Below are positions 1-64,000 of a stretch of 64,000 bases of DNA, one piece after another. Made by a program: the position numbers and the translations under genes. Source of the DNA: an uncultured virus (IMG/VR IMGVR_UViG_3300030060_003999) (taxonomy: Duplodnaviria > Heunggongvirae > Uroviricota > Caudoviricetes); the IMG/VR virus record IMGVR_UViG_3300030060_003999, positions 1-64,000 of that record; one strand, written 5' to 3'. Position 1 is the first letter of the stretch; every line of letters begins with the position of its first letter. The notes below the pieces were generated by a model. That model had not been told where the DNA came from. It ran no database searches and worked only from the letters and a program-made list of their open reading frames with translations.

Positions 1-2
1 TT

Positions 3-164
3 GCTGATTCCGATTCAGTATGGCTTGATTGGGATAAAAATGAAACTCAAAAGCATTCTCGTTTTACAGTCTATAATAACTACAATACACCTCATTGTGA
101 TAGACTCATTAGCGAAGGATTTTGTGTAGGTAAATGTTGGAGGTATTCAAATGCTAATAATTGA
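3..164 (+). CDS. C-terminal end of a primase large subunit (PriL)-like protein, truncated by the window edge
   Basis: Own translation from nt 3: ...YNTPHCDRLISEGFCVGKCWRYSNANN*. The Y-x-x-P-x-C..G-x-C-x-x-x-C pattern resembles the Fe-S domain of archaeal PriL, and it lies directly upstream of nuclease and helicase genes. Confidence 0.6.
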   Translation, partial: ADSDSVWLDWDKNETQKHSRFTVYNNYNTPHCDRLISEGFCVGKCWRYSNANN

Positions 165-840
165 TTCAAGAGAAAATTCAAAACTTTCTAAACTCGTTGT
201 GCAAAAAGCAAAAGCACTTAAAATTGAATATGAAGTTAAGTGGCTTGAAATAGGCGATTATGTTTTTGATGATGTTTGTTTTGAAGCAAAATCAGCAACG
301 GACTTTTTAGGTTCAGTATTATCTAAAAGATTGTGGACTCAAATAGATAATATGGATAGACACTATCAAACAAATGTTGTCATTATTTATGGCGATATGC
401 AAGAAGCAATTATGAATGTAATTGAACACTCTCCCAGTAATATGCCAATAGGAACAAGAAGCATTAGATTAAATAATAAGTTCTTAGGAGCAATAGGGAG
501 AATTGTCTTAGATACTGATGTAAAACCTTTTTGGGTTCAAACAGAAGAAGAAGCATCCTTGATTATAACAGCAATAAGTAAAATGAAACCATTAACAAGA
601 GAAACAATAGCACCACAGATATTTAAAAGAATAACAACAGATGATATGAGAATTGACCTATTAAGTAGCGTCAAAGGAGTATCAATTAAAAAAGCAAAAC
701 AATTAATAAAACAATTCGGCTCTATTATGGAAATTGGCGAGTGTTCAGTATTTGAATTACAAGCCATAGAAGGTATCGGAGAAACCTTAGCCAAAAGAAT
801 AATCTCCACATTAAACTCAGAAGAGAAGGTGAAAATATGA
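151..840 (+). CDS. ERCC4/XPF-family structure-specific nuclease with C-terminal helix-hairpin-helix motifs
   Basis: IIDSRE, LEIGDY and FEAKS..DF nuclease motifs; tandem HhH motifs (VKGVSIKKA, IEGIGETLA). Confidence 0.9.
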   Translation: MLIIDSRENSKLSKLVVQKAKALKIEYEVKWLEIGDYVFDDVCFEAKSATDFLGSVLSKRLWTQIDNMDRHYQTNVVIIYGDMQEAIMNVIEHSPSNMPIGTRSIRLNNKFLGAIGRIVLDTDVKPFWVQTEEEASLIITAISKMKPLTRETIAPQIFKRITTDDMRIDLLSSVKGVSIKKAKQLIKQFGSIMEIGECSVFELQAIEGIGETLAKRIISTLNSEEKVKI

Positions 841-2375
841 ATAACGATGAATTTAACGAAGACCTCTATGATGGAGATATTGAAGACGAATATATGGACG
901 CATTGGAAGAAAATGCAATTGCGTTTAGTGAAGCCCTACCTGCAATTGTAAGAGAGTTTCAAGCATCAGCAGTAGAAGTATCACACTATAATGATATTCC
1001 TGCCGCTATTTCTTTCTTTAATATCTTAGGACAGATAACAAAAGACTTTATTAGAATACCAAATGGAAGAAGCATTGAAGACTCAAGAGTGCATTTTTGT
1101 TGGGTTCAAACTAGCGGAACGGGGAAATCAACATTATGGAATTTTGTTGGGCCAGTTGCTAATAAAACATTTGAATTAATTAATGCTAAGGGAACACATC
1201 CTTCTTTGCATACTAATTCAGATAATGAGTATGTTGATGATATTATGGCAAGAAATTTTGATACTTTCGGAGTAACTGATTATACTGATTCTGTATTGAT
1301 TGGTGGTTGGGGAGAAGAAAAAGTAATGGAAACTAATGAGGAAACTTTTGAAGAAAAGTGGACTGGTGAAATGAAACCTAAAAGAAACGCAGGTTTGTTA
1401 GAAGGAAGCGGATTGGCACATTGGGATGAATTTGAATATTCTGGTATCTTTAAGCAAAGTCAGCATCAAGATAAGGCTATTGTTTATTTGAATACATTAA
1501 TGAATACATTAGCAGGAGAATCTTGGAAAATATCAAAGGCTCTAAGTTCCTATGATAATAAGATTATGGAGTGCTTTTGTGAGCGTTCAGTAATTGCTAT
1601 GACTTATCCTCCAAATAATCTAAATGAAGTAATGGCTGAAAAAGGTGTGCTTCAAAGAATGCTTTTGTATGTTTGGGAAGTTCCTAAGTTTATTCAGCAT
1701 AAAATGAGGTTAGAACAGATTGATAAGGCAGGAACATTAGAAGAAGTTAATCAACCAGTTGATAGATTCGCAAATGCTCTATTCAAGATTTATGAATTAG
1801 TTGAAGAACGGTTTAACGATGTGGGCGGTAATGCTCTCAATGTTATGTCTTATTCACCTGATTTTAATGATGTATTGAAATTAGAGTATCAAAACATGAA
1901 CAACTATCTTTGGAACACAAGAGGCGAGGTTGCGGAAATTGCATCAAATTTTACTACCCGTTTGCTTAAAATTCTAATTAAAATGTCTGTTCTTTGTAGT
2001 GTTGCTTCTGCTCCATCAATCAAAGATAAAAGCCAAAGATTCAATGTTTCGGGGCATAATGTTCGCCAAGCAGCAACTATTGTCCGACAATGTTATATGA
2101 CATTGGTTGATTGGCTAGAGCGAAGCCTACGGGTGAAGCGACATAGTATTGCTGAAAACTCGCTTGAATCAGTCTTTATTAATGTTTACAAGAACATGGA
2201 GAAAGATGAAGAAGGATATGTCAATAAGTCATTATATTTTAAAGCAATTAAAGACAAGGCAAAGAAATCTCAAGCGCAGATATACAGACATTTTGAAAAT
2301 GTAAAACATAGATTTGAAGAAATGTATATTAGTCGTTCCAAGTATATTAGATTAGCAAAAGGTGATGAAGAATGA
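837..2375 (+). CDS. MCM-like AAA+ ATPase / replicative helicase
   Basis: Walker A SGTGKS, Walker B AHWDEFE, Arg-finger-like VLQRM, sensor-2-like TTRLL and a C-terminal winged-helix-like region. No obvious MCM N-terminal Zn/OB domain. Confidence 0.7.
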   Translation: MNNDEFNEDLYDGDIEDEYMDALEENAIAFSEALPAIVREFQASAVEVSHYNDIPAAISFFNILGQITKDFIRIPNGRSIEDSRVHFCWVQTSGTGKSTLWNFVGPVANKTFELINAKGTHPSLHTNSDNEYVDDIMARNFDTFGVTDYTDSVLIGGWGEEKVMETNEETFEEKWTGEMKPKRNAGLLEGSGLAHWDEFEYSGIFKQSQHQDKAIVYLNTLMNTLAGESWKISKALSSYDNKIMECFCERSVIAMTYPPNNLNEVMAEKGVLQRMLLYVWEVPKFIQHKMRLEQIDKAGTLEEVNQPVDRFANALFKIYELVEERFNDVGGNALNVMSYSPDFNDVLKLEYQNMNNYLWNTRGEVAEIASNFTTRLLKILIKMSVLCSVASAPSIKDKSQRFNVSGHNVRQAATIVRQCYMTLVDWLERSLRVKRHSIAENSLESVFINVYKNMEKDEEGYVNKSLYFKAIKDKAKKSQAQIYRHFENVKHRFEEMYISRSKYIRLAKGDEE

Positions 2376-2602
2376 AATGGGAAAACACATATTTAGTTTT
2401 TGAAGTAAGTAAAGGGCCAAAAGTAATTATTGATACATTAAATACTTATGGTGATGATGGTTGGGAATGTTGTTCACAACTCATTGTAGCAAATAAACAG
2501 ATTGTTTGTTTCTTAAAGAGAAGAACTGACATAGATGAAGAACCTAAAATTAACAAAGAAGAAGAAAAGATTTCCAAACTTTGGTCTAATGCAGGGGAAT
2601 AA
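2372..2602 (+). CDS. small hypothetical protein (DUF4177-like)
   Basis: MKWE...LNTYGDDGWEC...FLKR pattern; GGTGA RBS; ATGA overlap with the upstream gene. Confidence 0.6.
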   Translation: MKWENTYLVFEVSKGPKVIIDTLNTYGDDGWECCSQLIVANKQIVCFLKRRTDIDEEPKINKEEEKISKLWSNAGE

Positions 2603-2604
2603 TA

Positions 2605-3198
2605 ATGTCAATTTTAGCAATTGACATTGAAACCAAAAATATGTCTTATGACATTGGTGGATTTGGAAATACTCATATGTTTCAAGTATCAACTGTTGCT
2701 ACTTGGGATGGAAATAACGGCACAGTTTATGTAGATGAACCTGTTAATTCCTTTGCTAAAAGCGGTCATGTTGTTAAATCACTTAGAGAACTCAAGTATG
2801 ATTTAGATGACCACTTTCAAAAGGGAGGACTTCTTTTAGGACATAATATCGCTGCTTTTGATTTACCTATTCTAAGAGATTCTATGGATATTTTTTGCAT
2901 TAATAAATACATTAATGAAAAACAATACATTGATACTTCTAAGATTCTTCTTAAAGAACATGGAGAGCGTTTTCAATTGAAAAATTTAGTTAAATGCACA
3001 ATGAATGATGCTAAATTGATGGATAGTGCTGACGCACCTAAATTATGGAAAATGGGTAAGTTTGATGAAGTAGTTGATTATTGTATGAAAGACACGCAAT
3101 TAGTCTATGACTTATGGCAATATGGACAGAATAATGGAATAGTAAAAGCCTTTTCTATGGAAAAGGGAGAACATTTAGATTTGGAGGTGAAATGGTAA
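2605..3198 (+). CDS. DEDD/RNase H-like 3'-5' exonuclease
   Basis: AIDIET (ExoI), GHNIAAFDLP (ExoII) and YCMKDT (ExoIII) motifs. Confidence 0.85.
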   Translation: MSILAIDIETKNMSYDIGGFGNTHMFQVSTVATWDGNNGTVYVDEPVNSFAKSGHVVKSLRELKYDLDDHFQKGGLLLGHNIAAFDLPILRDSMDIFCINKYINEKQYIDTSKILLKEHGERFQLKNLVKCTMNDAKLMDSADAPKLWKMGKFDEVVDYCMKDTQLVYDLWQYGQNNGIVKAFSMEKGEHLDLEVKW

Positions 3199-3347
3199 TG
3201 ACTGGTTGGGAATGGTTCGGCTTGTTTGTATTTCTCGTCATCTTAATGCTTCTATTTTTTGCTGCTTTCGGTGGAACTTCGGTTACTGATGAAAGTGTTG
3301 AAGAATACATGAAGCGTTTAATGGGCGAAGATAAGAACATTAAGTGA
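3198..3347 (+). CDS. small single-pass membrane protein (49 aa, not in ORF track)
   Basis: MTGWEWFGLFVFLVILMLLFFAAFGG...; perfect GGAGGTGA RBS at 3183-3190; TAATG overlap. Confidence 0.7.
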   Translation: MTGWEWFGLFVFLVILMLLFFAAFGGTSVTDESVEEYMKRLMGEDKNIK

Positions 3348-3351
3348 TGAC

Positions 3352-3504
3352 ATGGGATTAAAACAAAAATGTGTCTACTGTAATGAATATACAGTAGCAA
3401 AAAGACTACTAGGCTTTTATGTAGGTTCTACCGAGCAAGTAAAATTGTGGGAATGTAGGTCTTGTAAAGGCATATGGTCTGAAAAGACTGTTGGGGGGCA
3501 ATAG
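3352..3504 (+). CDS. small zinc-ribbon protein (50 aa, not in ORF track)
   Basis: MGLKQKCVYCNE...LWECRSCKGIWSE with two CxxC pairs; last gene before the terminator. Confidence 0.7.
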   Translation: MGLKQKCVYCNEYTVAKRLLGFYVGSTEQVKLWECRSCKGIWSEKTVGGQ

Positions 3505-3530
3505 CCCCTCAACTTTTTTTTTGGTTTTTT
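3490..3530 (+). terminator. hairpin plus poly-T terminator at the convergence of the replication and late modules
   Basis: GTTGGGGGGC-AATA-GCCCCTCAAC stem followed by TTTTTTTTTGGTTTTTT. Confidence 0.75.
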
Positions 3531-3556
3531 GACCCTGAGTGGAAATTTGTTCGGAT

Positions 3557-4279
3557 TTATTGAACTATAAAATCTAAATAAAACGATTGTTTAGTTGTTT
3601 CAGCAGCATTAGCAGGGTTACCTGTTGTTAAATTAACATTTCCTGCTTTAGTTACAACAGTTGCAGTAATCTGAAATATTAATTCTCCTGAGTTAATAGG
3701 ATGCGGAAGTCCACCAACCATATTAGAATTAAAAAGAAGTTCTATTGGATTACCTGCAAAATTGGTTTGAAACATAGGCGGTTGATTACCTTGAACCGTT
3801 GGAGAACTAACTTGTATAAACCCTTGTGCAACTAAATTATGTAAATCAACTACCACACTAATTGTATAATCAACACTACCTATTGCTAACCCTGTCGGGT
3901 TATAAATCGCAACATCTGGCTCTAAATGCATATCAATATTACGACAACTTATGGGTAATGTTATGTTTAAAGCAGGATTCCCAAAAGGATAAGGGCTATC
4001 AAAAGAAATTCCTCTTAATGTTCCTGTAATATAATCTCTTACTTCGTAATGACTAATAGTAGTGCCATTTATATCTTGTATGGCTTGGCCTGTATTAAAA
4101 TTATCTAAACCAAATGAACAGTTAGGTTGTGTTAATCCACTATTTGTAATGTTTGAATAATGGGCTTTACCTAGAATAGCAAATGGGCTTATTGGAGGTA
4201 ATGCACCTCCACCTCCACCGCCTAAACGCTTCTTTTTAGCCTTTAAGCCTTTAGTGACAAGAAACAAAGGATTATCCAT
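3557..4279 (-). CDS. hypothetical, probable virion/tail-associated protein
   Basis: Last ORF of the tail operon; basic N-terminus, poly-Gly linker, beta-rich body. Confidence 0.5.
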   Translation of the reverse strand: MDNPLFLVTKGLKAKKKRLGGGGGGALPPISPFAILGKAHYSNITNSGLTQPNCSFGLDNFNTGQAIQDINGTTISHYEVRDYITGTLRGISFDSPYPFGNPALNITLPISCRNIDMHLEPDVAIYNPTGLAIGSVDYTISVVVDLHNLVAQGFIQVSSPTVQGNQPPMFQTNFAGNPIELLFNSNMVGGLPHPINSGELIFQITATVVTKAGNVNLTTGNPANAAETTKQSFYLDFIVQ

Positions 4280-4283
4280 TTAA

Positions 4284-6368
4284 TCACCCAATAACTTCCC
4301 AGTTTCTATCGCCAGTATAAATAACTGTTTTACCATTTCCTGCTGCTATTGCTATTGGTGCAGTCGTAGCAGAAGCAGATAATTCATAAAATTCATCTTG
4401 TGCAGACATTAAACTAGCAGCAAAAGAACTAGCCATATGTGCTTCACTACCGCCTAAAGTGATTCTATCAAGGTTTGCTGTTCCTGTTTTAACTAAAAAG
4501 GAGTATTGTGTTCCTATTGGTGGATGAGAAGGCAACATTATATTATTAGTTCCTACACATATGAAAGTAGTTCCTGTCATCCAAACAGGTATATGAACAA
4601 ATGAGTTTGCTAATACCGATACATTAGCAAAACCAGCAGAACTCGTAACGCTCTTTAAAAACCACATTCCAGTTACTCCTGCTGGCCCAGTTGGGAAATT
4701 CCATAAACCTTGTTGATTAAATACATCTTGTTGGTGAGTTCCAGGAGTTTCGGCTGTTATCTCTAAAGCAGAAATAGTAATTGTTTCTCTTGGTTTTACA
4801 AGAATTGCATCCAAATCTCCACCTGCCATAGTTAAATGAGAATAAAAAGCAGATGCCCCACATAAGATTTTACTCATATTAACACACCGAGTATTTCCTA
4901 TATGTTTAAGCGACCCAGTTACATGAGTTGAATTCCAGACTCCGCCGTTTATTCTTCTTCTTTCTGCATATTGAGAAGGGTCGCCAGCCCCTTCATTTCC
5001 AACTAAAACATACATTCCATACGCAGTAATATTGGTAATACTAATAGTTTTTGCTATGTGGGTTTCAGGTCTTTGAATACCAATAAAGAAAGTATTACCG
5101 CCAAATACAGTATCAACGGGATAAATATGACTAGTAAGATTCCCTGCTACTCTATTTGTTTCATTTGCTACTGTTAATAATTGAAATTCACCAGTTGCAC
5201 CTGTTGGACTTTCTGCTACACCATTAGCGTGTGTAGCATCTGTTTGAGTATCTAAACCAACATAATAGTGTTCTTTAGAACAATCAATTAGATTAGCAGG
5301 AGTTAATGCTTCTAATACACCAACATGACCGTGAGTAGTAATACCATGTCCACCTAAAGCATCAGCCGCTAATTGCTGTGATTGGGTGTATTTACCTCCA
5401 TTAGAGATTCCTCCTTGTCCAGCACCAATAGAAACGGCTGAAACAGAACCGCTTGGTGCAGTAATGTTATTTCCAGTAGTTGTAATTAAACCAGATGTAG
5501 TAAGAGTTGTTCCAGTAATTGCGCCATTAATAGCCAAAGTAGAACCATCAAAAGTAGCATTCGCTTCTGCATTATGTTCATCTGCTACTGCCGTTGCAGT
5601 TAGTATTCTATTATTTGCATTATTTGTAATAGTATTTTTTGTTAATACTTTAGATTGAGCAGTAACCGAACCAACTGATGTAATAGCCCCGCCAAATATT
5701 GCTACTTCATCATCCATATCAAAAGTAACTGCATCAATAATTGTTGGCCCAGCAGATTTCTTTCCCTTAATTCTTATTTCTCCATCAGCAACAGTATTTT
5801 GAATAGTTAAATGTGCATGACTAGAAGTAATATCCACTCCTGTTCCACTAACTTGAATTGTCGCTGCTTCTGTATATGTAGCGGATGAATTATCGTGAGC
5901 AATACTAAGAGAGTTTTCAGTTTTATTAAAAGTAAGAAATTGTATTTGCATAGGGTCATTACCAGTATGAACTAAAACTGCAATAATTACATCATCTGCT
6001 GTATAAGGAGGCACTAAATCAGCAGCAGTTGGACTTCTAAGCGTTAAATTAGTTGTTCCAGTAGCATTAACTAACAAATGATAACCATTAGTATAACTTG
6101 TTCCAATAGTGACTGTTGAACCAGTAACATCTATTTTTTTTCCTTGCCTAAAAACTACACCATTAGCAAATGTAGCCTGTGTAGTATTTACACTAGAAGC
6201 ATTAAAGCCACTAGTAGCATAATTACCTATAACTCCTTGATTTAATGTTTTAAGTAATCCAGTATGGGGAAAGTCAGCACCATCTGTTAATTGAGGCGCA
6301 GTTATCGCAGGATTTTCTGCTTCGTCTTGTCGTCCAAATGCTTTTGGGTTATTTAATGTTTTACTCAT
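4284..6368 (-). CDS. probable tail fibre / receptor-binding protein
   Basis: Thr/Gly/Ala-rich beta repeats; fibre-like NNANNRILTA...AEANATFDGSTLAING segment; distal position in the tail operon. Confidence 0.65.
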   Translation of the reverse strand: MSKTLNNPKAFGRQDEAENPAITAPQLTDGADFPHTGLLKTLNQGVIGNYATSGFNASSVNTTQATFANGVVFRQGKKIDVTGSTVTIGTSYTNGYHLLVNATGTTNLTLRSPTAADLVPPYTADDVIIAVLVHTGNDPMQIQFLTFNKTENSLSIAHDNSSATYTEAATIQVSGTGVDITSSHAHLTIQNTVADGEIRIKGKKSAGPTIIDAVTFDMDDEVAIFGGAITSVGSVTAQSKVLTKNTITNNANNRILTATAVADEHNAEANATFDGSTLAINGAITGTTLTTSGLITTTGNNITAPSGSVSAVSIGAGQGGISNGGKYTQSQQLAADALGGHGITTHGHVGVLEALTPANLIDCSKEHYYVGLDTQTDATHANGVAESPTGATGEFQLLTVANETNRVAGNLTSHIYPVDTVFGGNTFFIGIQRPETHIAKTISITNITAYGMYVLVGNEGAGDPSQYAERRRINGGVWNSTHVTGSLKHIGNTRCVNMSKILCGASAFYSHLTMAGGDLDAILVKPRETITISALEITAETPGTHQQDVFNQQGLWNFPTGPAGVTGMWFLKSVTSSAGFANVSVLANSFVHIPVWMTGTTFICVGTNNIMLPSHPPIGTQYSFLVKTGTANLDRITLGGSEAHMASSFAASLMSAQDEFYELSASATTAPIAIAAGNGKTVIYTGDRNWEVIG

Positions 6369-6369
6369 T

Positions 6370-6744
6370 TTATTCCACCTCTAATGTTAAATATATTTGT
6401 AGTCTTTCTGTTGTGCTAAATGGGCCAACTCCATCAAAATTTATTCGTGTTAATAAATTTCCTGCGCTATCAAAAACTCCCATTTCTCTAATAACTTCTC
6501 CTTGAATATTTGAGCCTAAAACTTCAACAAATAATTGTAAAACATTAGTTGTTGTTTTTTCAGCACTTATGCTAGTTCCTGCTCCAGTATCTACATCAAT
6601 ACCTATTGCAGCAGGTGAAGTAGAATTACCTCCTAAACCAACCTTTGCTGAACCTGCGCTTATTGATGCGCCATGAAAACTTCCGCCTTTGATTAGGGTT
6701 TTAGCATAATCAGTCAATAGTTCTTTCATTTTATCAGTTATCAT
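6370..6744 (-). CDS. probable tail-tip / fibre-attachment protein
   Basis: IREMGVFDSAGNLLTR motif, typical of phage fibre-base/collar domains. Confidence 0.55.
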   Translation of the reverse strand: MITDKMKELLTDYAKTLIKGGSFHGASISAGSAKVGLGGNSTSPAAIGIDVDTGAGTSISAEKTTTNVLQLFVEVLGSNIQGEVIREMGVFDSAGNLLTRINFDGVGPFSTTERLQIYLTLEVE

Positions 6745-9700
6745 AAATCTTCCTCAATTAATTTAGTGATTGTGATTACTCCACCCGAAAATCCTAGTGG
6801 GTTGGTGTTCGTATTTAGAGTTGTCGTAAAGCCAAGTGAAGAACCGCTTTGGTGTCTTTTTCTAATAAGAAGATGCATTTCTTTTATATTAACTTCATCA
6901 AAGAAATCAAAAGCACTATCATTTACATTGAATTCTTGATTTCTTAAATAAGATTTAGTATCTTTACTATCCGTAATTAGTTTAGTCAAGGTATCTTCTA
7001 AGCCTTCAATATATCTGCCTACTTTAAAATTAATTTTACCTGCAAAAGAATGAGTCATTTCTAAAACTAAATATCTAAATCTTTCTAAACCTGCTGCTTT
7101 AGATTCTAATTCTACAATATCCCCTACTGTTATAGTTTTAACTTTTGAAGACTCTACATCAAATGAAACTACATTATTAATAGAAGAATGAATAGCCAAT
7201 AAACGAGATGCTTCGTCATCAACAGATTCCTGCGTGGTTAATTTTTCATCAAATATATTTAATGATTTTTTTCCTCTTTTTTTGATTTCTCTTGGAGATT
7301 TTCTAACTGCTTTATGTTTATTTCCATACAAAGTAATATCATTAGCATAGCCAAATTTAGATTTTTCTACTTCTATTTCAACAATATCATCATCTGTAAA
7401 ATAGTATTTTGAAATATAAGCGGAATCATCTTCGGAAACTATCTGAATTGTTCCTGAAACATCTACCATTTTTTTGTTTTTTAGGCTCAATAAGTATTTT
7501 ACTATATTAAATAAACTAGTTCCTTGAAAGTTAGGACTAGTAAAGATAGAATAATTTTCTTTAGTGAGAACAAAATCAATATCATTTTCTATTAATAGTT
7601 CTTCTATTGTATTTTCTACTTCTTTTGATATGTCAATAGTTGTTCCTATTAATGCTCTATTTGCATCGTTTGTAATATCTCCATTAACTGTCAATTCAAA
7701 TGTTTCTGAAACAGAAGCAACTCCATCTATTTTTCTCATACTAGATATTTCTAAATATTTACCGATATCATCATCAATTATTTCAGATTTCATAGAAACA
7801 ACTATGTTATTATTTCCATCACTAATATTGAATTCACCTTTAATTCCTGTTAAGACATTATTAAGCCCTGCTTTTGTTTTTACAATAGTATTATTTTCTC
7901 CGCTAAGATTGTCCATGTCTACTATTACATACATAGACTGGACTCCTTCGGAATTAGATTTATTTTCTCTTGTTCCTACTGTTGTTGGTTTTTGTTCCCA
8001 TGCGGAAGGAGGACTTAGCATTTCGTCTTTATCCATAGATTTAGTGTATTCTGAACTTAAAGTATTTAATCTTATTTTTTTAGGGGATTTATCCCAAAAA
8101 CATATAGGATTTGGTTGCATAATTTTATACATTTTATTTACTTCTAGGCCTTCATCTGTTAATAATACACACTTATCATCAGTTCCAGTATTACTTATAT
8201 CATATTCATGTGAAACAACATATATAATTTTATTATCTTCGGGTGTTAATTGATGATTACTTGCTACTGATGAAGAGTTAGTTGTTCCTTCACCATCATA
8301 AAATGTTCCTTCTTCTGCTGGAACTAAATAACAACCAGTTAAATCTAAATTTTTAATAATTCTTGTGGATTCTGTCGTAGTAAATGAATTTTTATATAGA
8401 GTTGTTCCTTTTATTCCTTTAACACTATCATTTGAAACAGAAGATAATTTAAGGTGAGGTTTAAATCCTAGATAAACCCCCGCAACATCGGTATTACTAA
8501 TTCCATATTCTTCAGTTGTAGTATAAGCAGGATAAACTAACATATTCCCATTACTATCAGTAGAATTAAAACTCTTAAATACTGCTCCTAATGTTGCTTT
8601 ATTTAAGAAAGGAGAAGTTTGCCCTTGCTTTGAATTATCATTTCCTTCACTTGACATGGGTTTGAGATTAACTGCTTTTAATAAATCTCTTAAGTGATTA
8701 TTAGAAGTATTGCTTCCCTCTCCTAAATCAAGACCATTCAAGAAAGAAATAAATTCTGATTGCTCTAAATTAGTTGTTCTCTTTGTAACATCAAATGTAT
8801 CAAATTCATCAAAAGCCGTTGAACCTGCTCCAATTGAAGTATTATATTGGATAAAACCATCGGGTCTTGTTCCAAATCCAATATCGGTTGGGTGAAGAAA
8901 AGAAAGACCTTGAAAACCGATTGGTAAAATTACAGACATAATTCCATGATTAGTTCCTTTTCTTAAAGCCCTTCTTGTTGTTGTATTTGCAGCAGAATTA
9001 TTATTTCCGTCTGCTTCATGGCGATAATGGGCTATCCAATCAGAAGGAGAATCTTCTCCAGCAAAAACACCCTTTAACATATGAATATCGTTTCCTTTAG
9101 AATTATTTGCTAATGCAGTATTCACAGGGAATAATATAGTTTCTTGTTCACCTCTTCCAACAACCTTTACTATATCTCCTAAAAATCTAGTTGGTGTCGG
9201 ATTTAGCCAGTATTTTTTAATTAATCCTACTTCTTGTCCAGCAGGAACATAACCATCATGTCTTGTAGCATTTCCAGCCGCAACTCCAGAAATTACAATA
9301 GTATCATTACTTACTGTTGTTGTTGTAACTGAAGCAACAGTTCCAATAACATATCCTGTTGTTTTATCAAATAAAACATCAAATTGGTCTACATTATCAA
9401 TACTTGCATTAAAGATAATGTCTTGGTTAAAATCATGAGTAATAATTGTTCTATTGCTTCCGCCTCCTTTTACTACTGTTGTTTCTGTTGCTAACATAGG
9501 AAAACTTTCAACAACTTTACTTGAAGAAACATCAAATTCTGCATTGATTATATTAAATGCAAAATCCATCACTACATCAGTTAATCTCATTAAGCCGAAT
9601 CGCTTTAAACTAGATAAATCCTTACTACTACTAATAATACTAGATTGAGCATAGTCTTGGTCTAAATTACTTACTCTTGAAGTTTCTCCTACTACATTAG

Positions 9701-12700
9701 TTTTATTTACAGAAGAATTAACGGTTCTCGGACTATTTATAGAAAGAAGCCCATAACTCTCAAGACTTATTGATGAAGAAGATAATAGACTATCCTTTCT
9801 ATCTGAGGTATAAAGTCTTTTATCGGTAGTTCCATATAAGAATAATCTTGGTGCTTTTGCATCAGGGTGATATAATTTATCTTTATGCATAATAGCATTA
9901 TCAATTGGATTACTTACGCTTGGTGTTGATAGAACTCCAAAATACCCAGAAGAAGGAATATAAGGAAATAATCTATTCCAAGAAACATTACTTGATATAA
10001 ATTTTCTATCAATATAATTTGAACCTGTTATCGGTTCAAATCCTCTTTGTTCTAATGGAGTGTGGATATTTCCAACTGTTCCTGTTTTAGATGTAAGACT
10101 TAATCCACCCGAAACAAACGGACTTCCTTTGTAAGTTTGTGCTAAATACTTAAAAATACTTCCTTCATAATAAGGCTGTATTCTTCCTTTACCTTCACTA
10201 CTTTCTAAAACTAAATAATCTTTTTTAAATCCAATTTCTCCTTTTTCTAAATTAAATACTTTATGAATAGAAGCACCAAACTTCTGCGAATAACTATCTT
10301 CTCCTGTCGGAACACTAGCAGAATAAAAAGAAGAATCTATTTCATAATTTACTGGTAATCTATTTGGCCCAATTAAATTAATCATTTGATTAGAATGAAG
10401 ATGCGCTCCATTAGTTAAATGTAAAAATCTATTCTTTTTACCATTAGAAGTTTGCAGCATTCTTGTTTGTGCTTGACCCGCAGGAATATTTCTATCAATA
10501 AAAACTTCTGAATTATATGCAATATAACTTCCGCCATTAGTATCAAGGCGAGAACTATACCCTAAAAATCTTCCAACGAACACTCCATCAATATAAAGAG
10601 GGTCGCCAATTTTTAAATTAAATAAACGAGTTCTTTTGGTTTGATTTATGTCGCTAGTTAATAAAGTAACTTGATTAACTGCTCCAGATTCATTAATAAG
10701 TCCTAAATCTGTAAAACCAGAATCGCTAGTATCAACTTCATTTAATTCTTCTCTTCCTAAAGTTAAAGGAATATATGGTGCTAACTTAACTATTTTTATA
10801 TCATTATTATCTTTAACCGTTAAAACTTCAAAATCCATCAAAGCATTAACAGTATCAGAACTAAAACCATTTATGTCTAATAAGAAAGGTAAATCTTCAT
10901 CAACTGACTCAACTACATCTATGTTATATCCTACGCCTAAAGGATTTGTGTCATTAGAAGTTCCCACTAAAGGAGAACCTTCGGTTAAAGTCAAAGTATT
11001 GCCAGTAAATGAATTACCTGCTGTGAAATGAAATCCTTTATCACTAGTTCCTGATAAACTAGAAACTGAAGTTATTTCTTTGTTTGCTCCACCTGCTTTA
11101 GATAAAGGATAGTATTTAGTGCTTTCATAATAAATTACAGCAGTTGTTCCTTTAGTCAATGGTTTTTCCAATAATGTTCCAGTAGTAGAATTAGCAACTC
11201 CACTATTATTTAATTGTCCTATATACCCATCATTTCCCCAAAGATGAGCATTTGCGGAAAGAGTCACATTAGCACCAAAAGTAATAGTTTCACTATCAAA
11301 ATTCCAAGAAGCAGTTTGTCCTACATTTGTTAATTTATTATGAGGGCTTTCACTAGTCTGTATAATATCTGAAGCAAACTTTGTATTTTTATCTAAAGAA
11401 ATATCCACTAATTTAGATAAAGTGTTTCTTCCTTCTATTGTAAATACACTCATTGAATTATTTATCTTCTTTTCAATTTGTTCAACTTCACCAAAGAAAA
11501 CTTCATGGTTTAATGCAAAAGTTCCTTGTAAATATTCTATTCCATCTATTGAGGTATTAGTAGTAAAAGATAAACTTAAAGAAAAGTCATCGTCAGTTAA
11601 ATCCGTTGGCATAGATGAAATAGGAGAATAATAATTTTTATATTCATTTGAAATCATAATAGCATTCATTTTATTTACTTTATGTGAAGAGAATAAAGTA
11701 TCAGTTAATATTGATTTATCTGTATGGTTTAATCTTCTTCTATAAACCTTTTTATCTAATGCTGTTGCTAAAGTATTTGGATGGACAGAAGTATCAAATA
11801 AAGAGCCTGTTAATGCTCTACTTCTATCATATATAGCAAATGCTCCCGCACCACTCCCTTGACAAATCCAAATTCTATTATTAATTTTAACTTCTATTCC
11901 TGCACCAAACATTAAATATGGATTAGGATATTTTGTATCTGTAAGAGTATAAATATGATTTCCAAAAACAGTATTATAAGCATTTAGTTCAGCAACTTCA
12001 ACCCATTCATTTAAGTCTTCTTCCGATAGTTTTTGAGTAACTTTTAATCTATCTGTGTCAAATACTTTACTAGATAATGACTTAGATGAATCAATTAATT
12101 CTATGCTAGAAAATCCTGATTTAACATCAAAAGTATCTTTAATATGACATTCATAAACTAAAGGCATATGATTATTAACTTCAGGAGAATCGTTATAATA
12201 TACATATCTTTTATTACCGCTTAAAACTAACGAAGCCGAATTATCATCAGTATCTCTTCTTGCATTAATAAAACAACTGCTATAATTTGTTAATGTAGTA
12301 TAGGTAGAACCTAAAAGAGTGCTTTCATTACTTGTTGCAGTATCAGGGTCATCCTTTAGTTTTAATCTATCCACTAATTTAACTTTCATAGCGAACTTAC
12401 TATAATCAATAATCTTATTCCTATAATCAGAAATAGTTACAAAAGTAGTTTTATCGGCATTATTTAAAGTAACTTGTGCTCCCGAACTTGCCGTTTGGCT
12501 TCTAATAAAATACTTTTCATTATGGTTTAATTCTCCTTTTTTATCTAATTTATCTTCAAAAAAGTAAAACATAGGACGAGCGACAACTATTTTTCTATCT
12601 TCTATTCTAAGCCCACAGGCTATGGCAACTATATTCCCAACAGGATTAGTTTCTTTGAATACCATAAACTTAGTATTTTTCGCTATTTCATTACCCAATC

Positions 12701-13103
12701 TTGGGCTAAATTTAAACATATCTCCTGAAATATCAGCACTCAATTTTTCAGTAATTTTAGCAAAATGATATTTATTTTCATCATCTGAATGAATTAAAAC
12801 ATAGTAATTATGATTGGCTAAATCTATTGTGCTTAGATTGATACCCGTTGAACTTTGATTATCAAAACATCTTATAGTAAAACCGTCAGTATTATGTAAA
12901 TTAGAGTATTCTGTTAATAGCCCTGCTCCCAAAATAGGCTCATCTATTACAGGGTCACTACCATATCCGTCTTGATGAATAGCAATAAATCTTCTATCCA
13001 CAGTTGCGCCACTAAAGGTCAATAAAGGATTAGTAGGAGTATCATAATTAGCATCAGCAGGGCTATTATAAGAAGTAACTAAACCACCAACTGTAAGTGT
13101 CAT
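6741..13103 (-). CDS. very large tail-tip / hub protein (2120 aa)
   Basis: Size and position after the tape measure and LamG genes; hub-like C-terminus (ITVGDIVEL...YLVLEMTHS). Confidence 0.6.
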   Translation of the reverse strand: MTLTVGGLVTSYNSPADANYDTPTNPLLTFSGATVDRRFIAIHQDGYGSDPVIDEPILGAGLLTEYSNLHNTDGFTIRCFDNQSSTGINLSTIDLANHNYYVLIHSDDENKYHFAKITEKLSADISGDMFKFSPRLGNEIAKNTKFMVFKETNPVGNIVAIACGLRIEDRKIVVARPMFYFFEDKLDKKGELNHNEKYFIRSQTASSGAQVTLNNADKTTFVTISDYRNKIIDYSKFAMKVKLVDRLKLKDDPDTATSNESTLLGSTYTTLTNYSSCFINARRDTDDNSASLVLSGNKRYVYYNDSPEVNNHMPLVYECHIKDTFDVKSGFSSIELIDSSKSLSSKVFDTDRLKVTQKLSEEDLNEWVEVAELNAYNTVFGNHIYTLTDTKYPNPYLMFGAGIEVKINNRIWICQGSGAGAFAIYDRSRALTGSLFDTSVHPNTLATALDKKVYRRRLNHTDKSILTDTLFSSHKVNKMNAIMISNEYKNYYSPISSMPTDLTDDDFSLSLSFTTNTSIDGIEYLQGTFALNHEVFFGEVEQIEKKINNSMSVFTIEGRNTLSKLVDISLDKNTKFASDIIQTSESPHNKLTNVGQTASWNFDSETITFGANVTLSANAHLWGNDGYIGQLNNSGVANSTTGTLLEKPLTKGTTAVIYYESTKYYPLSKAGGANKEITSVSSLSGTSDKGFHFTAGNSFTGNTLTLTEGSPLVGTSNDTNPLGVGYNIDVVESVDEDLPFLLDINGFSSDTVNALMDFEVLTVKDNNDIKIVKLAPYIPLTLGREELNEVDTSDSGFTDLGLINESGAVNQVTLLTSDINQTKRTRLFNLKIGDPLYIDGVFVGRFLGYSSRLDTNGGSYIAYNSEVFIDRNIPAGQAQTRMLQTSNGKKNRFLHLTNGAHLHSNQMINLIGPNRLPVNYEIDSSFYSASVPTGEDSYSQKFGASIHKVFNLEKGEIGFKKDYLVLESSEGKGRIQPYYEGSIFKYLAQTYKGSPFVSGGLSLTSKTGTVGNIHTPLEQRGFEPITGSNYIDRKFISSNVSWNRLFPYIPSSGYFGVLSTPSVSNPIDNAIMHKDKLYHPDAKAPRLFLYGTTDKRLYTSDRKDSLLSSSSISLESYGLLSINSPRTVNSSVNKTNVVGETSRVSNLDQDYAQSSIISSSKDLSSLKRFGLMRLTDVVMDFAFNIINAEFDVSSSKVVESFPMLATETTVVKGGGSNRTIITHDFNQDIIFNASIDNVDQFDVLFDKTTGYVIGTVASVTTTTVSNDTIVISGVAAGNATRHDGYVPAGQEVGLIKKYWLNPTPTRFLGDIVKVVGRGEQETILFPVNTALANNSKGNDIHMLKGVFAGEDSPSDWIAHYRHEADGNNNSAANTTTRRALRKGTNHGIMSVILPIGFQGLSFLHPTDIGFGTRPDGFIQYNTSIGAGSTAFDEFDTFDVTKRTTNLEQSEFISFLNGLDLGEGSNTSNNHLRDLLKAVNLKPMSSEGNDNSKQGQTSPFLNKATLGAVFKSFNSTDSNGNMLVYPAYTTTEEYGISNTDVAGVYLGFKPHLKLSSVSNDSVKGIKGTTLYKNSFTTTESTRIIKNLDLTGCYLVPAEEGTFYDGEGTTNSSSVASNHQLTPEDNKIIYVVSHEYDISNTGTDDKCVLLTDEGLEVNKMYKIMQPNPICFWDKSPKKIRLNTLSSEYTKSMDKDEMLSPPSAWEQKPTTVGTRENKSNSEGVQSMYVIVDMDNLSGENNTIVKTKAGLNNVLTGIKGEFNISDGNNNIVVSMKSEIIDDDIGKYLEISSMRKIDGVASVSETFELTVNGDITNDANRALIGTTIDISKEVENTIEELLIENDIDFVLTKENYSIFTSPNFQGTSLFNIVKYLLSLKNKKMVDVSGTIQIVSEDDSAYISKYYFTDDDIVEIEVEKSKFGYANDITLYGNKHKAVRKSPREIKKRGKKSLNIFDEKLTTQESVDDEASRLLAIHSSINNVVSFDVESSKVKTITVGDIVELESKAAGLERFRYLVLEMTHSFAGKINFKVGRYIEGLEDTLTKLITDSKDTKSYLRNQEFNVNDSAFDFFDEVNIKEMHLLIRKRHQSGSSLGFTTTLNTNTNPLGFSGGVITITKLIEEDL

Positions 13104-14257
13104 AAATCCACCTCTTCAAATCTTAAATAAAGTAAAGTTTCATCTATTTCAGGAAACAAAGAATTAGTAAAAGTTATTTCTTGTTTTGCTCCTCTTTCAA
13201 TAGATAACTCATGTATTTCACCCATAAACTGTTTATTTGCAGAAGCCCCGCTATCTGTTTCAGAAATCTGTCCTAATAAACAATTAGTTCGTGCAAAACT
13301 AAAAGATGACTTTTTAGTATGTTCTCCACTAAATACTAATTGTCTGTTATAAAACATAAGAATTGTATTTTTAGTTCCATTGAATGAAACTGCAATATGA
13401 TGCATATTATCAACATAAGTTGGTTCTTTAAGTGTTTCTACATATATTTCAGTTCCATTAGGAATAGTCGCTCCATAAGCACTATTTAAAACAACAGAAG
13501 AACCACCAACAGTATCTACTGTTCCTATTGAAGTATAAGTAAAACCATCTCTAATATATAGTCTTTGACTTGAATAATAAGTATCTGCATGAGTCCTAGT
13601 TGAATGAGTATCTAAATTAAGAGTAGTTCCACTAGTATAACCACTAGTTAATGAACCTACACTATCATAAATTATTCTATCATTAGCGTCAAAGCCCGAA
13701 TAGTTGTAATTAGTATGGGCATCTCCATATTTCCACACCCTGCTGGAACTAGGGCTAATTACTACATCACTCAAGAATGTTTCTTGAGTAGAGCCAATTG
13801 TTAAATAAACTTTAATTTTATATTCAGCAGGTTGATTGTTGTTATTTGTTGTTGCATTAACTAAAGTTATTCTAAAGTTATCATTATGGAATAAACACAT
13901 TTCATGCCCGTATCTATTTGCGACTGGCAGGTATTCCTCGCTCAATTTACCTGCTCCCCCTTGTGGCATGATTCTCTCTCCTGTTTGTAGCGCAGAACGG
14001 CCTCTCAGCCCTGCATTTCCCATGCCATTTATGTCATAGGGTGTGATGATTGCTTCAAAGGTAAAAGAGCCTTCAAGCCCCCATAAGCCATAAGGAATAT
14101 CATCAGTTGTGTCGCTTGGAGTCGCATTTATGTCAGGGATATTCTCACTATAACTAATTAAAAGATGAGAATTACACATTATTGGAAAAACAATACTTTT
14201 TTGTTTACCAATAAAAATATCATACATAATATCACCTTCATGGGAAAATACGAGCAA
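13100..14257 (-). CDS. LamG/concanavalin-like minor tail protein
   Basis: SFTFEAIITP, HHIAVSFNG, QFMGEIHELSI and LLYLRFEE motifs. The likely start is the internal Met after the GGTGA RBS (~14227). Confidence 0.7.
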   Translation of the reverse strand: MLVFSHEGDIMYDIFIGKQKSIVFPIMCNSHLLISYSENIPDINATPSDTTDDIPYGLWGLEGSFTFEAIITPYDINGMGNAGLRGRSALQTGERIMPQGGAGKLSEEYLPVANRYGHEMCLFHNDNFRITLVNATTNNNNQPAEYKIKVYLTIGSTQETFLSDVVISPSSSRVWKYGDAHTNYNYSGFDANDRIIYDSVGSLTSGYTSGTTLNLDTHSTRTHADTYYSSQRLYIRDGFTYTSIGTVDTVGGSSVVLNSAYGATIPNGTEIYVETLKEPTYVDNMHHIAVSFNGTKNTILMFYNRQLVFSGEHTKKSSFSFARTNCLLGQISETDSGASANKQFMGEIHELSIERGAKQEITFTNSLFPEIDETLLYLRFEEVDL

Positions 14258-14897
14258 CTGTAAAACTCATATCAAAAGTTACATCTTCGGGAGATTCAGC
14301 ATCAATATTAAAACTAAATTGTGAAATAAAACCACTTAATCCTGTTGAAGTTTGTGAAGTAGGAAAATTGCTCGGTAATGCAACTCTTGAGTTATCTAGT
14401 TGTAGAGCATTTCCCCTAGAAGCAAAAGTAAAAGGAATTCTTTCAGGACTACCTCTTTCAATATAGTTTTCATTTATATTAGATTCATATAAAATAACTA
14501 GTTCATTAAAGTTTTGATATTTGGCTAAACCTGATGAATCTACTCCAGAAGCAATTAATTGAGCCATTTCTATTGCAGTCATATTAACTGAAGTCGCTAC
14601 TTGATTTTCAGGAGTTGTTCCTGTTGTAGTGTGGCTTCTTCTTATTGTTCCGCTTGTAATAACACCATTAATAGTAATTTCTTTACTTGCCATTCCTAAA
14701 TCAATAGCGACTGTTTCTGATTCTCCCCTAGCAATACTTGATAATGGGATAGGTATAGCGGGAACTGTTCTACTAACGCTAATTCCAATTGTCGCTACTT
14801 TTAATGGTATAGTATCTACTTGATTACCATTAACTGCATCAAACGCATTAGTTTTCAAGTAAACATAATGGTCAGGGTTATTTACATCTATCGGCAT
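14238..14897 (-). CDS. probable distal tail protein
   Basis: Immediately downstream of the tape measure gene; beta-rich. Confidence 0.5.
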   Translation of the reverse strand: MPIDVNNPDHYVYLKTNAFDAVNGNQVDTIPLKVATIGISVSRTVPAIPIPLSSIARGESETVAIDLGMASKEITINGVITSGTIRRSHTTTGTTPENQVATSVNMTAIEMAQLIASGVDSSGLAKYQNFNELVILYESNINENYIERGSPERIPFTFASRGNALQLDNSRVALPSNFPTSQTSTGLSGFISQFSFNIDAESPEDVTFDMSFTVARIFP

Positions 14898-14902
14898 TTA
14901 TA

Positions 14903-17900
14903 TCAAAACCTACTATTTCTTAAAATTTGAGTATTTAGCATTTTACCTATTTCATTGGCAACTTTTCTCATTTCTGCCTTAGAGGTATCTTTTGCATTGA
15001 CTACAATGTTGTAGTTATGAGTATGATTATTATTAACAGTATTATTTGTTTGTCCACCGACCATCTTTTTAGACTGGCTATTAGAGAAAACAGTAGAACC
15101 TTTCGGTAATTGAACTAATTCTGGGCCTTCTTCTCCAACTAAATTCATTCTTCCATCCGTTATACCACCCTTTGCTTTACCGCCACCAAACCATTTAGAA
15201 GGATTTAATTTATCAGCAAGCCACTTAAACATTTTAATAACTGGTTTTGTTGCTTTCCAAAGAACAACTCCAATTACAACTGCTAACCAAACTGGCGCAC
15301 CCATGATTAAGGCAACAATTACTCCTATAACAGCAATAACTACACCTATTCTTTTCAAGAACTTTTTACCATCTGTAAGCATTCCATAAATATAATTAAC
15401 TGTTTTATCCCATAATACTTTAGTTAATTCCCAAACTAGCATTAATGCTATACTTAATCCAGTTAAAGCAAGACCTACGGCCATTATCAGTAGTCCTAGA
15501 CCCATTTCAATTAATCCGTCTATTGCTTCACTTATTGAACCATCACCAAAGAAAGCACCAAATACTTTCATAAATCCTTCAAAGAAGATTGATGCTCCTG
15601 CCATAACTATTTCAAATAGAGGAGCAACAGTATCAATTATATTAGACCAAACATCTTTAATTGCAGGCAATATCTTTTTGATAATAATTAAAGCACCTAT
15701 AATTGCAAGAGATACAAATAAGAAATATTTACCAGCAGCCCTTAATATATTCATTATTGCTCCAGGAAATGCTTTAAGACCCTTAAATATCTTAAACACA
15801 AATCCTAATGCTGGGAATTTTTCAAGTAGTTTTTTAGTGGCTTCTTCCTTTAGTTCTTGTAATACGGTTAATTGCTCTTGAGAACCTTCTAATTCTACTT
15901 GTCCTTCATCAATTTCGGAAACTGCTGCTTCTTGATTTTTAATTGCTTGATTTTTATCTTTTGTGGCAGCATCTATCTTATCATCTTCTTTTTGCAGTTC
16001 AGCATCCATTTCATTAGATAATCTTATTTGTTCAGGAATACTTTCCGCAGCAGCGATTCTTGCTTCATAATCTTTAATAATCTTATCTTTGGCTTTTTCA
16101 GATTGTTTGATTTGTTTATTACTAGCATTAATTATTTTTTCTGCACCAGCGAGTCTTTCTTTAGCAACTTTGATGGTTTGCTTCTGTAATTTAATTTCAT
16201 CTTTAAGGTTTTTAATACCTTTAGATTTTATAGACTGTATGTTTAATCCTTCTTGTAATGTTTCACGCACTTCTAGTGCCTTATTCATTTCTTCTTCTGC
16301 CTTAATCATTGTTTGGAATGCTTCTTCTATTGCAGTATCGTCAATACCAAATAAACCTGAATTTCGCATTTCTATCATTGAATCTAAAATTTGTTTAGAA
16401 TCTTCATATGCATTGGAAACTTCTGCTACTTTATCTTTATTTTTTTCTATTGCATCATTAATTTTTTGTATTTCTTCTGCATTATTAAATCCTTTTTTGA
16501 AGGCTTCTCTATTTTCTTCATAAGCCCCTTTTAAATCTACTAATCTTTTTCTATACCCTTGTAAGCCTTTAGTTCTGATTGAGTCTATTTTTTGTTCACT
16601 ATCAATAATCAATTGTGCATTTTCTTCCACCATAGCAGTCTGTGTATCAGCAAAACTAATTGCTGCTTCTAATTTGTTAGAATAGTCTGTTTTAGCATCA
16701 ATTAATTCTCTTTGTATTGCTTCTTCTTTATCCAATAGTTCGTTTAATTCTATTTGTGCTTTGTTTCTTTTAGACCAAGCACCAACATTACCACCATCTA
16801 TTGATTTTTGAATTTTTCTAAGTTTCTTATCGGCTGCTATAATTTCATCGCCCAAATTAGTAAAGGAGGTTTGTAAAGCAACAACATTATCGTCTTTAAT
16901 TCCTTGCGCTGCTCCTAAATCTTTTTGTTTTTTCTTAACATCAACTGTTGATACCTTACTAATATCAAATTTCTTTGCTAATTTAACAGCATCTTTTAAT
17001 TGCTTAATTTGTTGTTTTTTAGCAGGAGTTAAATTGAGCAAAAAATTCTTCGCAAATAACTTCTTTGCTTTTTTAAATGGAGATTTTAATTGTTTAAATT
17101 CATGGCTTGCTCTTTTCTTGAATTGTCCCTTAGTAAAAAATATGTTAGAAAAAGAATTTTTCTTTAGAATTTTTCTTGCCTCTTTCATGTCTACTTCTAT
17201 TCTACTAACCAAAGGCTTTTTCATAAAATTAGCAATTTTCTTAAATCCTTTAAGAGAAGAAGTAATGAAGTTTGGCTCAGATTCACTTCTTAATTCATCA
17301 AGCATTTCGTTTAATTTATCAAACTGTTCTGTTCCTTTTTCAACTTCACCCGACGCAATTATTCCTTCTAATTTTTCTATTTCCTCTCTTACGCCTTTTC
17401 CGCCATCTTTGATTTTTCTAAATGTTCCTCCTAAAAATTGGAAAGAAGATGAGAATTTATTTAGTAATCTAAATGCTCCAGGCGGTAAAAACCCATACAT
17501 AACTTTACGGGCTTTTGCTGCTTCTAAACCAAATACAGTTAATTCTTCTCTTGATGAGGATAAAAATTCTGCAAAATATTCAAGAGTATTTCCACCCTGT
17601 TTTAAGTAAACATTTAATCCTTTAAGAAAAGGAACTGCTTTACCCTCTTTAGTAAATTTAGCAATAGTTGAATTAAGAATAGCGGTTCTTTTATTGAACC
17701 CTCCCATTACTTCTCCTACTTTTGTTATTTGCTGTCCATATTCATTTACTCTTACGCCAGCCTTATCAAATAATTTTTCACCATCTCTTGTAGCAATACC
17801 TAATCTTTTTTGTAATTTAGTTATATCTTCGGTTGCCTTATTAGCCGATTTAATGTTAGATTCATAACTACTTAAACTGTTAATTAGTTTTTCAATGTTT

Positions 17901-17956
17901 CCACCTAAACCTAATATTGAAGTATTAAGTGTAGCAATTTCTGACATATGAATCAC
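14903..17956 (-). CDS. tail tape measure protein
   Basis: Long coiled-coil, hydrophobic segments, C-terminal AKGG...LVGEEGPELV motif; follows the tail chaperones. Confidence 0.85.
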   Translation of the reverse strand: MIHMSEIATLNTSILGLGGNIEKLINSLSSYESNIKSANKATEDITKLQKRLGIATRDGEKLFDKAGVRVNEYGQQITKVGEVMGGFNKRTAILNSTIAKFTKEGKAVPFLKGLNVYLKQGGNTLEYFAEFLSSSREELTVFGLEAAKARKVMYGFLPPGAFRLLNKFSSSFQFLGGTFRKIKDGGKGVREEIEKLEGIIASGEVEKGTEQFDKLNEMLDELRSESEPNFITSSLKGFKKIANFMKKPLVSRIEVDMKEARKILKKNSFSNIFFTKGQFKKRASHEFKQLKSPFKKAKKLFAKNFLLNLTPAKKQQIKQLKDAVKLAKKFDISKVSTVDVKKKQKDLGAAQGIKDDNVVALQTSFTNLGDEIIAADKKLRKIQKSIDGGNVGAWSKRNKAQIELNELLDKEEAIQRELIDAKTDYSNKLEAAISFADTQTAMVEENAQLIIDSEQKIDSIRTKGLQGYRKRLVDLKGAYEENREAFKKGFNNAEEIQKINDAIEKNKDKVAEVSNAYEDSKQILDSMIEMRNSGLFGIDDTAIEEAFQTMIKAEEEMNKALEVRETLQEGLNIQSIKSKGIKNLKDEIKLQKQTIKVAKERLAGAEKIINASNKQIKQSEKAKDKIIKDYEARIAAAESIPEQIRLSNEMDAELQKEDDKIDAATKDKNQAIKNQEAAVSEIDEGQVELEGSQEQLTVLQELKEEATKKLLEKFPALGFVFKIFKGLKAFPGAIMNILRAAGKYFLFVSLAIIGALIIIKKILPAIKDVWSNIIDTVAPLFEIVMAGASIFFEGFMKVFGAFFGDGSISEAIDGLIEMGLGLLIMAVGLALTGLSIALMLVWELTKVLWDKTVNYIYGMLTDGKKFLKRIGVVIAVIGVIVALIMGAPVWLAVVIGVVLWKATKPVIKMFKWLADKLNPSKWFGGGKAKGGITDGRMNLVGEEGPELVQLPKGSTVFSNSQSKKMVGGQTNNTVNNNHTHNYNIVVNAKDTSKAEMRKVANEIGKMLNTQILRNSRF

Positions 17957-18159
17957 TTTTGTTTTTTCATTTGCTTATCCATTTCTTCTGCTTCTAATTG
18001 TAAAAAGGCCGTATGAACACATAATAAATCTTGGACTAAACTTGCTGGCATTTTGTATATTTCAAGTGGACTTATTGCTAATGCTTTCGCTAATGTATAT
18101 ACAACGATTAACGAAGCGTCTTTGGGTTCGGCTTTACCTCCCCTCAATACACGCTTCAT
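17953..18159 (-). CDS. tail assembly chaperone, frameshift extension (lambda gpT-like)
   Basis: Lies between the chaperone and the tape measure gene, in the -1 frame reached by the slippery site A AAA AAC at 18165-18171. Confidence 0.7.
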   Translation of the reverse strand: MKRVLRGGKAEPKDASLIVVYTLAKALAISPLEIYKMPASLVQDLLCVHTAFLQLEAEEMDKQMKKQK

Positions 18160-18536
18160 TCTTCGTTTTTTTCTTCATCCCCCGACGCTGAATCAAGAGG
18201 ATTCGGGAGGATTTCTTTTAATTGATTACCCACATAAGGAGTTAATCGGAGAATATCAACAACACTAAGATGAGGCTCAGTTTTAGCGACAAAATTTTCA
18301 ACCATGTATCTAAACATAGAATTTAAATCAATATCCATGCTTTGTGTTTTGGCATCAATCTTCATAAGACTATTCATAGCCTTATCAACCTCAAGCCATG
18401 TAGGTTCTTTAACCCAGACTTTTAGGTATTCATCACTTTCGGGTGCTACTTTAACATAATGTAGCGTCGGCTCAGTAAGCGCAAATAATACGCTTTTATC
18501 TTTAATAACTTTTTTATCGTTTAACATATTCTCCAC
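18156..18536 (-). CDS. tail assembly chaperone (lambda gpG-like)
   Basis: Lies between the tail tube and tape measure genes and ends in an in-frame slippery heptamer. Confidence 0.7.
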   Translation of the reverse strand: MENMLNDKKVIKDKSVLFALTEPTLHYVKVAPESDEYLKVWVKEPTWLEVDKAMNSLMKIDAKTQSMDIDLNSMFRYMVENFVAKTEPHLSVVDILRLTPYVGNQLKEILPNPLDSASGDEEKNEE

Positions 18537-18575
18537 CTTCTAACCAACAAACAAACAAACGGTGTTGGTGGAATA

Positions 18576-18710
18576 TTACTCAGTAGTTTCTTCTTCTTTA
18601 GGAACTTCCTCTTGTGCTTTTGATTTCTTTGCGGGCTTTTTCTGCTTTGCTTCCGCTTCTTCTTTTAATCTAAGAACATAGGCTCTCTTTTCATTTTTTG
18701 TATAACTCAT
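18576..18710 (-). CDS. small charged protein (44 aa, not in ORF track)
   Basis: MSYTKNEKRAYVLRLKEEAEAKQKKPAKK...; GGTGA RBS upstream. Confidence 0.6.
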   Translation of the reverse strand: MSYTKNEKRAYVLRLKEEAEAKQKKPAKKSKAQEEVPKEEETTE

Positions 18711-18715
18711 CTTAA

Positions 18716-20308
18716 TCACCCCAAAAGGACATAATCGGTAACTACTACGCAAGAATGTAGATTTCTTGGCTTAATAGTGGAACTAAAAGTTACTGGCCCT
18801 TTATCATCAGGAATAGTAATTTCAGTTGTATCAAGGAAATAATCTTTAAATTCTAAAGTAATACTTTCGCTTGTGTCAGGCTTTGTAAAAGTAAAAGTTA
18901 CACGATTAGCCGTAGTGTTTTCTGTTTCATTAAGCATTTCTTTGAATAACATATCATCAGTTACTACTGCTTCAAAAGTAATTTCATATGAGCGTTGTGC
19001 AGGAATACCCTCTTTCATATCTCTATGACCGCCCATATATCTCTTATCTAGTAAGTTATTGTTAATAGCAATACTTACTGAATTAACTTTCAAGAATTGT
19101 TGCCCAAATGCGCTAAATGTTCCTTGAGAGAAAAAGAATGGCGAAGCATGGTCTGTTCCCGCATTAAAGTTAAATAGATTAGCATTGTCTGTTTGACCTG
19201 CTCTTGAAACATAATCCGATGGTGAAACACTAGCAGACCTGTATAAATCAGTAATACTATCAACTAATCTTGCATTCAAATCCATGTTCATTTTTAATTC
19301 TTCACCTTCGGATGCTTCAATAGTTAATGAATTGACTCGGCAACCTCTTGCGATTCTAACAAAGTTATTAGATTCATCAAGACTTGAAGTTGAATCAGTC
19401 GTTAAACTTGCGGGGTCTTTAGCCATTGATTGTTCAAGGCTGAATGAAGGAAGTTGGTCAGTATTAAGTTCTTTAATTGTGTATTGAATATTTTTCGGTC
19501 TTCCGTCAGTATCAAAGTCCACAGTTTGATTATTTGCATTAGTTTCAGGGAAAATAGTAAAATCAACAGGAGGAACAATAGTTGTTCCGCCTTTTACTGT
19601 TCTATAAAAGTGTGGGCCAGTTTCAGTAACTATTGCCACACCATCAGTTGAATTTGCATTTGTTCCTTCAATATAGATTGCATCTGCTGTTCCAGTTGGA
19701 GGTGCATTTCCCGCAGGATAAGTAATTGTTTGATGTGTTTTCCTACCAAAAGTAATAGCGTCCATAGCACCAAAAGCGTAATAAAGCCATGAACCTGTAT
19801 TTGCGACTAAAGCAAGAGAACCGTTATCAGCAGTTCTAATTCCTTTATATTGGAAAGAGAAGTTTCTTGTTCCACCAAGACCAAGATTCATCTGTTTAAT
19901 TTCTTGACTTAGATTAGGGAAAGTTACAGATTCCATCAAACCTAACCAATTATCAGCCAATAAACATTGTCTACCACTTACTTCAGGATGAGGTGAAGGA
20001 GAACCATAAGCCCTTAATAGAGCATGAGTATGACCACTTCCAGAATAAGTAGTTGAAAGAGTAATAGTCCCTGTTGTATTTGAACCAACAGAATGACTTG
20101 AAATTAATGTTCCTGCATTATAAATATCAATAGTGCTTCCAATATAAATATTCGGAACTAACTTAAAAACATCTGAAAATGCCGTATCAGGTGTTAATAC
20201 AGTTGTTGTTATTCCGCCACCCGTTCCATCAACAGGAATAAATATATCCTGTTCTGGAATAAATGTCGTGCTTGCTCCGCTTCCTAAAAATATTTCGTTA
20301 TTTACCAT
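18716..20308 (-). CDS. major tail tube protein
   Basis: LPSFSLEQ, ARGCRVNSLTIEA and INNNL..RY..G motifs; position in the operon. No sheath gene was seen, so the tail is siphovirus-like. Confidence 0.75.
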   Translation of the reverse strand: MVNNEIFLGSGASTTFIPEQDIFIPVDGTGGGITTTVLTPDTAFSDVFKLVPNIYIGSTIDIYNAGTLISSHSVGSNTTGTITLSTTYSGSGHTHALLRAYGSPSPHPEVSGRQCLLADNWLGLMESVTFPNLSQEIKQMNLGLGGTRNFSFQYKGIRTADNGSLALVANTGSWLYYAFGAMDAITFGRKTHQTITYPAGNAPPTGTADAIYIEGTNANSTDGVAIVTETGPHFYRTVKGGTTIVPPVDFTIFPETNANNQTVDFDTDGRPKNIQYTIKELNTDQLPSFSLEQSMAKDPASLTTDSTSSLDESNNFVRIARGCRVNSLTIEASEGEELKMNMDLNARLVDSITDLYRSASVSPSDYVSRAGQTDNANLFNFNAGTDHASPFFFSQGTFSAFGQQFLKVNSVSIAINNNLLDKRYMGGHRDMKEGIPAQRSYEITFEAVVTDDMLFKEMLNETENTTANRVTFTFTKPDTSESITLEFKDYFLDTTEITIPDDKGPVTFSSTIKPRNLHSCVVVTDYVLLG

Positions 20309-20334
20309 GCTAAAACTCCCCTTTCCTTACTTAC

Positions 20335-20850
20335 TTACGAGGGAATACTTAATGCAAATCTTTTTGCTTCTATTGTGACTTTATATCCGAAAAGCCTCTT
20401 TGCTCGGTCATTACTTTCGCTTCTTGCTCCTAAAATTAATTGTCTAAATTTAGAACCATCACTAGCAGTATAGCCATGCCTTTTGCTTTCAAGAGTCCTA
20501 CGCAGTATCAGGTATATAGCCCTTAGCCTATCCATGCCCTGTGAGGCATCTTCTCCGCCTCTTTCATCATGTAATACTCGTATGTGTAGGGTAAATGTGT
20601 AGGTTTCATTCCTATAATCGTAAGAAGCAGAAGGATATTCAATTGACTGCGAATCTTCAAATACTACTATTGTTGCAGGTGTTCTACTTAAATCAACACG
20701 CTTTCCTTTATTAACTGCCATTGTTCTAATATCAATAACATCAGGAGTGACTGCGTGAGTAGCACTAATTGTTCCATCTGTGACTAAAGCCGTAGCATTA
20801 GAAGACCAATTATTTGTAATCAAATCTATGAGTAAAGTGACTTCATCAAT
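20335..20850 (-). CDS. probable tail terminator / completion protein
   Basis: Upstream of the tail tube gene. The track start is 20823 (TTG), but RBS spacing suggests an ATT start at 20850. Confidence 0.55.
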   Translation of the reverse strand: MDEVTLLIDLITNNWSSNATALVTDGTISATHAVTPDVIDIRTMAVNKGKRVDLSRTPATIVVFEDSQSIEYPSASYDYRNETYTFTLHIRVLHDERGGEDASQGMDRLRAIYLILRRTLESKRHGYTASDGSKFRQLILGARSESNDRAKRLFGYKVTIEAKRFALSIPS

Positions 20851-21050
20851 AGTAATACCTCCTCATTAATCTCTTTTTCAATATATCTTGAATATGCTTC
20901 AGTAGCGTTTTTAATAACTTCTTCATCACTAAAAGAAACATCATATCCTAATACTTCTGATAATTCTTTCATAGCCAATTGTCTTTCTTTTTCAATTTTT
21001 ATTAATTCATGGAATTTAGATAAATCAACTTTAATTGCCATAAAAATCAA
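20826..21050 (-). CDS. hypothetical protein (neck region)
   Basis: ORF tightly packed within the late operon. Confidence 0.55.
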   Translation of the reverse strand: MIFMAIKVDLSKFHELIKIEKERQLAMKELSEVLGYDVSFSDEEVIKNATEAYSRYIEKEINEEVLLLMKSLYS

Positions 21051-22357
21051 TCCAAGAAATAAACCAAATCGCCTTTGCCTTTTAAAATATCCATAGCCTC
21101 TTTACGAAGAATATCATACTTTTCTTTTGCAGTAATATTTCCGCCTGTTTCTGCAATCAAAACACTTTGGTCATCCATTCTTATAATTTCAGATGCAACT
21201 AATTTAGTAGTTGCTTCGTGAATAGCAGACGGAACTCTATTGTCTCCCGCAATATAAGAAACAATAATTGAGTTATTAGTATGGTATGGATAATCTCTCA
21301 AAAAGAAGATTCTACCTTCTTCATTTATTGTCCAATAAGAACCAAGTCTTTTCAAGTCTTCTTTATCTGTAAATGCAGTCAAATTACAAACAGTAGGAAT
21401 AGAAGCGTCAGTAGTGAATATTAAATCATTTGTCCCAGTAGCAGAAGCAGGTGCGCTTAATACAACATTTGTTGCATCTGTAATAGAAGCGATAGTAATT
21501 GTTCCTGTAATACCTGTTCCTGTAATTGTCATACCTACGGCTAATTTAGTTGAATCAGCCACAGTAAGAGCAGTAGAACTGTTTATTGTTGAACATGACT
21601 GTTTTATTGTTGCCTTGAGAACACAATCCGAGCCGTCATCGCTCAAAAGTAGGGATGAGATGTTAATTTGCTTGCCATTTGACTTGTCCTTTGAGGCATA
21701 GAAAAAGTCTGAAATAGAGAGATTAGAAGAAGTGAGGGTTTTTACTGCACTTGCACCAGTATATTGTGAAGTTGAAGGAAATTGCTCATTTATTAATGAA
21801 ACAATTTCAGCCGAAGTAGTCTTTACTCCAAAGGTATTACAGAACTCATCGTTCCCTAGTTGTGCAATATCGTTTTCCGATAATAGAGTAAAAGATACTC
21901 CGCTATCTGGTAGTTGTAAAATAATAGAATTCAAATCTCTAAAGTTATCTTGTAAAAGAACTTTAGCCTGTGCTGATGCAATTTCTTCATAGTGGCTTCC
22001 TTGCCACAATTGAAGTGAAACAATCTTACGAACTTTCATTTGTTTTAATTGAATGAAACCAACATAACCACCATAATAATGATTATTTGGGCCTCTTGTA
22101 AATTCAAAGTTATGGTATTCATCTTTTGTAATAATAGGTCTAAAGGAACGCTTTACTTTATCATCCACGATACCTTCTACTCTTTTAATTATAGAACCCA
22201 CTTGAGCAGTAGTAGGATAAGTAGTGCCACTAAAAGCAGGTATTTGTAATAAATTAGCGACTTCTGTTGCATTTGTATAGAAACCACGACCCTGAGTATA
22301 ATTAGGGTTGATTTCTGTAAAATCACTTGGAGAAATTGTTGTTCCCATTTTACTCAC
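21047..22357 (-). CDS. head-tail adaptor/connector protein with inserted beta-domains
   Basis: N-terminal YTNATEVANLL and C-terminal VSYIAGDNRVPSAIHEATTKLVA resemble gp6/gp15-like adaptors; Thr/Gly-rich insert. Confidence 0.65.
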   Translation of the reverse strand: MSKMGTTISPSDFTEINPNYTQGRGFYTNATEVANLLQIPAFSGTTYPTTAQVGSIIKRVEGIVDDKVKRSFRPIITKDEYHNFEFTRGPNNHYYGGYVGFIQLKQMKVRKIVSLQLWQGSHYEEIASAQAKVLLQDNFRDLNSIILQLPDSGVSFTLLSENDIAQLGNDEFCNTFGVKTTSAEIVSLINEQFPSTSQYTGASAVKTLTSSNLSISDFFYASKDKSNGKQINISSLLLSDDGSDCVLKATIKQSCSTINSSTALTVADSTKLAVGMTITGTGITGTITIASITDATNVVLSAPASATGTNDLIFTTDASIPTVCNLTAFTDKEDLKRLGSYWTINEEGRIFFLRDYPYHTNNSIIVSYIAGDNRVPSAIHEATTKLVASEIIRMDDQSVLIAETGGNITAKEKYDILRKEAMDILKGKGDLVYFLD

Positions 22358-24656
22358 CTATCTTTTCTTTTAATACTGATAGGTTTTCTTTTAAGTCTTC
22401 AATGACATTTACCATTTCATCATTTCTTCTTCTTTGCATAGGACTTAAAATGAACTCCCCATGATTGTATATTACCATTTCAATATGCATAATAACAGGG
22501 TCAAAAGCATCTGATATATTAGCATAATAAACTAAAGGATTTATTTGAACCCCTGCACCAGTTACTACGGCTAATGCTTTATCAGTAACTTTTCCAAACT
22601 TATCAGGCTTATCAATAGTAGCCCCCCTTCTCGGTGGTCTTGCTTCTCTTTTACTGCGTAATTCTCTAGCCCTTAATTCTTTAGCATCTGCTTCATCTTC
22701 GGGGTCTAATTCTCTTTCATCATAAACAGGCTCATAAGCACCAAAAGATTCTCTATTTGATTTAAACCTTTTAGCACTAATAACAACTTTTCTTGCAGGT
22801 AAATAATCATCTTCGTTGCCTTTCATGGCTTGAAGTCTATCATATTCTCCTTTGTCAATATATTGCCCAGTAAATCTACTGCCTTCTTGTAATTCAGGGT
22901 TATATCTTCGTTCAAAAGAATATAATTTTTCAGCACTCGCTTTGTCGCTTTTAATCTGCGCTTCGGATTTTTTCTTTCCTTTTGCGTCTACTTCACTTAA
23001 AAATAACTGTCTTCTTTCTTCAATAGACTCTTTCAATTCTTCCGCTTCTTCAGGGCTTAAATTTTTATCTGTTTCTATTATAGATTTTCCATCAGCGTTT
23101 CTTTTTGGTGTATAATATTCTATTTTTTCTGCTTTTTCAGCATAAGCATCTTCGGGAGCATCCTTTAATCTATATTCACGAATTGTTTTATGTGTTGTTG
23201 AAATTTCATTACTAGGAGTTCTTGCTACACTATCTAAACCAATAACATAATAATTAGGAATATATGCCATCTTTTCATCATTTTGTAAAGACATATACGC
23301 ACTATTACTAATTTTCTCCTTTGTATCTTTATTAGTCCATGCTTCTCCTTCAAGTTTCATCATGTCTTCAACTGATGCTTGTCTATATTTACCATCCACT
23401 AATATTTCAATAGATTCAACAAATTGTTCATTTCCTTCTTCATCTCTACCTGCTTTCCAAGTTCTATCACCTTCAAGAAACTTTTCTACTTTACGAGTTA
23501 ATGAATTATTTACAGTAGTTTCTGTCTTAAAATTAACTTCTCCTTTGTAAGTGAGAGCCTTCATAGGGTCAGAAAGCATTGGAGAAAGTTTTTCTTCAAT
23601 TGTTTTTAACATAGGTAAAAATGCTTCCTCAATAGCCTTTAAATTTGATTCGGGAAGACTAACTCTATTATCTCCTTTGGTGGCTTTTTCTCCAACAACT
23701 TGAACTAATCCTTTGTTTTTTAATGTAAAAACATTAAATTCTTGCATAAGTTCTGTTCTATCTGCAAGACCAGCAATACCCAGTTCTATAAATTCTTGAT
23801 GGTCTAATTCTTCTTCTGAACCAGTAGAAGTGAAATCAACTACATTGTTATTGTTATCGGTTTTTTCTTTAACAGGAATAACAGATATTTTAGCACTATC
23901 TTTTAGAGCCTTAATAACCTTTTCAGGTATATCAATTCTCATAGTCTTTGTTATTCTAGGAGGAAAAGATTTAGATTTAGAAGGTCTAAAGTCAGGAGTT
24001 TGACCGCTTTCATCAATTAAATGATTCTTTTTAGATTCAATAATATCTTCTTCGTCATATGGTGATTGAAATACAATGTTTTCTTTACCATAACTAAATC
24101 TAGTCGGTTGCATAGCAGGGTCTTTGTCGGGATTAAATGGAACTTTATCAAATGTTAAAGTAGCATTTACTCCATAGTCTTCATCAGTAAAAGCATCTTT
24201 AACATATTTCTCTATGTCAAATTCAGGTAAGTTCTCAAATGATTGCCCAAACTTTAATGCACCAAATCCTCTTAGTCTGTTTAAAGCATCGGAATCAGAT
24301 AAATCACTTACTTTTAACCCCTCAAGAAAATCAATATTCTCTTGGTTAGTAATTACTTTATTTCTTACTTTACTAGTTGTAAAGTTCTTAATTGCTCCTT
24401 CTCCATCATCATGTCCTCTAATTAGAGGCATGAGTTCATCATTACTAATGTCCTCAAAAATATCTTGAAAAGCATCAAGTAAAGGTTGAGTGTCTTTATT
24501 GTTTTGTTCAAGGTCTTCTAATGCTAACCCTAAATAAGAAATAAATTCAACATTTTCTTCTTGGATAAATTTTAGCATCTGTTCTTTGATTCTATCAGCA
24601 CTAGATGGTAATTCAATTGTTAAATTACCCCAAAGAAAAGAAACCAACCAATTCAC
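22350..24656 (-). CDS. large acidic hypothetical protein
   Basis: 768-aa ORF with GAGGTGA at its start. Confidence 0.6.
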   Translation of the reverse strand: MNWLVSFLWGNLTIELPSSADRIKEQMLKFIQEENVEFISYLGLALEDLEQNNKDTQPLLDAFQDIFEDISNDELMPLIRGHDDGEGAIKNFTTSKVRNKVITNQENIDFLEGLKVSDLSDSDALNRLRGFGALKFGQSFENLPEFDIEKYVKDAFTDEDYGVNATLTFDKVPFNPDKDPAMQPTRFSYGKENIVFQSPYDEEDIIESKKNHLIDESGQTPDFRPSKSKSFPPRITKTMRIDIPEKVIKALKDSAKISVIPVKEKTDNNNNVVDFTSTGSEEELDHQEFIELGIAGLADRTELMQEFNVFTLKNKGLVQVVGEKATKGDNRVSLPESNLKAIEEAFLPMLKTIEEKLSPMLSDPMKALTYKGEVNFKTETTVNNSLTRKVEKFLEGDRTWKAGRDEEGNEQFVESIEILVDGKYRQASVEDMMKLEGEAWTNKDTKEKISNSAYMSLQNDEKMAYIPNYYVIGLDSVARTPSNEISTTHKTIREYRLKDAPEDAYAEKAEKIEYYTPKRNADGKSIIETDKNLSPEEAEELKESIEERRQLFLSEVDAKGKKKSEAQIKSDKASAEKLYSFERRYNPELQEGSRFTGQYIDKGEYDRLQAMKGNEDDYLPARKVVISAKRFKSNRESFGAYEPVYDERELDPEDEADAKELRARELRSKREARPPRRGATIDKPDKFGKVTDKALAVVTGAGVQINPLVYYANISDAFDPVIMHIEMVIYNHGEFILSPMQRRRNDEMVNVIEDLKENLSVLKEKIGE

Positions 24657-24657
24657 C

Positions 24658-25296
24658 TCACATTAACCATTTTGCCCATGCAGCAGTTTTTTGTATTGCT
24701 GAACCTAAATGTAATCCGCTTTGCGGTGGTTCATAACTCATTTGTCCTTGAGCATCAATCCAATAAGGACGGCCATATCCGTCTGTTCCGCTTGGAGGAA
24801 CAGGATAACCTGAACCATTATTCATAGCACCCTGCATTTGGTTATATTGTTGAGTTTGACCCGTTATTCCAGCAATCGCCATACCTGCCGATGGTGCGCC
24901 ACCAAACCCTTGAGATTCTAAGTATTGTTGCTTCGCCATCTTTCGTTGATTAACGACTTCTGTATTGATTGCTGATTGTAATAGGTTTTGTAAGTCTAAA
25001 TCAATGTTTTCTTGAGTAATTCTTTCGTATTCTCTCAAAGCATCTCTATTGATAGTAATTGATGAACCGCTAGTATCAAAAGAAAGTTTTGCGAGCATTT
25101 GTGAAACAACACGCTCAATAACATCTTCCATTAGTTTTTCAAGGGCGGCTAAAAAGTGTTCACCATGATATTGAAAAAATTCTTCTACATGATTATCTTG
25201 TAAAGATAATAAGTTGTTCATTGATTTAAAATTTTGGTCGCCCTGTTGTTGAACTGCACCTAAAACTGTTCCGTTACTTGTTCCTAATATTCCCAT
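24658..25296 (-). CDS. hypothetical protein (helical core, Gln/Gly/Pro-rich tail, amphipathic C-terminus)
   Basis: ORF track; GGAGG RBS; ends ...SAIQKTAAWAKWLM. Confidence 0.65.
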   Translation of the reverse strand: MGILGTSNGTVLGAVQQQGDQNFKSMNNLLSLQDNHVEEFFQYHGEHFLAALEKLMEDVIERVVSQMLAKLSFDTSGSSITINRDALREYERITQENIDLDLQNLLQSAINTEVVNQRKMAKQQYLESQGFGGAPSAGMAIAGITGQTQQYNQMQGAMNNGSGYPVPPSGTDGYGRPYWIDAQGQMSYEPPQSGLHLGSAIQKTAAWAKWLM

Positions 25297-25298
25297 GA

Positions 25299-25967
25299 TT
25301 ATTCCTCCTTAATTTGTTTTTCTTCGGGTTCATCATTAACGGCTTCTATTTGGTGCTTTAACATCAAATGTCCTAATCTGTCAGTCATTATGTTAATTTC
25401 AGTTATTAGTTGAATGACTTCTTGGGTTGCCGTCCTGTTATCTGCTAAAGCGGGTGGCTTAATAAACCAACCGCTTGCAGTAAGAGCAATTACATCTTTT
25501 TTGGTTAATTCAGTAATTGGCCCAGTTTTCATCATCTTTGGCATTTTAGGAACAAATCGTTTAAACTCTAGTCCATGTTTATCAGCCAGTATTTGTTGTT
25601 GAAGCATCTCTAATTGCATATACATAGCGGAATGTTTAGGACAGTATGTTCCCAAAAGAGGTCTACCCTTAATTACACCATCTAAAGGAATTGGCGGTCT
25701 TAAGTAATCTCCTTGTTCCCAAACATGATGCATTCCACAAACAACACATCTATCTTTTAGATTGAATTTCTTACTATATTTAATTCCTAAAAACTTCTTA
25801 GGTTCAGCAGTTAAAACTTTAGTAAGTTCTTTGAGTTGTTTTTTTGGTTTAATTTCAGTAAACTTATATTCTACAACAGCCCCACTAGCCCTAGCCTGTT
25901 GTAATGGCGTTAAAGTGGGGTTAAACTGTTGCGGTGCGTTCTGTCCTATTAATTGGTTTTGATACAT
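25299..25967 (-). CDS. hypothetical zinc-finger protein
   Basis: CVVCG and YCPKH metal-binding pairs; follows the GTPase gene. Confidence 0.65.
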   Translation of the reverse strand: MYQNQLIGQNAPQQFNPTLTPLQQARASGAVVEYKFTEIKPKKQLKELTKVLTAEPKKFLGIKYSKKFNLKDRCVVCGMHHVWEQGDYLRPPIPLDGVIKGRPLLGTYCPKHSAMYMQLEMLQQQILADKHGLEFKRFVPKMPKMMKTGPITELTKKDVIALTASGWFIKPPALADNRTATQEVIQLITEINIMTDRLGHLMLKHQIEAVNDEPEEKQIKEE

Positions 25968-25976
25968 CTTTATTCC

Positions 25977-26645
25977 TCAGTAATCTTTTATCATTGTCAT
26001 TACGCCTCTATATACCATTTCGGGGTCTGACTTTGCTGAAACTATATATTTGAAGCATGGTATTCCTTTATCATTTAATTGCCTCATTCCGTATGTAAAG
26101 GGGTCAAAGATTTCATGTTTATCTATGGTTTGTCCTTCTTCTAATGGATATTTTTCTCCCCATATATCATATTTATTAGCCCATATTCCTACTGCCATCG
26201 GATAATCTGGTTCTCTTTTCTTTCTCCCAGTAGGCCAAAAATCTGAACATATTGTATCAACTAAAAATTTCCATGCTACTTGATGGTCTAAGTTTGAATT
26301 ATTGTCTAAATGCCTATGGTCTATCATAAAAATAATATATTTTACTTTACGCTTTTGCATATCTTTTACCCATTCTTTCCAGTAAATTGCTTCTCCTCCA
26401 ATATCAGCACTTTTTATTGTATGTGAATCTCCATCTATTTTAACATTTTTTCTTGAGGCTCTATGTAATCCAACCGTTCTTTCTTGTATTGTCGGCACTT
26501 CTCCCCTTGTTCTTAATTGATGACTTAATGTTGTTTTACCAACCATTGTTGCTCCATAAACTCCAAAATTAATTGCATGAACTTTCTTCCAAAAACCAAT
26601 TACTGCTTCGCCAACTAATATGGCGAATCCTGTCATTAATGACAT
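25977..26645 (-). CDS. small Ras-superfamily GTPase (Arf/Sar-like)
   Basis: G1 GATMVGKT, G2 RTVG, G3 DIGG, G4 NKYD, G5 SAK; N-terminal hydrophobic/amphipathic helix. Confidence 0.9.
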   Translation of the reverse strand: MSLMTGFAILVGEAVIGFWKKVHAINFGVYGATMVGKTTLSHQLRTRGEVPTIQERTVGLHRASRKNVKIDGDSHTIKSADIGGEAIYWKEWVKDMQKRKVKYIIFMIDHRHLDNNSNLDHQVAWKFLVDTICSDFWPTGRKKREPDYPMAVGIWANKYDIWGEKYPLEEGQTIDKHEIFDPFTYGMRQLNDKGIPCFKYIVSAKSDPEMVYRGVMTMIKDY

Positions 26646-26864
26646 TTAATGCCCCCATATTCCTTTCACCGCATCAATAATCCATCCCATGATGTTTATA
26701 TCAAAAACACCCATGATGTTTCCGATAAGAAACATTGAAAGCGTGGAGAATGTTCCCCAAAACCACGCTCTCATCTTTAAAAAAAATACATCAGCAGAAT
26801 GCGCTCTTGATTGATTATATGCGTAATCCGAGTCGGAAAAACCCATTAAATCACTAAGAACCAT
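26646..26864 (-). CDS. small membrane protein
   Basis: Hydrophobic C-terminal half (WFWGTFSTLSMFLIGNIMG..IMGWIIDAVKGIW). Confidence 0.7.
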   Translation of the reverse strand: MVLSDLMGFSDSDYAYNQSRAHSADVFFLKMRAWFWGTFSTLSMFLIGNIMGVFDINIMGWIIDAVKGIWGH

Positions 26865-26877
26865 TTAACCTACCCCT

Positions 26878-27273
26878 TTACTGGAGTGTGGCTAAAAATT
26901 CACTTCCAACGGAATTAACTTCTTCTTCTTGTTGTAATTGAGGTTGATAGAAAGGTGTTGCACCACCAAACTGTCTTGCGCTTTCACGCATTTTTTGTCT
27001 TTGTTGCTCATCTCTTGCTTTTCTTTCCCAATAAGCAGCAATCTTTCTATCTAGTAGCCACATCTCAATTCTATCATTAAGTGCTAAATCAAAAATTGCT
27101 TTCATTACCATGATTGCACCAATTGTTCCTAAGCCAAATAAGAAGGCATGAGCAAATGAACCATAAGGGAAATTAGTTCCAAATTGAGCATAAGCCCAAA
27201 CATTTGTTCCACTTAATGCCCCAACAAAAAGAATTGTCATAACTAAACGGGTATCTGTATTTAATGCTGCCAT
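26878..27273 (-). CDS. two-TM membrane protein with a coiled C-terminus
   Basis: Two hydrophobic segments followed by a charged, Gln-rich tail. Confidence 0.7.
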   Translation of the reverse strand: MAALNTDTRLVMTILFVGALSGTNVWAYAQFGTNFPYGSFAHAFLFGLGTIGAIMVMKAIFDLALNDRIEMWLLDRKIAAYWERKARDEQQRQKMRESARQFGGATPFYQPQLQQEEEVNSVGSEFLATLQ

Positions 27274-27282
27274 ATAATCACC

Positions 27283-27564
27283 TTAAGCGAAATGAATGTA
27301 AGTATTAGCATCGCCAGTAGTTTCTTCATAAAAGATTCCATTAGAACAAATAACTCCATGCATGTCAAATTCAAGATTTTGGACTTGTCCACCATCTAAG
27401 TCAATACGGGCTAATTCTTTACCTGTATTGTCTGTTCCATCAAATACTTTAATTTGACACGGTGCGCCACTATCGTTATTAACATGAATTGAAATCAATT
27501 TACATTGACCGTTAATTACTTGGGTATCATCAGTTAATAGTCCACTACTTCTGCAACTTGCCAT
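27283..27564 (-). CDS. small beta-sandwich virion protein
   Basis: LISIHV..IKVFDG..GVICSNGI pattern seen in small phage structural proteins; downstream of the capsid gene. Confidence 0.55.
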   Translation of the reverse strand: MASCRSSGLLTDDTQVINGQCKLISIHVNNDSGAPCQIKVFDGTDNTGKELARIDLDGGQVQNLEFDMHGVICSNGIFYEETTGDANTYIHFA

Positions 27565-27619
27565 ACTTCATCTCTCCGTCAAATTACGATTGAGGGCGCA
27601 CCCTCTTAATCGTATCGGT

Positions 27620-27946
27620 TCATTCGTCAGTCAAAGAAGATTTCTTTGCTTTTGGAGCAGTTTTCTTCTTTGGTGTTGATTTCTTAGGTAGAAGCAATTC
27701 AACTAATTCCTTGTGAGTAGTAATCTTTTTCTTCAATTCACCTGAGATAGTAGGGAATAATTCGGGGTCTATTGACTCCAATTCTTTTCTATCTTTTTCT
27801 TCAAAGGTAAACATTAGTTTTGAATCACTACATCGCAAAAGAGCCTGTAAAGGCTCAATTTCCGATTGAATATCTCTTTCAACACGAACTCCCCTAATAA
27901 CTAGAGGCTCAAAGCCTCCTAATTCGGACAATTGAACTAAAGCCAA
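27620..27946 (-). CDS. hypothetical protein with a Lys-rich tail
   Basis: ORF track; GAGGTGG RBS. Confidence 0.6.
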   Translation of the reverse strand: MALVQLSELGGFEPLVIRGVRVERDIQSEIEPLQALLRCSDSKLMFTFEEKDRKELESIDPELFPTISGELKKKITTHKELVELLLPKKSTPKKKTAPKAKKSSLTDE

Positions 27947-27955
27947 AAGACCACC

Positions 27956-28321
27956 TCAAAGGTTGCCCCAAACTCTAACTCTTAATTCACCGATGTTATC
28001 AGTATTGCTCGCTGCGGGAACATTGATTTGGAATCGGTCTTTATTTCCTGTTTGGATATATTGACCTCCATTTGCTGCTCCTGAAAGAGTTTCTGCGCTA
28101 ATGACTGAAACAGAATAACCGCCAGCAATTGTATCAACAGAAACACCTGTGATTACAACCGCAGTTACGCTAGTTAATCCTAAACTTGATGCAAGAATTT
28201 CTTCTCCATTTGCCGTATAACTGGTAATGTCAATTACTGCATCTACGCAGTATTCATCACCCATTACTTTTGGTTTGGTAAAACCTTTATGGTCTGCCAA
28301 TAATGTAACTGTATGTGCCAA
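27956..28321 (-). CDS. probable capsid decoration / minor head protein
   Basis: Directly downstream of the major capsid gene; beta-rich. Confidence 0.55.
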   Translation of the reverse strand: MAHTVTLLADHKGFTKPKVMGDEYCVDAVIDITSYTANGEEILASSLGLTSVTAVVITGVSVDTIAGGYSVSVISAETLSGAANGGQYIQTGNKDRFQINVPAASNTDNIGELRVRVWGNL

Positions 28322-28331
28322 TTAAAACACC

Positions 28332-29693
28332 TCACAGCAAATTGGTAATCTTTCCTTGACCCTTGAAGTAAGAACAACCAACTTCACCAATAGTTCGGTA
28401 AAGAGCCTTGTTTCCAAGATGGCCGACACCGAATGGGTTTCCGTTTGAAATACCATCTTCAAAGTATTGAGTTGGCTTCATAACAGATAACCAAAGATGG
28501 TCTGTATCAAGTAGTAGCATATCGCTAATACAAGAAGTATTAGCACCAGTTGAAGGCATAGCCGCAACAGGAATCATAGGAATGTCGTAATAAGTAGAAA
28601 CTCTAAATCCGACTTCTTGACCCTTAACACCACGAACACCATTAACAGTAGGAACAATCTCCTTTCTATCCATGAATCGCTCTTGTGCTTGTAATAGGTC
28701 AGAAATGGTTTGAAGTGTATCATATCCAGTTAGAATAACCTTTGGTGAACCACCTGCAACTCTCAAATCTCTAAGCGTAGAGTTTAGAACAGTAAGAGTC
28801 AAAGAACGAGCATTTCCACTAGCATATCCGACTCCACCGAAATTAACCTGTGCATCAAGGAAAGAAGCAGCACTACGAGCCTTACCGTAAATAGTTTCAA
28901 TAGCAGCAACACCTGAGTTTGATGCAGTTAGAACAGTTCCAGATGCCATAGCGTCTAATTCTCCCTTAGAAGAAACAACCTTCATCAAAGAAGTATAGTT
29001 TCTTTGAATGTTAGCGATTTGGTTTGTAGCCTGTAAATTGTAGTTTTCAAGAGGCATAACGAGCATAGCGTTTTGAGTTTCAGCATGGTGCTTACCCATG
29101 TCTTCTCTCATTTGCGCTCTAATATCGCCAATTCCATCGTCAATTTGCGCCATTTCCATAGCCAATTCGCTGAATTCAAATTGATGAGCAACAATCTTTG
29201 GGCTAGTGAACAATTGCTCGTATTTAGGAGCAACAGACGCTAAACCATCAGCAGCAGTTGAAAGTGCTGCATTTTCAGGAACACCACCCAATAAGTCAGG
29301 TCGCATTGTATTTGAACCAATAGTTGCTTCAGATGTGGCTTCATTTACACCAGTCAAATTAAGGAAATTACCGCTACCACCAGCAGGTCGCTCGCTTAGA
29401 ACTCTCCAACCGCTTGAAGTGTAAGGTCTTTTAGCAATAACTGAAAGAGCATTACATTCCCTGTTTAGCATAGACCAGACTTTTTGGCCGTAAATCTTGT
29501 TATACAAAGCACCAAGCGAACTTGCTGCTCCTGCGGAATTAGTGCTTGATACACCAATTGATGCATCATGCCCAGTATGCAAACCTGCAATAGAACCTGC
29601 TTGCTTGAGCAATTGGTTGTTAATGCCTGTATGACCAGTAATTCCGTATGTTTGTGCTTCTAAATCTCCAATCGTGTTAATATATCCTGTCAT
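28332..29693 (-). CDS. major capsid protein (HK97 fold)
   Basis: Follows the prohead protease; GGVPENA, PKIVAH.FE.SE, GGSPKVILTG and YYDIPMI motifs resemble archaeal tailed-virus capsid proteins. Confidence 0.85.
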   Translation of the reverse strand: MTGYINTIGDLEAQTYGITGHTGINNQLLKQAGSIAGLHTGHDASIGVSSTNSAGAASSLGALYNKIYGQKVWSMLNRECNALSVIAKRPYTSSGWRVLSERPAGGSGNFLNLTGVNEATSEATIGSNTMRPDLLGGVPENAALSTAADGLASVAPKYEQLFTSPKIVAHQFEFSELAMEMAQIDDGIGDIRAQMREDMGKHHAETQNAMLVMPLENYNLQATNQIANIQRNYTSLMKVVSSKGELDAMASGTVLTASNSGVAAIETIYGKARSAASFLDAQVNFGGVGYASGNARSLTLTVLNSTLRDLRVAGGSPKVILTGYDTLQTISDLLQAQERFMDRKEIVPTVNGVRGVKGQEVGFRVSTYYDIPMIPVAAMPSTGANTSCISDMLLLDTDHLWLSVMKPTQYFEDGISNGNPFGVGHLGNKALYRTIGEVGCSYFKGQGKITNLL

Positions 29694-29704
29694 GTTAAAT
29701 CACC

Positions 29705-30910
29705 TCAGTTAAATCCTCCAACCATCTTATGAATGTCTGACCAATCCATTTCGGCCAATTCTTCCATTGTTGGGAGTTGTATTGCGGATTCTTCTTGTGC
29801 CTTTAGGATTGTTTCCTTTTCAGCAGTCAAAGACTTCCTTAGTGCAGTAAATTCTTCCTTTAGAGAAGAAATTTCGCTTTGAGCGTCATATTGGGACTTT
29901 GCGAGAACATTCTCACGGTTAGCCTTTTCATGTGCAAAGCGGTTTTCAAATTGCTTTTGAAGATTGTCGTAAGCCAACTTTTCAAGTTGTTCTTGGCGGA
30001 AAGCCTCATAAGCCTTCTCAATGTTAGCAACGCTCAAATCAAGCGTTTCTAGTTCATTGTTGCCGAATGCCTTAACAACTGGCAAATCGGATGGTTTAGG
30101 GTTTCCGTTATCAATAACGATTCTGTTAGCAGGTTCGCCAATTTCAACACCTGCACCATCAAGAGTAGGTAAAAGGGCTTTGTTTTCTTCATCAGAATAA
30201 TCGCCTTTTTCTGCTTCGGGCATCATGTCTTCTTCATTATCCATGTATTCGCCACCCATCTTTTCTTCTTCGGGCATTTGCTTTTCTTCTTCTTCTTCTT
30301 CCTTACGGAGAGTATTTACCTCAGCCATAAGTGCGTCTAGTTCTTCTAGTGCTTTTTCAATTTTACTCATAGTTTTCACCTTTTTTGTTTTTGTTTTGTC
30401 TTGTTTTAGAATATCAAATCTTGCTTCTGGGTTTATTCCTTTTTCGCATATTGTTACTTCGTGCAGTTCAAGTTTGCTTATTTCATTAAATTCGCCTAAT
30501 TCTGGATGGCTTTTCTTTACTTTTTGTAATGCTTGTCCTCCAATACTAAACGACCTTAATGAACCTTTACGAATGCCTCTATTTATTTCTTTGGCTTTTT
30601 CAATATCATCTCTTAATTTAATAACAACAAAGAATCCAACATCATCAACTTCTGTTTTCCACAATCTCCCTGTTTTATCTCTATATGATTTTACTACTTC
30701 CCCAACTTGAACATTTGAATGATTTGTCATTACATTTCTAAACTTAGGGTTCTCCATATATTTGTTTACTGCTTCATTAAGAGCCTTGAGTGTAATTAAG
30801 TCATTTTGTTTATCAACGATTTCAATGCTTGCATATCCTCCAATCATCAAGTCGTCGCTTTTTAGAATCCTGAAATCATGGGTATTGTTTGACATAACCG
30901 CAGATGACAT
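29705..30910 (-). CDS. prohead maturation protease (HK97 gp4-like) fused to a scaffold domain
   Basis: IGGYAS..IVDKQND, catalytic His (TNHS) and Ser (RSFSIGG), LHEVTICEKGINPEA; acidic coiled-coil C-terminus. Confidence 0.9.
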   Translation of the reverse strand: MSSAVMSNNTHDFRILKSDDLMIGGYASIEIVDKQNDLITLKALNEAVNKYMENPKFRNVMTNHSNVQVGEVVKSYRDKTGRLWKTEVDDVGFFVVIKLRDDIEKAKEINRGIRKGSLRSFSIGGQALQKVKKSHPELGEFNEISKLELHEVTICEKGINPEARFDILKQDKTKTKKVKTMSKIEKALEELDALMAEVNTLRKEEEEEEKQMPEEEKMGGEYMDNEEDMMPEAEKGDYSDEENKALLPTLDGAGVEIGEPANRIVIDNGNPKPSDLPVVKAFGNNELETLDLSVANIEKAYEAFRQEQLEKLAYDNLQKQFENRFAHEKANRENVLAKSQYDAQSEISSLKEEFTALRKSLTAEKETILKAQEESAIQLPTMEELAEMDWSDIHKMVGGFN

Positions 30911-30940
30911 TTCCTCTCAACCCTTCTTATTGCATACTGG

Positions 30941-30950
30941 TATATAAAGA
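30941..30950 (-). promoter_or_regulatory. archaeal TATA box for the protease-capsid operon
   Basis: TCTTTATATA about 30 nt upstream of the ATG at 30910. Confidence 0.6.
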
Positions 30951-30954
30951 ACAA

Positions 30955-33477
30955 CTAATCTTCGGTAGGAATGGTTAATTTATTATACCTACTTTCGTAT
31001 ATATTCCACTTTCCTTCATCCCCTTCCTTATCAGCAGGAGTTTGTTTATATCCAGTCCATGTTAGCCACATTGGTTTATTATCAATAGGAATGACCCTAA
31101 AGTGCATTTTAGTTTCAAACTTATTACCTTTCAAGAAATATTCATGGTAGCCTTCTTTTTGAACACCAAGTTCAATATCTCCCGAATCAATAACTTTCCC
31201 TCTTTCAATATTCTTTGAAACTTCTGCTGGATATTTGCCAGCAGCACCGAACAAATCAAATAACTCTTCTTCTCCTTCTAAATCAATAGTCCAATTTAAA
31301 ATTTCATCATTAATACTGATAGATAAGTGAACATTATTGTCTTTACGGTTGTAAATTTTAAATTTACCGTTTCTATATTCTTTAGGAGTCTTATATTCTT
31401 TTTTAATTTCTTCTTCTTCGGCTAATTTAATTGAAGGGTCAGCATGTAATTTATTATTTATCATGCTAATATGTTCTCTTTCTTGTGCCCAATCACCAAT
31501 CTTTCTTAATTTAGATTCTAATACAGTTTCATATAATTCTGTAAATTTATCTTTTAAGTATTCATGGACTTCTTTAGGAGTTCTATCTCCTTTATCTTGT
31601 AAGAAATTGACAATAGCAACAGTTAATTCACCTTGCTTTGTTTTCATTATTTCTTCTGCTTGAGCCTTCCACATATCAATATCTCTTAAAGCATTTTTAG
31701 ACATTAAATTATTCTCTTCAAAACCATAAATAACAAATCCGCCAGTATCATATTTAATGATGGCAGTAGTTTCACCATGTATATTATCTGTTATCTTTAC
31801 TCCTTTTTTAAAGGCTTCAACATCATAATTCAAAGACTTCTTAGTATCTTGCGATAATAACTCAAGAGTAACTAATTTATCAGGATGCTCAACTTCAGGT
31901 ATTTCAATAACTTTAGCGGAGAATAAACTATATCCTTCTCCTTTCTTCTTTACTTCATCAACCTTTACTCTAATAATATCGCCAATGTCCACAGCAACCT
32001 TAGTATTTAGGGCTTTACCGACATTAAGATATTTTCTACCATCAATCTCTTTTCCTTCCATATCTTCAGGGATTGGCCCAACACCAACAGTATAAGAATA
32101 AAGATTGCTCTTAGTCTTTTTCTTATCTAACACAATAACATCTAAATCAACAAACTTTTTCATTTTAATCCACTTAGGATTCTTTTTTGTTCCTAGATAA
32201 TAAGTTGAAGTAGCGTCTTTAATCACAACTCCTTCAGAAGTAGGCATTTCCATAATTTGTTTTGCATACTCTTCTAAATCTTTAAGACTATCAGCCTGTC
32301 TTGTATCTTTCTTAGAAGGGAAATTTAAGAATTCCGATGATTTCGCAGCGTAATTATTGAATAAAATAGTCATTCTATTTTCTAATTCTTCATCAAGTAA
32401 TGTCTGCGCTTCATGTCGCATAATGTCAAACACATGGCATTTTAGTTTAGCATCTTTGTATTTGCCTTTGAACACATGAGCGATTGTATCAGCACGATGT
32501 AATGGTTCTTCACCATCAAAAAGAATTAACTCCGCATCAAACATACAGTTGCCATATTCTTTTTTCTTTAACTCTTTGACAATTTCATCACATTTATCTG
32601 TAATATCTTTCTCATTATAAGAATAGACTTTGACTTTATTATCTATTTTGTGCAACTGAATACGCATACCATCATATTTTTCTTGAATATACCAATTACC
32701 ACTAAATCCTTTTAATTCATTAATATCATCAATTTCAAAGATACGATACATGGGTTTGTTTGGAATAACGAAATCAGTAACAGATTTTTCTTTTTCTGAT
32801 TTAGTTTCGGACTTTTGCATATCAATGTCTTTAAGGTTTGCCCATTCTTCTTCTTCATGTTGAGAAAAGAAAATAAGTTCTAACATATCAAGAGCAGCCT
32901 TTACTTTCTTTTCAACCTTCTTTGAGTCTTTTCCATCCCCGTAATGCTCAATAATATACAGGGGTATATCGTCCACTTCTAGGTCAAGACCCACAAGACC
33001 CTCCGTAATTGTGTCGGGTTGCATATCTTTAATGGCTAAAACATCATCAGATAATGCTTTATTGTCTTCCCTCATAGCATAATGCACAAATTTAACCATT
33101 GTTTCAGGATTATCTAATAATTCTTCAAGAACATTCCCTTTAAACATATCAGCGAAAGGGTCAGCAATAATTTTTGAGTTATACCTTACTAGTTTAATTT
33201 TATCAAAAAGGTTCTTTGCTTTAGATGATTTAGGGTCTTTTACTTCAGTAGCAGTTATTTCTTCTTCTCTAAGGAAGTTCTTTAATTCTTTACCTGCTGC
33301 ATCTAATTCATCATAGGATTCTTCAATCATTTCAACGGCTTTACGCCAACGCCCCGAATATTCATCGGGGTCGTGAACTGCTGATAAATATGCAACTCTC
33401 GTCTTTTCAAAAAGGCGCATCAACTCAATAGAGGGTTGCCTATCCTTTTCAATAGAACCGAGTTTCAATAATACCAC
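30955..33477 (-). CDS. ATP-dependent DNA ligase with N- and C-terminal extensions
   Basis: Motif I QEKYDGMR, FDAEL, VFDI, EGVVIKD and WIKMK, followed by an OB domain. Confidence 0.9.
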   Translation of the reverse strand: MVLLKLGSIEKDRQPSIELMRLFEKTRVAYLSAVHDPDEYSGRWRKAVEMIEESYDELDAAGKELKNFLREEEITATEVKDPKSSKAKNLFDKIKLVRYNSKIIADPFADMFKGNVLEELLDNPETMVKFVHYAMREDNKALSDDVLAIKDMQPDTITEGLVGLDLEVDDIPLYIIEHYGDGKDSKKVEKKVKAALDMLELIFFSQHEEEEWANLKDIDMQKSETKSEKEKSVTDFVIPNKPMYRIFEIDDINELKGFSGNWYIQEKYDGMRIQLHKIDNKVKVYSYNEKDITDKCDEIVKELKKKEYGNCMFDAELILFDGEEPLHRADTIAHVFKGKYKDAKLKCHVFDIMRHEAQTLLDEELENRMTILFNNYAAKSSEFLNFPSKKDTRQADSLKDLEEYAKQIMEMPTSEGVVIKDATSTYYLGTKKNPKWIKMKKFVDLDVIVLDKKKTKSNLYSYTVGVGPIPEDMEGKEIDGRKYLNVGKALNTKVAVDIGDIIRVKVDEVKKKGEGYSLFSAKVIEIPEVEHPDKLVTLELLSQDTKKSLNYDVEAFKKGVKITDNIHGETTAIIKYDTGGFVIYGFEENNLMSKNALRDIDMWKAQAEEIMKTKQGELTVAIVNFLQDKGDRTPKEVHEYLKDKFTELYETVLESKLRKIGDWAQEREHISMINNKLHADPSIKLAEEEEIKKEYKTPKEYRNGKFKIYNRKDNNVHLSISINDEILNWTIDLEGEEELFDLFGAAGKYPAEVSKNIERGKVIDSGDIELGVQKEGYHEYFLKGNKFETKMHFRVIPIDNKPMWLTWTGYKQTPADKEGDEGKWNIYESRYNKLTIPTED

Positions 33478-33482
33478 CCCAA

Positions 33483-34004
33483 TTAGCGGTATTGATTCTG
33501 TGCGGGGAGAAGTGGAACGGCAGGGTCTTTATCGGGTTGTTCACCTAACATCTGTTGCATTTCCGTTAATCTTCGCAACATAACACCAAACTTTTGTTCA
33601 AAGTCTTTTTGGTTCATACCTTGCCTAAACATTTGCTGAAGGTCGTCCAATTCTTTTTCTGTGGCTTCAAGGTCAGCAATAGCCTTATTCTTTCTTTCTT
33701 CATTTAGGAAAGGATTATCCATATCTTCTTTAAGAATAGCCTTCATTAAAACAACTGCTTTCTTAAAGTGAGTCATTTGTCCTCCTAATCCGTAGCCATC
33801 ACCTTTACGGTTTTTAGGCACAAGGTCTTTAGCGTTCTCAGCCTTTGGTCGCTTTAATTTAATTACTTCGGAATCGTCATCTTTTGGACTTCTGTTATTA
33901 TCCTTTAAAGAACAATAAAGCATTTCTTTTGCTTCTCTTGCTTTTTCAATAACCATACTAATTAATCGTTCTTCTTTAGTTACTCTTACAGGCATTTTAA
34001 TCAC
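33483..34004 (-). CDS. hypothetical protein
   Basis: ORF track; operon packing. Confidence 0.6.
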   Translation of the reverse strand: MIKMPVRVTKEERLISMVIEKAREAKEMLYCSLKDNNRSPKDDDSEVIKLKRPKAENAKDLVPKNRKGDGYGLGGQMTHFKKAVVLMKAILKEDMDNPFLNEERKNKAIADLEATEKELDDLQQMFRQGMNQKDFEQKFGVMLRRLTEMQQMLGEQPDKDPAVPLLPAQNQYR

Positions 34005-34246
34005 TCCAAGTTTGATACCATTTTATGAATGTCCGACCATTCCATTGTTCCTACATTCTCAACACTTTTATTGTCAATTCCTACAACACCAACCATAGCA
34101 GGTGTAGGACTATTTGCGACAACAAAACCTGATTTCATTAATAGATTGTCTTTATTGTAAACTGCCTTTTCAAGACTTTCAACTTTATCTGTTAAAGCCT
34201 TAATAATGGCGAGAAGTTCTTCATTAATTGATTTTTCTTCACTCAT
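34001..34246 (-). CDS. small coiled-coil protein sharing the scaffold C-terminal motif
   Basis: Ends MEWSDIHKMV, compared with MDWSDIHKMV at the end of the protease/scaffold. Confidence 0.7.
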   Translation of the reverse strand: MSEEKSINEELLAIIKALTDKVESLEKAVYNKDNLLMKSGFVVANSPTPAMVGVVGIDNKSVENVGTMEWSDIHKMVSNLE

Positions 34247-34455
34247 TTCTTATCCCTTTCCGCTTCAAGTTTGGCTTTTTCTTTTAGGTATTTTGCTTCG
34301 GTAATTTTTCCACTTGTAAGTTTCTTAATTAATTCGTTAATTTTATCTTGATAAGAACCTTTTGGAGTAGTAGTTCCATATCTAGGCTTTCTTTTTCTAT
34401 CTTTAGGTGGCCCACCACTAATTCCACTTGCTTTGATAATATTCCACCAATTCAT
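34243..34455 (-). CDS. small basic protein with N-terminal W-motif
   Basis: MNWWNIIK after a GGTGA RBS. Confidence 0.65.
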   Translation of the reverse strand: MNWWNIIKASGISGGPPKDRKRKPRYGTTTPKGSYQDKINELIKKLTSGKITEAKYLKEKAKLEAERDKK

Positions 34456-34465
34456 TATAATCACC

Positions 34466-34825
34466 TTATTTCTTTTTACCTTTAGGATAAATTAAATCTC
34501 TTAATTGTCTGTAAAGAAGTTCATACTCCTTACGAAGTTTCGTAGCAGTAGCCACTATATCAACATTCCTTTCATCCATTGATTTCATTTTCTTGTTTAA
34601 CTTCTTGTCTGACTTCATTAAGTCTAATTGCCTTAAGACAGAAATTAACTCGCCTAATTTAGTAAAGTCTTGTCCAAAAAATTCAGTTGGTTCTGCTGCC
34701 TGTAAAGTCTTTTTTAATTTCTTTCTTTGCTTAGAATCCATTGAATCTAAAATTTCTTTAGGGGTTTCTTTCTTCTTCTCTTTAAGAATAAAGTCTTCTC
34801 CATCACCGTAAAAATCCCATGTCAT
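34466..34825 (-). CDS. hypothetical protein
   Basis: ORF track; GGAGGTGA RBS. Confidence 0.65.
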   Translation of the reverse strand: MTWDFYGDGEDFILKEKKKETPKEILDSMDSKQRKKLKKTLQAAEPTEFFGQDFTKLGELISVLRQLDLMKSDKKLNKKMKSMDERNVDIVATATKLRKEYELLYRQLRDLIYPKGKKK

Positions 34826-36582
34826 TATTCTTCACCTCCAACAAAAGAATCGTATTCATTCATAACACTATCAATCTGTTCAACTAGGCTATCGTATAGT
34901 CCTCTCAATTCTCTTAGAGTATTAACAGATTCAAAATCAATGTCTGATATTCCAGCATAATCAATCATATTTCCACGCATACCAACATTCTCTCCACGCT
35001 GAAGTCTTTCTACTATATCATCAGATTTATCTTCAAGAGAAACACCTTTCTTTGAAACCTTTGTTGCTACCCGTTCAAGACGAACAATAAGAACATTTAG
35101 TTTATTTAATATCTTTTTAATAGCACCTGCTGGTTCATTACCAGTATCTTCTCTTAAGAAGTTAATATTCATTAATGCTTTACGAACTCTCTTTAGAGCA
35201 GGTCGCATAGCGTCCATTTTTCCTAATTCCATATTGACAGTTTCAAGTTTTTCTCTTTCAATCTCAATATCTTTTTCAATCTTTTTCTTGAGTTCTTTAA
35301 TATAAGGTTCAGGATTTTCTTGAATATCTTCTATTTCCTTTAAAGCCTCTTGTATTCTCTCAACGCCTTTTAAGTTCTTAACTCCTAGATTTAGTTGCTT
35401 TAATCTTCTTGCAATAATATCTTCTGTTTCAAGTTCTTCAAGGTCTTTAAGATTAGCCTCAATCTTTCGCTTAAGAGCAGCATTTTTACTGGCACTATTA
35501 CCTAGACTTTTCATTTTCTTTTGAAGTCTTTTAAATTGAGTTGCATCTCTAGGTGATTCTCCTGTAATAAATCTTTGAAGTCTTTGAAGTTCTTCTTTTC
35601 TTTGTTTATCTTTTCTATCTACAACAGGTTGTCTGCCCCATCTTTTACGATGCATTTCTTTTACAATATCGGATAATTTGACTCCTTTATAGTTTGCTTT
35701 AGTTAATTTAGACCACCTTTCATCTAAATCGTCTACAAATATAGCCTTTTTAGGTTGAGGCAAAAAATTACCCGAACCTTTAGGCGTTTCTTTAATAGGC
35801 ATTAAGACATTATTCATCAAACCCATTCCTGCTCCACCAGCAAAATCATATTCAACCAATGACTTTGCATACTTGTCACTCAAGTATTTGTCATTGTTTT
35901 CGTAAAACATAATCAAAGATATAACCTGATTAGATTCGGTAATACTGTTTCCAAATCTTTGATATTCAGCCATTCTCCTGACTTCAACTCTTCCGCTTGA
36001 AACAACATAATCTAGTTTCTCTACTAAATCTTCTACTTCACCTATCCAAGTTGTAGCCTTCTTTAAATCTCTTTGCGCTCTTTTTCTGTCATCTGCAAGT
36101 TTTTTATCTTTACCTGCTTCTGCTGCTTCAAGTTTCTTTTGTCTATCTTTATCAGTAATTAACTTTGTTTCACTAGGTTCTGTGGCTTGTTCATCAACGC
36201 CAATATCCTTTGAAGTTCTTAATTCATTTGTTAATTCTCTAATTCTTCTTTTAGCCGCTTTATTTTCAGTAGGAACTAAAGAAGCATCTACTTCTTCAAC
36301 TGAAGTTTTATCCTTTTCAGCCAAAAGTTCAAGAAGTTTCTTTCTATTGGCATCAGTAGTTTTTCTCTCTTCTTTCTGTCGGAGAGTTTCTTCTTCTTCT
36401 TCTGCCTTTTTAATATATTTTCGGTAAGAAATAAGATTAGTAGAATCAATATTCTCAAGTAGAGATTTTTTGATTTCTGTTGGGTTAGCACCTTTTTTAA
36501 CTAATTCTTTAGTGCTATCATCTAAATCTGCTTTACTTAAAATAGTAAGCAAAGACTTGTCTTTAGATAATTCAAAAAGCAC
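34825..36582 (-). CDS. large coiled-coil hypothetical protein
   Basis: 585-aa Lys/Glu-rich ORF. Confidence 0.65.
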   Translation of the reverse strand: MLFELSKDKSLLTILSKADLDDSTKELVKKGANPTEIKKSLLENIDSTNLISYRKYIKKAEEEEETLRQKEERKTTDANRKKLLELLAEKDKTSVEEVDASLVPTENKAAKRRIRELTNELRTSKDIGVDEQATEPSETKLITDKDRQKKLEAAEAGKDKKLADDRKRAQRDLKKATTWIGEVEDLVEKLDYVVSSGRVEVRRMAEYQRFGNSITESNQVISLIMFYENNDKYLSDKYAKSLVEYDFAGGAGMGLMNNVLMPIKETPKGSGNFLPQPKKAIFVDDLDERWSKLTKANYKGVKLSDIVKEMHRKRWGRQPVVDRKDKQRKEELQRLQRFITGESPRDATQFKRLQKKMKSLGNSASKNAALKRKIEANLKDLEELETEDIIARRLKQLNLGVKNLKGVERIQEALKEIEDIQENPEPYIKELKKKIEKDIEIEREKLETVNMELGKMDAMRPALKRVRKALMNINFLREDTGNEPAGAIKKILNKLNVLIVRLERVATKVSKKGVSLEDKSDDIVERLQRGENVGMRGNMIDYAGISDIDFESVNTLRELRGLYDSLVEQIDSVMNEYDSFVGGEE

Positions 36583-36591
36583 TTAATCACC

Positions 36592-36816
36592 TCAAAATGG
36601 AATGTTTTCTTTTCTTCTCTTTCCTTTAGGTGGAAGAGTTATTACATCAGGAACATCTGCGGTATGCAATTTCTTTTTAACTGATGTATCTTGTGGTAAA
36701 CCAACAGAAAAATCTCTTGATGGTTTTAATTTAGCATCAGCGTTTGCATTCATGGCTTTTACTTGAGCCAGTTCCTTCTTCAACCTAATTTCTTTTTGTC
36801 TATTATCTTCTGTCAT
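36592..36816 (-). CDS. hypothetical protein
   Basis: ORF track; GGTGA RBS. Confidence 0.6.
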   Translation of the reverse strand: MTEDNRQKEIRLKKELAQVKAMNANADAKLKPSRDFSVGLPQDTSVKKKLHTADVPDVITLPPKGKRRKENIPF

Positions 36817-36820
36817 ATAA

Positions 36821-37141
36821 TCACCTATTATCTCTTACTTGAATTGCTCCAACTTCTATATTTCCTTGAGTTCCGATAAGTAATTCAATTAGTTGTTCTT
36901 CACTATAAGAACCAATTACATCCATTACTTTGTCCATTAAATCTTCACGGGTAGCATTGGCTAATTCCTCTCTTTCTTGCCTATCTTCATCTGTTTCAGC
37001 AAAAGGATTTCCAGTATCTCTACCAAGTCTAGGACTTTTTCCACCTACAAGTTTAGTTTGAGGCTTTCTACGCTCAGGCGCACGATTACGCCTATTAGGG
37101 TCTAATTCTCTTTTTTCTTTAATTATTGTTCTCCAATCCAT
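36821..37141 (-). CDS. hypothetical protein with N-terminal W-motif
   Basis: MDWRTIIKE. Confidence 0.65.
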   Translation of the reverse strand: MDWRTIIKEKRELDPNRRNRAPERRKPQTKLVGGKSPRLGRDTGNPFAETDEDRQEREELANATREDLMDKVMDVIGSYSEEQLIELLIGTQGNIEVGAIQVRDNR

Positions 37142-38781
37142 TAACCCACTCTCCTTTCGGTTCTTTTGTCATTGTTTTGATTTCCCGCATCAAGAGGTAA
37201 TCCTGTCATGCGCTTGTCTGGTGCTTGATTCATTGAAGGCTTATTTCTAGTTGTCGCAGGGTTCTCCTGTGGCTTACCTCCCTGTAATGCTTGTTCTTGC
37301 ATTTGTCCTAATTGAGAAGCATCAATGTTTGTTCCCGCATATGGGTCTTTATCAACTGGTTTATCTCCTTCTCCGCCACCTTCAGGATTTTCTTCAGGTT
37401 CAGGCTTTTTAAAAGTAAATTGCCCATCTTCGTCCATATCAACTTCAAATCCTAAGTTCTTAACAGATGCAGCAATATTGACTTCAATCTCACGCTTACG
37501 AAGAACAGCAATTTCATCTTCTTCTTCGCTTGGTGGTAATTTTAAGTTCCAATCAGTAATACCAAATTGCTTTACAAGGAACGGGAAAACATAATTATTA
37601 TAGACAGTTTGTGCTTTTTGAACTGCTCTATTTGTTACGAGGATTTGCATACCTTCATTGTTTAATCCACCGCTTGTAGTATTATCAGCCATAAAGACTT
37701 TACTTACACCATAGAACGCTGAAATTCTATCTCGTAAATCATCCTTAACAGAAACATAATCCATTTCTTTTAGACTATCCATGAATTTAATCCATTCAAC
37801 TGCACCCTTTCCGCCTTCTGCTTCTATTCCCATAACAGGAATAAAATGTGGGTCTGCTTCCATCTTTTCTTTTACGCCTCTCCAAAAAGAACGCATTGAA
37901 TCCATATTTCTTGTTTGAACTGCAAGTAATCCTCTTGGCATACGACTCTTAGTATAAGATGAATTAACATAGTTTTCCATAGCAATTAATGTCATAATTG
38001 CATTAAACAAAGTAACAACTGGTGATTGTCCATAAAGACGAGAAGGACTGTATTTACTAAAGTGAAGAACTTCTCCCTCAATATAATACTGGTCTTCTCC
38101 CATAGCCCTATTCACATAATGAACTGGATATAATTTACTTCCGCATACATCACAATTTTCGTGTGGTTCAGTAGATAATATATGACGATGATTAACACAA
38201 GTAAATCCTTTAGTTCCTCTTTGTCCTAACTCATCAGTATAAATAAACATAGTTGTCGGGTCGCCTCTATACAACTCTTTTATTCTATGCATCCTTATAT
38301 CTTGATTACCGTCTAAGAAATACTCTTTTACCATAACAATGTAAGCATCATCCATAATATTCAAATCATCTTCTAGTTCTTGTAAAACATCAATAAATAG
38401 TTGTTCGGATTTATTTACATATCCTTCAATAAACTTCTCAGCATATTCTAATTGCTTTACATCAGGAACTTGTAAATTAGTGCTTTTACAACGAGAACAT
38501 TCTTGAACAGGTCTTTTATGTTCTTTTCCACATTCTTTACACCTTGCTTCATATGCTTTTTCCCATATGTAGCCTCTTCGGAAAACTTCTTGTTTTAGTT
38601 GAGTAATACAAGTTCTACCAATTACTGACTGATTCATTACATTATACAATAATGGGCCAGTCATCATATGACGGTTTTCTCTTTCTTGAATACCCATATT
38701 ATATACGGTTCTATCCGCAGGTTTAGGAGTTTGTCGCCTAAACAAGTTAGTAAAAGAAAATCTTCTTTTTCCATCTGCCAT
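37141..38781 (-). CDS. portal protein with zinc-ribbon insertions
   Basis: EVLHF...RLYGQSP, MPRGLL and RISAFYGVS portal motifs; lies between terminase and protease. Confidence 0.85.
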   Translation of the reverse strand: MADGKRRFSFTNLFRRQTPKPADRTVYNMGIQERENRHMMTGPLLYNVMNQSVIGRTCITQLKQEVFRRGYIWEKAYEARCKECGKEHKRPVQECSRCKSTNLQVPDVKQLEYAEKFIEGYVNKSEQLFIDVLQELEDDLNIMDDAYIVMVKEYFLDGNQDIRMHRIKELYRGDPTTMFIYTDELGQRGTKGFTCVNHRHILSTEPHENCDVCGSKLYPVHYVNRAMGEDQYYIEGEVLHFSKYSPSRLYGQSPVVTLFNAIMTLIAMENYVNSSYTKSRMPRGLLAVQTRNMDSMRSFWRGVKEKMEADPHFIPVMGIEAEGGKGAVEWIKFMDSLKEMDYVSVKDDLRDRISAFYGVSKVFMADNTTSGGLNNEGMQILVTNRAVQKAQTVYNNYVFPFLVKQFGITDWNLKLPPSEEEDEIAVLRKREIEVNIAASVKNLGFEVDMDEDGQFTFKKPEPEENPEGGGEGDKPVDKDPYAGTNIDASQLGQMQEQALQGGKPQENPATTRNKPSMNQAPDKRMTGLPLDAGNQNNDKRTERRVG

Positions 38782-38834
38782 GCTTCACACCCCCTAGTTT
38801 AATCCTATGCTATTCTCGGCTATGAACGCTTCGG

Positions 38835-39068
38835 TCATTGATTACCGCCATCTTCAATATCATACCTTGCATTACTTGAACGACGCATTTCTTCTAATAT
38901 TCCCAGTAAATACTGTTTTCTATTTGCTGGCTTCATAAATCCTGCTTTAAGATAATAAATAACCATTTTCTTATTAATACTAGCAAGGTTAGTAAATCTG
39001 ACATATTTTGTCCTATCTTGTGGTAATTCATCTGACAAAATACCGTTCTTGAGTTGTCTCCAACTCAT
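38835..39068 (-). CDS. hypothetical protein
   Basis: Likely start MSWRQLK at 39068 after a GGTGA RBS. Confidence 0.55.
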   Translation of the reverse strand: MSWRQLKNGILSDELPQDRTKYVRFTNLASINKKMVIYYLKAGFMKPANRKQYLLGILEEMRRSSNARYDIEDGGNQ

Positions 39069-39079
39069 ACTTTTAATAA

Positions 39080-39244
39080 TCACCATGCTTGCCCCCATTC
39101 AACAGCCCTTTCTATCTTACAAGTTAAACATTTATCATTTATTCTTGGTGATTTTCTACATTTTCTACAAACTGTTTTATATCTAACAGAATCAGGAAGA
39201 TTAGTTCTTACTTTGTGTTTAAACTTATCATATCGGTTTCCCAT
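39080..39244 (-). CDS. small zinc-finger protein (54 aa, not in ORF track)
   Basis: MGNRYDKFK...VCRKCRK...KCLTCK...; fills the gap between neighbouring genes exactly. Confidence 0.6.
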   Translation of the reverse strand: MGNRYDKFKHKVRTNLPDSVRYKTVCRKCRKSPRINDKCLTCKIERAVEWGQAW

Positions 39245-40606
39245 TCAAACCACCGTTCCAATAGTTTCTAAAGAATCCATTACAGACATTTTACAATTGT
39301 CTTTATATTTTTGAATGTTATCAAGAAAAATGCCTTCTTTCAGCCAATCAAAACCTACATGGTCTTTATGGTTTTCCCACTTCATTAGTTTAAATATTTC
39401 ATCGCAACGGTCTTTATACCAATCGGCTTTCTTGTAAGACTTCTTCATACGAATTAATTCTAGCAATAGTTTAGCATTACCTTTCTTCAATCTAAAATGA
39501 GGCAAGCATTTAGTTAATAGAGAAGTAACATCTGCCTGAGAATAAAAGTTTAATCGGTTAATTAAACGAGTATCTTGTGGAGATTTTTGGTCTAAGTGCA
39601 TACGGCCAAATCCTATTGACTTGTGCATTTCTTCCATAAATGCTCGGCCTCTTTGCCCTGTTGCGACTAATCCTACTCTTGGATTCATATTTCTATCTAA
39701 AGTAATATATCCATCGGAGTCAATAAATGCAGCAGTATAAGCCCAAATGTTTTTCTTTAACATAGATGGTGCTTTATAGAAACTTCCTTTGTATGAAATA
39801 ATATCTAATTTCTTTATTGTCTGTGAAATAGAATTAGGAGATGAAATTTTAAACAAAGGAGTAGGCATCTTTTCATGAATCATTTTAGCACTAATTCCTG
39901 GATTTTCACAAACAGATTTTAAAATAAAATCCTGTTGTCTTTCTTTCTTGGTTTTAGTTATTGATTGATTAGAAACTTTAGACAAAGCATCCCTAAATGA
40001 TTTTTTAGCATTTCTCATTTCTTTGTGCAAATCACTATAATCTTTACTATAAGCCATATCTCTTTGATTTAGTTCTGCTTCCCAGTATTTACAAAGAGAA
40101 TCAACTACTTCTCTTCTTTCATCAATACTTTTCATAGTATATAGTTTATGCAAATCTTTTTCATTGTATCTCATTTTTTTAAGAGGAATAGTATAATCAC
40201 TTAACCATGTAATAGAATCAATGCACTTACCTAAATGGTCAGTATAAGCATCAATCATAGTATCAATGGCCTTAGTCATTTTATCTCTTTGACTGCCTTT
40301 TAGTTTACGACGAGCATTTCTCATTCCTTTAACTAAATCAGGAATACTTTTATCTTGTATAACATATTTATCAGGAAAAACATTTAATTCCTTTCTTGCC
40401 TGTGTAGCATTTAATCCATAAACTTCAGATATTTTACTTATTTCTTCATGCTCAGATAATACTGGACTTTCTGCAAAAATAAACTTTAATTCTATTCCAA
40501 GTTCTCTTTGCACACTATCCTTCATTTCACTTTCTTCTTCATCTAATTCGGCTAATCTTTCCATTTGTTGAGCCGCTTGACGGTATTTATCTGCTTGTTC
40601 TGTCAT
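39245..40606 (-). CDS. protein with a helical N-terminus, wHTH-like region and C-terminal LAGLIDADG domain
   Basis: WAYTAAFIDSDGYI and LLTKCLPHFRLKK; ILKSVCENPGISAKMI resembles a wHTH. Confidence 0.8.
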   Translation of the reverse strand: MTEQADKYRQAAQQMERLAELDEEESEMKDSVQRELGIELKFIFAESPVLSEHEEISKISEVYGLNATQARKELNVFPDKYVIQDKSIPDLVKGMRNARRKLKGSQRDKMTKAIDTMIDAYTDHLGKCIDSITWLSDYTIPLKKMRYNEKDLHKLYTMKSIDERREVVDSLCKYWEAELNQRDMAYSKDYSDLHKEMRNAKKSFRDALSKVSNQSITKTKKERQQDFILKSVCENPGISAKMIHEKMPTPLFKISSPNSISQTIKKLDIISYKGSFYKAPSMLKKNIWAYTAAFIDSDGYITLDRNMNPRVGLVATGQRGRAFMEEMHKSIGFGRMHLDQKSPQDTRLINRLNFYSQADVTSLLTKCLPHFRLKKGNAKLLLELIRMKKSYKKADWYKDRCDEIFKLMKWENHKDHVGFDWLKEGIFLDNIQKYKDNCKMSVMDSLETIGTVV

Positions 40607-40615
40607 ATAAACACC

Positions 40616-42049
40616 TCAAAAATTAAGACCTATGGCACTATTTACTGACCGTTTTACGGCTTTTGAATCATCGTCAAACAAACCCAAATCATCAAGCAGT
40701 ATGAATGTTTCCGACGCTTGATAAGTGGCAGCATTCGCTAAAGCAAGACTCATTACCATATCGTCGTGCGCCCCAATACCTTCAAACTTTCCTCTATCAG
40801 TAATTGCGAACATTGACAGTTCTTCAACCAATACTGCGGTTGTTCTTCGGCTTTCTTCATTACCATAAGGAAAGTTCATTTTTCCGTTTTCAAGAGTCAT
40901 TTGTAAGTTAAGAATAATCTCTTGTTTTTTCCTACGAGTAGTATTAAAATCATGGACATTTACATCAGCAACTTGACGAAGTTCTTGAGTAAATGATTTA
41001 GCAAATGTATTTGTTTCAAACAAGATAACTTCTGGTCTAAACACTTGATTTAACAGTTTTACTTTTTGAATGTTTTCACGGAACTGAACATTTTTAGACC
41101 TATCAATATAAACAACTGATTTATTTTCATCTTCATCCATTTCAATTACAGTTATTACATTGTAATCTCCATCAGTAGAAATAGCAGGGTCTACCCCAAC
41201 GAAATACTTGCGATTTTCTTTTCTCATTGGTTTTAAAACTAAATCTTTATTCTTAGCATTATCCAAATGTTCGGGACTAAAGAGAGAAGTTCCCGTTGAA
41301 ATCGGAACACACATATATTCTCTTGTAAACATCAATGAACCTACTTCGGCCTTTCTTGCCATTAATGCTTCATAATTCCACCTATCAGGCCATAAGGGTT
41401 CGTTGAGGGCATTGAGGCATGGATAAGTATTCACCGTATATGCTGGATTTTCTGCTAATTGCTGATAAATGTCAGTATAACTAAACGGAGTTCCTATTAC
41501 CCTCAACGAAGCCGTATGGTGAAGTGTTGGTATCATGTCGCCATAAAACCAATCAGTTACTTTTTGAATACCCGTCATACTAAATTCTTTTAACGGGTCG
41601 TCAATAACAATCTCTTGAGGGTGTAATCCACGAATCTGTGAACCAACCGACCTTTCAAGGATTTGATTGCCATTAGTCAATGTAATGTTTCCAATAGCCC
41701 AACCCCTTGCAGGTTTGTATTTTTTCAACATTGGGTGCTGAAACATCTTATCTATATCTCTCATGTGAACCAAAGTCTGTTTTTGGTTAGAAGAAATATA
41801 AAGCATTTGATATGGAGGTTCTTCAAAGATTAATTTCCAAACAACCCAACTGTGCATAAATACAGATTTTCCGTGGTCACGACTACAAATAATTACAGTT
41901 CTTTGAGTAGAGTGCATTAATTCGTGCCATTCCTGTATGTATGCAGGAAAATCAAAACCTAATACATTTTGAAAGAAATATGGAAAAGAGTTCCTAGATA
42001 ACTCCATATCCATTTGATGTTCAAAATTGAACTCTTCTAATTCATTCAT
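40616..42049 (-). CDS. terL: terminase large subunit
   Basis: Walker A SRDHGKS, Walker B IVIDD, coupling motif VIGTP, nuclease motifs GVDPA and HDDMVMSLALA. Confidence 0.95.
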   Translation of the reverse strand: MNELEEFNFEHQMDMELSRNSFPYFFQNVLGFDFPAYIQEWHELMHSTQRTVIICSRDHGKSVFMHSWVVWKLIFEEPPYQMLYISSNQKQTLVHMRDIDKMFQHPMLKKYKPARGWAIGNITLTNGNQILERSVGSQIRGLHPQEIVIDDPLKEFSMTGIQKVTDWFYGDMIPTLHHTASLRVIGTPFSYTDIYQQLAENPAYTVNTYPCLNALNEPLWPDRWNYEALMARKAEVGSLMFTREYMCVPISTGTSLFSPEHLDNAKNKDLVLKPMRKENRKYFVGVDPAISTDGDYNVITVIEMDEDENKSVVYIDRSKNVQFRENIQKVKLLNQVFRPEVILFETNTFAKSFTQELRQVADVNVHDFNTTRRKKQEIILNLQMTLENGKMNFPYGNEESRRTTAVLVEELSMFAITDRGKFEGIGAHDDMVMSLALANAATYQASETFILLDDLGLFDDDSKAVKRSVNSAIGLNF

Positions 42050-43305
42050 CTTCTACCACCCATATTAAACGGATTTGTTGGTTCATCAGGTCTGCGTCTT
42101 GAACCCTTTGCTCTATGATTACGCTTAAGACCAGTATATAAAATATCTAATCTTTCATTTGGAGGATAAGGATGGCCGTCATTAATATGGGTTATTGCTA
42201 TTGCTTTAGTATAAGGATTACCTTTGCCATCTAATAAAGAACTAACAGTTATTTTTGTTCTAGGTAATCTTTGAGAAGCATTCAATACTTCTATCATCAA
42301 ATAACTTTTATCACTAGGACTATCATTAATATAACACCAATACTTTCCTGCGGATAGATTTAACAAAGTTTGTTCTATGTTTGAATTAATTGGCTGGTGT
42401 CTTAAATTACGGTATCTAGTTTTTTTAGAATGGTTAAAGTGAGGCATAAAAATAATACCTGTTTTATCAAATTGCTTTGTTTCTGCATAACCTTCTGATG
42501 CTTTGTCTTTTGGTCTTGGGTCTTGCCCATATTCATGACTAGGATAAAACTTTCTTAATTGGCCTTTCCAACCGCCTTTTACTTGCTTTCTTCTTCTTTT
42601 AGTATATTGACTTACATCTTTACCTGCTTCTAAATCAGCAATCATATGTCTAGCCTGTGAGCGTGATAATCCAATAGTATTAAGGCGTTTACTATCTTGT
42701 AATCTAATTACATTATAACCTGCTGAACCTAATTGCATTTTGTATTTGTCTGATTTAATTAAACTAAACCATTGTGGAGTAGGGTCGTCAAGATAAACAC
42801 ACTTAGCCATCTGTCCTTCATCACGAATAGAACGAATAGCCATTCTTTCAGGATATTTAGCCAACCAAGCATTCAATACGCTTTCGGGAAGTAATGTTTT
42901 CATTTGTTCAAATTCAGGGTCATCTGGGAATCTCCATAAATTATCTTTAGCATTAGCAATCCAACGGGCATTATCTCCATCTCTATGCCCAAATGCAGCA
43001 ACTAATGGTTTTGATTGATTTAACTGCGGTTCTCTTGCATCTTGTAATGCTTTACTATTACCGCCAATATCTCTTCCTTCAGCAGTAGCATACATTCCAC
43101 CAACAACAGTATGTGATGGGTGTTCCTTGAAACCAACTGTTGAAATGGCTTTATCGTTATCATCAACCCTAATAAGCCAACTGTCTAATTCATAGATACC
43201 ACTTTCTAAATCAGCCCTGCGAGTATATGGGTCGTCAGGATTATCCTGAGCAAACCTTCTTTTCATATCTTCATATGAAAATATCGCAGGTAAAACTTTA
43301 GTCAT
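42046..43305 (-). CDS. multidomain hypothetical protein with a possible N-terminal GNAT-like domain
   Basis: AISTVGF..VVGGMYATAEGRDIGG..AL pattern; internal QWFSLIKS. Confidence 0.5.
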   Translation of the reverse strand: MTKVLPAIFSYEDMKRRFAQDNPDDPYTRRADLESGIYELDSWLIRVDDNDKAISTVGFKEHPSHTVVGGMYATAEGRDIGGNSKALQDAREPQLNQSKPLVAAFGHRDGDNARWIANAKDNLWRFPDDPEFEQMKTLLPESVLNAWLAKYPERMAIRSIRDEGQMAKCVYLDDPTPQWFSLIKSDKYKMQLGSAGYNVIRLQDSKRLNTIGLSRSQARHMIADLEAGKDVSQYTKRRRKQVKGGWKGQLRKFYPSHEYGQDPRPKDKASEGYAETKQFDKTGIIFMPHFNHSKKTRYRNLRHQPINSNIEQTLLNLSAGKYWCYINDSPSDKSYLMIEVLNASQRLPRTKITVSSLLDGKGNPYTKAIAITHINDGHPYPPNERLDILYTGLKRNHRAKGSRRRPDEPTNPFNMGGRR

Positions 43306-44063
43306 TATCTCTTCCCCTGAAACATCTTATCTTTATTTTTAGGTTCAATTAATTTAATATCCGAATGAATAGAAGCACCACGAACATTACACCTAATTAA
43401 AGTAACTCCTTGTGCTTTGGCTAATTTAGTTAAATCAACGCCTCTAAAATCACAATCCTCAAAAGTTACTCTAGTCATTTTAGCCCCTGTAAAATTAGCC
43501 CGACTAAAGTTGCATAACTTAATTACTCCTGAAGGGTCTTCCTTTCTATAAAAACCAAATTGAGCCTTTTTAAAACTAGAACCCTTAAAAGAAATTCTTT
43601 TTAATCTAATAGGAGTTCTTCTTTTTCCTTCCTTCATTGTGAATTTTCCACTCGCACTAGGCTTTGGAGAAGGTTTATCATAATCTAATTCATATTCTCC
43701 TTTTTTTCTTTGTCCTGCTTGAGCAACTCCTTCAAACTTAGATTTACCAGTTCTACCATATTTATTGCTTTCTTTGGCTTCTTTAGGAGTAACTCTTTGT
43801 TCAACTAAGCGACCTCTTTCATCTTTTTTTGGAGAATATTGCATTTCAGTATATTTGGTTTCCTTTAAACGACTCATATCTTTTCCGTTAAATATTTCTC
43901 CGTCAAAGTTTTTATTATCCATCATTATATATTGTCCAGCAGGTAGTGTTCCGCTAAACCTTTCTTTTCTATTATGCAGTCCTTCAACATGGCCTTCATC
44001 AGATACTTTACGCTTAGTGGCTTCCACTCTATCCCACTTTCTTTTTAGAATATCTTGCCACAT
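43305..44063 (-). CDS. W-motif protein with C-terminal pentapeptide repeats
   Basis: MWQDILK; SSFKK AQF, CNFSR ANFTG AKMTR VTFED CDFRG VDLT. Confidence 0.75.
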   Translation of the reverse strand: MWQDILKRKWDRVEATKRKVSDEGHVEGLHNRKERFSGTLPAGQYIMMDNKNFDGEIFNGKDMSRLKETKYTEMQYSPKKDERGRLVEQRVTPKEAKESNKYGRTGKSKFEGVAQAGQRKKGEYELDYDKPSPKPSASGKFTMKEGKRRTPIRLKRISFKGSSFKKAQFGFYRKEDPSGVIKLCNFSRANFTGAKMTRVTFEDCDFRGVDLTKLAKAQGVTLIRCNVRGASIHSDIKLIEPKNKDKMFQGKR

Positions 44064-44077
44064 TTAATCGCCTTTGT

Positions 44078-44359
44078 TTAACAATTCCATCTTCTTCGTG
44101 CTGCTTTGGCTTTTTCGCTATATGTTCCATCATCTCGCTTAAAACCTCTTGACCTTGCACAAAAAGATTTACGCCTCTTTGCTGCTTTACCGCCAGGTTT
44201 TAATTTACTTGGTTTTTTAGTGACTGGACGCTTTAAATTAGCACCAGTTTCTCTTTTAAACTTAGCACGACCTTTTGCGCTTAATCCACCAGTCTTTGCG
44301 TGAATCTTTTTATTATAGCCCTTGAAAGGCTTTTTCTTAAGAATACTTTGCCATTCCAT
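44078..44359 (-). CDS. small basic W-motif protein
   Basis: MEWQSILKK; GGLSAKGR...RRKSFCARS...RRRWNC domain common in marine phages. Confidence 0.7.
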   Translation of the reverse strand: MEWQSILKKKPFKGYNKKIHAKTGGLSAKGRAKFKRETGANLKRPVTKKPSKLKPGGKAAKRRKSFCARSRGFKRDDGTYSEKAKAARRRWNC

Positions 44360-44363
44360 AATA

Positions 44364-44801
44364 TCACTTAATCGCTGTTGTTTCCTTACTTAGATGTTTT
44401 AGATGTTTTTTATCTAACTCATAGAAATGTAATAGTTTTTTACTGACTCCTTCTTTATGTTCTTTTCCAGACATTAAAGTTCCATCAGGGTGTTTATGTG
44501 TTTCACCAGTCCATTGAACAGGCTTTCCATTTTCAATATAAAAATGTCTTTCTCCTTTTCCTTTGCGGAAACGCATATACTCATCATGACTTACGGTTTG
44601 TCTTTGACCCATTTTACCTGCTTTTCTTCTAATTCTTCTTTCTGCTTCTTTACGGTCTACATTTCCAAAGCGCATTTCTTCTTGAACTAGTTTTTCTTCT
44701 TCAGGAGTTAAAGGTGGTGGTGCTTTCTTAACTTCACCATATGTTTTACAAGGGTCTTTTCCACACCCGCAATTCTTTTTGATTATTTGTTCCCATTTCA
44801 T
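44364..44801 (-). CDS. W-motif protein
   Basis: MKWEQIIKK, CGCGKDPCKTYG and HKHPDGTLMSGKEH modules. Confidence 0.7.
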   Translation of the reverse strand: MKWEQIIKKNCGCGKDPCKTYGEVKKAPPPLTPEEEKLVQEEMRFGNVDRKEAERRIRRKAGKMGQRQTVSHDEYMRFRKGKGERHFYIENGKPVQWTGETHKHPDGTLMSGKEHKEGVSKKLLHFYELDKKHLKHLSKETTAIK

Positions 44802-45052
44802 TTTCCTTTCCTCCTTTTATATGTTTTACAAGCAGAACAAGTCGGCCTACATCTTCTTTTAGTTCCTTTTGATGCATCTTTTCTTCCACAAGGTTTTGGC
44901 CCACCTTTATCATCACAAGTTCCGCAAGCAATCCAACCGCCCTGTGTTTTACCACCAGATTCTTTTCCGCCTCTCCTTGAAAACCAACCGTGTAATCCTG
45001 ATTGTTTCTCTCTTTTGAAATTATCTCCAGCCTTGAGGATTTCTTGCCACAT
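44798..45052 (-). CDS. Cys-rich basic W-motif protein
   Basis: Likely start MWQEILKA at 45052 after GGAGTGA. Confidence 0.7.
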   Translation of the reverse strand: MWQEILKAGDNFKREKQSGLHGWFSRRGGKESGGKTQGGWIACGTCDDKGGPKPCGRKDASKGTKRRCRPTCSACKTYKRRKGK

Positions 45053-45056
45053 TATA

Positions 45057-45230
45057 TCACTCCTTTCTTGAAACCTTTCCTCGTCGGCATTGAACCATAT
45101 ATCCTGATTTGTATGCACCACTTTTCATTCCATACTTTTTATCGGCTAACTTAGCGCAACGGTCTTTCTTTTCACCTTTGCTGTTATGAGTGGCAGTAGC
45201 CTTTGCTTTGAGCATTTCTTTCCAATTCAT
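45057..45230 (-). CDS. small basic W-motif protein
   Basis: MNWKEMLKA; DRC...SGAYKSGYMVQCRRGK. Confidence 0.65.
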   Translation of the reverse strand: MNWKEMLKAKATATHNSKGEKKDRCAKLADKKYGMKSGAYKSGYMVQCRRGKVSRKE

Positions 45231-45235
45231 AATAA

Positions 45236-47743
45236 TCACCTAAAGTGTGCTTTAATAGTATAAACTTGTTCTGTGCTAATGCCATATTCTTTAGATATGT
45301 TTTGATGAGAGTCAAGGGCTTTTACAATAGTTTCTACTTCATGATTACTTAAATCAAGATTATCTTCAACATACATCTTATTGATGATAGTATCATATCC
45401 TACTTCATTCATTGGGAAGAATCCATGTATAACAGGCAAACCTAATTGTTCACGAATTACATCGTGAGCCTTTAACATCTTGTGAATAAGAACAGGCAAA
45501 TCTCCTTGAACTTGTTCAAAGATATTCTTTAGTCTGTTATATTGTCTTTTTGCTTTAGGACTTTTCTGTGTAATTAATCCTTGATTCATGTCCAACCAAT
45601 GAGGTAATGCAAAGATTGGGTAGGTTCTTCTTGATTTATAACCAAATTCAAACTTTTCTGCCCTATCAGCAATAGAAACACCGTTGAATTTATTATTTTC
45701 TCTTGAAATATCTTCTGTTTCAACCATGAAGTAATGAATTAGTCCAGCAATATATTGATTATTTTCTTCTTTCTTTCCAAATATTCTGGTTAAAGACCTT
45801 GCTGCTCTTTCTCCCTCAGCAATTAAACGAGTGTCTATTTGTAGTGATTTTAAGAAAATCATTTCTAAAAAGTCTGCTATGTTTTCTAAATCACTTTCTT
45901 TAAACGATTTAGCAGAACCTTGCATTAATTTTTTATAAGAACCTGACATAACTGTTTCTAATCCTAAGTCAAGAGAAAGAGTTTGCATAACTTTTCCTCC
46001 AATGCTTCCCATAAAACTAGGGATTTGAATAGGTAGTCTTCCGCTATATGCAGGATTAAAGAAATATTCTAAAGAAGTTTCCATTAATTTTTCTAAAGCA
46101 CCTTTTACTTCATCACTTAGAAGTTCTTCCTTTAATTTAGATTCTACTGAATCAACCTTTCTATATTGTCTTTTTGAAGCAGCAGCAAGTCTATTTGTTC
46201 TTGGGTCAATGCCTCGCATTGTTTCCCTCATATCTGTTCCTCTTTGTCTTCCTTTTGAGGTTCTAATGTCAGAAGCATAAGCAATCATTCCCTTTGAAAG
46301 TAATTGGTATAAATCTTCAAAGAACTCCTCAATTTCTTTTAAATCATCAACTGATACAAATTCATAACCTTCTACTCCATCAAAGTATTTTTCTTTAGGA
46401 TATAAGTCATCAAAGTCAGCATTGTCCATTACAGATATAGGCAACCAAAAAGAAATGTCATTAGATAATGTAAGCGTATCAGCAGTTTGGTCTAACCAAT
46501 CTTCAATGTCAGTTTTAAAATCTAAAGAAGTAGTAAAGGAAGTAATTCTTTCACCATCTCTTTCTTCTGCTTCTTCAATTTCATCTATTGCATCACTCAA
46601 TAAATTAACCAAATCGGTTTCTCCTTCTTCGGTAATAGCAAGAAGTTTATCCCCTTTATTATTTTCATACATTAATAGAGGGTCAGCCTGTGCTTGTAGA
46701 ATAGAAACATCATTTAACCAATCTACCCCATCATCTTGAAGCATTCTTGGGTCATCCATTTCATCATTCCATGCTTTAGGAGTAGTATTATTCTGTGGGT
46801 CTTTAGAATCATAGCCTATATTTTGGTCAATGGCATCTTCAATACCTTGAGCCATTTCTTCCATTAATTGACCAGTAATATCTCCTGCACCAGTAGTATC
46901 GTCATCAAATCCTTTACCTCTAATTGTTTGAGCATCAAATAATCTTTCAGCAGATATTAAACCTGCAACAATGTTAAAGAAACGATGCCTTGCTTCTAAT
47001 ATTTCTCCTTTAGCAAGCGGAAAATTAGCAACATATTGTAATCTATTAAAATCATCCATGTCAAAGATTCTCTCAAAGTCTTCTTTTAGTTCTTGAGGAA
47101 AATCTTCATCTTTTTGGACTGCTGCTAAGAAATCTTCAGCATCCTTCTTTAATACAGGAAAAATTTCAGCAATTGATTGCCAATAGTCATAAATGTCTTT
47201 TCTGTTTTCACCTTTAGAAGCATCAATAGAACCTAAGAACTTATCAAAAGGAAAATTACTTTTAATTTCAACTTCTTTAACTTCTTTTTGGCTTTCATCA
47301 ATAATATCTTTGATTCGGTTAAGATTTCTTCCTAAATTACCAGAAGCACCCAACTCTTTACTAAATGCTCCACCATCAAAAATATTAGATTTAGGATTCC
47401 TTATTTCTAACTTACCAGTTAAATCATTTTGCACTAAGTTTGCTGCTGAAAGAAGATTACCATTATGGAAGATATTCATATCAATAATTTTAGCCAAGAT
47501 ATTGAGTTGTCCTGTGCCTTTACCAGTTGTTTGCCTTCTAGCCTTTAAAGCGTCTTGTAGTTTTATTTTGTAGGCTTTTCTTTTGTCTGAGATTTCTTCA
47601 CGGGCTTTGCTCTCATCAGCAGAACCCTGTGCTTCTCTTTTGAGTCTATCAACTTCTCTATCTAATATCTCTTTCATAGCATTAGCCTTAGCCTTTCCAG
47701 TAAGAGAGATTATATTGTCTAATTCGTTGTCAGTATATGTCAT
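45236..47743 (-). CDS. large acidic hypothetical protein (possible internal virion protein)
   Basis: 835-aa ORF in the late region. Confidence 0.65.
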   Translation of the reverse strand: MTYTDNELDNIISLTGKAKANAMKEILDREVDRLKREAQGSADESKAREEISDKRKAYKIKLQDALKARRQTTGKGTGQLNILAKIIDMNIFHNGNLLSAANLVQNDLTGKLEIRNPKSNIFDGGAFSKELGASGNLGRNLNRIKDIIDESQKEVKEVEIKSNFPFDKFLGSIDASKGENRKDIYDYWQSIAEIFPVLKKDAEDFLAAVQKDEDFPQELKEDFERIFDMDDFNRLQYVANFPLAKGEILEARHRFFNIVAGLISAERLFDAQTIRGKGFDDDTTGAGDITGQLMEEMAQGIEDAIDQNIGYDSKDPQNNTTPKAWNDEMDDPRMLQDDGVDWLNDVSILQAQADPLLMYENNKGDKLLAITEEGETDLVNLLSDAIDEIEEAEERDGERITSFTTSLDFKTDIEDWLDQTADTLTLSNDISFWLPISVMDNADFDDLYPKEKYFDGVEGYEFVSVDDLKEIEEFFEDLYQLLSKGMIAYASDIRTSKGRQRGTDMRETMRGIDPRTNRLAAASKRQYRKVDSVESKLKEELLSDEVKGALEKLMETSLEYFFNPAYSGRLPIQIPSFMGSIGGKVMQTLSLDLGLETVMSGSYKKLMQGSAKSFKESDLENIADFLEMIFLKSLQIDTRLIAEGERAARSLTRIFGKKEENNQYIAGLIHYFMVETEDISRENNKFNGVSIADRAEKFEFGYKSRRTYPIFALPHWLDMNQGLITQKSPKAKRQYNRLKNIFEQVQGDLPVLIHKMLKAHDVIREQLGLPVIHGFFPMNEVGYDTIINKMYVEDNLDLSNHEVETIVKALDSHQNISKEYGISTEQVYTIKAHFR

Positions 47744-50043
47744 TATTGAACCTCCCTAATCATATTGGCAGTAGTGAATGCTTTGAGCGCAGGTGCGACT
47801 TGAACCTTATTAGTTTTATTTTGAAACTTTTGTCCGTAATTATCTATAAAGAACTTTAATCGCAATTCAAATGCTTTAATTATTTCTTTCTTGAAATTCT
47901 TCAATAATTGTTCCATTTTACCATTTAAGTTTTCAATGACTTGCTTCGCCTCGTCTGTATTCGGCTTGTCGTTTATTTTATTAAACGCTTCTCCTATCTC
48001 ATCGTTGCCTACCCGTTCCGCCATTTTAGACAAGAAGAGTAATGACCCTTTAGGAGTAATTTGGTCTAAAACCTTTGCTGAATCTATCTTGGAATCTATT
48101 AAGTCATTAATTGATTCTTGAGAAGCAGTAGATATAATAAAATCAACAAAGTTAGTTGGCCTTAATAAAGCACTTCTTAGTTCTTGTATTTTATTATCTA
48201 CTTCTTGAGGAACATCTGCTTTTTTCTTTCTCTCTTTGATTTTATCTTTAACTCTAGCAATATCTTTTTTATAAGAAGCCTCTAGTTTTTGTTTAGATGC
48301 TTCTTCCATTTCTCTATTTGGCAAATTAGCCAATGCTTGCTCTAGTTCTTTTAATGCTATTTCTAATCCTCTTGTTGGATTTTTACTTTTAGGTCGGCTT
48401 ACTTGAGATAAATTAACCCCTTCTACCCAATCCTTATAATTAGTTTGATTAACTGTTTCATCTTCATCATCAAACATTTCAAAATCAACATAATAGGCAT
48501 TTTCTACTCTTTCCGTAAAAGACTCAACATCGCCTTCTATTTCTTCTATTTTAGTTCCTGTTGAATCATAATACCTTGTAGTAATATCATCTTCATCATA
48601 TTCTTCTTTTAAGAACTCAAGAATCTTTTTACCTTCTCTTATGGTAAAGTATTTTTCTAGCAAAGTAAGTTGTTCCCTACGAATAGTTAATTTTTTCTGT
48701 GTAATTTCTGCCCCTAAATTACCTTCACCTTGATTTTCTGAAATAATTTGTCTAAGCATTTCATTTAATCTCTTTTTAACATCATCAGGCTTAGTTAGTA
48801 TTAAATTTCTAACGCCTTGTAGTCTTGAAAAAGAAGCAGTTCTTATTTTTAGTCTGGATTCCGCTTTTCCATTCAATAATGCATTTGAAATGTCATCAAT
48901 GATTATTCTATCCACTTCACCATCAGATAATACTTCATTAGTTCTTAAAGCATTAAAGAAAGGTTTAAACCACTCCTTCCCAAAATCGTTAAACAGAACA
49001 ATTGAGGCATAAGGATTTAAAATTAGGGATTTTGTAGTTTTTGCTTGTCTTGGTAAGAAAACTAATCCTTCGGGAATAGGTTCTCCGTTCTCAAACTCCT
49101 TTGGCTTCCAAATTCCTTTAGCATTCTTTAATCCTTCCACAATTTCTATGTATTGGGAAACACTTTCTTCACTAAATGTGCCAACTAATTCGTATTTTGC
49201 TCCTTTAATGTTTAATTCTCTTGCTTCTAACTTTCTTGAGTCAATTTTAGAACTAAGAGTTCCCTTTTTAAGACGAGGCTTAAGTTGTTTTATGTTTTCA
49301 TTGTAAAATTCAAAGCGTTTATCAAAGATTTTCTCTTCATCGCTCTTTTCGCCTTCATTATTTGCTTTATATTCTTCAAATTCCTGTTGTTGCTGCTTAG
49401 TTGGTCGCAAAATTCGGATAAAATCGTTTTCAGTTTCAAAATTTACAAAAATTTTGTTATTTTTTGCTGTTCCGCCAATTAATTCGGCAAAATCTTCCAA
49501 AACTTTGTTGCTTGAAGGAGGGTTCTCAAAGAAAAGATGTGCTTTTCCGCCATCTTCTTCCAAATATTCTTTCAAAAACTCTAATCTATCTCTTTCTGGA
49601 ATGTAGTCTTTCAAAAATTCTCTTTTTGGGTTAATATTTTCTGTAATTTCTAAAATAATTTCAGCAACTTTGTCTTTATCGTCATTATTTTTGGCTGCCA
49701 TCGCTGCCGAAAGCAGTTTTCTAATTTTTTCTATGGAGTAATACTGTCTTTCAGTAAATTCTTCTGTTTTTTCAGCAATAATTTGCAGCATTTCGTCAAA
49801 CATTTCTTTTGATTCTTCTTCGGACAAATCAACTTCTGTTGCTCCTGCTTCAACCCCTTCGTCATAATAGACTTTATGCGACTTTTCGTTGTTTAAGACT
49901 CCTTGAAGTCTGCTCGGAACTCTCTCTAAAGTCCTTAATTGATTTAATGTGTTCTCAAACTCGGCTCTATTCACAACAACATTGGATAAAAATATCCTTC
50001 TTGAAGGAATGCCGATAATTTTGACAACATCAAACCAATTCAT
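47743..50043 (-). CDS. large W-motif protein (possible internal virion protein)
   Basis: MNWFDVVK; 766 aa. Confidence 0.65.
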   Translation of the reverse strand: MNWFDVVKIIGIPSRRIFLSNVVVNRAEFENTLNQLRTLERVPSRLQGVLNNEKSHKVYYDEGVEAGATEVDLSEEESKEMFDEMLQIIAEKTEEFTERQYYSIEKIRKLLSAAMAAKNNDDKDKVAEIILEITENINPKREFLKDYIPERDRLEFLKEYLEEDGGKAHLFFENPPSSNKVLEDFAELIGGTAKNNKIFVNFETENDFIRILRPTKQQQQEFEEYKANNEGEKSDEEKIFDKRFEFYNENIKQLKPRLKKGTLSSKIDSRKLEARELNIKGAKYELVGTFSEESVSQYIEIVEGLKNAKGIWKPKEFENGEPIPEGLVFLPRQAKTTKSLILNPYASIVLFNDFGKEWFKPFFNALRTNEVLSDGEVDRIIIDDISNALLNGKAESRLKIRTASFSRLQGVRNLILTKPDDVKKRLNEMLRQIISENQGEGNLGAEITQKKLTIRREQLTLLEKYFTIREGKKILEFLKEEYDEDDITTRYYDSTGTKIEEIEGDVESFTERVENAYYVDFEMFDDEDETVNQTNYKDWVEGVNLSQVSRPKSKNPTRGLEIALKELEQALANLPNREMEEASKQKLEASYKKDIARVKDKIKERKKKADVPQEVDNKIQELRSALLRPTNFVDFIISTASQESINDLIDSKIDSAKVLDQITPKGSLLFLSKMAERVGNDEIGEAFNKINDKPNTDEAKQVIENLNGKMEQLLKNFKKEIIKAFELRLKFFIDNYGQKFQNKTNKVQVAPALKAFTTANMIREVQ

Positions 50044-50044
50044 C

Positions 50045-50365
50045 CTAAGCCTCGCCTCTTTCTCTTAAATAATCGTCATAGTTAATAGTTCCTGTTTTTG
50101 GTCTATATCCTCTTCTTGTTTGATTGCGGAGTTTAGCAGGTAATCTTCTTAAAACATTCTGTAAGTTCTTAGGAGAACCTTCTGGAAAATATTTGTGTGG
50201 GTGAATCTTTTCATGCCCTTCATGTGGATATGGTTCAATAAAAGCAATTGCGCCTCCATGCGCTCTTGAATCATCTTCATCAACTATTTTATAGCCGAGT
50301 TCTTTCATCTTTTGTTTAATCTTTCGTTTCACTTTAGAAACTTTGATTAAATCCCACCAAGTCAT
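50045..50365 (-). CDS. W-motif protein
   Basis: Likely start MTWWDLIK at 50365. Confidence 0.6.
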   Translation of the reverse strand: MTWWDLIKVSKVKRKIKQKMKELGYKIVDEDDSRAHGGAIAFIEPYPHEGHEKIHPHKYFPEGSPKNLQNVLRRLPAKLRNQTRRGYRPKTGTINYDDYLRERGEA

Positions 50366-50366
50366 A

Positions 50367-50789
50367 TTAATCATCACTCCTTTTCATGTTTCTTTTATTC
50401 TTTGGAGGTTCATATCCTCTTTCTCTATAAAATGCTTCATCCCATTTAAAATTAGAATCTTCAGGTTCTTGTCCTTGAAAGAAACCCACTCCATGTAGAT
50501 ATTCAAAATCTATTTTTCTTCCTAATGCCCAATATTCCGATTGTTCGGGTGATTCTCTTTTTGCTTCGTGCCATTTGTAATAAGGATGGTTATATATGTA
50601 AGTATCTGGTTCTTCGGGTTCTGGGCCTAATTCCCTTTCTATTCTTGCTCTTAAATCTATAAGAAGTTGTTTTCTTTTTGGTTGAAGGGGGTGGTCTTCT
50701 TTTCTTTTTGGCCTCATTATTCTATCTTCCGCCATGTGTGCTTGAACCATTCTCCAAGCATCATTTTTAAGAATAGATTGCCAACTCAT
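50367..50789 (-). CDS. W-motif protein
   Basis: MSWQSILKN. Confidence 0.65.
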   Translation of the reverse strand: MSWQSILKNDAWRMVQAHMAEDRIMRPKRKEDHPLQPKRKQLLIDLRARIERELGPEPEEPDTYIYNHPYYKWHEAKRESPEQSEYWALGRKIDFEYLHGVGFFQGQEPEDSNFKWDEAFYRERGYEPPKNKRNMKRSDD

Positions 50790-50800
50790 TGTAATTGCTC

Positions 50801-50983
50801 CTATTCTTTAGGATTACTTAATTTATTATCTAAAGCATTTTTGTATAGTTTCATCATTTCATGAATGTCCTCAAGAACCCTCTCCGTCATTTGTAAGTTT
50901 TTTTGAGGAATTATGAACTTTAAATGCTCAACAAGAGTTATTAAATCCTCTTCATATTTTTCTACTACTTTTGATTTCTTCAT
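50801..50983 (-). CDS. hypothetical protein
   Basis: Likely start MKKSKVV at 50983 after a GGAGA RBS. Confidence 0.55.
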   Translation of the reverse strand: MKKSKVVEKYEEDLITLVEHLKFIIPQKNLQMTERVLEDIHEMMKLYKNALDNKLSNPKE

Positions 50984-50999
50984 TGTAATCTCTCCTGCA

Positions 51000-51263
51000 T
51001 TAAATTTGTTCAAGTTCTCTAATTAAATCATTTGCTGAATTAATATATGGGGTAGCATCTTCTCCATCGGAAAACTTTCCATCTTCAGGAACAGTTCCTA
51101 AATTGGCTTTTAATTCTCCAATTTCATATTCAATATAATCATCAACTGATTCTTCATCAAATCCATCAGTCACCCAATTAACATATTCATCATCATAAAA
51201 TGTTCTTAAAACTCTTCTTAGTTTTTCTAGTCTGCTTTCTTTTAATATATCTTCCCAACTCAT
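51000..51263 (-). CDS. acidic W-motif protein
   Basis: MSWEDILKE. Confidence 0.65.
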   Translation of the reverse strand: MSWEDILKESRLEKLRRVLRTFYDDEYVNWVTDGFDEESVDDYIEYEIGELKANLGTVPEDGKFSDGEDATPYINSANDLIRELEQI

Positions 51264-51934
51264 TGTAATCTCTCCTGCATTTTCTTTTTAATATCAAGCC
51301 AAATCTCAGGATTGTTCTGTGCTAACACTTCTTGAACAACTTGCATTTGTGCGACAATAATTGTATCTTGTCGCTTGTGAATCAATTTACCCTTAAACTC
51401 CATAAGATACTTCAAAGATTCTCTAATCTCTCTTGCTAACTTAGTTAAGGCATCAATCATCTTAGGGTCTAAATCATTTCCTAAATCGTTAAAGACTTGC
51501 TCTAATCGTGTATCTAACTTAGCAACATTGTTTGATAGTAATTCAACTTCATTTACTTCCTTTTTCGCTATGATATTGGCTGCGGATTGCTGCACGATTG
51601 GCGTTAAGTGGTGTTTCATGTGTCTTTGCACCTGTGTTTTTGACATATCTAAGGCAGAAGAAACAGCCTCCGTTGATATATTACCTTCTTTTATCGCTAC
51701 TTCGTAGTGTTTCCTCATTGGGTCTGTGCATAGATTACAACGAGGATTTGATGAGTTAGTGTAATTGCCCATGTGATTTCTTTGATGTTGTGCCGCAGTT
51801 CCACTTCTCCAGTTATAACGAGCATCTAATTCATCGCAGGTTATTTGACCTGTTTCTAACATAGCCTCTAGTTCTTCCCTATCCTCATGTTGGCACATAC
51901 CACATCTTTTGCGATTAATAGTCATAGCAATCAC
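51260..51934 (-). CDS. probable terminase small subunit (tandem zinc-finger/HTH units plus coiled coil)
   Basis: Two C-x-x-C...H-x-x-x-H units (CGMC..HQRNH; CNLC..HMKHH) followed by an oligomerisation-like helical region. Confidence 0.5.
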   Translation of the reverse strand: MIAMTINRKRCGMCQHEDREELEAMLETGQITCDELDARYNWRSGTAAQHQRNHMGNYTNSSNPRCNLCTDPMRKHYEVAIKEGNISTEAVSSALDMSKTQVQRHMKHHLTPIVQQSAANIIAKKEVNEVELLSNNVAKLDTRLEQVFNDLGNDLDPKMIDALTKLAREIRESLKYLMEFKGKLIHKRQDTIIVAQMQVVQEVLAQNNPEIWLDIKKKMQERLQ

Positions 51935-52239
51935 TCCTTGAAGTAATCAAGTATTTTCTTTTTATTATCGTTCTTTGCTTCAGTAGTAGTGCTACGACTT
52001 AAGCGGGGAGGATTAGGAAATTCTCTTAATAAACTGGACATAGAATCTCTAAAAAGACTAATGTTTCTTTCATTCATTTCTTTCATATACATTTCTAAAG
52101 TCTTTAAAATAACTGGTTTGAGTTGTCCTTGAAGGCTTTTAGATTTTTCATCTCTAGCAGCATCCATATCTTCAGGAGCATATCTATCTCCTAATCTACG
52201 GGCTTCCTCCATATCTATTTTAAGAATCTTTTTCCACAT
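51931..52239 (-). CDS. W-motif protein
   Basis: MWKKILKI. Confidence 0.65.
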   Translation of the reverse strand: MWKKILKIDMEEARRLGDRYAPEDMDAARDEKSKSLQGQLKPVILKTLEMYMKEMNERNISLFRDSMSSLLREFPNPPRLSRSTTTEAKNDNKKKILDYFKE

Positions 52240-52248
52240 AATATCGCC

Positions 52249-52563
52249 TTAACTAAACAAACTACCTAAGCCATCAAACTCTAAATCTTCATCATCAGTA
52301 TCGCTACCGTCCATAGGAATTTTATTCAACTTATCTAAATATCGTTGATATTTTTCAATAACTCTATTCATAGTTTCTTTAATGTATTTAATGTCTTTTT
52401 GAACTTCAACATCGCTTCTTTCCTTTCCACTCATATTTATGATATGTGTAACATAGTTGTCAAATTCATTAGGAACTGAGCCTTTTGACCCCCAATATTT
52501 ACTTTTACTGTAAACAGGATGGTAACTTTTTCTACTAAATTTTTTTATTTCATCTTTCCACAT
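52249..52563 (-). CDS. W-motif protein
   Basis: MWKDEIKK. Confidence 0.65.
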   Translation of the reverse strand: MWKDEIKKFSRKSYHPVYSKSKYWGSKGSVPNEFDNYVTHIINMSGKERSDVEVQKDIKYIKETMNRVIEKYQRYLDKLNKIPMDGSDTDDEDLEFDGLGSLFS

Positions 52564-52567
52564 AATA

Positions 52568-53737
52568 TCATCTCCAAAGTCTTGATTGCCACATCTTAGA
52601 AATTACTCTTTGTGTTGGCTTCATTCTAAATCCTCTACCTTTAGGCTCATCGTAAGTTTTAGGGTATGCTTCCTTTGCTGTTTTTCTATAATCAAAACCA
52701 GTCTTTCTTGAGTTTTGCCATGCACGATAACCATTAGGTGCTTTATTAGTTCCCTTGCGCTTTAACGCTCTATCTACTAATGTAAGTAAAGGTAAAGCGG
52801 TAGCAGTTAATTTGAATTCAGTAACTTTCCCTGCAATTGATTTAGGGTCATCTCTTTTGCCTAATCTAGCCAATTCTCTAATAATCTCTTGGTCTTTTTC
52901 CATCAATCTAAAAGATTGTGCTTGAAAGTCTTTCCTTAGTTTATTAACTAAGAGTTTTCCACCAGCATTCCAAAAAGCATTATTTCTAACAACCTTATCA
53001 AAATACTTTTCAATCTCGCTTATTTCTTCAAAATCACTTGCATCAAAGCCTTCGGGAATATCATCCACTTCAACTTCAAGGTCAGCGAATCCATCAGTAT
53101 TCTTGTTGTTGAATTCTTTTGTTGCGTCTTCCATAATATAAAGAAGTCCTCTAGGATTTGCGAATTCAGTTTTTGTTGCTGAGAATAATGCTTGGTGTGG
53201 AGGATTTCCTTCCTTTCCGCCTATACCTGTATGAACAAACCAATCATCGGGGGCTTCTTTATTCCAATGACCCTGAATAGGTCTATCTCGTAATCTATCT
53301 CCACCTCTCCCCTTTCTTTGTTCAGTAAATAGAATAAAAGCAGGGTCGGCAGCAATACCTCTACCGCCAGCATCATCGCCAGTATTTTCATATTCTTTTA
53401 ATACAGTTGCTAATTGCTTGATAATTTTTGCATTACCAACAGTAAACAAATCATCATCAACGGCTTTTTCAATTACCGTTAAAAGTTCATTTGCTCCTTC
53501 ACCGAGAAAGGCTTGATTTCTGCTTCCGCTTCTAACAAAAGGGGAAACAAAGTGTTTCTTTAAGAATACATATAGATTAGGAACATTCTTTGTAAACATA
53601 GCATCTCCGCTAACTCCTTGACAATGGGTTCTCCAAGTGTTAAACTCTTCAACGAACTTAGCGTTCTTTAATTTTTGATTTACTTTGTTCCCTTTAAACG
53701 GGTTGAAGTTTTTCTTTTCTTTAACCATTAAGCCCAA
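52568..53737 (-). CDS. hypothetical protein
   Basis: 389-aa ORF. Confidence 0.65.
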   Translation of the reverse strand: MGLMVKEKKNFNPFKGNKVNQKLKNAKFVEEFNTWRTHCQGVSGDAMFTKNVPNLYVFLKKHFVSPFVRSGSRNQAFLGEGANELLTVIEKAVDDDLFTVGNAKIIKQLATVLKEYENTGDDAGGRGIAADPAFILFTEQRKGRGGDRLRDRPIQGHWNKEAPDDWFVHTGIGGKEGNPPHQALFSATKTEFANPRGLLYIMEDATKEFNNKNTDGFADLEVEVDDIPEGFDASDFEEISEIEKYFDKVVRNNAFWNAGGKLLVNKLRKDFQAQSFRLMEKDQEIIRELARLGKRDDPKSIAGKVTEFKLTATALPLLTLVDRALKRKGTNKAPNGYRAWQNSRKTGFDYRKTAKEAYPKTYDEPKGRGFRMKPTQRVISKMWQSRLWR

Positions 53738-54585
53738 TCCTCCTTCTTCTTTTTCCTACGAATAGCCTTATTATTAAACATTGACGGTGCAGATGTTGTA
53801 GTGACTGCCATAGCCGCTTTTAATTCATTAGGGTCAAGACCATTTGCTCTTGCTAAAGTATCTAATATTTCTTTATTTTTCTGACCGTAGCGTTCTAAAG
53901 CAAACTTATAATATTCCTCAATAGTTTGATGAGGCCAATACCTTACATCAGGTTTTCCTTGTGTTTTTGCAGTCATTTCCAAACGAGCCACTTTTTCTCT
54001 CAAGTCCTCTTTCATTTTACCATTAGGAATATCTTCTGTAATTCCATCAATATAAGCAAGTAGTTCTTCTACTTTTTGAATAATTTCGGGAGTCCTCATA
54101 ACATCTTTTGGATTTACACCGAGCATAGCCGCCATTTCTGGAGGGAATAAGATTCTTTTCGTAGCAGGGTGTTTAAGGAACTCTTTCAATCTAATGTAAG
54201 TGCTTTCAGGGAATTGGCCTGTATATGCACCATATTCTGCTTGATGCGTAGCCATACCATCTTGTTCTTCTTTCATTCCAGCGTGAGTGCTTTCGTGCAT
54301 AATTACTCTTGTAATATACCTAATTAATTCTTTATCGGTTGGCTGCCTTCCGAGTTTTTCTTTCAAGAAAGCATTAATCCTTTGATGGTTAATTTTAATA
54401 TTTTCCGTTAGGTATTCTTTAATGTCAGGTCTTTTGCTTTGAAATATCATATCTCGCATTAATTTCTCAAGAAACTTATCCATGTCTTCTCTACTTTCTA
54501 TGCCTATTCCTTCGCCATATTGACCCATAGCACCAATTTCTTTATCAAAATCAATGTCTACTTTTAATAATTCAAACCAATTCAT
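53728..54585 (-). CDS. W-motif protein with an HExxH zincin metallopeptidase motif
   Basis: MNWFELLK start; VIMHESTHAG...AEYGAY. Confidence 0.7.
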   Translation of the reverse strand: MNWFELLKVDIDFDKEIGAMGQYGEGIGIESREDMDKFLEKLMRDMIFQSKRPDIKEYLTENIKINHQRINAFLKEKLGRQPTDKELIRYITRVIMHESTHAGMKEEQDGMATHQAEYGAYTGQFPESTYIRLKEFLKHPATKRILFPPEMAAMLGVNPKDVMRTPEIIQKVEELLAYIDGITEDIPNGKMKEDLREKVARLEMTAKTQGKPDVRYWPHQTIEEYYKFALERYGQKNKEILDTLARANGLDPNELKAAMAVTTTSAPSMFNNKAIRRKKKKEDWA

Positions 54586-54764
54586 AGTTCTTCCTCCCTC
54601 ATTGGACAACTGGGTTTAATTCCTGCACTCGGAGATGGTAGGCTTAAATTGCATTTTTGATATTTAGTTACCATTTGTTGACACCTGCGACAATATCCAG
54701 TTTTTTGAACACGACTAGCAACTTCTCGCTCATCAAACTTTAGAACTAAATCTCTCCAAGACAT
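54582..54764 (-). CDS. small Cys-containing W-motif protein
   Basis: MSWRDLVLK; CRRC..C..C. Confidence 0.6.
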   Translation of the reverse strand: MSWRDLVLKFDEREVASRVQKTGYCRRCQQMVTKYQKCNLSLPSPSAGIKPSCPMREEEL

Positions 54765-55007
54765 TTACTGACCTCTTGCCTCTAATTCGTCTTGACATTC
54801 TTCAAGCATTTCTTTAATTTTTCTTAGTTGTTGTTCAGGTCTATCTGCCTTCTTTTCATACATACTAAGTAAATATTTCATTTCTTCAAGGAAATCATCT
54901 TTTTTAGGAATAGCCTTTCCTTCATCGTCTAAGCCTCTTTCCTCGTAATCCCTGCCGTATTCATCAAATGCAGGAGGAAGATTCTTTTTAATACTATCTT
55001 TCCACAT
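54765..55007 (-). CDS. W-motif protein
   Basis: MWKDSIKK. Confidence 0.6.
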   Translation of the reverse strand: MWKDSIKKNLPPAFDEYGRDYEERGLDDEGKAIPKKDDFLEEMKYLLSMYEKKADRPEQQLRKIKEMLEECQDELEARGQ

Positions 55008-55012
55008 TAAAA

Positions 55013-55183
55013 TCAATCCTTTCTTGTAAATGGATTTTTGGGCTTGGGCTTTTTCTTATCTTTAGCGGCTTGTTTCATGGATTCTTTTTTGTTTCCATCA
55101 CCATCTAAATCAATGTAATCAGGCTTAGAACCTTCCTTCTCAAATACTTCTTTGTCTTTTTTAACTATATCTCTCCAACTCAT
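55013..55183 (-). CDS. small W-motif protein with an EF-hand-like loop (not in ORF track)
   Basis: MSWRDIVKK...KPDYIDLDGDGNKKESMKQAAKD. Confidence 0.7.
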   Translation of the reverse strand: MSWRDIVKKDKEVFEKEGSKPDYIDLDGDGNKKESMKQAAKDKKKPKPKNPFTRKD

Positions 55184-55549
55184 TGTAATCCCCTCACGGC
55201 TTCTTTTAATTCGTTAATGTCTAATTTTTCAGGACTAAATTCATGCATTTCAAATCCATTATTGTAAGTGTAATCACCCATAGCAAATTCTTCATATTTT
55301 GTGCTACGGAAATCTATTCGGTAATAACCAACATCTTCTTCTAATTTTTCTTCTTGGGATAAATCTTCTTCACCTTCATACATATCTTCAAAAGTGACAT
55401 CAATTTCAACTCCATCAAGATTTGGGCCGTTTCTATCAGCAAAGTATTCAAAATCGCTAATATCTTGATTTCTTCCCCAATCTTCAACTAATTGTTCTAA
55501 CTTAATTTCTAAGTCTTCTCTTTCGTCATTCTTTAGAATATTCTGCCAT
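55180..55549 (-). CDS. acidic W-motif protein whose start lies in the assembly gap
   Basis: The frame is open from the N-run: WQNILKNDEREDLE... and continues into track ORF 55180-55383. Confidence 0.65.
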
Positions 55550-55559
55550 NNNNNNNNNN
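55550..55559. other. assembly/scaffold gap (10 N)
   Basis: Run of N in the sequence. Confidence 1.
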
Positions 55560-55646
55560 AAAGTTCCTTTTTGTTTTCTTTTCTGCTTCATCAACCTTTT
55601 TTGATTGAACATCAAACCATGCATCTAAATAATTACATCTTGTCAT
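55560..55646 (-). CDS. N-terminal part of an ORF running into the gap
   Basis: MTRCNYLDAWFDVQSKKVDEAEKK... after a GAGGGA RBS. Confidence 0.5.
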
Positions 55647-55654
55647 AATATCCC

Positions 55655-56956
55655 TCAATAAAACGGTTCAAAGTCTTTAATGTCATATCTTGGATTTCTC
55701 TTGACATACTTATCCAAAATCTTTCTTTGCGTTGCTTTATCAGCATTTTTCCAATCATCTCTTTGATAAACTTCTGCGGGAACATCACTCCATTTGTAAG
55801 AATCATCTTCACAATACATACAGGTTTTACCTTGAGGGTCTGAACCAGCGAATTTCCTTCTTTCAGGACTTTGTAAGTTTCTAATACAACCAGTCCCGTT
55901 ATCGTTTTGACAACGACCAAATCGGTAATCTTTGACGAATGGGTGCTTTTTAACAGAAGCCTTTTTATCTTTTTCAAAGGCTTCTCTTTTTGCTTGTATT
56001 TGCTCCCTAACTTGTTTATCATACCAAGATTCTTTCTTAAGTAAATTAACCCATGATTTAACCAATTCATCACCTTCTTCATCAGATTCTTCTTGTTCCT
56101 TTTCTTTCTTAGATTTCCAATCAGTAAAGTATTGTCTAGCAATTCCGTGAACTCTTTTTAGAACATAACTCATTTGTTCTTCATCTTCGGGATTATAGCC
56201 TAATGCACTTAATCCTCCAGCGAACCACTTTCCTGCGCTTCTAAAACCTAAACCGCTTTTTGCATAATCTCCATATGCAGTAGCGTATAAATTGTTTTCT
56301 TTTTGCTTAAGTAAAACCTTTCTAACCTTTCTAGTAATATAGTCCTTCATATCATCACTAAGGTCTTTGCTTTGTGCTTTAAGACGCTTTTTCGCTTCTC
56401 TAATGCTTTGGCGAGTTTTCTTCTCAATCTCTTGTTCATAACGAGCATCAATTAAAGGAGTAACACGGGCTTCTAATATTTCGTCAATTTCGCCATATCT
56501 GAATAAACCGCCCCTGCCAGTTCCCTTTCTAACCCTTCTTCCGCCTCTTGCCCTTCTATTTAACATATGATTAGGGAAAGGACTCTTTAGAACTTCAGTC
56601 CAACTTTTTTTAACATTATCGTGAAGTCTGTCATTTGGATAGTATTTGTCATCTCTTTCCATAGTATCTTCATCTGGGTGATAAGCGTGAGTTTCAACAT
56701 TTCTGTCGTGAAAACCTCTCATTCCTTGATTCCTTAGAACATTGTCGTATTCATTAAATAAGTCTTCATGTTCAGGAGTTAATTTCTTTCCTCTCATCTT
56801 TCTAGCAGCAAAATACACAATATCAAGAATAAAGTCCATATCGCTAACAGGGATAGATTTTGCTTTTGCTCTAGGAACAGCAATATCGCTTAAATCTTCG
56901 GCTTGCCACCTATTATTCTCTATTGCGTCCATAATGTCTTTTTGCCAATCTTCCAT
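55655..56956 (-). CDS. multi-module protein with internal W-motifs; first gene of the late region
   Basis: Internal KKSWTEVLKS and KSWVNLLKK separate apparent modules; TTTTTATTATA box about 25-35 nt upstream. Confidence 0.7.
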   Translation of the reverse strand: MEDWQKDIMDAIENNRWQAEDLSDIAVPRAKAKSIPVSDMDFILDIVYFAARKMRGKKLTPEHEDLFNEYDNVLRNQGMRGFHDRNVETHAYHPDEDTMERDDKYYPNDRLHDNVKKSWTEVLKSPFPNHMLNRRARGGRRVRKGTGRGGLFRYGEIDEILEARVTPLIDARYEQEIEKKTRQSIREAKKRLKAQSKDLSDDMKDYITRKVRKVLLKQKENNLYATAYGDYAKSGLGFRSAGKWFAGGLSALGYNPEDEEQMSYVLKRVHGIARQYFTDWKSKKEKEQEESDEEGDELVKSWVNLLKKESWYDKQVREQIQAKREAFEKDKKASVKKHPFVKDYRFGRCQNDNGTGCIRNLQSPERRKFAGSDPQGKTCMYCEDDSYKWSDVPAEVYQRDDWKNADKATQRKILDKYVKRNPRYDIKDFEPFY

Positions 56957-57606
56957 TTTAATCCTTTTCCTGTTAATTCGTTATAATAAAAAGTTTCTCA
57001 AAATTTGGGCTGGAATTTTTTTGCCACTTGCGTTCTCATTTAAATTTATTCATTTGTATTCCCAGAATAAAAAGTATATCATTTAATGTTAATAGGCTGT
57101 TTGATTGTTATTAATATATTCATTTTAAAAGATACTTCAGTAATGTCCTAACATATGCCGAGTAGTTGTATCACTTAATGGGTAGAAGTCATAGCATATA
57201 ATATGACCGCAAACAACCTTAAGCGAAAGTAATTAATGCTTTAAAATAACGAATTAAATGCTTTTTGTTTTAAAATTAACAAATTAATGGTTATTCGTTT
57301 AAACGAGGGAAATAAAAAAATTTGAAACAAAGCCATATGGTTGTATATAATCTATTGAGATGAATTGCAATATATATAGATTTATTTCATTGAATAGAAT
57401 TATATGCGCTATTTGAATAGATTTCTATAGAACGCATCACGCAACTGTTAAATGTTATGTTCCGAGCCATGTATCCCTAAATAATCCATTTAGCCTCTAT
57501 AATAACACATATATAGTCTATATATACTATACTACTACCATATGGTTTGGCTTTGCCAGTATAAACGAAAACCCCCCTTAAGGGGGCGACGCAGGGTAAT
57601 TCAGCA

Positions 57607-58113
57607 TCATTCTTCTTCTTGACCTCCTTCAGCAGATTTAACCGCAGGTGGGGTCATTGTCGGGATTTCACCGTTCATAGAACCATCCCAACGACCTTCT
57701 TTGTAGCCCTTTACAAGCGCATTATACGCTTGCTTAGAGTAATGCGTGGCCAAAGCCTCAACATCAGCGTAAGCACCACCAGTTCTACCATGAGGCAAAA
57801 CAGTAGCCAAAACGACTTCGGAGTTAGTAATACCCGCAAAGGCAGTATAAACCGCATTCTTCACAGAAAGAGCATTTTGCTCCACTTCGTCGGGTAGAGC
57901 CGATTCTCGGCCACGACGGGCTTTTGGGAAGTCATCATAGATGCTCCCAATTGAACGAATAGCAGTCCAATAGGTTGAACGCATATCGTCGTCTTTCGTA
58001 TTATTTCCAAGCATAATAGACAATTCAATAGCCTTGCCATTATCCCCTCTTTCTTCTCGCTCAAGCCATAGACTGACTTCAGTTGTGTTTTTTATCCAAT
58101 TCTTCTCATTCAT
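57607..58113 (-). CDS. early protein, paralog family A (copy 1)
   Basis: RSTYWTAIRSIGS..FPKARRGRES..PHGRTGG is shared with 59128-59667; start MNEKNW after GGAGGT. Confidence 0.8.
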   Translation of the reverse strand: MNEKNWIKNTTEVSLWLEREERGDNGKAIELSIMLGNNTKDDDMRSTYWTAIRSIGSIYDDFPKARRGRESALPDEVEQNALSVKNAVYTAFAGITNSEVVLATVLPHGRTGGAYADVEALATHYSKQAYNALVKGYKEGRWDGSMNGEIPTMTPPAVKSAEGGQEEE

Positions 58114-58256
58114 AATAATTACCTCCAATAAAGGAATTACGCTTCAATACCCTGCGAAGCACTAATACGGACGATGAGCCGTATAAGGTTGTAATTAAAC
58201 AAGCGCAAAGCGATTACAACCATATGGTAATACTTTGGTTATTGCCCCGAAGGGTC

Positions 58257-58577
58257 TTAACTCCACTCTTGCGGTTCATATCCGCCAGTATCACGGTTAT
58301 AATGCATCATAATGAGCCGAACAGGTGCAAAACTCATTCTCTTTCGCCATGTTAGCAAGAAAGATGTCAATGCAGGAGTTAATCCAGTAATGTAAAGTTT
58401 TACCACATTAACCAATTCCATTCTACTAATAAACTCCCTTGAAGTAGTTTCAAGAGCCTCAAAGTCCAAAGGATTTTCAATAGGTTCATCAAAGATATAA
58501 GCATCAATAATTTCACCATTACTGTTCTTAAGTTCGTGTCGTCCAGCGCAAAGTCCTACTTCAAGTGTTGTTAGCAT
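58257..58577 (-). CDS. leaderless early protein with a small alpha/beta fold
   Basis: Start MLTTLEVGLCAGRH about 27 nt downstream of a CCTTATG box; LYITGLTPAL...MHYNRDTGGY. Confidence 0.7.
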   Translation of the reverse strand: MLTTLEVGLCAGRHELKNSNGEIIDAYIFDEPIENPLDFEALETTSREFISRMELVNVVKLYITGLTPALTSFLLTWRKRMSFAPVRLIMMHYNRDTGGYEPQEWS

Positions 58578-58724
58578 AATAGGCGTTAAATGAGTTGTAT
58601 TACATAAGGTTATCCAAAGAACAACCATATGGTGTGGCTTTGGCTTAACCCGAAGGAAAGCCTTTTTAATTCATGCTTAGGAATGAGCACTTTTACATCA
58701 GCAGATGCTCAGGATGGCAGTTTT

Positions 58725-59015
58725 TCATTGAATAAGAACCCAGCCCCCATTCCACTCTTTACCGTTCAAAAACCATAGGAAATTCTTTTGATGAACGGAA
58801 ACATTAGGCAAACCGTTTAAGCGTTCCTTTGTTGTCGTTGTTTGCCATCCACCGTCGCTTATGTATAAAGCACCATCAACCGCATATTCAGCAATCATAT
58901 TACCATGTAGGTATAAACCACATGAATTATGAAATACCTTAACTTCTGTATTTCCTCGCTTAAAGGTTTGTCTGTTTCTAAAGGCTCTTATTGCGTCTTC
59001 TGTAATCTTTCGCAT
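58725..59015 (-). CDS. leaderless conserved-looking viral protein
   Basis: LYLHGNMIA...DGGWQTTTTKERLN pattern familiar from marine phage proteins. Confidence 0.7.
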   Translation of the reverse strand: MRKITEDAIRAFRNRQTFKRGNTEVKVFHNSCGLYLHGNMIAEYAVDGALYISDGGWQTTTTKERLNGLPNVSVHQKNFLWFLNGKEWNGGWVLIQ

Positions 59016-59127
59016 GATAACCGCATAAATCAGTATTATATGTCAGGGTAGACCAAAGCACTACCATATGGTTTGACTTTGTGTAAACCCCCCGAAAGGG
59101 GCGACAAGGGGCGAATTCCTTGCCGAA

Positions 59128-59667
59128 TCACTCTTCTTCCTGCACCTCCGCAGAATCCTCGCTCTTTGAAGGGCGAGGCGTGATTTGTAGCATACCTTCC
59201 GAATCAAGGTCAAATTCCCCTTCATCAGTCAATGCGATACGACCATCTTTCAATGATTGCATAATGTAGTTATGTGCTTGTTTCTTGTAGTTGGCAATCA
59301 TTTCATCCACTGATGAATAAACTCCACCAGTTCGCCCGTGAGGGACAATTACGGATAGAAGGATTGCGTGGTATTCAGTAGGGATTGAAGCATAGGCATC
59401 CGCTACCTTTTGTTCCACAGTCGCCAATACAATCTCTTGTGCGTCTGTAAGTGTTGATTCTCTCCCACGACGAGCCTTCGGAAAATTAGCCATAGTAGAG
59501 CCAATAGACCTAATTGCTGTCCAATAAGTGCTTCTTAGTTCATCAGTCGTTGCATTATCACCCAATGTTAGGGATAATAGAACGGCTTGTAGATTATCCG
59601 ATTCGGGTTGGCTTTCAGCCCATGCACGAACCTTGCTTGTGTTCATATTCCAATTCTTAATTTTCAT
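59128..59667 (-). CDS. early protein, paralog family A (copy 2)
   Basis: Shares motifs with 57607-58113; start MKIKNW after GGAGGT. Confidence 0.8.
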   Translation of the reverse strand: MKIKNWNMNTSKVRAWAESQPESDNLQAVLLSLTLGDNATTDELRSTYWTAIRSIGSTMANFPKARRGRESTLTDAQEIVLATVEQKVADAYASIPTEYHAILLSVIVPHGRTGGVYSSVDEMIANYKKQAHNYIMQSLKDGRIALTDEGEFDLDSEGMLQITPRPSKSEDSAEVQEEE

Positions 59668-59818
59668 GTTTTTTACCTCCAGTTTGGTGTTCTTCAAGTC
59701 TTTCGCCCCTTGAAGCACTATTGACGATTATAGGTAGTATAAGGTCTTAATTACAAAGTAATACAACCATATGGTTTGCTTTGTCTTACCCAATGGGTTT
59801 TACCCCAAAGGAGAAGAA

Positions 59819-60094
59819 TCACGCCCATTCTTCTTGAAATACCTCCATAAGTGGACTGGTTGCGTCAAAGAGAGCATCTATGAGTTTATCCTTAAGTGCG
59901 CTCATAACTTCAATATCAACCACATTCTTGAATTCTTCAGCAATCAACTCAAATACGAACAAATGGAACATACCTTCCTCATCACGCATTTCAAAGGACA
60001 TATCACGGATAATAGCCTTTTCAAAACCTTCCCTCATGAAATTGTCCATTCCGTCGCTGATTGTTGTTAATGCTTGCACACACTTCTTACACAT
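59819..60094 (-). CDS. leaderless acidic early protein
   Basis: ATG about 22 nt downstream of an ACCCTATA box; N-terminal CKKC. Confidence 0.65.
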   Translation of the reverse strand: MCKKCVQALTTISDGMDNFMREGFEKAIIRDMSFEMRDEEGMFHLFVFELIAEEFKNVVDIEVMSALKDKLIDALFDATSPLMEVFQEEWA

Positions 60095-60184
60095 GATATA
60101 CGGCTAAATGAGGAATATAGGGTTTGATTCCCCAAAGATTCACCAAACCATATGGTGTTGCTTTGCTATAAACCCGTAAAGGGG

Positions 60185-60558
60185 GCACAGGGAAGTATCT
60201 ATATTGTAATTGAGATTTTTATACATATGTGCCGTTTTACAGCCTCTATCATCGCTTTCACATCGCTTAAGGGCATAAATGGAGTAAAGGGTGGGATAGT
60301 GGAATGACTACCACTAAGTATGATGCGATTAGGTCGCACTCATGTAGGACGCTTATATTTATCATATGAGCCATACTGCCTTGTTTATGAAGATGGTTGG
60401 AGCCATCCGCCTTTTGAGCCTTAATCACTTTCATAGAGCCAAAACCGCACCCATACGGGCATAAGCGTTGGATATGTCGCACCACACGAAAACAAGCACA
60501 TTACCCCCGTCCAAGAGGGTATTCTGTCAATCCCTGTCGGCTCATGACTTCCGACATA
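60185..60558 (-). ncRNA. putative structured non-coding RNA (~375 nt) filling a whole cassette
   Basis: Has the cassette promoter box and 3' hairpin but no credible ORF; several local and nested long-range helices (see findings). Confidence 0.55.
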
Positions 60559-60660
60559 TACACGGCTATTAAGCCGTATAGGGTTTTCGTCCTCAAAGTT
60601 CACTACAACCATATGGTTATGCTTTGCACTAACCCTGCCCCTTACGGGGACTTACGGGTT

Positions 60661-60909
60661 TTAATCGTCTAAACCTCTCTCTTTCCACTCTTGATACTTT
60701 TGGTCTTCATAATCAGCCTTAACCTGTTCATGGTCTACAAAGCCCATTTGGTCAACAATAGAATAAACAACATCATAAAGAATGAGTGCGTCAGCATTCA
60801 GTAGTTCCCAAAACAAATCCATAATATCGTCTTGACTCAATTTATCTTGAATCAAAGAACTTACATCATCATATCCTGCCCAGTTTAGCATTGTTTCTAT
60901 ATCTGCCAT
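60661..60909 (-). CDS. acidic early protein
   Basis: ORF track; TAATG coupling to the upstream ORF. Confidence 0.7.
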   Translation of the reverse strand: MADIETMLNWAGYDDVSSLIQDKLSQDDIMDLFWELLNADALILYDVVYSIVDQMGFVDHEQVKADYEDQKYQEWKERGLDD

Positions 60910-61037
60910 TATTCTTCACTCTCCAATTCCGATAACCAATCATCAACCACTTGAGCCACATAATCGGGCATATCTGCGCTATTGTAGGTTTCACCATTTT
61001 CTAAAGTGATTTCAATACTCCATGCGATAACTTTCAT
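60909..61037 (-). CDS. small acidic protein (42 aa, not in ORF track)
   Basis: MKVIAWSIEITLENGETY...WLSELESEE; GGAGGGG RBS; overlaps both neighbours by 1 nt. Confidence 0.65.
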   Translation of the reverse strand: MKVIAWSIEITLENGETYNSADMPDYVAQVVDDWLSELESEE

Positions 61038-61756
61038 CAATTACCCCTCCTTGCTTCTCTAACTTGCTTAATAATGTCGGGAGTGCATTCCGAGCGTGAT
61101 TCAGTCTTAGCGTCAAAATGACAGTCAATAGCAACATCTTCAACATCATAGCCAAACTTTTTGAGTTTAAGTCGGCCTTCAACAAGTTTTTGGATTTTAC
61201 CCATGTCATTTAGAACGGTTTGAACCATAGCATCTTCAATAGCCTCTTTTCGCTGAACATTCGCTTGTTCCCAAACAACTCGGAAACGAAGAACCATTCC
61301 GTTGTAATCGTTTTCAAGATAGACAAACATCTTAGCACCATTATCATAAGTAATGTGATTCAATCCCCAAGTATTGAAGTTTTTAACTTCTCCATCAAGG
61401 TCAAATCCGAAAGTAAGCATTGTTCCTTCGGGTTCAGCCCACTTTTGCGTATTAACGGTAGTTTTGATTTGATTATAGTGAGCATCTTTGTGAAGGTTGT
61501 AAAGACCATCAGTAATGATTTTTGCATCAAATTCATAATCAACAGTAAATTGCACTTGTTCATTGATAACAATTCCATAAACGGTTGTATTATCTTCAAC
61601 ATGGATATAGCCATAATTATCGGTATCAACAGACCCATAGGTGTCAATTGTATAAACACCCTTTTCAGCCAACGCACCATTTAGTTTGTTAAAATCTTGT
61701 TCATTCAGTTTATTTCCGTAGTTAATTTTCATTGTTCTTACATATTGTATAGACAT
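61037..61756 (-). CDS. hypothetical early protein
   Basis: 239-aa ORF with GAGGT RBS and an ACCTTATA box upstream. Confidence 0.7.
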   Translation of the reverse strand: MSIQYVRTMKINYGNKLNEQDFNKLNGALAEKGVYTIDTYGSVDTDNYGYIHVEDNTTVYGIVINEQVQFTVDYEFDAKIITDGLYNLHKDAHYNQIKTTVNTQKWAEPEGTMLTFGFDLDGEVKNFNTWGLNHITYDNGAKMFVYLENDYNGMVLRFRVVWEQANVQRKEAIEDAMVQTVLNDMGKIQKLVEGRLKLKKFGYDVEDVAIDCHFDAKTESRSECTPDIIKQVREARRGN

Positions 61757-61829
61757 ATTATTACCTCAACATAGGGCTGATTAGAGCGTATAAGGTCTTA
61801 GATGTGCAAAGCAATCACAACCATATGGG

Positions 61830-62500
61830 CTTGAATATATCGTAAAGCGTAGGTTTAGCGTAATTCAAAGTATATCTTTTCCTATTAACAGGGATAATAA
61901 TTCACCCTCCCGATTACCAGTAACTCCATTGGGTCATTCCCAATTGGGCTTATATTAATTCGTATTCATATACTTATACTAATATAGTATTATATTAAAG
62001 TAATTTAGGTTTCTCATCGTCTTGAGCAAGTGAGAAAACAAAGTCAAGCAAGAATCTTAGGGGTTATGTAGACATAAGTATATATTATTTTTACTTTTAT
62101 CAATATTCTCATTTCTCATTCATTCATTCATTCTTCTACTACTACTTAACCGTCCAATAATCCTTTACTTATGCTATCATTTTCTTATGGGTTATGTATC
62201 TTAGAGGGAGAGAGGCTTATGAGAATCGTGAGAAATGAGAAAAGTGAGAAACCTCGCAAACAAATGGAAGTTTCTAAACAGTTATGCTACATAGACTAGT
62301 AGATTCTTAGTTTATCGTATCTTGAGAATCTTCTCAAGGATGATAATTCATATGAAAAAATCCCACTTTCAACGGCCTGATGCTAAACTGTAAATCATTT
62401 CAATTAATCTTAACAGGGCGAAATGCAAATCAATTAATTAAAATAGAATCGTTTGAAAAGCCCCTGACCTCTTTCGTAGAGATAAGAAAAAAGTTGTAAA
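61830..62500. other. non-coding divergent region with TGAGAA repeats; candidate replication origin or genome end
   Basis: No credible ORF; transcription diverges here; clustered TGAGAA/TTCTCA copies. Confidence 0.45.
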
Positions 62501-62541
62501 TTTCGTAGCAACGAAAAATCGGAGGGTTTGCGAAAGGGTTG

Positions 62542-62549
62542 TTTATATA
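62542..62549 (+). promoter_or_regulatory. archaeal TATA box for rightward transcription
   Basis: TTTATATA preceded by purine-rich GAAAGGG, about 50 nt upstream of the ATG at 62599. Confidence 0.6.
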
Positions 62550-62598
62550 CCCTATCAATAGTGGTAAGTTTGCCCGAAAAGGGCGGAGTTGAAAAAAC

Positions 62599-63066
62599 AT
62601 GGATAACACACAATGGGATTCACTTTGTATTGAAGTGAACGAATACCTTGAAGCCGACACAACTTTGGATGCTGGATTGCGCCAAGTTGTTGAATTGAAC
62701 CTGCAAATTGGAACAAATAACCCAAATGAGCGAAATGCTGCTGAAGGCGCATTAAAGGCTCTATTAAAGGGTAGAGATGGAACACCTTTCCGAAGGGGTC
62801 AGAAATCTGCTGTTCCTGCAAGCGTTAGAGTAGCAATTGACCGCATTTGCGGTGTTGTTGAAGAAGCAAGCGTTCAATACTACAACCACGATGCAATTAT
62901 TGGGGCTATCTCAATGAAGCACATTAAGTCTGGTGGCGGTCAATATGAGGATGCTGATGATTATGCTTCAGCAGTCGTTAAAAGAACCCGTAATAACCTA
63001 AGTAAGATGTTTAAGGAAGGAAACTGGGATGGTTCAGTTGAAAGCCTTTTACCATCTTCCGAGTAA
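62599..63066 (+). CDS. early protein, divergent member of paralog family A (copy 3)
   Basis: PFRRGQKSAVP matches PKARRGRESALP; HIKSGGGQY matches HGRTGGAY; FKEGNWDGS matches YKEGRWDGS. Confidence 0.75.
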   Translation: MDNTQWDSLCIEVNEYLEADTTLDAGLRQVVELNLQIGTNNPNERNAAEGALKALLKGRDGTPFRRGQKSAVPASVRVAIDRICGVVEEASVQYYNHDAIIGAISMKHIKSGGGQYEDADDYASAVVKRTRNNLSKMFKEGNWDGSVESLLPSSE

Positions 63067-63271
63067 GGTAAAAACGGTCTTTACACGCCTTTCAGGTCTT
63101 TGACCTGAACAACGGGGTTTTAGAGTCTAAGGATTCTTTAACCGTAATTATCAAGATTTATCTTGGTAAATGCCGAATCATGGGGGAGTTCGCTCCCCTG
63201 TGATTCCCCCCTTTACAACATGAGGGGAGAAACTAGATTGCAGGTTTCTCCCCTCGCCTTGAGGGATAATA

Positions 63272-63520
63272 ATGCGTTTAGTTGAAGAAGTATATGTTAA
63301 AGCCGAAAAGGATGAAATCTGCCAAAAGTGCGGAATTGATATTCCTAAAGGTTCAAACCATTTATTAGAAACATATGTGCATAAAGGCACTATTTCAACA
63401 AGTCATTACTGCCTCAAGAAAAGATGCAATCCCATCAACAATCTACGATTAAGGTTGTTTTGGGGAAGTATTATCGCAGGACTCACATCGTGGGTCGTTT
63501 ATCTTCATTGGTTCAATTGA
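63272..63520 (+). CDS. small zinc-finger protein with a C-terminal TM helix
   Basis: KAEKDEICQKCG..IPKG...HYC; hydrophobic C-terminus. Confidence 0.65.
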   Translation: MRLVEEVYVKAEKDEICQKCGIDIPKGSNHLLETYVHKGTISTSHYCLKKRCNPINNLRLRLFWGSIIAGLTSWVVYLHWFN

Positions 63521-63675
63521 GAATCATTACTTCTTATTCAATCAAAGTTTGACCCCCTCCCCCCGCACCTTATACGGCATGGGGTCGGTCTATATGTTGA
63601 ACAGTATGCAAAGCGTGAGGTTTTTCATCCACACGAAATTAATTAGCATGGATTTCTTTTTGTTCAATTTAATAC

Positions 63676-63759
63676 GCTGAGATGGCTGAGTTTGGTTAAA
63701 AGCGCAGGGCTTAAACTCCTGTCCGAAATGGTTCGCAGGTTCAAATCCTGCTCTCAGCA
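63676..63759 (+). tRNA. trnL: tRNA-Leu (anticodon UAA), no encoded CCA
   Basis: Acceptor stem GCTGAGA/TCTCAGC plus discriminator A; anticodon arm CAGGG-CTTAAAC-TCCTG; long variable arm; T-arm GCAGG-TTCAAAT-CCTGC. Confidence 0.92.
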
Positions 63760-64000
63760 CTTTATATTCTAATTAACAACTTTCCTGTTAGGAGGTTCTG
63801 TCAAATTTGACAGAAAAAAAGAGGAAAGTTAGCAAAACACACATGGCCGAAGTTGTAGGAAAAGGGGCGACTTTGGGAAGTATCAGATAATTACAAGCAA
63901 TTTACCTCCTGCGACATAATTATCTATTTCCTCCTTCGGCCACCTATTCCCAATATTTATTGGAGGTAATTAAAATGATAACAGGAACACAAGAACAAGA

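Follow-up and report, generated by a model that had tools for sequence, protein, structure and literature searches.

A conserved five-gene block built around a divergent Arf-like small GTPase in a magrovirus genome

In the stretch of DNA analyzed here (the window, 64,000 nucleotides of IMG/VR record IMGVR_UViG_3300030060_003999), five tightly packed genes on the minus strand, at 24658-27273, are best read as one virus-specific unit built around an Arf-like GTP switch. The source record is a complete 96.9-kb genome of the magrovirus type with 33% G+C, and its host belongs to the Marine Group II archaea (Poseidoniales). All five genes were confirmed as ORFs in the order TM131, TM72, GTPase, Zn222 (Cys/His), hel212 (Gln/Gly-rich), separated by gaps of 13, 0, 9, and 2 nt and lying 9 and 1 nt from the flanking genes. 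The packing described in an earlier note on this DNA, with two membrane-protein genes upstream of the GTPase and two partner genes downstream, was hence recovered. The block and the two annotated structural genes on either side of it are as follows:

28332-29693, major capsid protein (Pfam and PHROGs support)
26878..27273, minus strand, TM131, a 131-aa membrane protein (ORF; hydrophobic segments at residues ~10-28 and ~39-61)
26646..26864, minus strand, TM72, a 72-aa membrane protein (ORF; one hydrophobic stretch at ~35-66)
25977..26645, minus strand, a 222-aa divergent Arf-like small GTPase (motifs, family profile, AF2 model)
25299..25967, minus strand, Zn222, a 222-aa Cys/His protein (CVVC at residues 74-77, 25737-25748; CPKH at 109-112, 25632-25643)
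24658..25296, minus strand, hel212, a helical protein of 212 aa, rich in Gln/Gly/Pro in its second half (ORF, alignment A3)
18716-20308, tail-tube-like protein (Pfam and PHROGs support)

Judged by its motifs and modeled fold, the central gene encodes a genuine, very divergent Arf/Sar-like small GTPase with predicted nucleotide binding. The small-GTPase motif series occurs in the canonical order, GxxxxGK[ST], switch I Thr, DxxG, NKxD, SAx, and the elements below are completed by RTVG at residues 56-59 and by SAK (G5) at 203-205:

26589..26639, minus strand, N-terminal hydrophobic anchor, residues 3-19 LMTGFAILVGEAVIGFW, followed by KK (hydropathy, model)
26532..26555, minus strand, G1/P-loop GATMVGKT, residues 31-38 (in 119/119 close homologues)
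26370..26405, minus strand, G3/switch II DIGGE (81-85) and W92 (motif letters, homologue alignment)
26166..26177, minus strand, G4 NKYD, residues 157-160, guanine specificity (motif letters, homologue alignment)

A letter-by-letter check agreed with the earlier claim of a complete G1-G5 set with RTVG and with DIGG followed by Glu instead of Gln. Each of the G1-G5 motifs was kept in 117-119 of the 119 close homologues, and G31, G36, K37, and T39 were invariant in the GTPase alignment A1. The Arf/Sar1 family is recognized in switch II by the DxGG[Q/H]-x6-W spacing, which places a Trp 11 residues after the Asp. That Trp at +11 was present in 119/119 close homologues. All 119 full-length close homologues had Glu after DxGG, and the distant relatives carried Gln, His, Ala, or Glu at this position. 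The replacement of the catalytic Gln by Glu suggests altered, perhaps partner-dependent, GTP hydrolysis.

The GTPase had 401 homologues at E<=1e-3, many of them on 85-96-kb contigs, and the automatic JGI annotation labels some of these 'GTPase SAR1 family protein'; a protein assigned by name to Poseidoniales virus YSH_150918 was 76% identical. The sequence alone gave 0 matches in a phmmer search against PDB sequences, and the family profile retrieved Rab33B, KRas, and HRas at E ~1e-10. The query was not listed by Pfam Arf (PF00025) at E <= 0.1; the model did match 6/20 family members, two of which (P0169 with 57 bits and P0168 with 27 bits) exceeded the cut-off of 22.3 bits. Matches to the Pfam family SRPRB were weak and all below the Pfam cut-off: the query gave an E of 0.015, seven of the 20 family members matched, and P0168 reached 8e-5. 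The assignment was supported further by the AF2 model (pLDDT 86, pTM 0.84). Among the best 50 solved chains in the structure search, 48 were Arf/Arl proteins in GTP-type conformations, Asgard ArfR included, with Z of 16.7-18.4 and, in most rows, an rmsd of 2.2-2.6 over ~162 residues at ~14-20% identity. The two non-Arf chains of that set ranked 39th (RagA-like) and 50th (a Rab), and Arf/Arl exceeded the other families by only ~1-2 Z units. Motifs, family profile, and fold comparison together support the Arf/Sar-like identity proposed previously.

A scan of a genome collection for cellular carriers of the GTPase gave a single match, on a 12-kb contig of a MAG labeled Maricaulis; this contig bears the same virus genes and most likely is a viral sequence binned in error. 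A tblastn search of the INPHARED phage collection gave no match to the GTPase. The distant relatives P0169, P0168, P0142, and P0132 had no locus in IMG/VR, and P0169, the bridge to Pfam Arf, comes from a 1.6-kb contig and had no other homologue by word-based search.

The N-terminus differed from what had been claimed. According to the part of a preprint considered here (bioRxiv 10.1101/2024.02.28.582541), the Arf-defining feature is an N-terminal amphipathic helix released on GTP binding, and the earlier note had assigned such a helix to the viral protein. Residues 3-19 combine pronounced hydrophobicity and a low helical moment (Eisenberg H 0.69, muH 0.18), and the segment resembles a short membrane anchor, with Lys-Lys behind it, rather than a classical amphipathic helix. 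A comparable hydrophobic segment was found in 17/20 aligned family members (best 15-residue window KD >= 1.1). AF2 placed a helix at residues 2-22 with low confidence (pLDDT 49-62), and a segment of ~17 residues with one Glu might instead pack against protein.

The conservation of the neighbors was assessed in 80 loci ascertained via the GTPase and in 80 ascertained via the capsid gene, 33 of the latter extending at least 4.5 kb downstream. TM72 accompanied the GTPase in 79/80, TM131 in 78/80, Zn222 in 76/80, and hel212 in 73/80 of the GTPase-ascertained loci, most absences being contig ends. All five genes were present in each of the 33 sufficiently long capsid-ascertained loci. Two deeper lineages, in which the flanking genes differ, have the same gene order, and syntenic loci number in the hundreds. 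Among 80 loci of lineage 2, a TM protein occurred in 78, a small TM protein in 79, a Cys/His homologue in 80, and a Gln/Gly-rich protein in 69. The homologue of the window ORF 51260-51934 lies ~2 kb downstream of the block in that lineage, whereas it is ~25 kb away in this genome. Lineage 3 showed the same order with a chaperonin gene adjoining (2/4 loci inspected). Recognizable capsid or tail genes do not adjoin the block in lineages 2 and 3. The neighbors, whose lack of conservation would have spoken against the idea of a module, thus proved to be conserved with the GTPase, universally in the capsid-ascertained set and by order in the deeper lineages. Profile comparison of lineages 1 and 2 revealed no significant homology for TM131, TM72, and hel212, which share position and architecture; the statement that five genes are conserved therefore refers partly to position and architecture.

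All five genes are under purifying selection. Their pN/pS values were 0.15-0.26 versus 0.34 for the capsid gene, with pS near saturation. The GTPase had the lowest value (0.146) and evolves more slowly than any other gene of the neighborhood. Its identity exceeded that of the capsid protein in 33/33 loci, with medians of 85 and 71%. The large protein encoded after the block, p768, was detected in 30/80 loci and is 23-58% identical where present; in lineage 2, a protein of ~1600 residues precedes the block.

The hydrophobic segments of TM131, with Kyte-Doolittle maxima of 1.48 and 1.95 (19-residue windows), are followed by a Lys/Arg/Glu-rich helix and then by a Gln-rich tail; its pN/pS was 0.21. 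In TM72, the first 30 residues are acidic, the maximum in windows of the same length was 1.67, pN/pS was 0.23, and the stop codon abuts the GTPase start. Neither protein matched any family of Pfam, PHROGs, or NCBIfam, holin families included; because holins are very diverse, holin-like action remains compatible with the missing family match.

Zn222 has a conserved core at residues 44-159. Alignment A2, spanning three lineages, showed C74, G78, G101, T107, Y108, C109, P140, and P143 to be invariant and H112 nearly so, and the second Cys (C77) shifts position in the other lineages. The designation 'zinc finger' was borne out as far as the CxxC...CPxH set (C74, C77, C109, H112) is concerned, but zinc binding itself we infer from these residues. 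Profile-profile comparison matched Zn222 with the product of the gene that follows the GTPase gene in lineage 2 (93.5%, E 2.4e-7), and blastp linked Zn222 to lineage 3 at 1e-5 and 2e-4. Relatives of Zn222 were found neither in Pfam, PHROGs, and NCBIfam nor among PDB sequences, and AF2 with a 19-row alignment yielded an unusable model (pLDDT 48.7). Prediction of a complex between residues 20-222 of the GTPase and residues 40-222 of Zn222 with GTP and Mg scored 0.00 against a mark of 0.32; with the fold of Zn222 itself uncertain, this score speaks neither for nor against an interaction.

The other soluble partner, hel212 (pN/pS 0.23), was connected to lineage 3 by blastp at 2e-7 and 3e-4 and likewise had no family in Pfam, PHROGs, or NCBIfam and no PDB-sequence relative. 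The amphipathic C-terminus ascribed to it turned out to be weakly amphipathic (muH 0.20-0.34), and the underlying AIQKxAAWAKWLM motif is conserved in this lineage only. The family profiles of Zn222 and hel212 gave nothing below E 0.15 against PDB sequences, and look-ups of both in the ESM Atlas returned best scores of 0.84-0.85 and no family. None of the partner classes envisaged before (GAP/GEF, roadblock, ESCRT-III-like) was recognized by Pfam, PHROGs, NCBIfam, or PDB sequence profiles.

The genome around the block carries the magrovirus gene set of the ~90-100 kb class: an HK97-type capsid, portal, terminase, PolB, RFC-like ATPase, a Cpn60/TCP-1 chaperonin gene, and two ATP-dependent ligases, one of them located within the structural module. 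The portion of PMC5434244 consulted describes one magrovirus ligase as 'embedded in the structural module' and ranks magroviruses, the hosts of which are uncultured, among the most abundant ocean viruses. The placement of the block between capsid and neck genes was upheld on the capsid side; the 'neck' genes bear no annotation, and it is the tail-tube-like gene that is supported by Pfam and PHROGs. Pfam found no lysin or holin family in 15 ORFs (72-840 aa) around the block, in 26 other ORFs of the window (100 aa or longer), or in 35 ORFs (90 aa or longer) from the genome outside the window, in agreement with the earlier observation that no holin or endolysin is recognizable. A sigma-70 promoter scan returned 42 sites versus 41.6 expected, the bacterial model being uninformative for an archaeal virus. 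The haloarchaeal framing given to the module previously does not fit a virus of Marine Group II with 33% G+C.

We consider it fairly probable that the block forms a membrane-anchored GTP switch unit acting late at the host membrane. Counted for this reading is the membrane link, which the hydrophobic GTPase N-terminus and the hydrophobic segments of TM131 and TM72 would provide. The block would be made late in infection: it resides in the late structural operon and is therefore probably expressed at that time. The GTPase would be located at the cytoplasmic side of the host membrane, and its GTP form would organize or gate a complex with the two membrane proteins. Zn222 may act as a regulator or effector of the GTPase, as zinc-finger ArfGAPs and haloarchaeal ArvC suggest by analogy. 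The result would be a change in the host membrane serving virion release (timed lysis or other egress) or membrane-associated assembly. Membrane remodeling, egress, or vesicle formation by the block is pure conjecture on our part, and proximity alone cannot separate the block from head/neck assembly, as it lies within a long run of packed structural genes. A bolder version, in which the cassette works on its own as a GTP-gated egress machine whose GTPase, anchored in the host membrane, both times and drives rupture or remodeling via two holin-like proteins, with Zn222 as a GAP-like timer, seems to us doubtful though conceivable. If true, such a machine would replace the phage holin-endolysin system, and the cassette would be the first Arf-type membrane machine from a virus of prokaryotes.

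Other roles were weighed against the same observations. The internal or ejection proteins of T7 and P22 form a channel through the host envelope and are encoded next to head and tail genes. TM proteins and hel212 could likewise be packaged and form an envelope channel at infection, with the GTPase as an assembly factor or injected effector, a possibility brought forward by the position of the block among head and tail genes, by the large, highly variable p768 after it, and by the ~1600-residue protein preceding it in lineage 2. Lineages 2 and 3 lack recognizable capsid or tail genes beside the block, however; a nucleotide switch would have no energy source inside the virion, and ejection proteins usually evolve fast, whereas the block proteins are more conserved than the capsid protein. 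Packaging of these proteins is thus judged unlikely. The GTPase and its two soluble partners might instead aid head maturation or head-tail joining as a GTP-timed chaperone, the N-terminus packing internally or into a partner and the TM proteins being unrelated. The location between capsid and tail-tube-like genes in this lineage would suit such a role, as would the other chaperones of magroviruses, e.g., the Cpn60/TCP-1 gene found here. Nevertheless, the membrane-protein genes stay with the GTPase even where capsid genes are not adjacent, and we know of no assembly GTPase of the Ras superfamily in tailed viruses, so that we regard a soluble morphogenesis factor as very improbable.

Exclusion systems typically include small membrane proteins. 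TM131 and TM72, together with a membrane-anchored GTPase that gives weak SRPRB matches (the query, and seven of 20 family members), would also be compatible with host takeover or exclusion at the membrane, either as a superinfection block or as the hijack of a membrane or secretion pathway, for instance by an SR-beta-like anchor in protein targeting. Such genes are usually early, variable, and dispensable, in contrast to a block that is universal (33/33), slow-evolving, and placed in the structural operon, and we hold this role to be improbable. Chance ORFs or decaying genes devoid of function, in favor of which nothing was found, were ruled out by the motifs kept in nearly all homologues, the low pN/pS values, and the hundreds of syntenic loci.

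The membrane-anchored GTP switch unit would be a candidate, undescribed so far, for how such viruses act on, or exit through, the host membrane. Neither GTPase nor Arf is mentioned in the text and supplement of PMC5434244 or in the main texts of PMC11706807 and PMC10160649; GTPase is equally absent from the main texts of PMC7318539 and PMC8651126, and the word 'virus' does not occur in the ArfR preprint (bioRxiv 10.1101/2024.02.28.582541). Among the titles and abstracts retrieved on magroviruses, small GTPases of archaeal viruses, and GTPases in connection with Marine Group II viruses, none dealt with a cassette of this kind. The exit of tailed archaeal viruses from their hosts is unsolved, the main players being completely uncharacterized according to the portion of a 2024 review considered here (PMC10791045), and the cassette offers five small expressible proteins as candidates. 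Arf-like GTPases with dedicated partners now extend to viruses of non-Asgard archaea. Beside haloarchaeal ArvA, as described in part of PMC10927574, this bears on the spread of GTPase-driven membrane mechanics beyond eukaryotes.

Compared with the Arf family (Arf1, Arf6, Arl1, Arl3, Arl6, Arl8, and the Asgard ArfR proteins GerdArfR1, 8OUM, and HodArfR1, 8OUK), the viral GTPase shares G1-G5 and DxGG with W at +11, likewise has a helix before the G domain, and is nearest in predicted fold to GTP-bound Arf/Arl. It differs in having a hydrophobic instead of an amphipathic N-terminus, Ser instead of Gly as residue 2, Glu in place of the catalytic Gln, and ~40 extra residues, mostly in loops, besides the low identity and the missing Pfam Arf assignment. 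Unlike Asgard ArfR, it is a viral protein, and the host of that virus is an archaeon outside the Asgard group. SR-beta is an Arf-related GTPase held at the membrane by an N-terminal hydrophobic anchor. The likeness to it consists of that anchor and the sub-threshold SRPRB matches, but the viral block has no SR-alpha-like partner, and SR-beta was outside the best 50 structural matches. Phage holin/antiholin cassettes are sets of late-operon genes for small proteins that have one or two membrane segments plus charged tails. TM131 and TM72 are similar in size, segments, and charged tails, and no other lysis gene was recognized by Pfam; in contrast to those cassettes, the viral block has neither a holin family match nor an endolysin. 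To our knowledge, small GTPases are not part of any described holin system.

The ArvABC system (OapABC) of Haloferax volcanii is an analogy to the viral block, compared here by its published description. As set out in the part of PMC10927574 considered, vesicle formation in Haloferax is driven by ArvA, an Arf-like GTPase that bears an N-terminal helix, acting with two proteins of the same operon, ArvB and ArvC, the latter a Zn-ribbon protein. Common to both, on that description, are an Arf-like GTPase with a hydrophobic N-terminal helix and small partners including one Cys-zinc protein (zinc binding by the viral one being presumed), and PF01926 is the best Pfam label for both GTPases; the ArvABC operon as described there is without membrane-protein genes, unlike the viral block. 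OapC (ArvC, PF09845) was absent from the six-frame translation of the virus genome at E <= 0.01, with control genomes including H. volcanii giving matches, and PF09845 was not among the Pfam matches of 19 Cys/His family members at E <= 10; Pfam scans of the block neighbors contained no DUF2073 (ArvB). Giant eukaryotic viruses also encode a small GTPase, the mimivirus Rab (PDB 5XC5; the rank 50 chain above, Z 16.6). That protein acts on the host vesicle traffic of a eukaryote, whereas the one described here is Arf-like, belongs to a tailed archaeal virus, and comes with membrane partners of its own.

The region that the earlier note had delimited as a tightly packed module (24658–27273, minus strand) was exactly filled by five ORFs, separated by spacers of 13, 0, 9, and 2 nt:

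26878–27273, minus strand: TM131, membrane protein of 131 aa
26646–26864, minus strand: TM72, membrane protein of 72 aa
25977–26645, minus strand: the GTPase, 222 aa, middle ORF of the five
25299–25967, minus strand: Cys/His protein, 222 aa
24658–25296, minus strand: helical, Gln/Gly-rich protein, 212 aa

The cassette is placed within the late structural gene run, in which the following features were assigned with Pfam and PHROGs:

40616–42049: terminase
37141–38781: portal
30955–33477, minus strand: 840-aa protein with an ATP-dependent ligase domain
29705–30910: prohead protease
28332–29693: HK97-type major capsid protein
18716–20308: tail-tube-like protein

The 840-aa ligase protein belongs to the structural block, with the prohead protease on one side and the portal-side genes on the other; for magroviruses, PMC5434244 mentions a ligase within the structural module.

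The window has a G+C content of 30–40%, with nearly all genes on the minus strand, and the parent IMG/VR record (96,885 bases) is rated 100% complete. The remainder of the genome includes a replication module, which encodes a UvrD-like helicase, ribonucleotide reductase, ThiF and JAB proteins, a Cpn60/TCP-1 chaperonin, a second ligase (L242:18735 onward, L242 and L243 being other segments of this genome), an RFC-like ATPase, family B polymerase pieces, and a Cas4-like nuclease. Since the GTPase shares 76% identity with a hypothetical protein encoded by Poseidoniales virus YSH_150918, and since homologues of the GTPase are carried on contigs of 85–96 kb, the virus is of the magrovirus type, infecting Marine Group II archaea, and is not haloarchaeal.

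Several other features of the genome were recorded. In the replication half, a ThiF-family (E1-like) protein (L242:11386-11985) lies near a JAB-domain protein (L242:13112-13750; genome 75386–77750), and the two may form a ubiquitin-like modification pair. Two ORFs approximately 800 bp apart (L243:7251-8879 and 9694-10596; genome 91251–94596) divide the family B DNA polymerase domains between them, so that the gene may be split or may bear an intein or insert. A tRNA-Leu gene with anticodon TAA is found at 63676–63760 (plus strand), and an ERCC4 (XPF/Hef-type) nuclease with helix-hairpin-helix domains at the left window end (151–840, plus strand), opposite in strand to the structural genes.

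The GTPase led to 263 confirmed IMG/VR loci of lineage 1, the group to which this virus belongs. With the window proteins as queries, their order was protease, capsid, three small ORFs, TM131, TM72, GTPase, Cys/His protein, and helical protein, followed by a variable large protein, p436, p74, p162, and the tube-like protein. Among the best 80 of the 263 loci, TM72 was present in 79, TM131 in 78, the Cys/His protein in 76, and the helical protein in 73, the majority of the absences falling at contig ends. Because these loci had been picked by GTPase similarity, the test was repeated with loci collected by way of their capsid gene (592 confirmed, of which the best 80 were analysed). In this set, 33 of the 80 loci reached at least 4.5 kb downstream and all 33 carried the complete five-gene set; conservation of the neighbours with the GTPase, set as a test in the earlier note, was thus borne out. 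Despite sampling that favoured the capsid, GTPase identity to the window exceeded capsid identity in 33/33 loci (median 85 vs. 71%). The linkage of the GTPase to the membrane proteins and the Cys/His protein is obligatory in these loci.

In some lineage 1 relatives, extra ORFs of about 100–200 aa separate the GTPase from TM72 or from the Cys/His protein, with the order unbroken. Several of these extra ORFs begin with a heptad, M-W-x-x-[IV]-L-K (MWQDILK, MWQEILK, MWKKILK, MWFNILK, and similar), common to otherwise unrelated ORFs. In the window, it occurs on the minus strand at 43305–44063, 44798–45052, and 51931–52239, one of these being a pentapeptide-repeat protein; in related loci, at L005:6666-7235, L008:5445-5996, L019:6675-7133, L026:3300-3590, L029:6666-6965, L059:5056-5691 and 5706-5999, and L073:5711-6001. 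The heptad might serve as a tag for targeting or packaging, or might mark mobile accessory genes. Directly downstream of the cassette, the Lys/Glu-rich p768 (22350–24656, minus strand, 768 aa) varies far more than any other gene nearby, being detected in 30 of the best 80 related loci at 23–58% identity and without a family match in Pfam or PHROGs.

Two deeper lineages were recovered. In lineage 2 (GTPase 32–35% identical in blastp; 127 confirmed loci, best 80 analysed), two membrane proteins, of ~180–220 aa (78/80) and ~81 aa (79/80), precede the GTPase, which is followed by a protein of ~300–340 aa (80/80), a Gln/Gly/Met-rich protein of ~200 aa (69/80), and a third small membrane protein (76/80). 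Its flanks differ: the homologue of ORF 51260–51934 lies ~2 kb downstream, whereas ~25 kb separate that ORF from the GTPase in the genome analysed here. Lineage 3 (4 loci, 2 inspected, 45–52% G+C) shows the order membrane protein, small membrane protein, GTPase, Cys/His protein, and Gln-rich protein, the block being preceded by a chaperonin gene. Profile–profile comparison supported homology between lineages 1 and 2 at 99.9% for the GTPase and at 93.5% (E 2.4e-7) for the Cys/His protein and its positional counterpart. The Cys/His protein also matched lineage 3 in blastp (1e-5 and 2e-4), as did the helical protein (2e-7 and 3e-4). The similarity of the helical protein to the lineage 2 protein at the same position was not significant, and the lineage 1 membrane proteins likewise showed no significant similarity to their lineage 2 counterparts; the membrane proteins of lineages 2 and 3 are mutually related. 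Homology across lineages hence makes the GTPase and the Cys/His protein the firm core, and the remaining members are conserved by position and architecture.

The GTPase contains GATMVGKT (G1, residues 31–38), RTVG (56–59), DIGGE (81–85) followed by W92, NKYD (G4, 157–160), and SAK (203–205). Over 119 full-length close homologues, G1, G3, G4, and the Trp at +11 were each retained in all 119, SAK in 117, and RT[IV]G in 116. DxGG was followed by Glu in 119/119; at this position, deeper relatives vary between Gln, His, Ala, and Glu. The earlier description of a complete GTPase with RTVG and DIGG-Glu consequently held. In the 20-sequence family alignment, G31, G36, K37, T39, D81, G84, and D109 were invariant. 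All five genes are under purifying selection (16–80 relatives per gene), with pN/pS of 0.146 for the GTPase, 0.21 for TM131, 0.23 for TM72, 0.26 for the Cys/His protein, 0.23 for the helical protein, and 0.34 for the capsid gene, values that are meaningful as a ranking alone because pS (0.54–0.71) is near saturation. These patterns indicate an intact nucleotide-binding site under strong constraint.

Scanned singly, the GTPase gave sub-threshold Pfam matches (MMR_HSR1, Roc, SRPRB, Ras), reached 19.9 bits with NCBIfam small_GTP (cut-off 42.5), and had no phmmer match among PDB sequences. The family is narrow, as only 64 proteins at E ≤ 1e-3 emerged when 1.84 billion cluster representatives were searched exhaustively with phmmer. 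The profile of the family alignment matched Rab33B, KRas, and HRas in the PDB at E ~1e-10. The viral GTPase fails the curated Pfam Arf model, which 6 of 20 family members matched singly, the distant members P0169 (E 1.9e-15) and P0168 (E 3e-6) above the cut-off. With the AF2 model (pLDDT 86, pTM 0.84), Foldseek E-values did not separate Rab, Ras, and Arf, and TM-scores favoured Arf6, Arl1, and Arf1. After realignment of the 1000 best chains, Arf/Arl proteins made up 48 of the best 50 (Z 16.7–18.4; rmsd 2.2–2.6 across ~162 residues in the best rows), Asgard GerdArfR1 and HodArfR1 among them; the others were a RagA-like chain (rank 39) and a mimivirus Rab (rank 50). The viral GTPase is Arf-like in its predicted fold, and its switch II resembles the Arf signature except for Glu in place of the catalytic Gln.

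A cellular source was sought in the genome_contigs collection (185,579 prokaryote species, each represented by one genome). The sole match (L241, 92% identical), on a 12,200-base contig of a bacterial MAG labelled Maricaulis sp., is most likely a mis-binned magrovirus fragment.

An N-terminal amphipathic helix released upon GTP binding is given as the defining Arf feature in 10.1101/2024.02.28.582541, and an amphipathic helix had been proposed here. A helix is predicted (residues 2–22), but not a classical amphipathic one: residues 3–19 combine strong hydrophobicity with a low helical moment (H 0.69, muH 0.18), and the match to Arf is partial. The best 15-residue N-terminal window had a KD of at least 1.1 in 17/20 family members, with basic residues mostly following it. 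Residues 3–19 may thus form a short membrane anchor.

The two upstream ORFs are predicted membrane proteins, by hydropathy only, with two hydrophobic segments in TM131 (approximately residues 10–28 and 39–61) and one in TM72 (approximately 35–66). In the Cys/His protein, directly downstream of the GTPase, CVVC (74–77) and CPKH (109–112) occur; across three lineages C74, G78, G101, T107-Y108-C109, P140, and P143 are invariant, H112 is nearly so, and the position of the second Cys shifts, from +3 to +5/+7. The pattern fits a small metal site; of the proposed zinc finger, the conserved Cys/His set stood and zinc as the metal is presumed. The helical protein, last of the five, is helical in its first part and then Gln/Gly/Pro-rich. 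None of the four partners had a family match in Pfam, PHROGs, or NCBIfam. For the two soluble ones, the profiles matched no PDB sequence and look-ups in the ESM Atlas led to no family; AF2 modelled the Cys/His protein poorly.

The literature searched, largely main texts, titles, and abstracts, held no mention of a GTPase in magroviruses. The GTPase call itself is not new, some homologues being named 'GTPase SAR1 family protein' in JGI annotation; what appears undescribed is the cassette as a conserved unit, together with its possible role. We rate the find as a virus-encoded Arf-like GTPase, predicted to be membrane-anchored, with its own partner set. The cassette is of real interest to archaeal virology.

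We propose that the GTPase would be located at the inner face of the host membrane, where its GTP form would organise or gate a complex with TM131 and TM72, the Cys/His protein would tune the nucleotide cycle, and the outcome would be a membrane event late in infection. Two other roles for the block, as packaged ejection proteins or in membrane-level host takeover or superinfection exclusion, are considered about equally unlikely; conservation above that of the capsid protein and a linkage that outlives changes of the flanks count, if weakly, against both. That the GTPase acts as a soluble assembly chaperone seems slightly less likely still.

Within the proposed membrane event, release is the most attractive candidate output. 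The reasons are threefold: Pfam finds no lysin or holin family among the ORFs scanned in the window (72–840 aa around the cassette, at least 100 aa otherwise), in line with the earlier note, or among those of at least 90 aa in the rest of the genome; the egress of tailed archaeal viruses is described as unexplained in PMC10791045; and in Haloferax, according to PMC10927574, an Arf-like GTPase drives vesicle budding together with a Zn-ribbon protein from its operon. OapC (ArvC, PF09845) of the Haloferax system was undetectable in the virus genome. The ArvA system thus offers a parallel by analogy only, in its pairing of an Arf-like GTPase with a Zn-ribbon partner.

Follow-up and report, generated by a model that had tools for sequence, protein, structure and literature searches.

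A putative stand-alone gene for an enlarged, divergent manA-type RNA in a group-B-like magrovirus

We analyzed a 64,000-nt stretch of DNA (the window) from a virus record that is 96,885 bp long, is rated complete and carries its genes mostly on the minus strand. We concluded that positions 60289–60557 on the minus strand probably (roughly 60%) form a stand-alone gene for an RNA of about 270 nt, an enlarged and divergent relative of the manA motif (Rfam RF01745), in a virus that resembles the group B magroviruses. That probability covers the RNA together with the mechanism that we propose for it. Transcription would start about 23 nt downstream of the TATA box of the gene's cassette and would end at a T-run right after the 3′ tail of the RNA, and a transcript with such a start and end would therefore act free in trans, not as a switch in a 5′ UTR. 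Its predicted fold comprises the manA core and three lengthened arms. By analogy with the canonical manA RNAs described in a recent preprint, two of its loops (L5 and L7) would link copies of the RNA into closed oligomers, and a conserved CAAAA mini-hairpin would be a candidate for an extra contact or a binding site.

The assignment to manA came from an E-value scan of positions 60100–60700 against Rfam. The manA model aligned end to end (model positions 1–192 of 192) with 60556–60288 on the minus strand, at 53.3 bits and E = 7.8e-13, and no other Rfam family fell below E 1 on this segment. The same match was recovered in a 9.5-kb search (E = 1.2e-11). The default scan, in which the window was searched at gathering scores, reported tRNA alone; it missed manA because the score of the window is 1.9 bits under the gathering score of 55.2 bits. 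That is, the Rfam scan proposed in an initial annotation of this DNA found nothing but tRNA in its default listing, and found manA once E-values were used. In total, manA was matched in 4 of the 12 family members scanned. Three relatives matched manA alone, at 52.4, 48.3 and 47.4 bits, all under the cut-off, and the Rfam scan gave no manA match for eight others (L001, L003, L007, L008, L079, L081, L086 and L092).

The core of manA was kept: the P1 hairpin, the GGGAU/AUCCC closing helix, the multi-arm junction with its conserved junction sequences, and the 3′ UCCCACC tail. The periphery was enlarged. Insertions of 38, 32 and 34 nt were found in arms P6, P7 and P8, versus 8, 6 and 11 nt in the model, and each of these three arms was about 25–30 nt longer than the Rfam consensus. 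Among the inserted elements are the conserved CAAAA mini-hairpin and a further hairpin whose loop reads CCYAA. When RNAalifold was run on 34 relatives without the manA model, its helices coincided with those of the model at 60530–34/60293–97, 60525–27/60498–500, the P3 hairpin, 60490–96/60380–86, 60486–89/60477–80, 60372–77/60317–22 and 60311–15/60298–302. The initial annotation had considered the RNA novel, a claim that gives way to the end-to-end alignment and to the agreement of the independently derived helices. We read the RNA as a divergent, enlarged relative of manA, which by the Rfam cut-off is not a member of the family; it is not a new class but an enlarged relative of a catalogued one.

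A covariance model built from the 34 relatives (R1) found a single copy in the whole genome and also detected the divergent member L081. It did not match the canonical manA of Synechococcus phage S-CREM1, either with default filters or with filters off. This reciprocal test is weak because R1 also models flanking sequence and about 100 nt of inserted sequence, and the homology therefore rests on the one-way match together with the shared architecture. In the literature we found no report of manA in magroviruses or archaeal viruses (PMC10160649 included), and the supplements to Weinberg et al. (2010) and to the preprint may list such cases.

Relatives of the RNA were collected by pattern searches. 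The first of them, the viral contig L001, was found with a peptide pattern, and the match turned out to consist of nucleotide blocks with a broken frame. A search of viral contigs with a conserved 19-mer returned six loci, all of them true relatives, and a search of metagenomes with an 18-mer returned 54 loci, 44 carrying the RNA and 10 being chance matches. A second DNA pattern search returned only a contig that was already known, and eight of the nine matches in a scan of a genome collection were chance occurrences of the 18-mer. The alignment used below (A2) holds 34 distinct sequences from marine viral and metagenome contigs; 12 identical rows and 5 truncated rows were left out.

RNAalifold predicted 69 pairs in 15 helices on A2. 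Results showed that 99.6% of the 2344 cells were paired, versus 81.2% in shuffled alignments and 38–45% in slid controls. Changes on both sides of a pair were seen in 38 pairs and 392 cells, a level reached by none of 500 shuffles. Because the sequences in A2 are related, the shuffle control overstates the significance; the slid control is free of this problem. G-U pairs were frequent in the helices, which places the RNA on the minus strand. From this homolog search with covariation analysis, which the initial annotation had suggested, we concluded that the fold is held by selection. The comparison of folding energy with shuffles, suggested in the same place, gave a result no better than shuffles: the minus strand of 60185–60570 had a z-score of 0.00 and its plus strand +0.44, and 60289–60557 had −1.03. 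Judged by the first refuting condition of the initial annotation, its proposal would be lost. Folding energy is uninformative here, and the comparative evidence overrules it.

The relatives also separated the helices that the initial annotation had drawn from the window sequence. All five of its local hairpins correspond to helices kept in relatives (60535–60556, 60450–60459, 60391–60408, 60323–60339 and 60298–60315). Its three long-range pairings are complementary as written in the sequence of the window, but they are not kept in relatives. For the pairing of 60461–60468 with 60349–60356, 43.9% of cells were paired among the 34 relatives, with 0 compensatory changes, which is no better than the slid controls. 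The other two draw their 3′ partners (60187–60193 and 60227–60238) from beyond the point at which contigs from RNA libraries stop (60289/60290); their 5′ partners are already taken by helices with covariation support, and a change in one of these 5′ partners in L004/L006 was left uncompensated. The multi-domain picture was built on these pairings and is not kept with them, and in place of the proposed length of about 375 nt the conserved RNA domain measures about 270 nt.

The RNA begins at its 5′ end with the P1 hairpin (60535–60556, minus), which has a 6-bp stem and was recognized from relatives and from the Rfam alignment. P1 was misaligned by MAFFT and was therefore counted by hairpin prediction in each relative: a hairpin directly 5′ of the GGGA motif was predicted in all 34, and the stem sequences differ. 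The closing helix follows, with GGGAU at 60530–60534 (minus) as its 5′ strand and AUCCC at 60293–60297 (minus) as its 3′ strand; the latter corresponds to the symbols ]]]]] in the Rfam consensus and is followed by the conserved ACC(C/U) tail. This helix was paired in 34/34 rows, and its last pair was U-A in 23 and A-U in 11.

Arm P7 contains a conserved 18-mer (60409–60426, minus) that comprises an asymmetric internal loop and the mini-hairpin GCU-CAAAA-GGC. Its invariance in A2 merely reflects its use as a search pattern. An independent scan that used a different block returned 21 loci, 11 of them members, and in these the 18-mer was exact in nine, had one change in one and was altered in L081, where the mini-hairpin reads CCU-CAAAA-GGG, a compensatory change. 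In the hairpin at 60323–60339, the third base of the CCYAA loop (60331) co-varies with a single base that lies 5′ of the hairpin (60343), as G-C in 28 rows and A-U in 6, and the two likely form a tertiary pair. A wider scan for co-varying column pairs was too permissive to use, and 254/266 alone was followed up.

Loop L5 (UGGUG, 60480–60484, minus; A2 columns 101–105) and loop L7 (CUCCA, 60398–60402, minus; columns 193–189), the latter in a lengthened arm, can form 5 bp with each other. Over the 34 sequences 97% of the cells were paired, and the middle pair changed three ways (GC 13, AU 10, UA 10, other 1). The window has one U-U mismatch, as have L027, L028 and L052. The loops of the Rfam consensus are complementary too, with GUGGUG at the L5 site and uaACCA at the L7 site. 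We also considered a P3–L7 loop kiss and dropped it, as on inspection it suits some groups and fails in L016, L052 and L059.

The covariation of the L5–L7 contact fits an intramolecular pseudoknot and an intermolecular kiss equally well. If it is an internal pseudoknot, it would lock the tertiary fold of a monomer that binds a protein or a small molecule and builds no cages. The lengthened arms, which differ from the RNAs solved by cryo-EM, would be in keeping with such a monomer, as would the conserved asymmetric loop, which resembles a binding site. However, Ren et al. (10.64898/2026.07.01.735769) report that manA RNAs assemble into decamers and into a 60-mer cage whose pentamers are held together by L5–L7′ kissing loops, and that the loops they call L5 and L7 pair between molecules in the solved RNAs. 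By helix order, our two loops would correspond to theirs. We therefore consider an isolated monomer unlikely and retain the reading in which copies of the RNA associate. Of the roles that the initial annotation had offered for the RNA (decoy, anti-defence RNA, scaffold or ribozyme), only that of a scaffold or self-assembling RNA draws outside support, from the same 2026 cryo-EM preprint.

The RNA lies in a run of small cassettes at approximately 57,300–61,830. The head of its own cassette contains a 12-bp palindrome with the core CCATATGG (60607–60618), framed by CAAAG ... CTTTG. The CCATATGG pattern occurs 18 times in the window versus 1.15 expected, and 17 of these occurrences fall within 57331–61829. 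Nine cassette heads were listed between 57330 and 61830, with a common layout of a G+C hairpin, CAAAG-N-CCATATGG-N-CTTTG and a TATA-like box. In three cassettes an ATG is found 23–25 nt past the box, which suggests that these produce leaderless messages. At the head of the RNA the box was located by inspection at 60576–60583 (minus; tata = 60580–60577), 23 nt ahead of where the RNA begins and one base off the promoter box given in the initial annotation (60577–60584). The neighbouring cassettes with an ATG at 60094 and at 59015 have the same box 25 nt before the ATG, and the distance from the TATA-type box to P1 was 23–27 nt in the window and its relatives. We infer that this box is an archaeal-type promoter.

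Of 51 rows (the window and 50 loci), 47 have the palindrome at a distance of 187–206 nt upstream of the 18-mer, and the remaining four rows end before the position of the palindrome, with their upstream part cut off. The next gene (60094–59819, minus) has a palindrome and TATA cassette of its own. Directly ahead of its palindrome stands a small G+C hairpin with UUU (60170–60186, minus), which is the 3′ hairpin that had been ascribed to the RNA unit; a hairpin of this kind precedes every cassette head. As had also been stated, the RNA is richer in G+C than its surroundings (0.47 for 60289–60558, versus 0.344 for the window and 0.375–0.42 for the flanks). The ORF at 59819–60094 had no relative among viral contigs, and blastn of 59700–60720 against cultured phages gave no match. 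Two cassettes downstream of the RNA, a 96-aa ORF (58725–59015, minus) matched the Pfam family Kyano_Gp96 (E = 4e-21). This family is named after T4-like cyanophages and is, besides manA, a second element common to the virus and the cyanomyoviruses.

Directly after the RNA lies a T-run (60286–60288, minus; 3–5 T in relatives), a probable termination site. A word-index search gave 23 RNA runs that hold small shares of a 2-kb stretch, and four of these were compared; X1 and X3 belong to one study and X6 to another, making two studies in all. The RNA is present in RNA libraries, as assembled contigs from RNA runs only, which cover 60290–60515 (X1), 60289–60391 and 60408–60493 (X3), and 60289–60540 (X6). 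The contigs of these three runs stop at 60289/60290, and that of X6 has adapter letters directly beyond 60289. We take this stop as a weak hint of the 3′ end because assembled contigs cannot show true ends, strand or level. Contig depths were 1019, 118–590 and 11 on the RNA versus 2–37 on the ORF at 59128–59718, values that cannot rank genes. Contig cover was absent at 59770–60238 and 60574–60640, with no contig bridging the RNA and the next gene, and the uncovered part is no finding. Run X2 gave a contig on the neighbouring ORF alone. Another contig of X1, 198 nt long, matched only the block of the conserved 18-mer (60402–60433) and had flanks like those of the L005 type; it represents the other main variant, and thus both variants occur in one RNA library.

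Beyond the T-run follows a tail of about 95 nt (60191–60285, minus; alignment A3). It was nearly invariant in the eight closest relatives, with indels of 1 and 2 nt, and its ATG at 60276 reads AAG in L028, L034 and L039. Within the tail, tataaaaa forms a TATA-like run, and GGCUGUAAAACGGC resembles the GCU-CAAAA-GGC mini-hairpin. Relatives of the other main branch (L001 3115–3395; also L003 and L008) have about 275 nt of further non-coding DNA between the manA part and the next palindrome. This extra stretch has a conserved block, a 13-bp hairpin and no Rfam match, and it may be a second RNA domain.

The conserved tail could belong to a longer primary transcript. Such a unit would measure about 375–400 nt (60557 to about 60170), with the manA domain at its 5′ end and the tail as a second domain, and the 270-nt form would be a product of processing or assembly. 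The tail is conserved as strongly as the RNA in the eight closest relatives, a hairpin with UUU is available at 60170–60186, and in other relatives the manA part is followed by a longer non-coding stretch that is conserved, all of which a longer unit would accommodate. Against it, however, the contigs of three RNA runs from two studies end where the manA domain ends, one of them in adapter. In addition, the fold of the tail was no better than shuffles (z = −0.11), no covariation could be drawn on for the tail, and the pairings between tail and core were unsupported. A longer unit is thus quite unlikely in our estimation, and we keep to a gene that ends at the T-run.

The same T-run could be viewed differently. 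Weinberg et al. (2010, PMC2864571) rated manA as a likely cis-regulator and a possible riboswitch in 5′ UTRs. For the present RNA, a cis-acting riboswitch or attenuator would mean that a ligand decides between a stop at the T-run and read-through into the tail and the next gene, with the T-run after the closing strand as a possible expression platform and the conserved tail downstream of it. However, the next gene is headed by a palindrome and a TATA box of its own cassette, and no dependent gene is conserved. The units downstream of the RNA differ among relatives (for example in L001), and the tail holds a single small ORF, whose ATG is lost in three of the eight closest relatives and which is frameshifted in others. 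The manA RNA of S-CREM1, moreover, sits between tRNAs. We regard cis-regulation as very unlikely. Because the RNA has its own head in 47 of 51 rows and ends in a T-run, because the next gene also has its own head, and because the downstream units differ and the S-CREM1 RNA has the setting just named, we read the gene as standing alone, and we favour a free-standing RNA that would associate with itself over a riboswitch.

A protein-coding gene was likewise considered, either as an 18-codon and a 72-aa frame across one TAA, in which case the gene might be broken, or as a 63-aa frame. The 18-codon frame had been described correctly in the initial annotation to within one base (ATG at 60557–60555, not 60558; it ends in TAA). 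It shares its reading frame with the 72-aa frame, with a single TAA between them, and a tblastn match of 59% over 32 residues, the one that brought in L001, could be read in favour of coding. That match, however, arises because the 18-mer block is conserved as nucleotide sequence, and the frame of L001 is broken there by a stop and a frame shift. Only 2 of 34 relatives had the 72-aa frame (60267–60485) open and in register, and the same count was obtained for the portion of the 63-aa frame (60421–60612) that lies inside the alignment; these were the two frames whose codon-level conservation the initial annotation had set against its own proposal. The start ATG was found in 3 of 34 relatives, length differences were not multiples of 3 in 14 of 34, Pfam gave no match for the short frames, and changes compensated within base pairs and were not synonymous. 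None of the reading frames is conserved and we exclude coding, a reading to which we give practically no weight; together with the covariation, this supports the original proposal of a structured, non-coding viral RNA in a cassette of its own.

The gene content of the virus points to the magroviruses. The portal protein was nearest to those of haloarchaeal tailed viruses (27–29% identity). Pfam matches included XPF (ERCC4 + HhH), two ATP-dependent ligases (one in the structural module), a Cpn60-family chaperonin, a class II ribonucleotide reductase, a split PolB, an RFC-like ATPase, ThiF and JAB, and the tRNA genes were those for tRNA-Leu and tRNA-Arg. The two PolB ORFs (L065 7251–8879 and 9694–10596) lie about 800 bp apart. 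A split PolB has been described for group B1 magroviruses (Philosof et al. 2017, PMC5434244). For groups B/B1, that paper gives a halovirus-like structural module, two ATP-dependent ligases, a chaperonin, a ribonucleotide reductase, a split PolB, a clamp loader, tRNA-Leu and tRNA-Arg, and a genome of about 95 kb. Judged by this gene set, the virus appears to be a group-B-like magrovirus. In the same paper, the hosts of magroviruses are inferred to be marine group II archaea, which is unproven, and the archaeal host that we attribute to the virus is taken from this literature.

One relative of the RNA was found on a 14.7-kb contig that had been binned into a 3-Mb flavobacterial MAG (Altibacter sp.). 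The contig is collinear with 56,983–71,401 of the virus at 76–89% identity, and the same MAG holds a second magrovirus-like contig (L097 = G002:C18, L098 = G002:C29). These contigs are probably mis-binned. They are the sole host-related observation in our analysis and might still be a clue to the host. A further carrier contig (L003/L020) has 184,733 bp, about twice the size of complete relatives (94–97 kb), and may be a concatemer or a larger virus.

The motif has been an orphan "riboswitch candidate" since 2010, and the 2026 preprint describes RNA cages in vitro without a biological context. A promoter of its own, an apparently discrete 3′ end beside the fold and the presence of the RNA in ocean RNA libraries argue that manA-type RNAs may act as free particles. 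The three-way covariation of L5 and L7 would be evolutionary evidence for natural selection on the contact seen in vitro. Our results would also extend the manA family to viruses attributed to archaea, and the Rfam manA model misses most of this magrovirus branch. One may go further and suppose that magroviruses build a particle or cage of RNA only, based on pentamers of the enlarged manA, inside infected archaeal cells, and that the longer arms and the CAAAA mini-hairpin give it a new geometry or a surface that binds cargo or protein. We offer this as a speculation, and an unlikely one; if true, it would amount to an RNA compartment or decoy that is encoded by a virus and has passed across the divide between bacterial and archaeal viruses.

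Several large, ornate orphan non-coding RNAs, among them ROOL, GOLLD and OLE, are often phage-borne and are reported to form RNA-only multimers. These families are unrelated to manA and much longer, and Rfam scans of the region gave no ROOL, GOLLD or OLE match. With canonical manA, the magrovirus RNA has in common P1, the GGGA/UCCC closing helix, the UGAC-GAAUA junction, the P3 hairpin followed by GGGGUAA-GUG, a GUGGUG-type L5 loop, the P8 and P9 arms, the UCCCACC 3′ tail, complementary L5/L7 loops and a marine viral setting. Unlike canonical manA, it scores below the gathering cut-off, and its subfamily is mostly invisible to the Rfam model. Unlike manA as first described, it occupies a stand-alone cassette instead of a 5′ UTR and has no conserved downstream ORF. 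Its carrier is a magrovirus, whereas known manA is carried by T4-like cyanophages and gamma-proteobacteria. The manA RNAs solved by cryo-EM (10.64898/2026.07.01.735769) are of the same family, and their L5–L7′ kiss would, by the mapping adopted here, be the co-varying loop pair; they are shorter than 200 nt, whereas the RNA described here has about 270 nt and, as predicted from its sequence, longer peripheral arms. A parallel in setting was found in Synechococcus phage S-CREM1 (OP535465; PMC9964418). Its manA (96.6 bits, 215 nt) is likewise phage-borne and, instead of preceding a protein gene, is flanked by tRNA-Leu and tRNA-Asn; one of these neighbours is separated from it by 1 nt and the other overlaps it by 1 nt. 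This manA is therefore probably released as a free RNA. The two would thus differ in the route of release, which would be tRNA processing in S-CREM1, and in the magrovirus a promoter of its own and a T-run.
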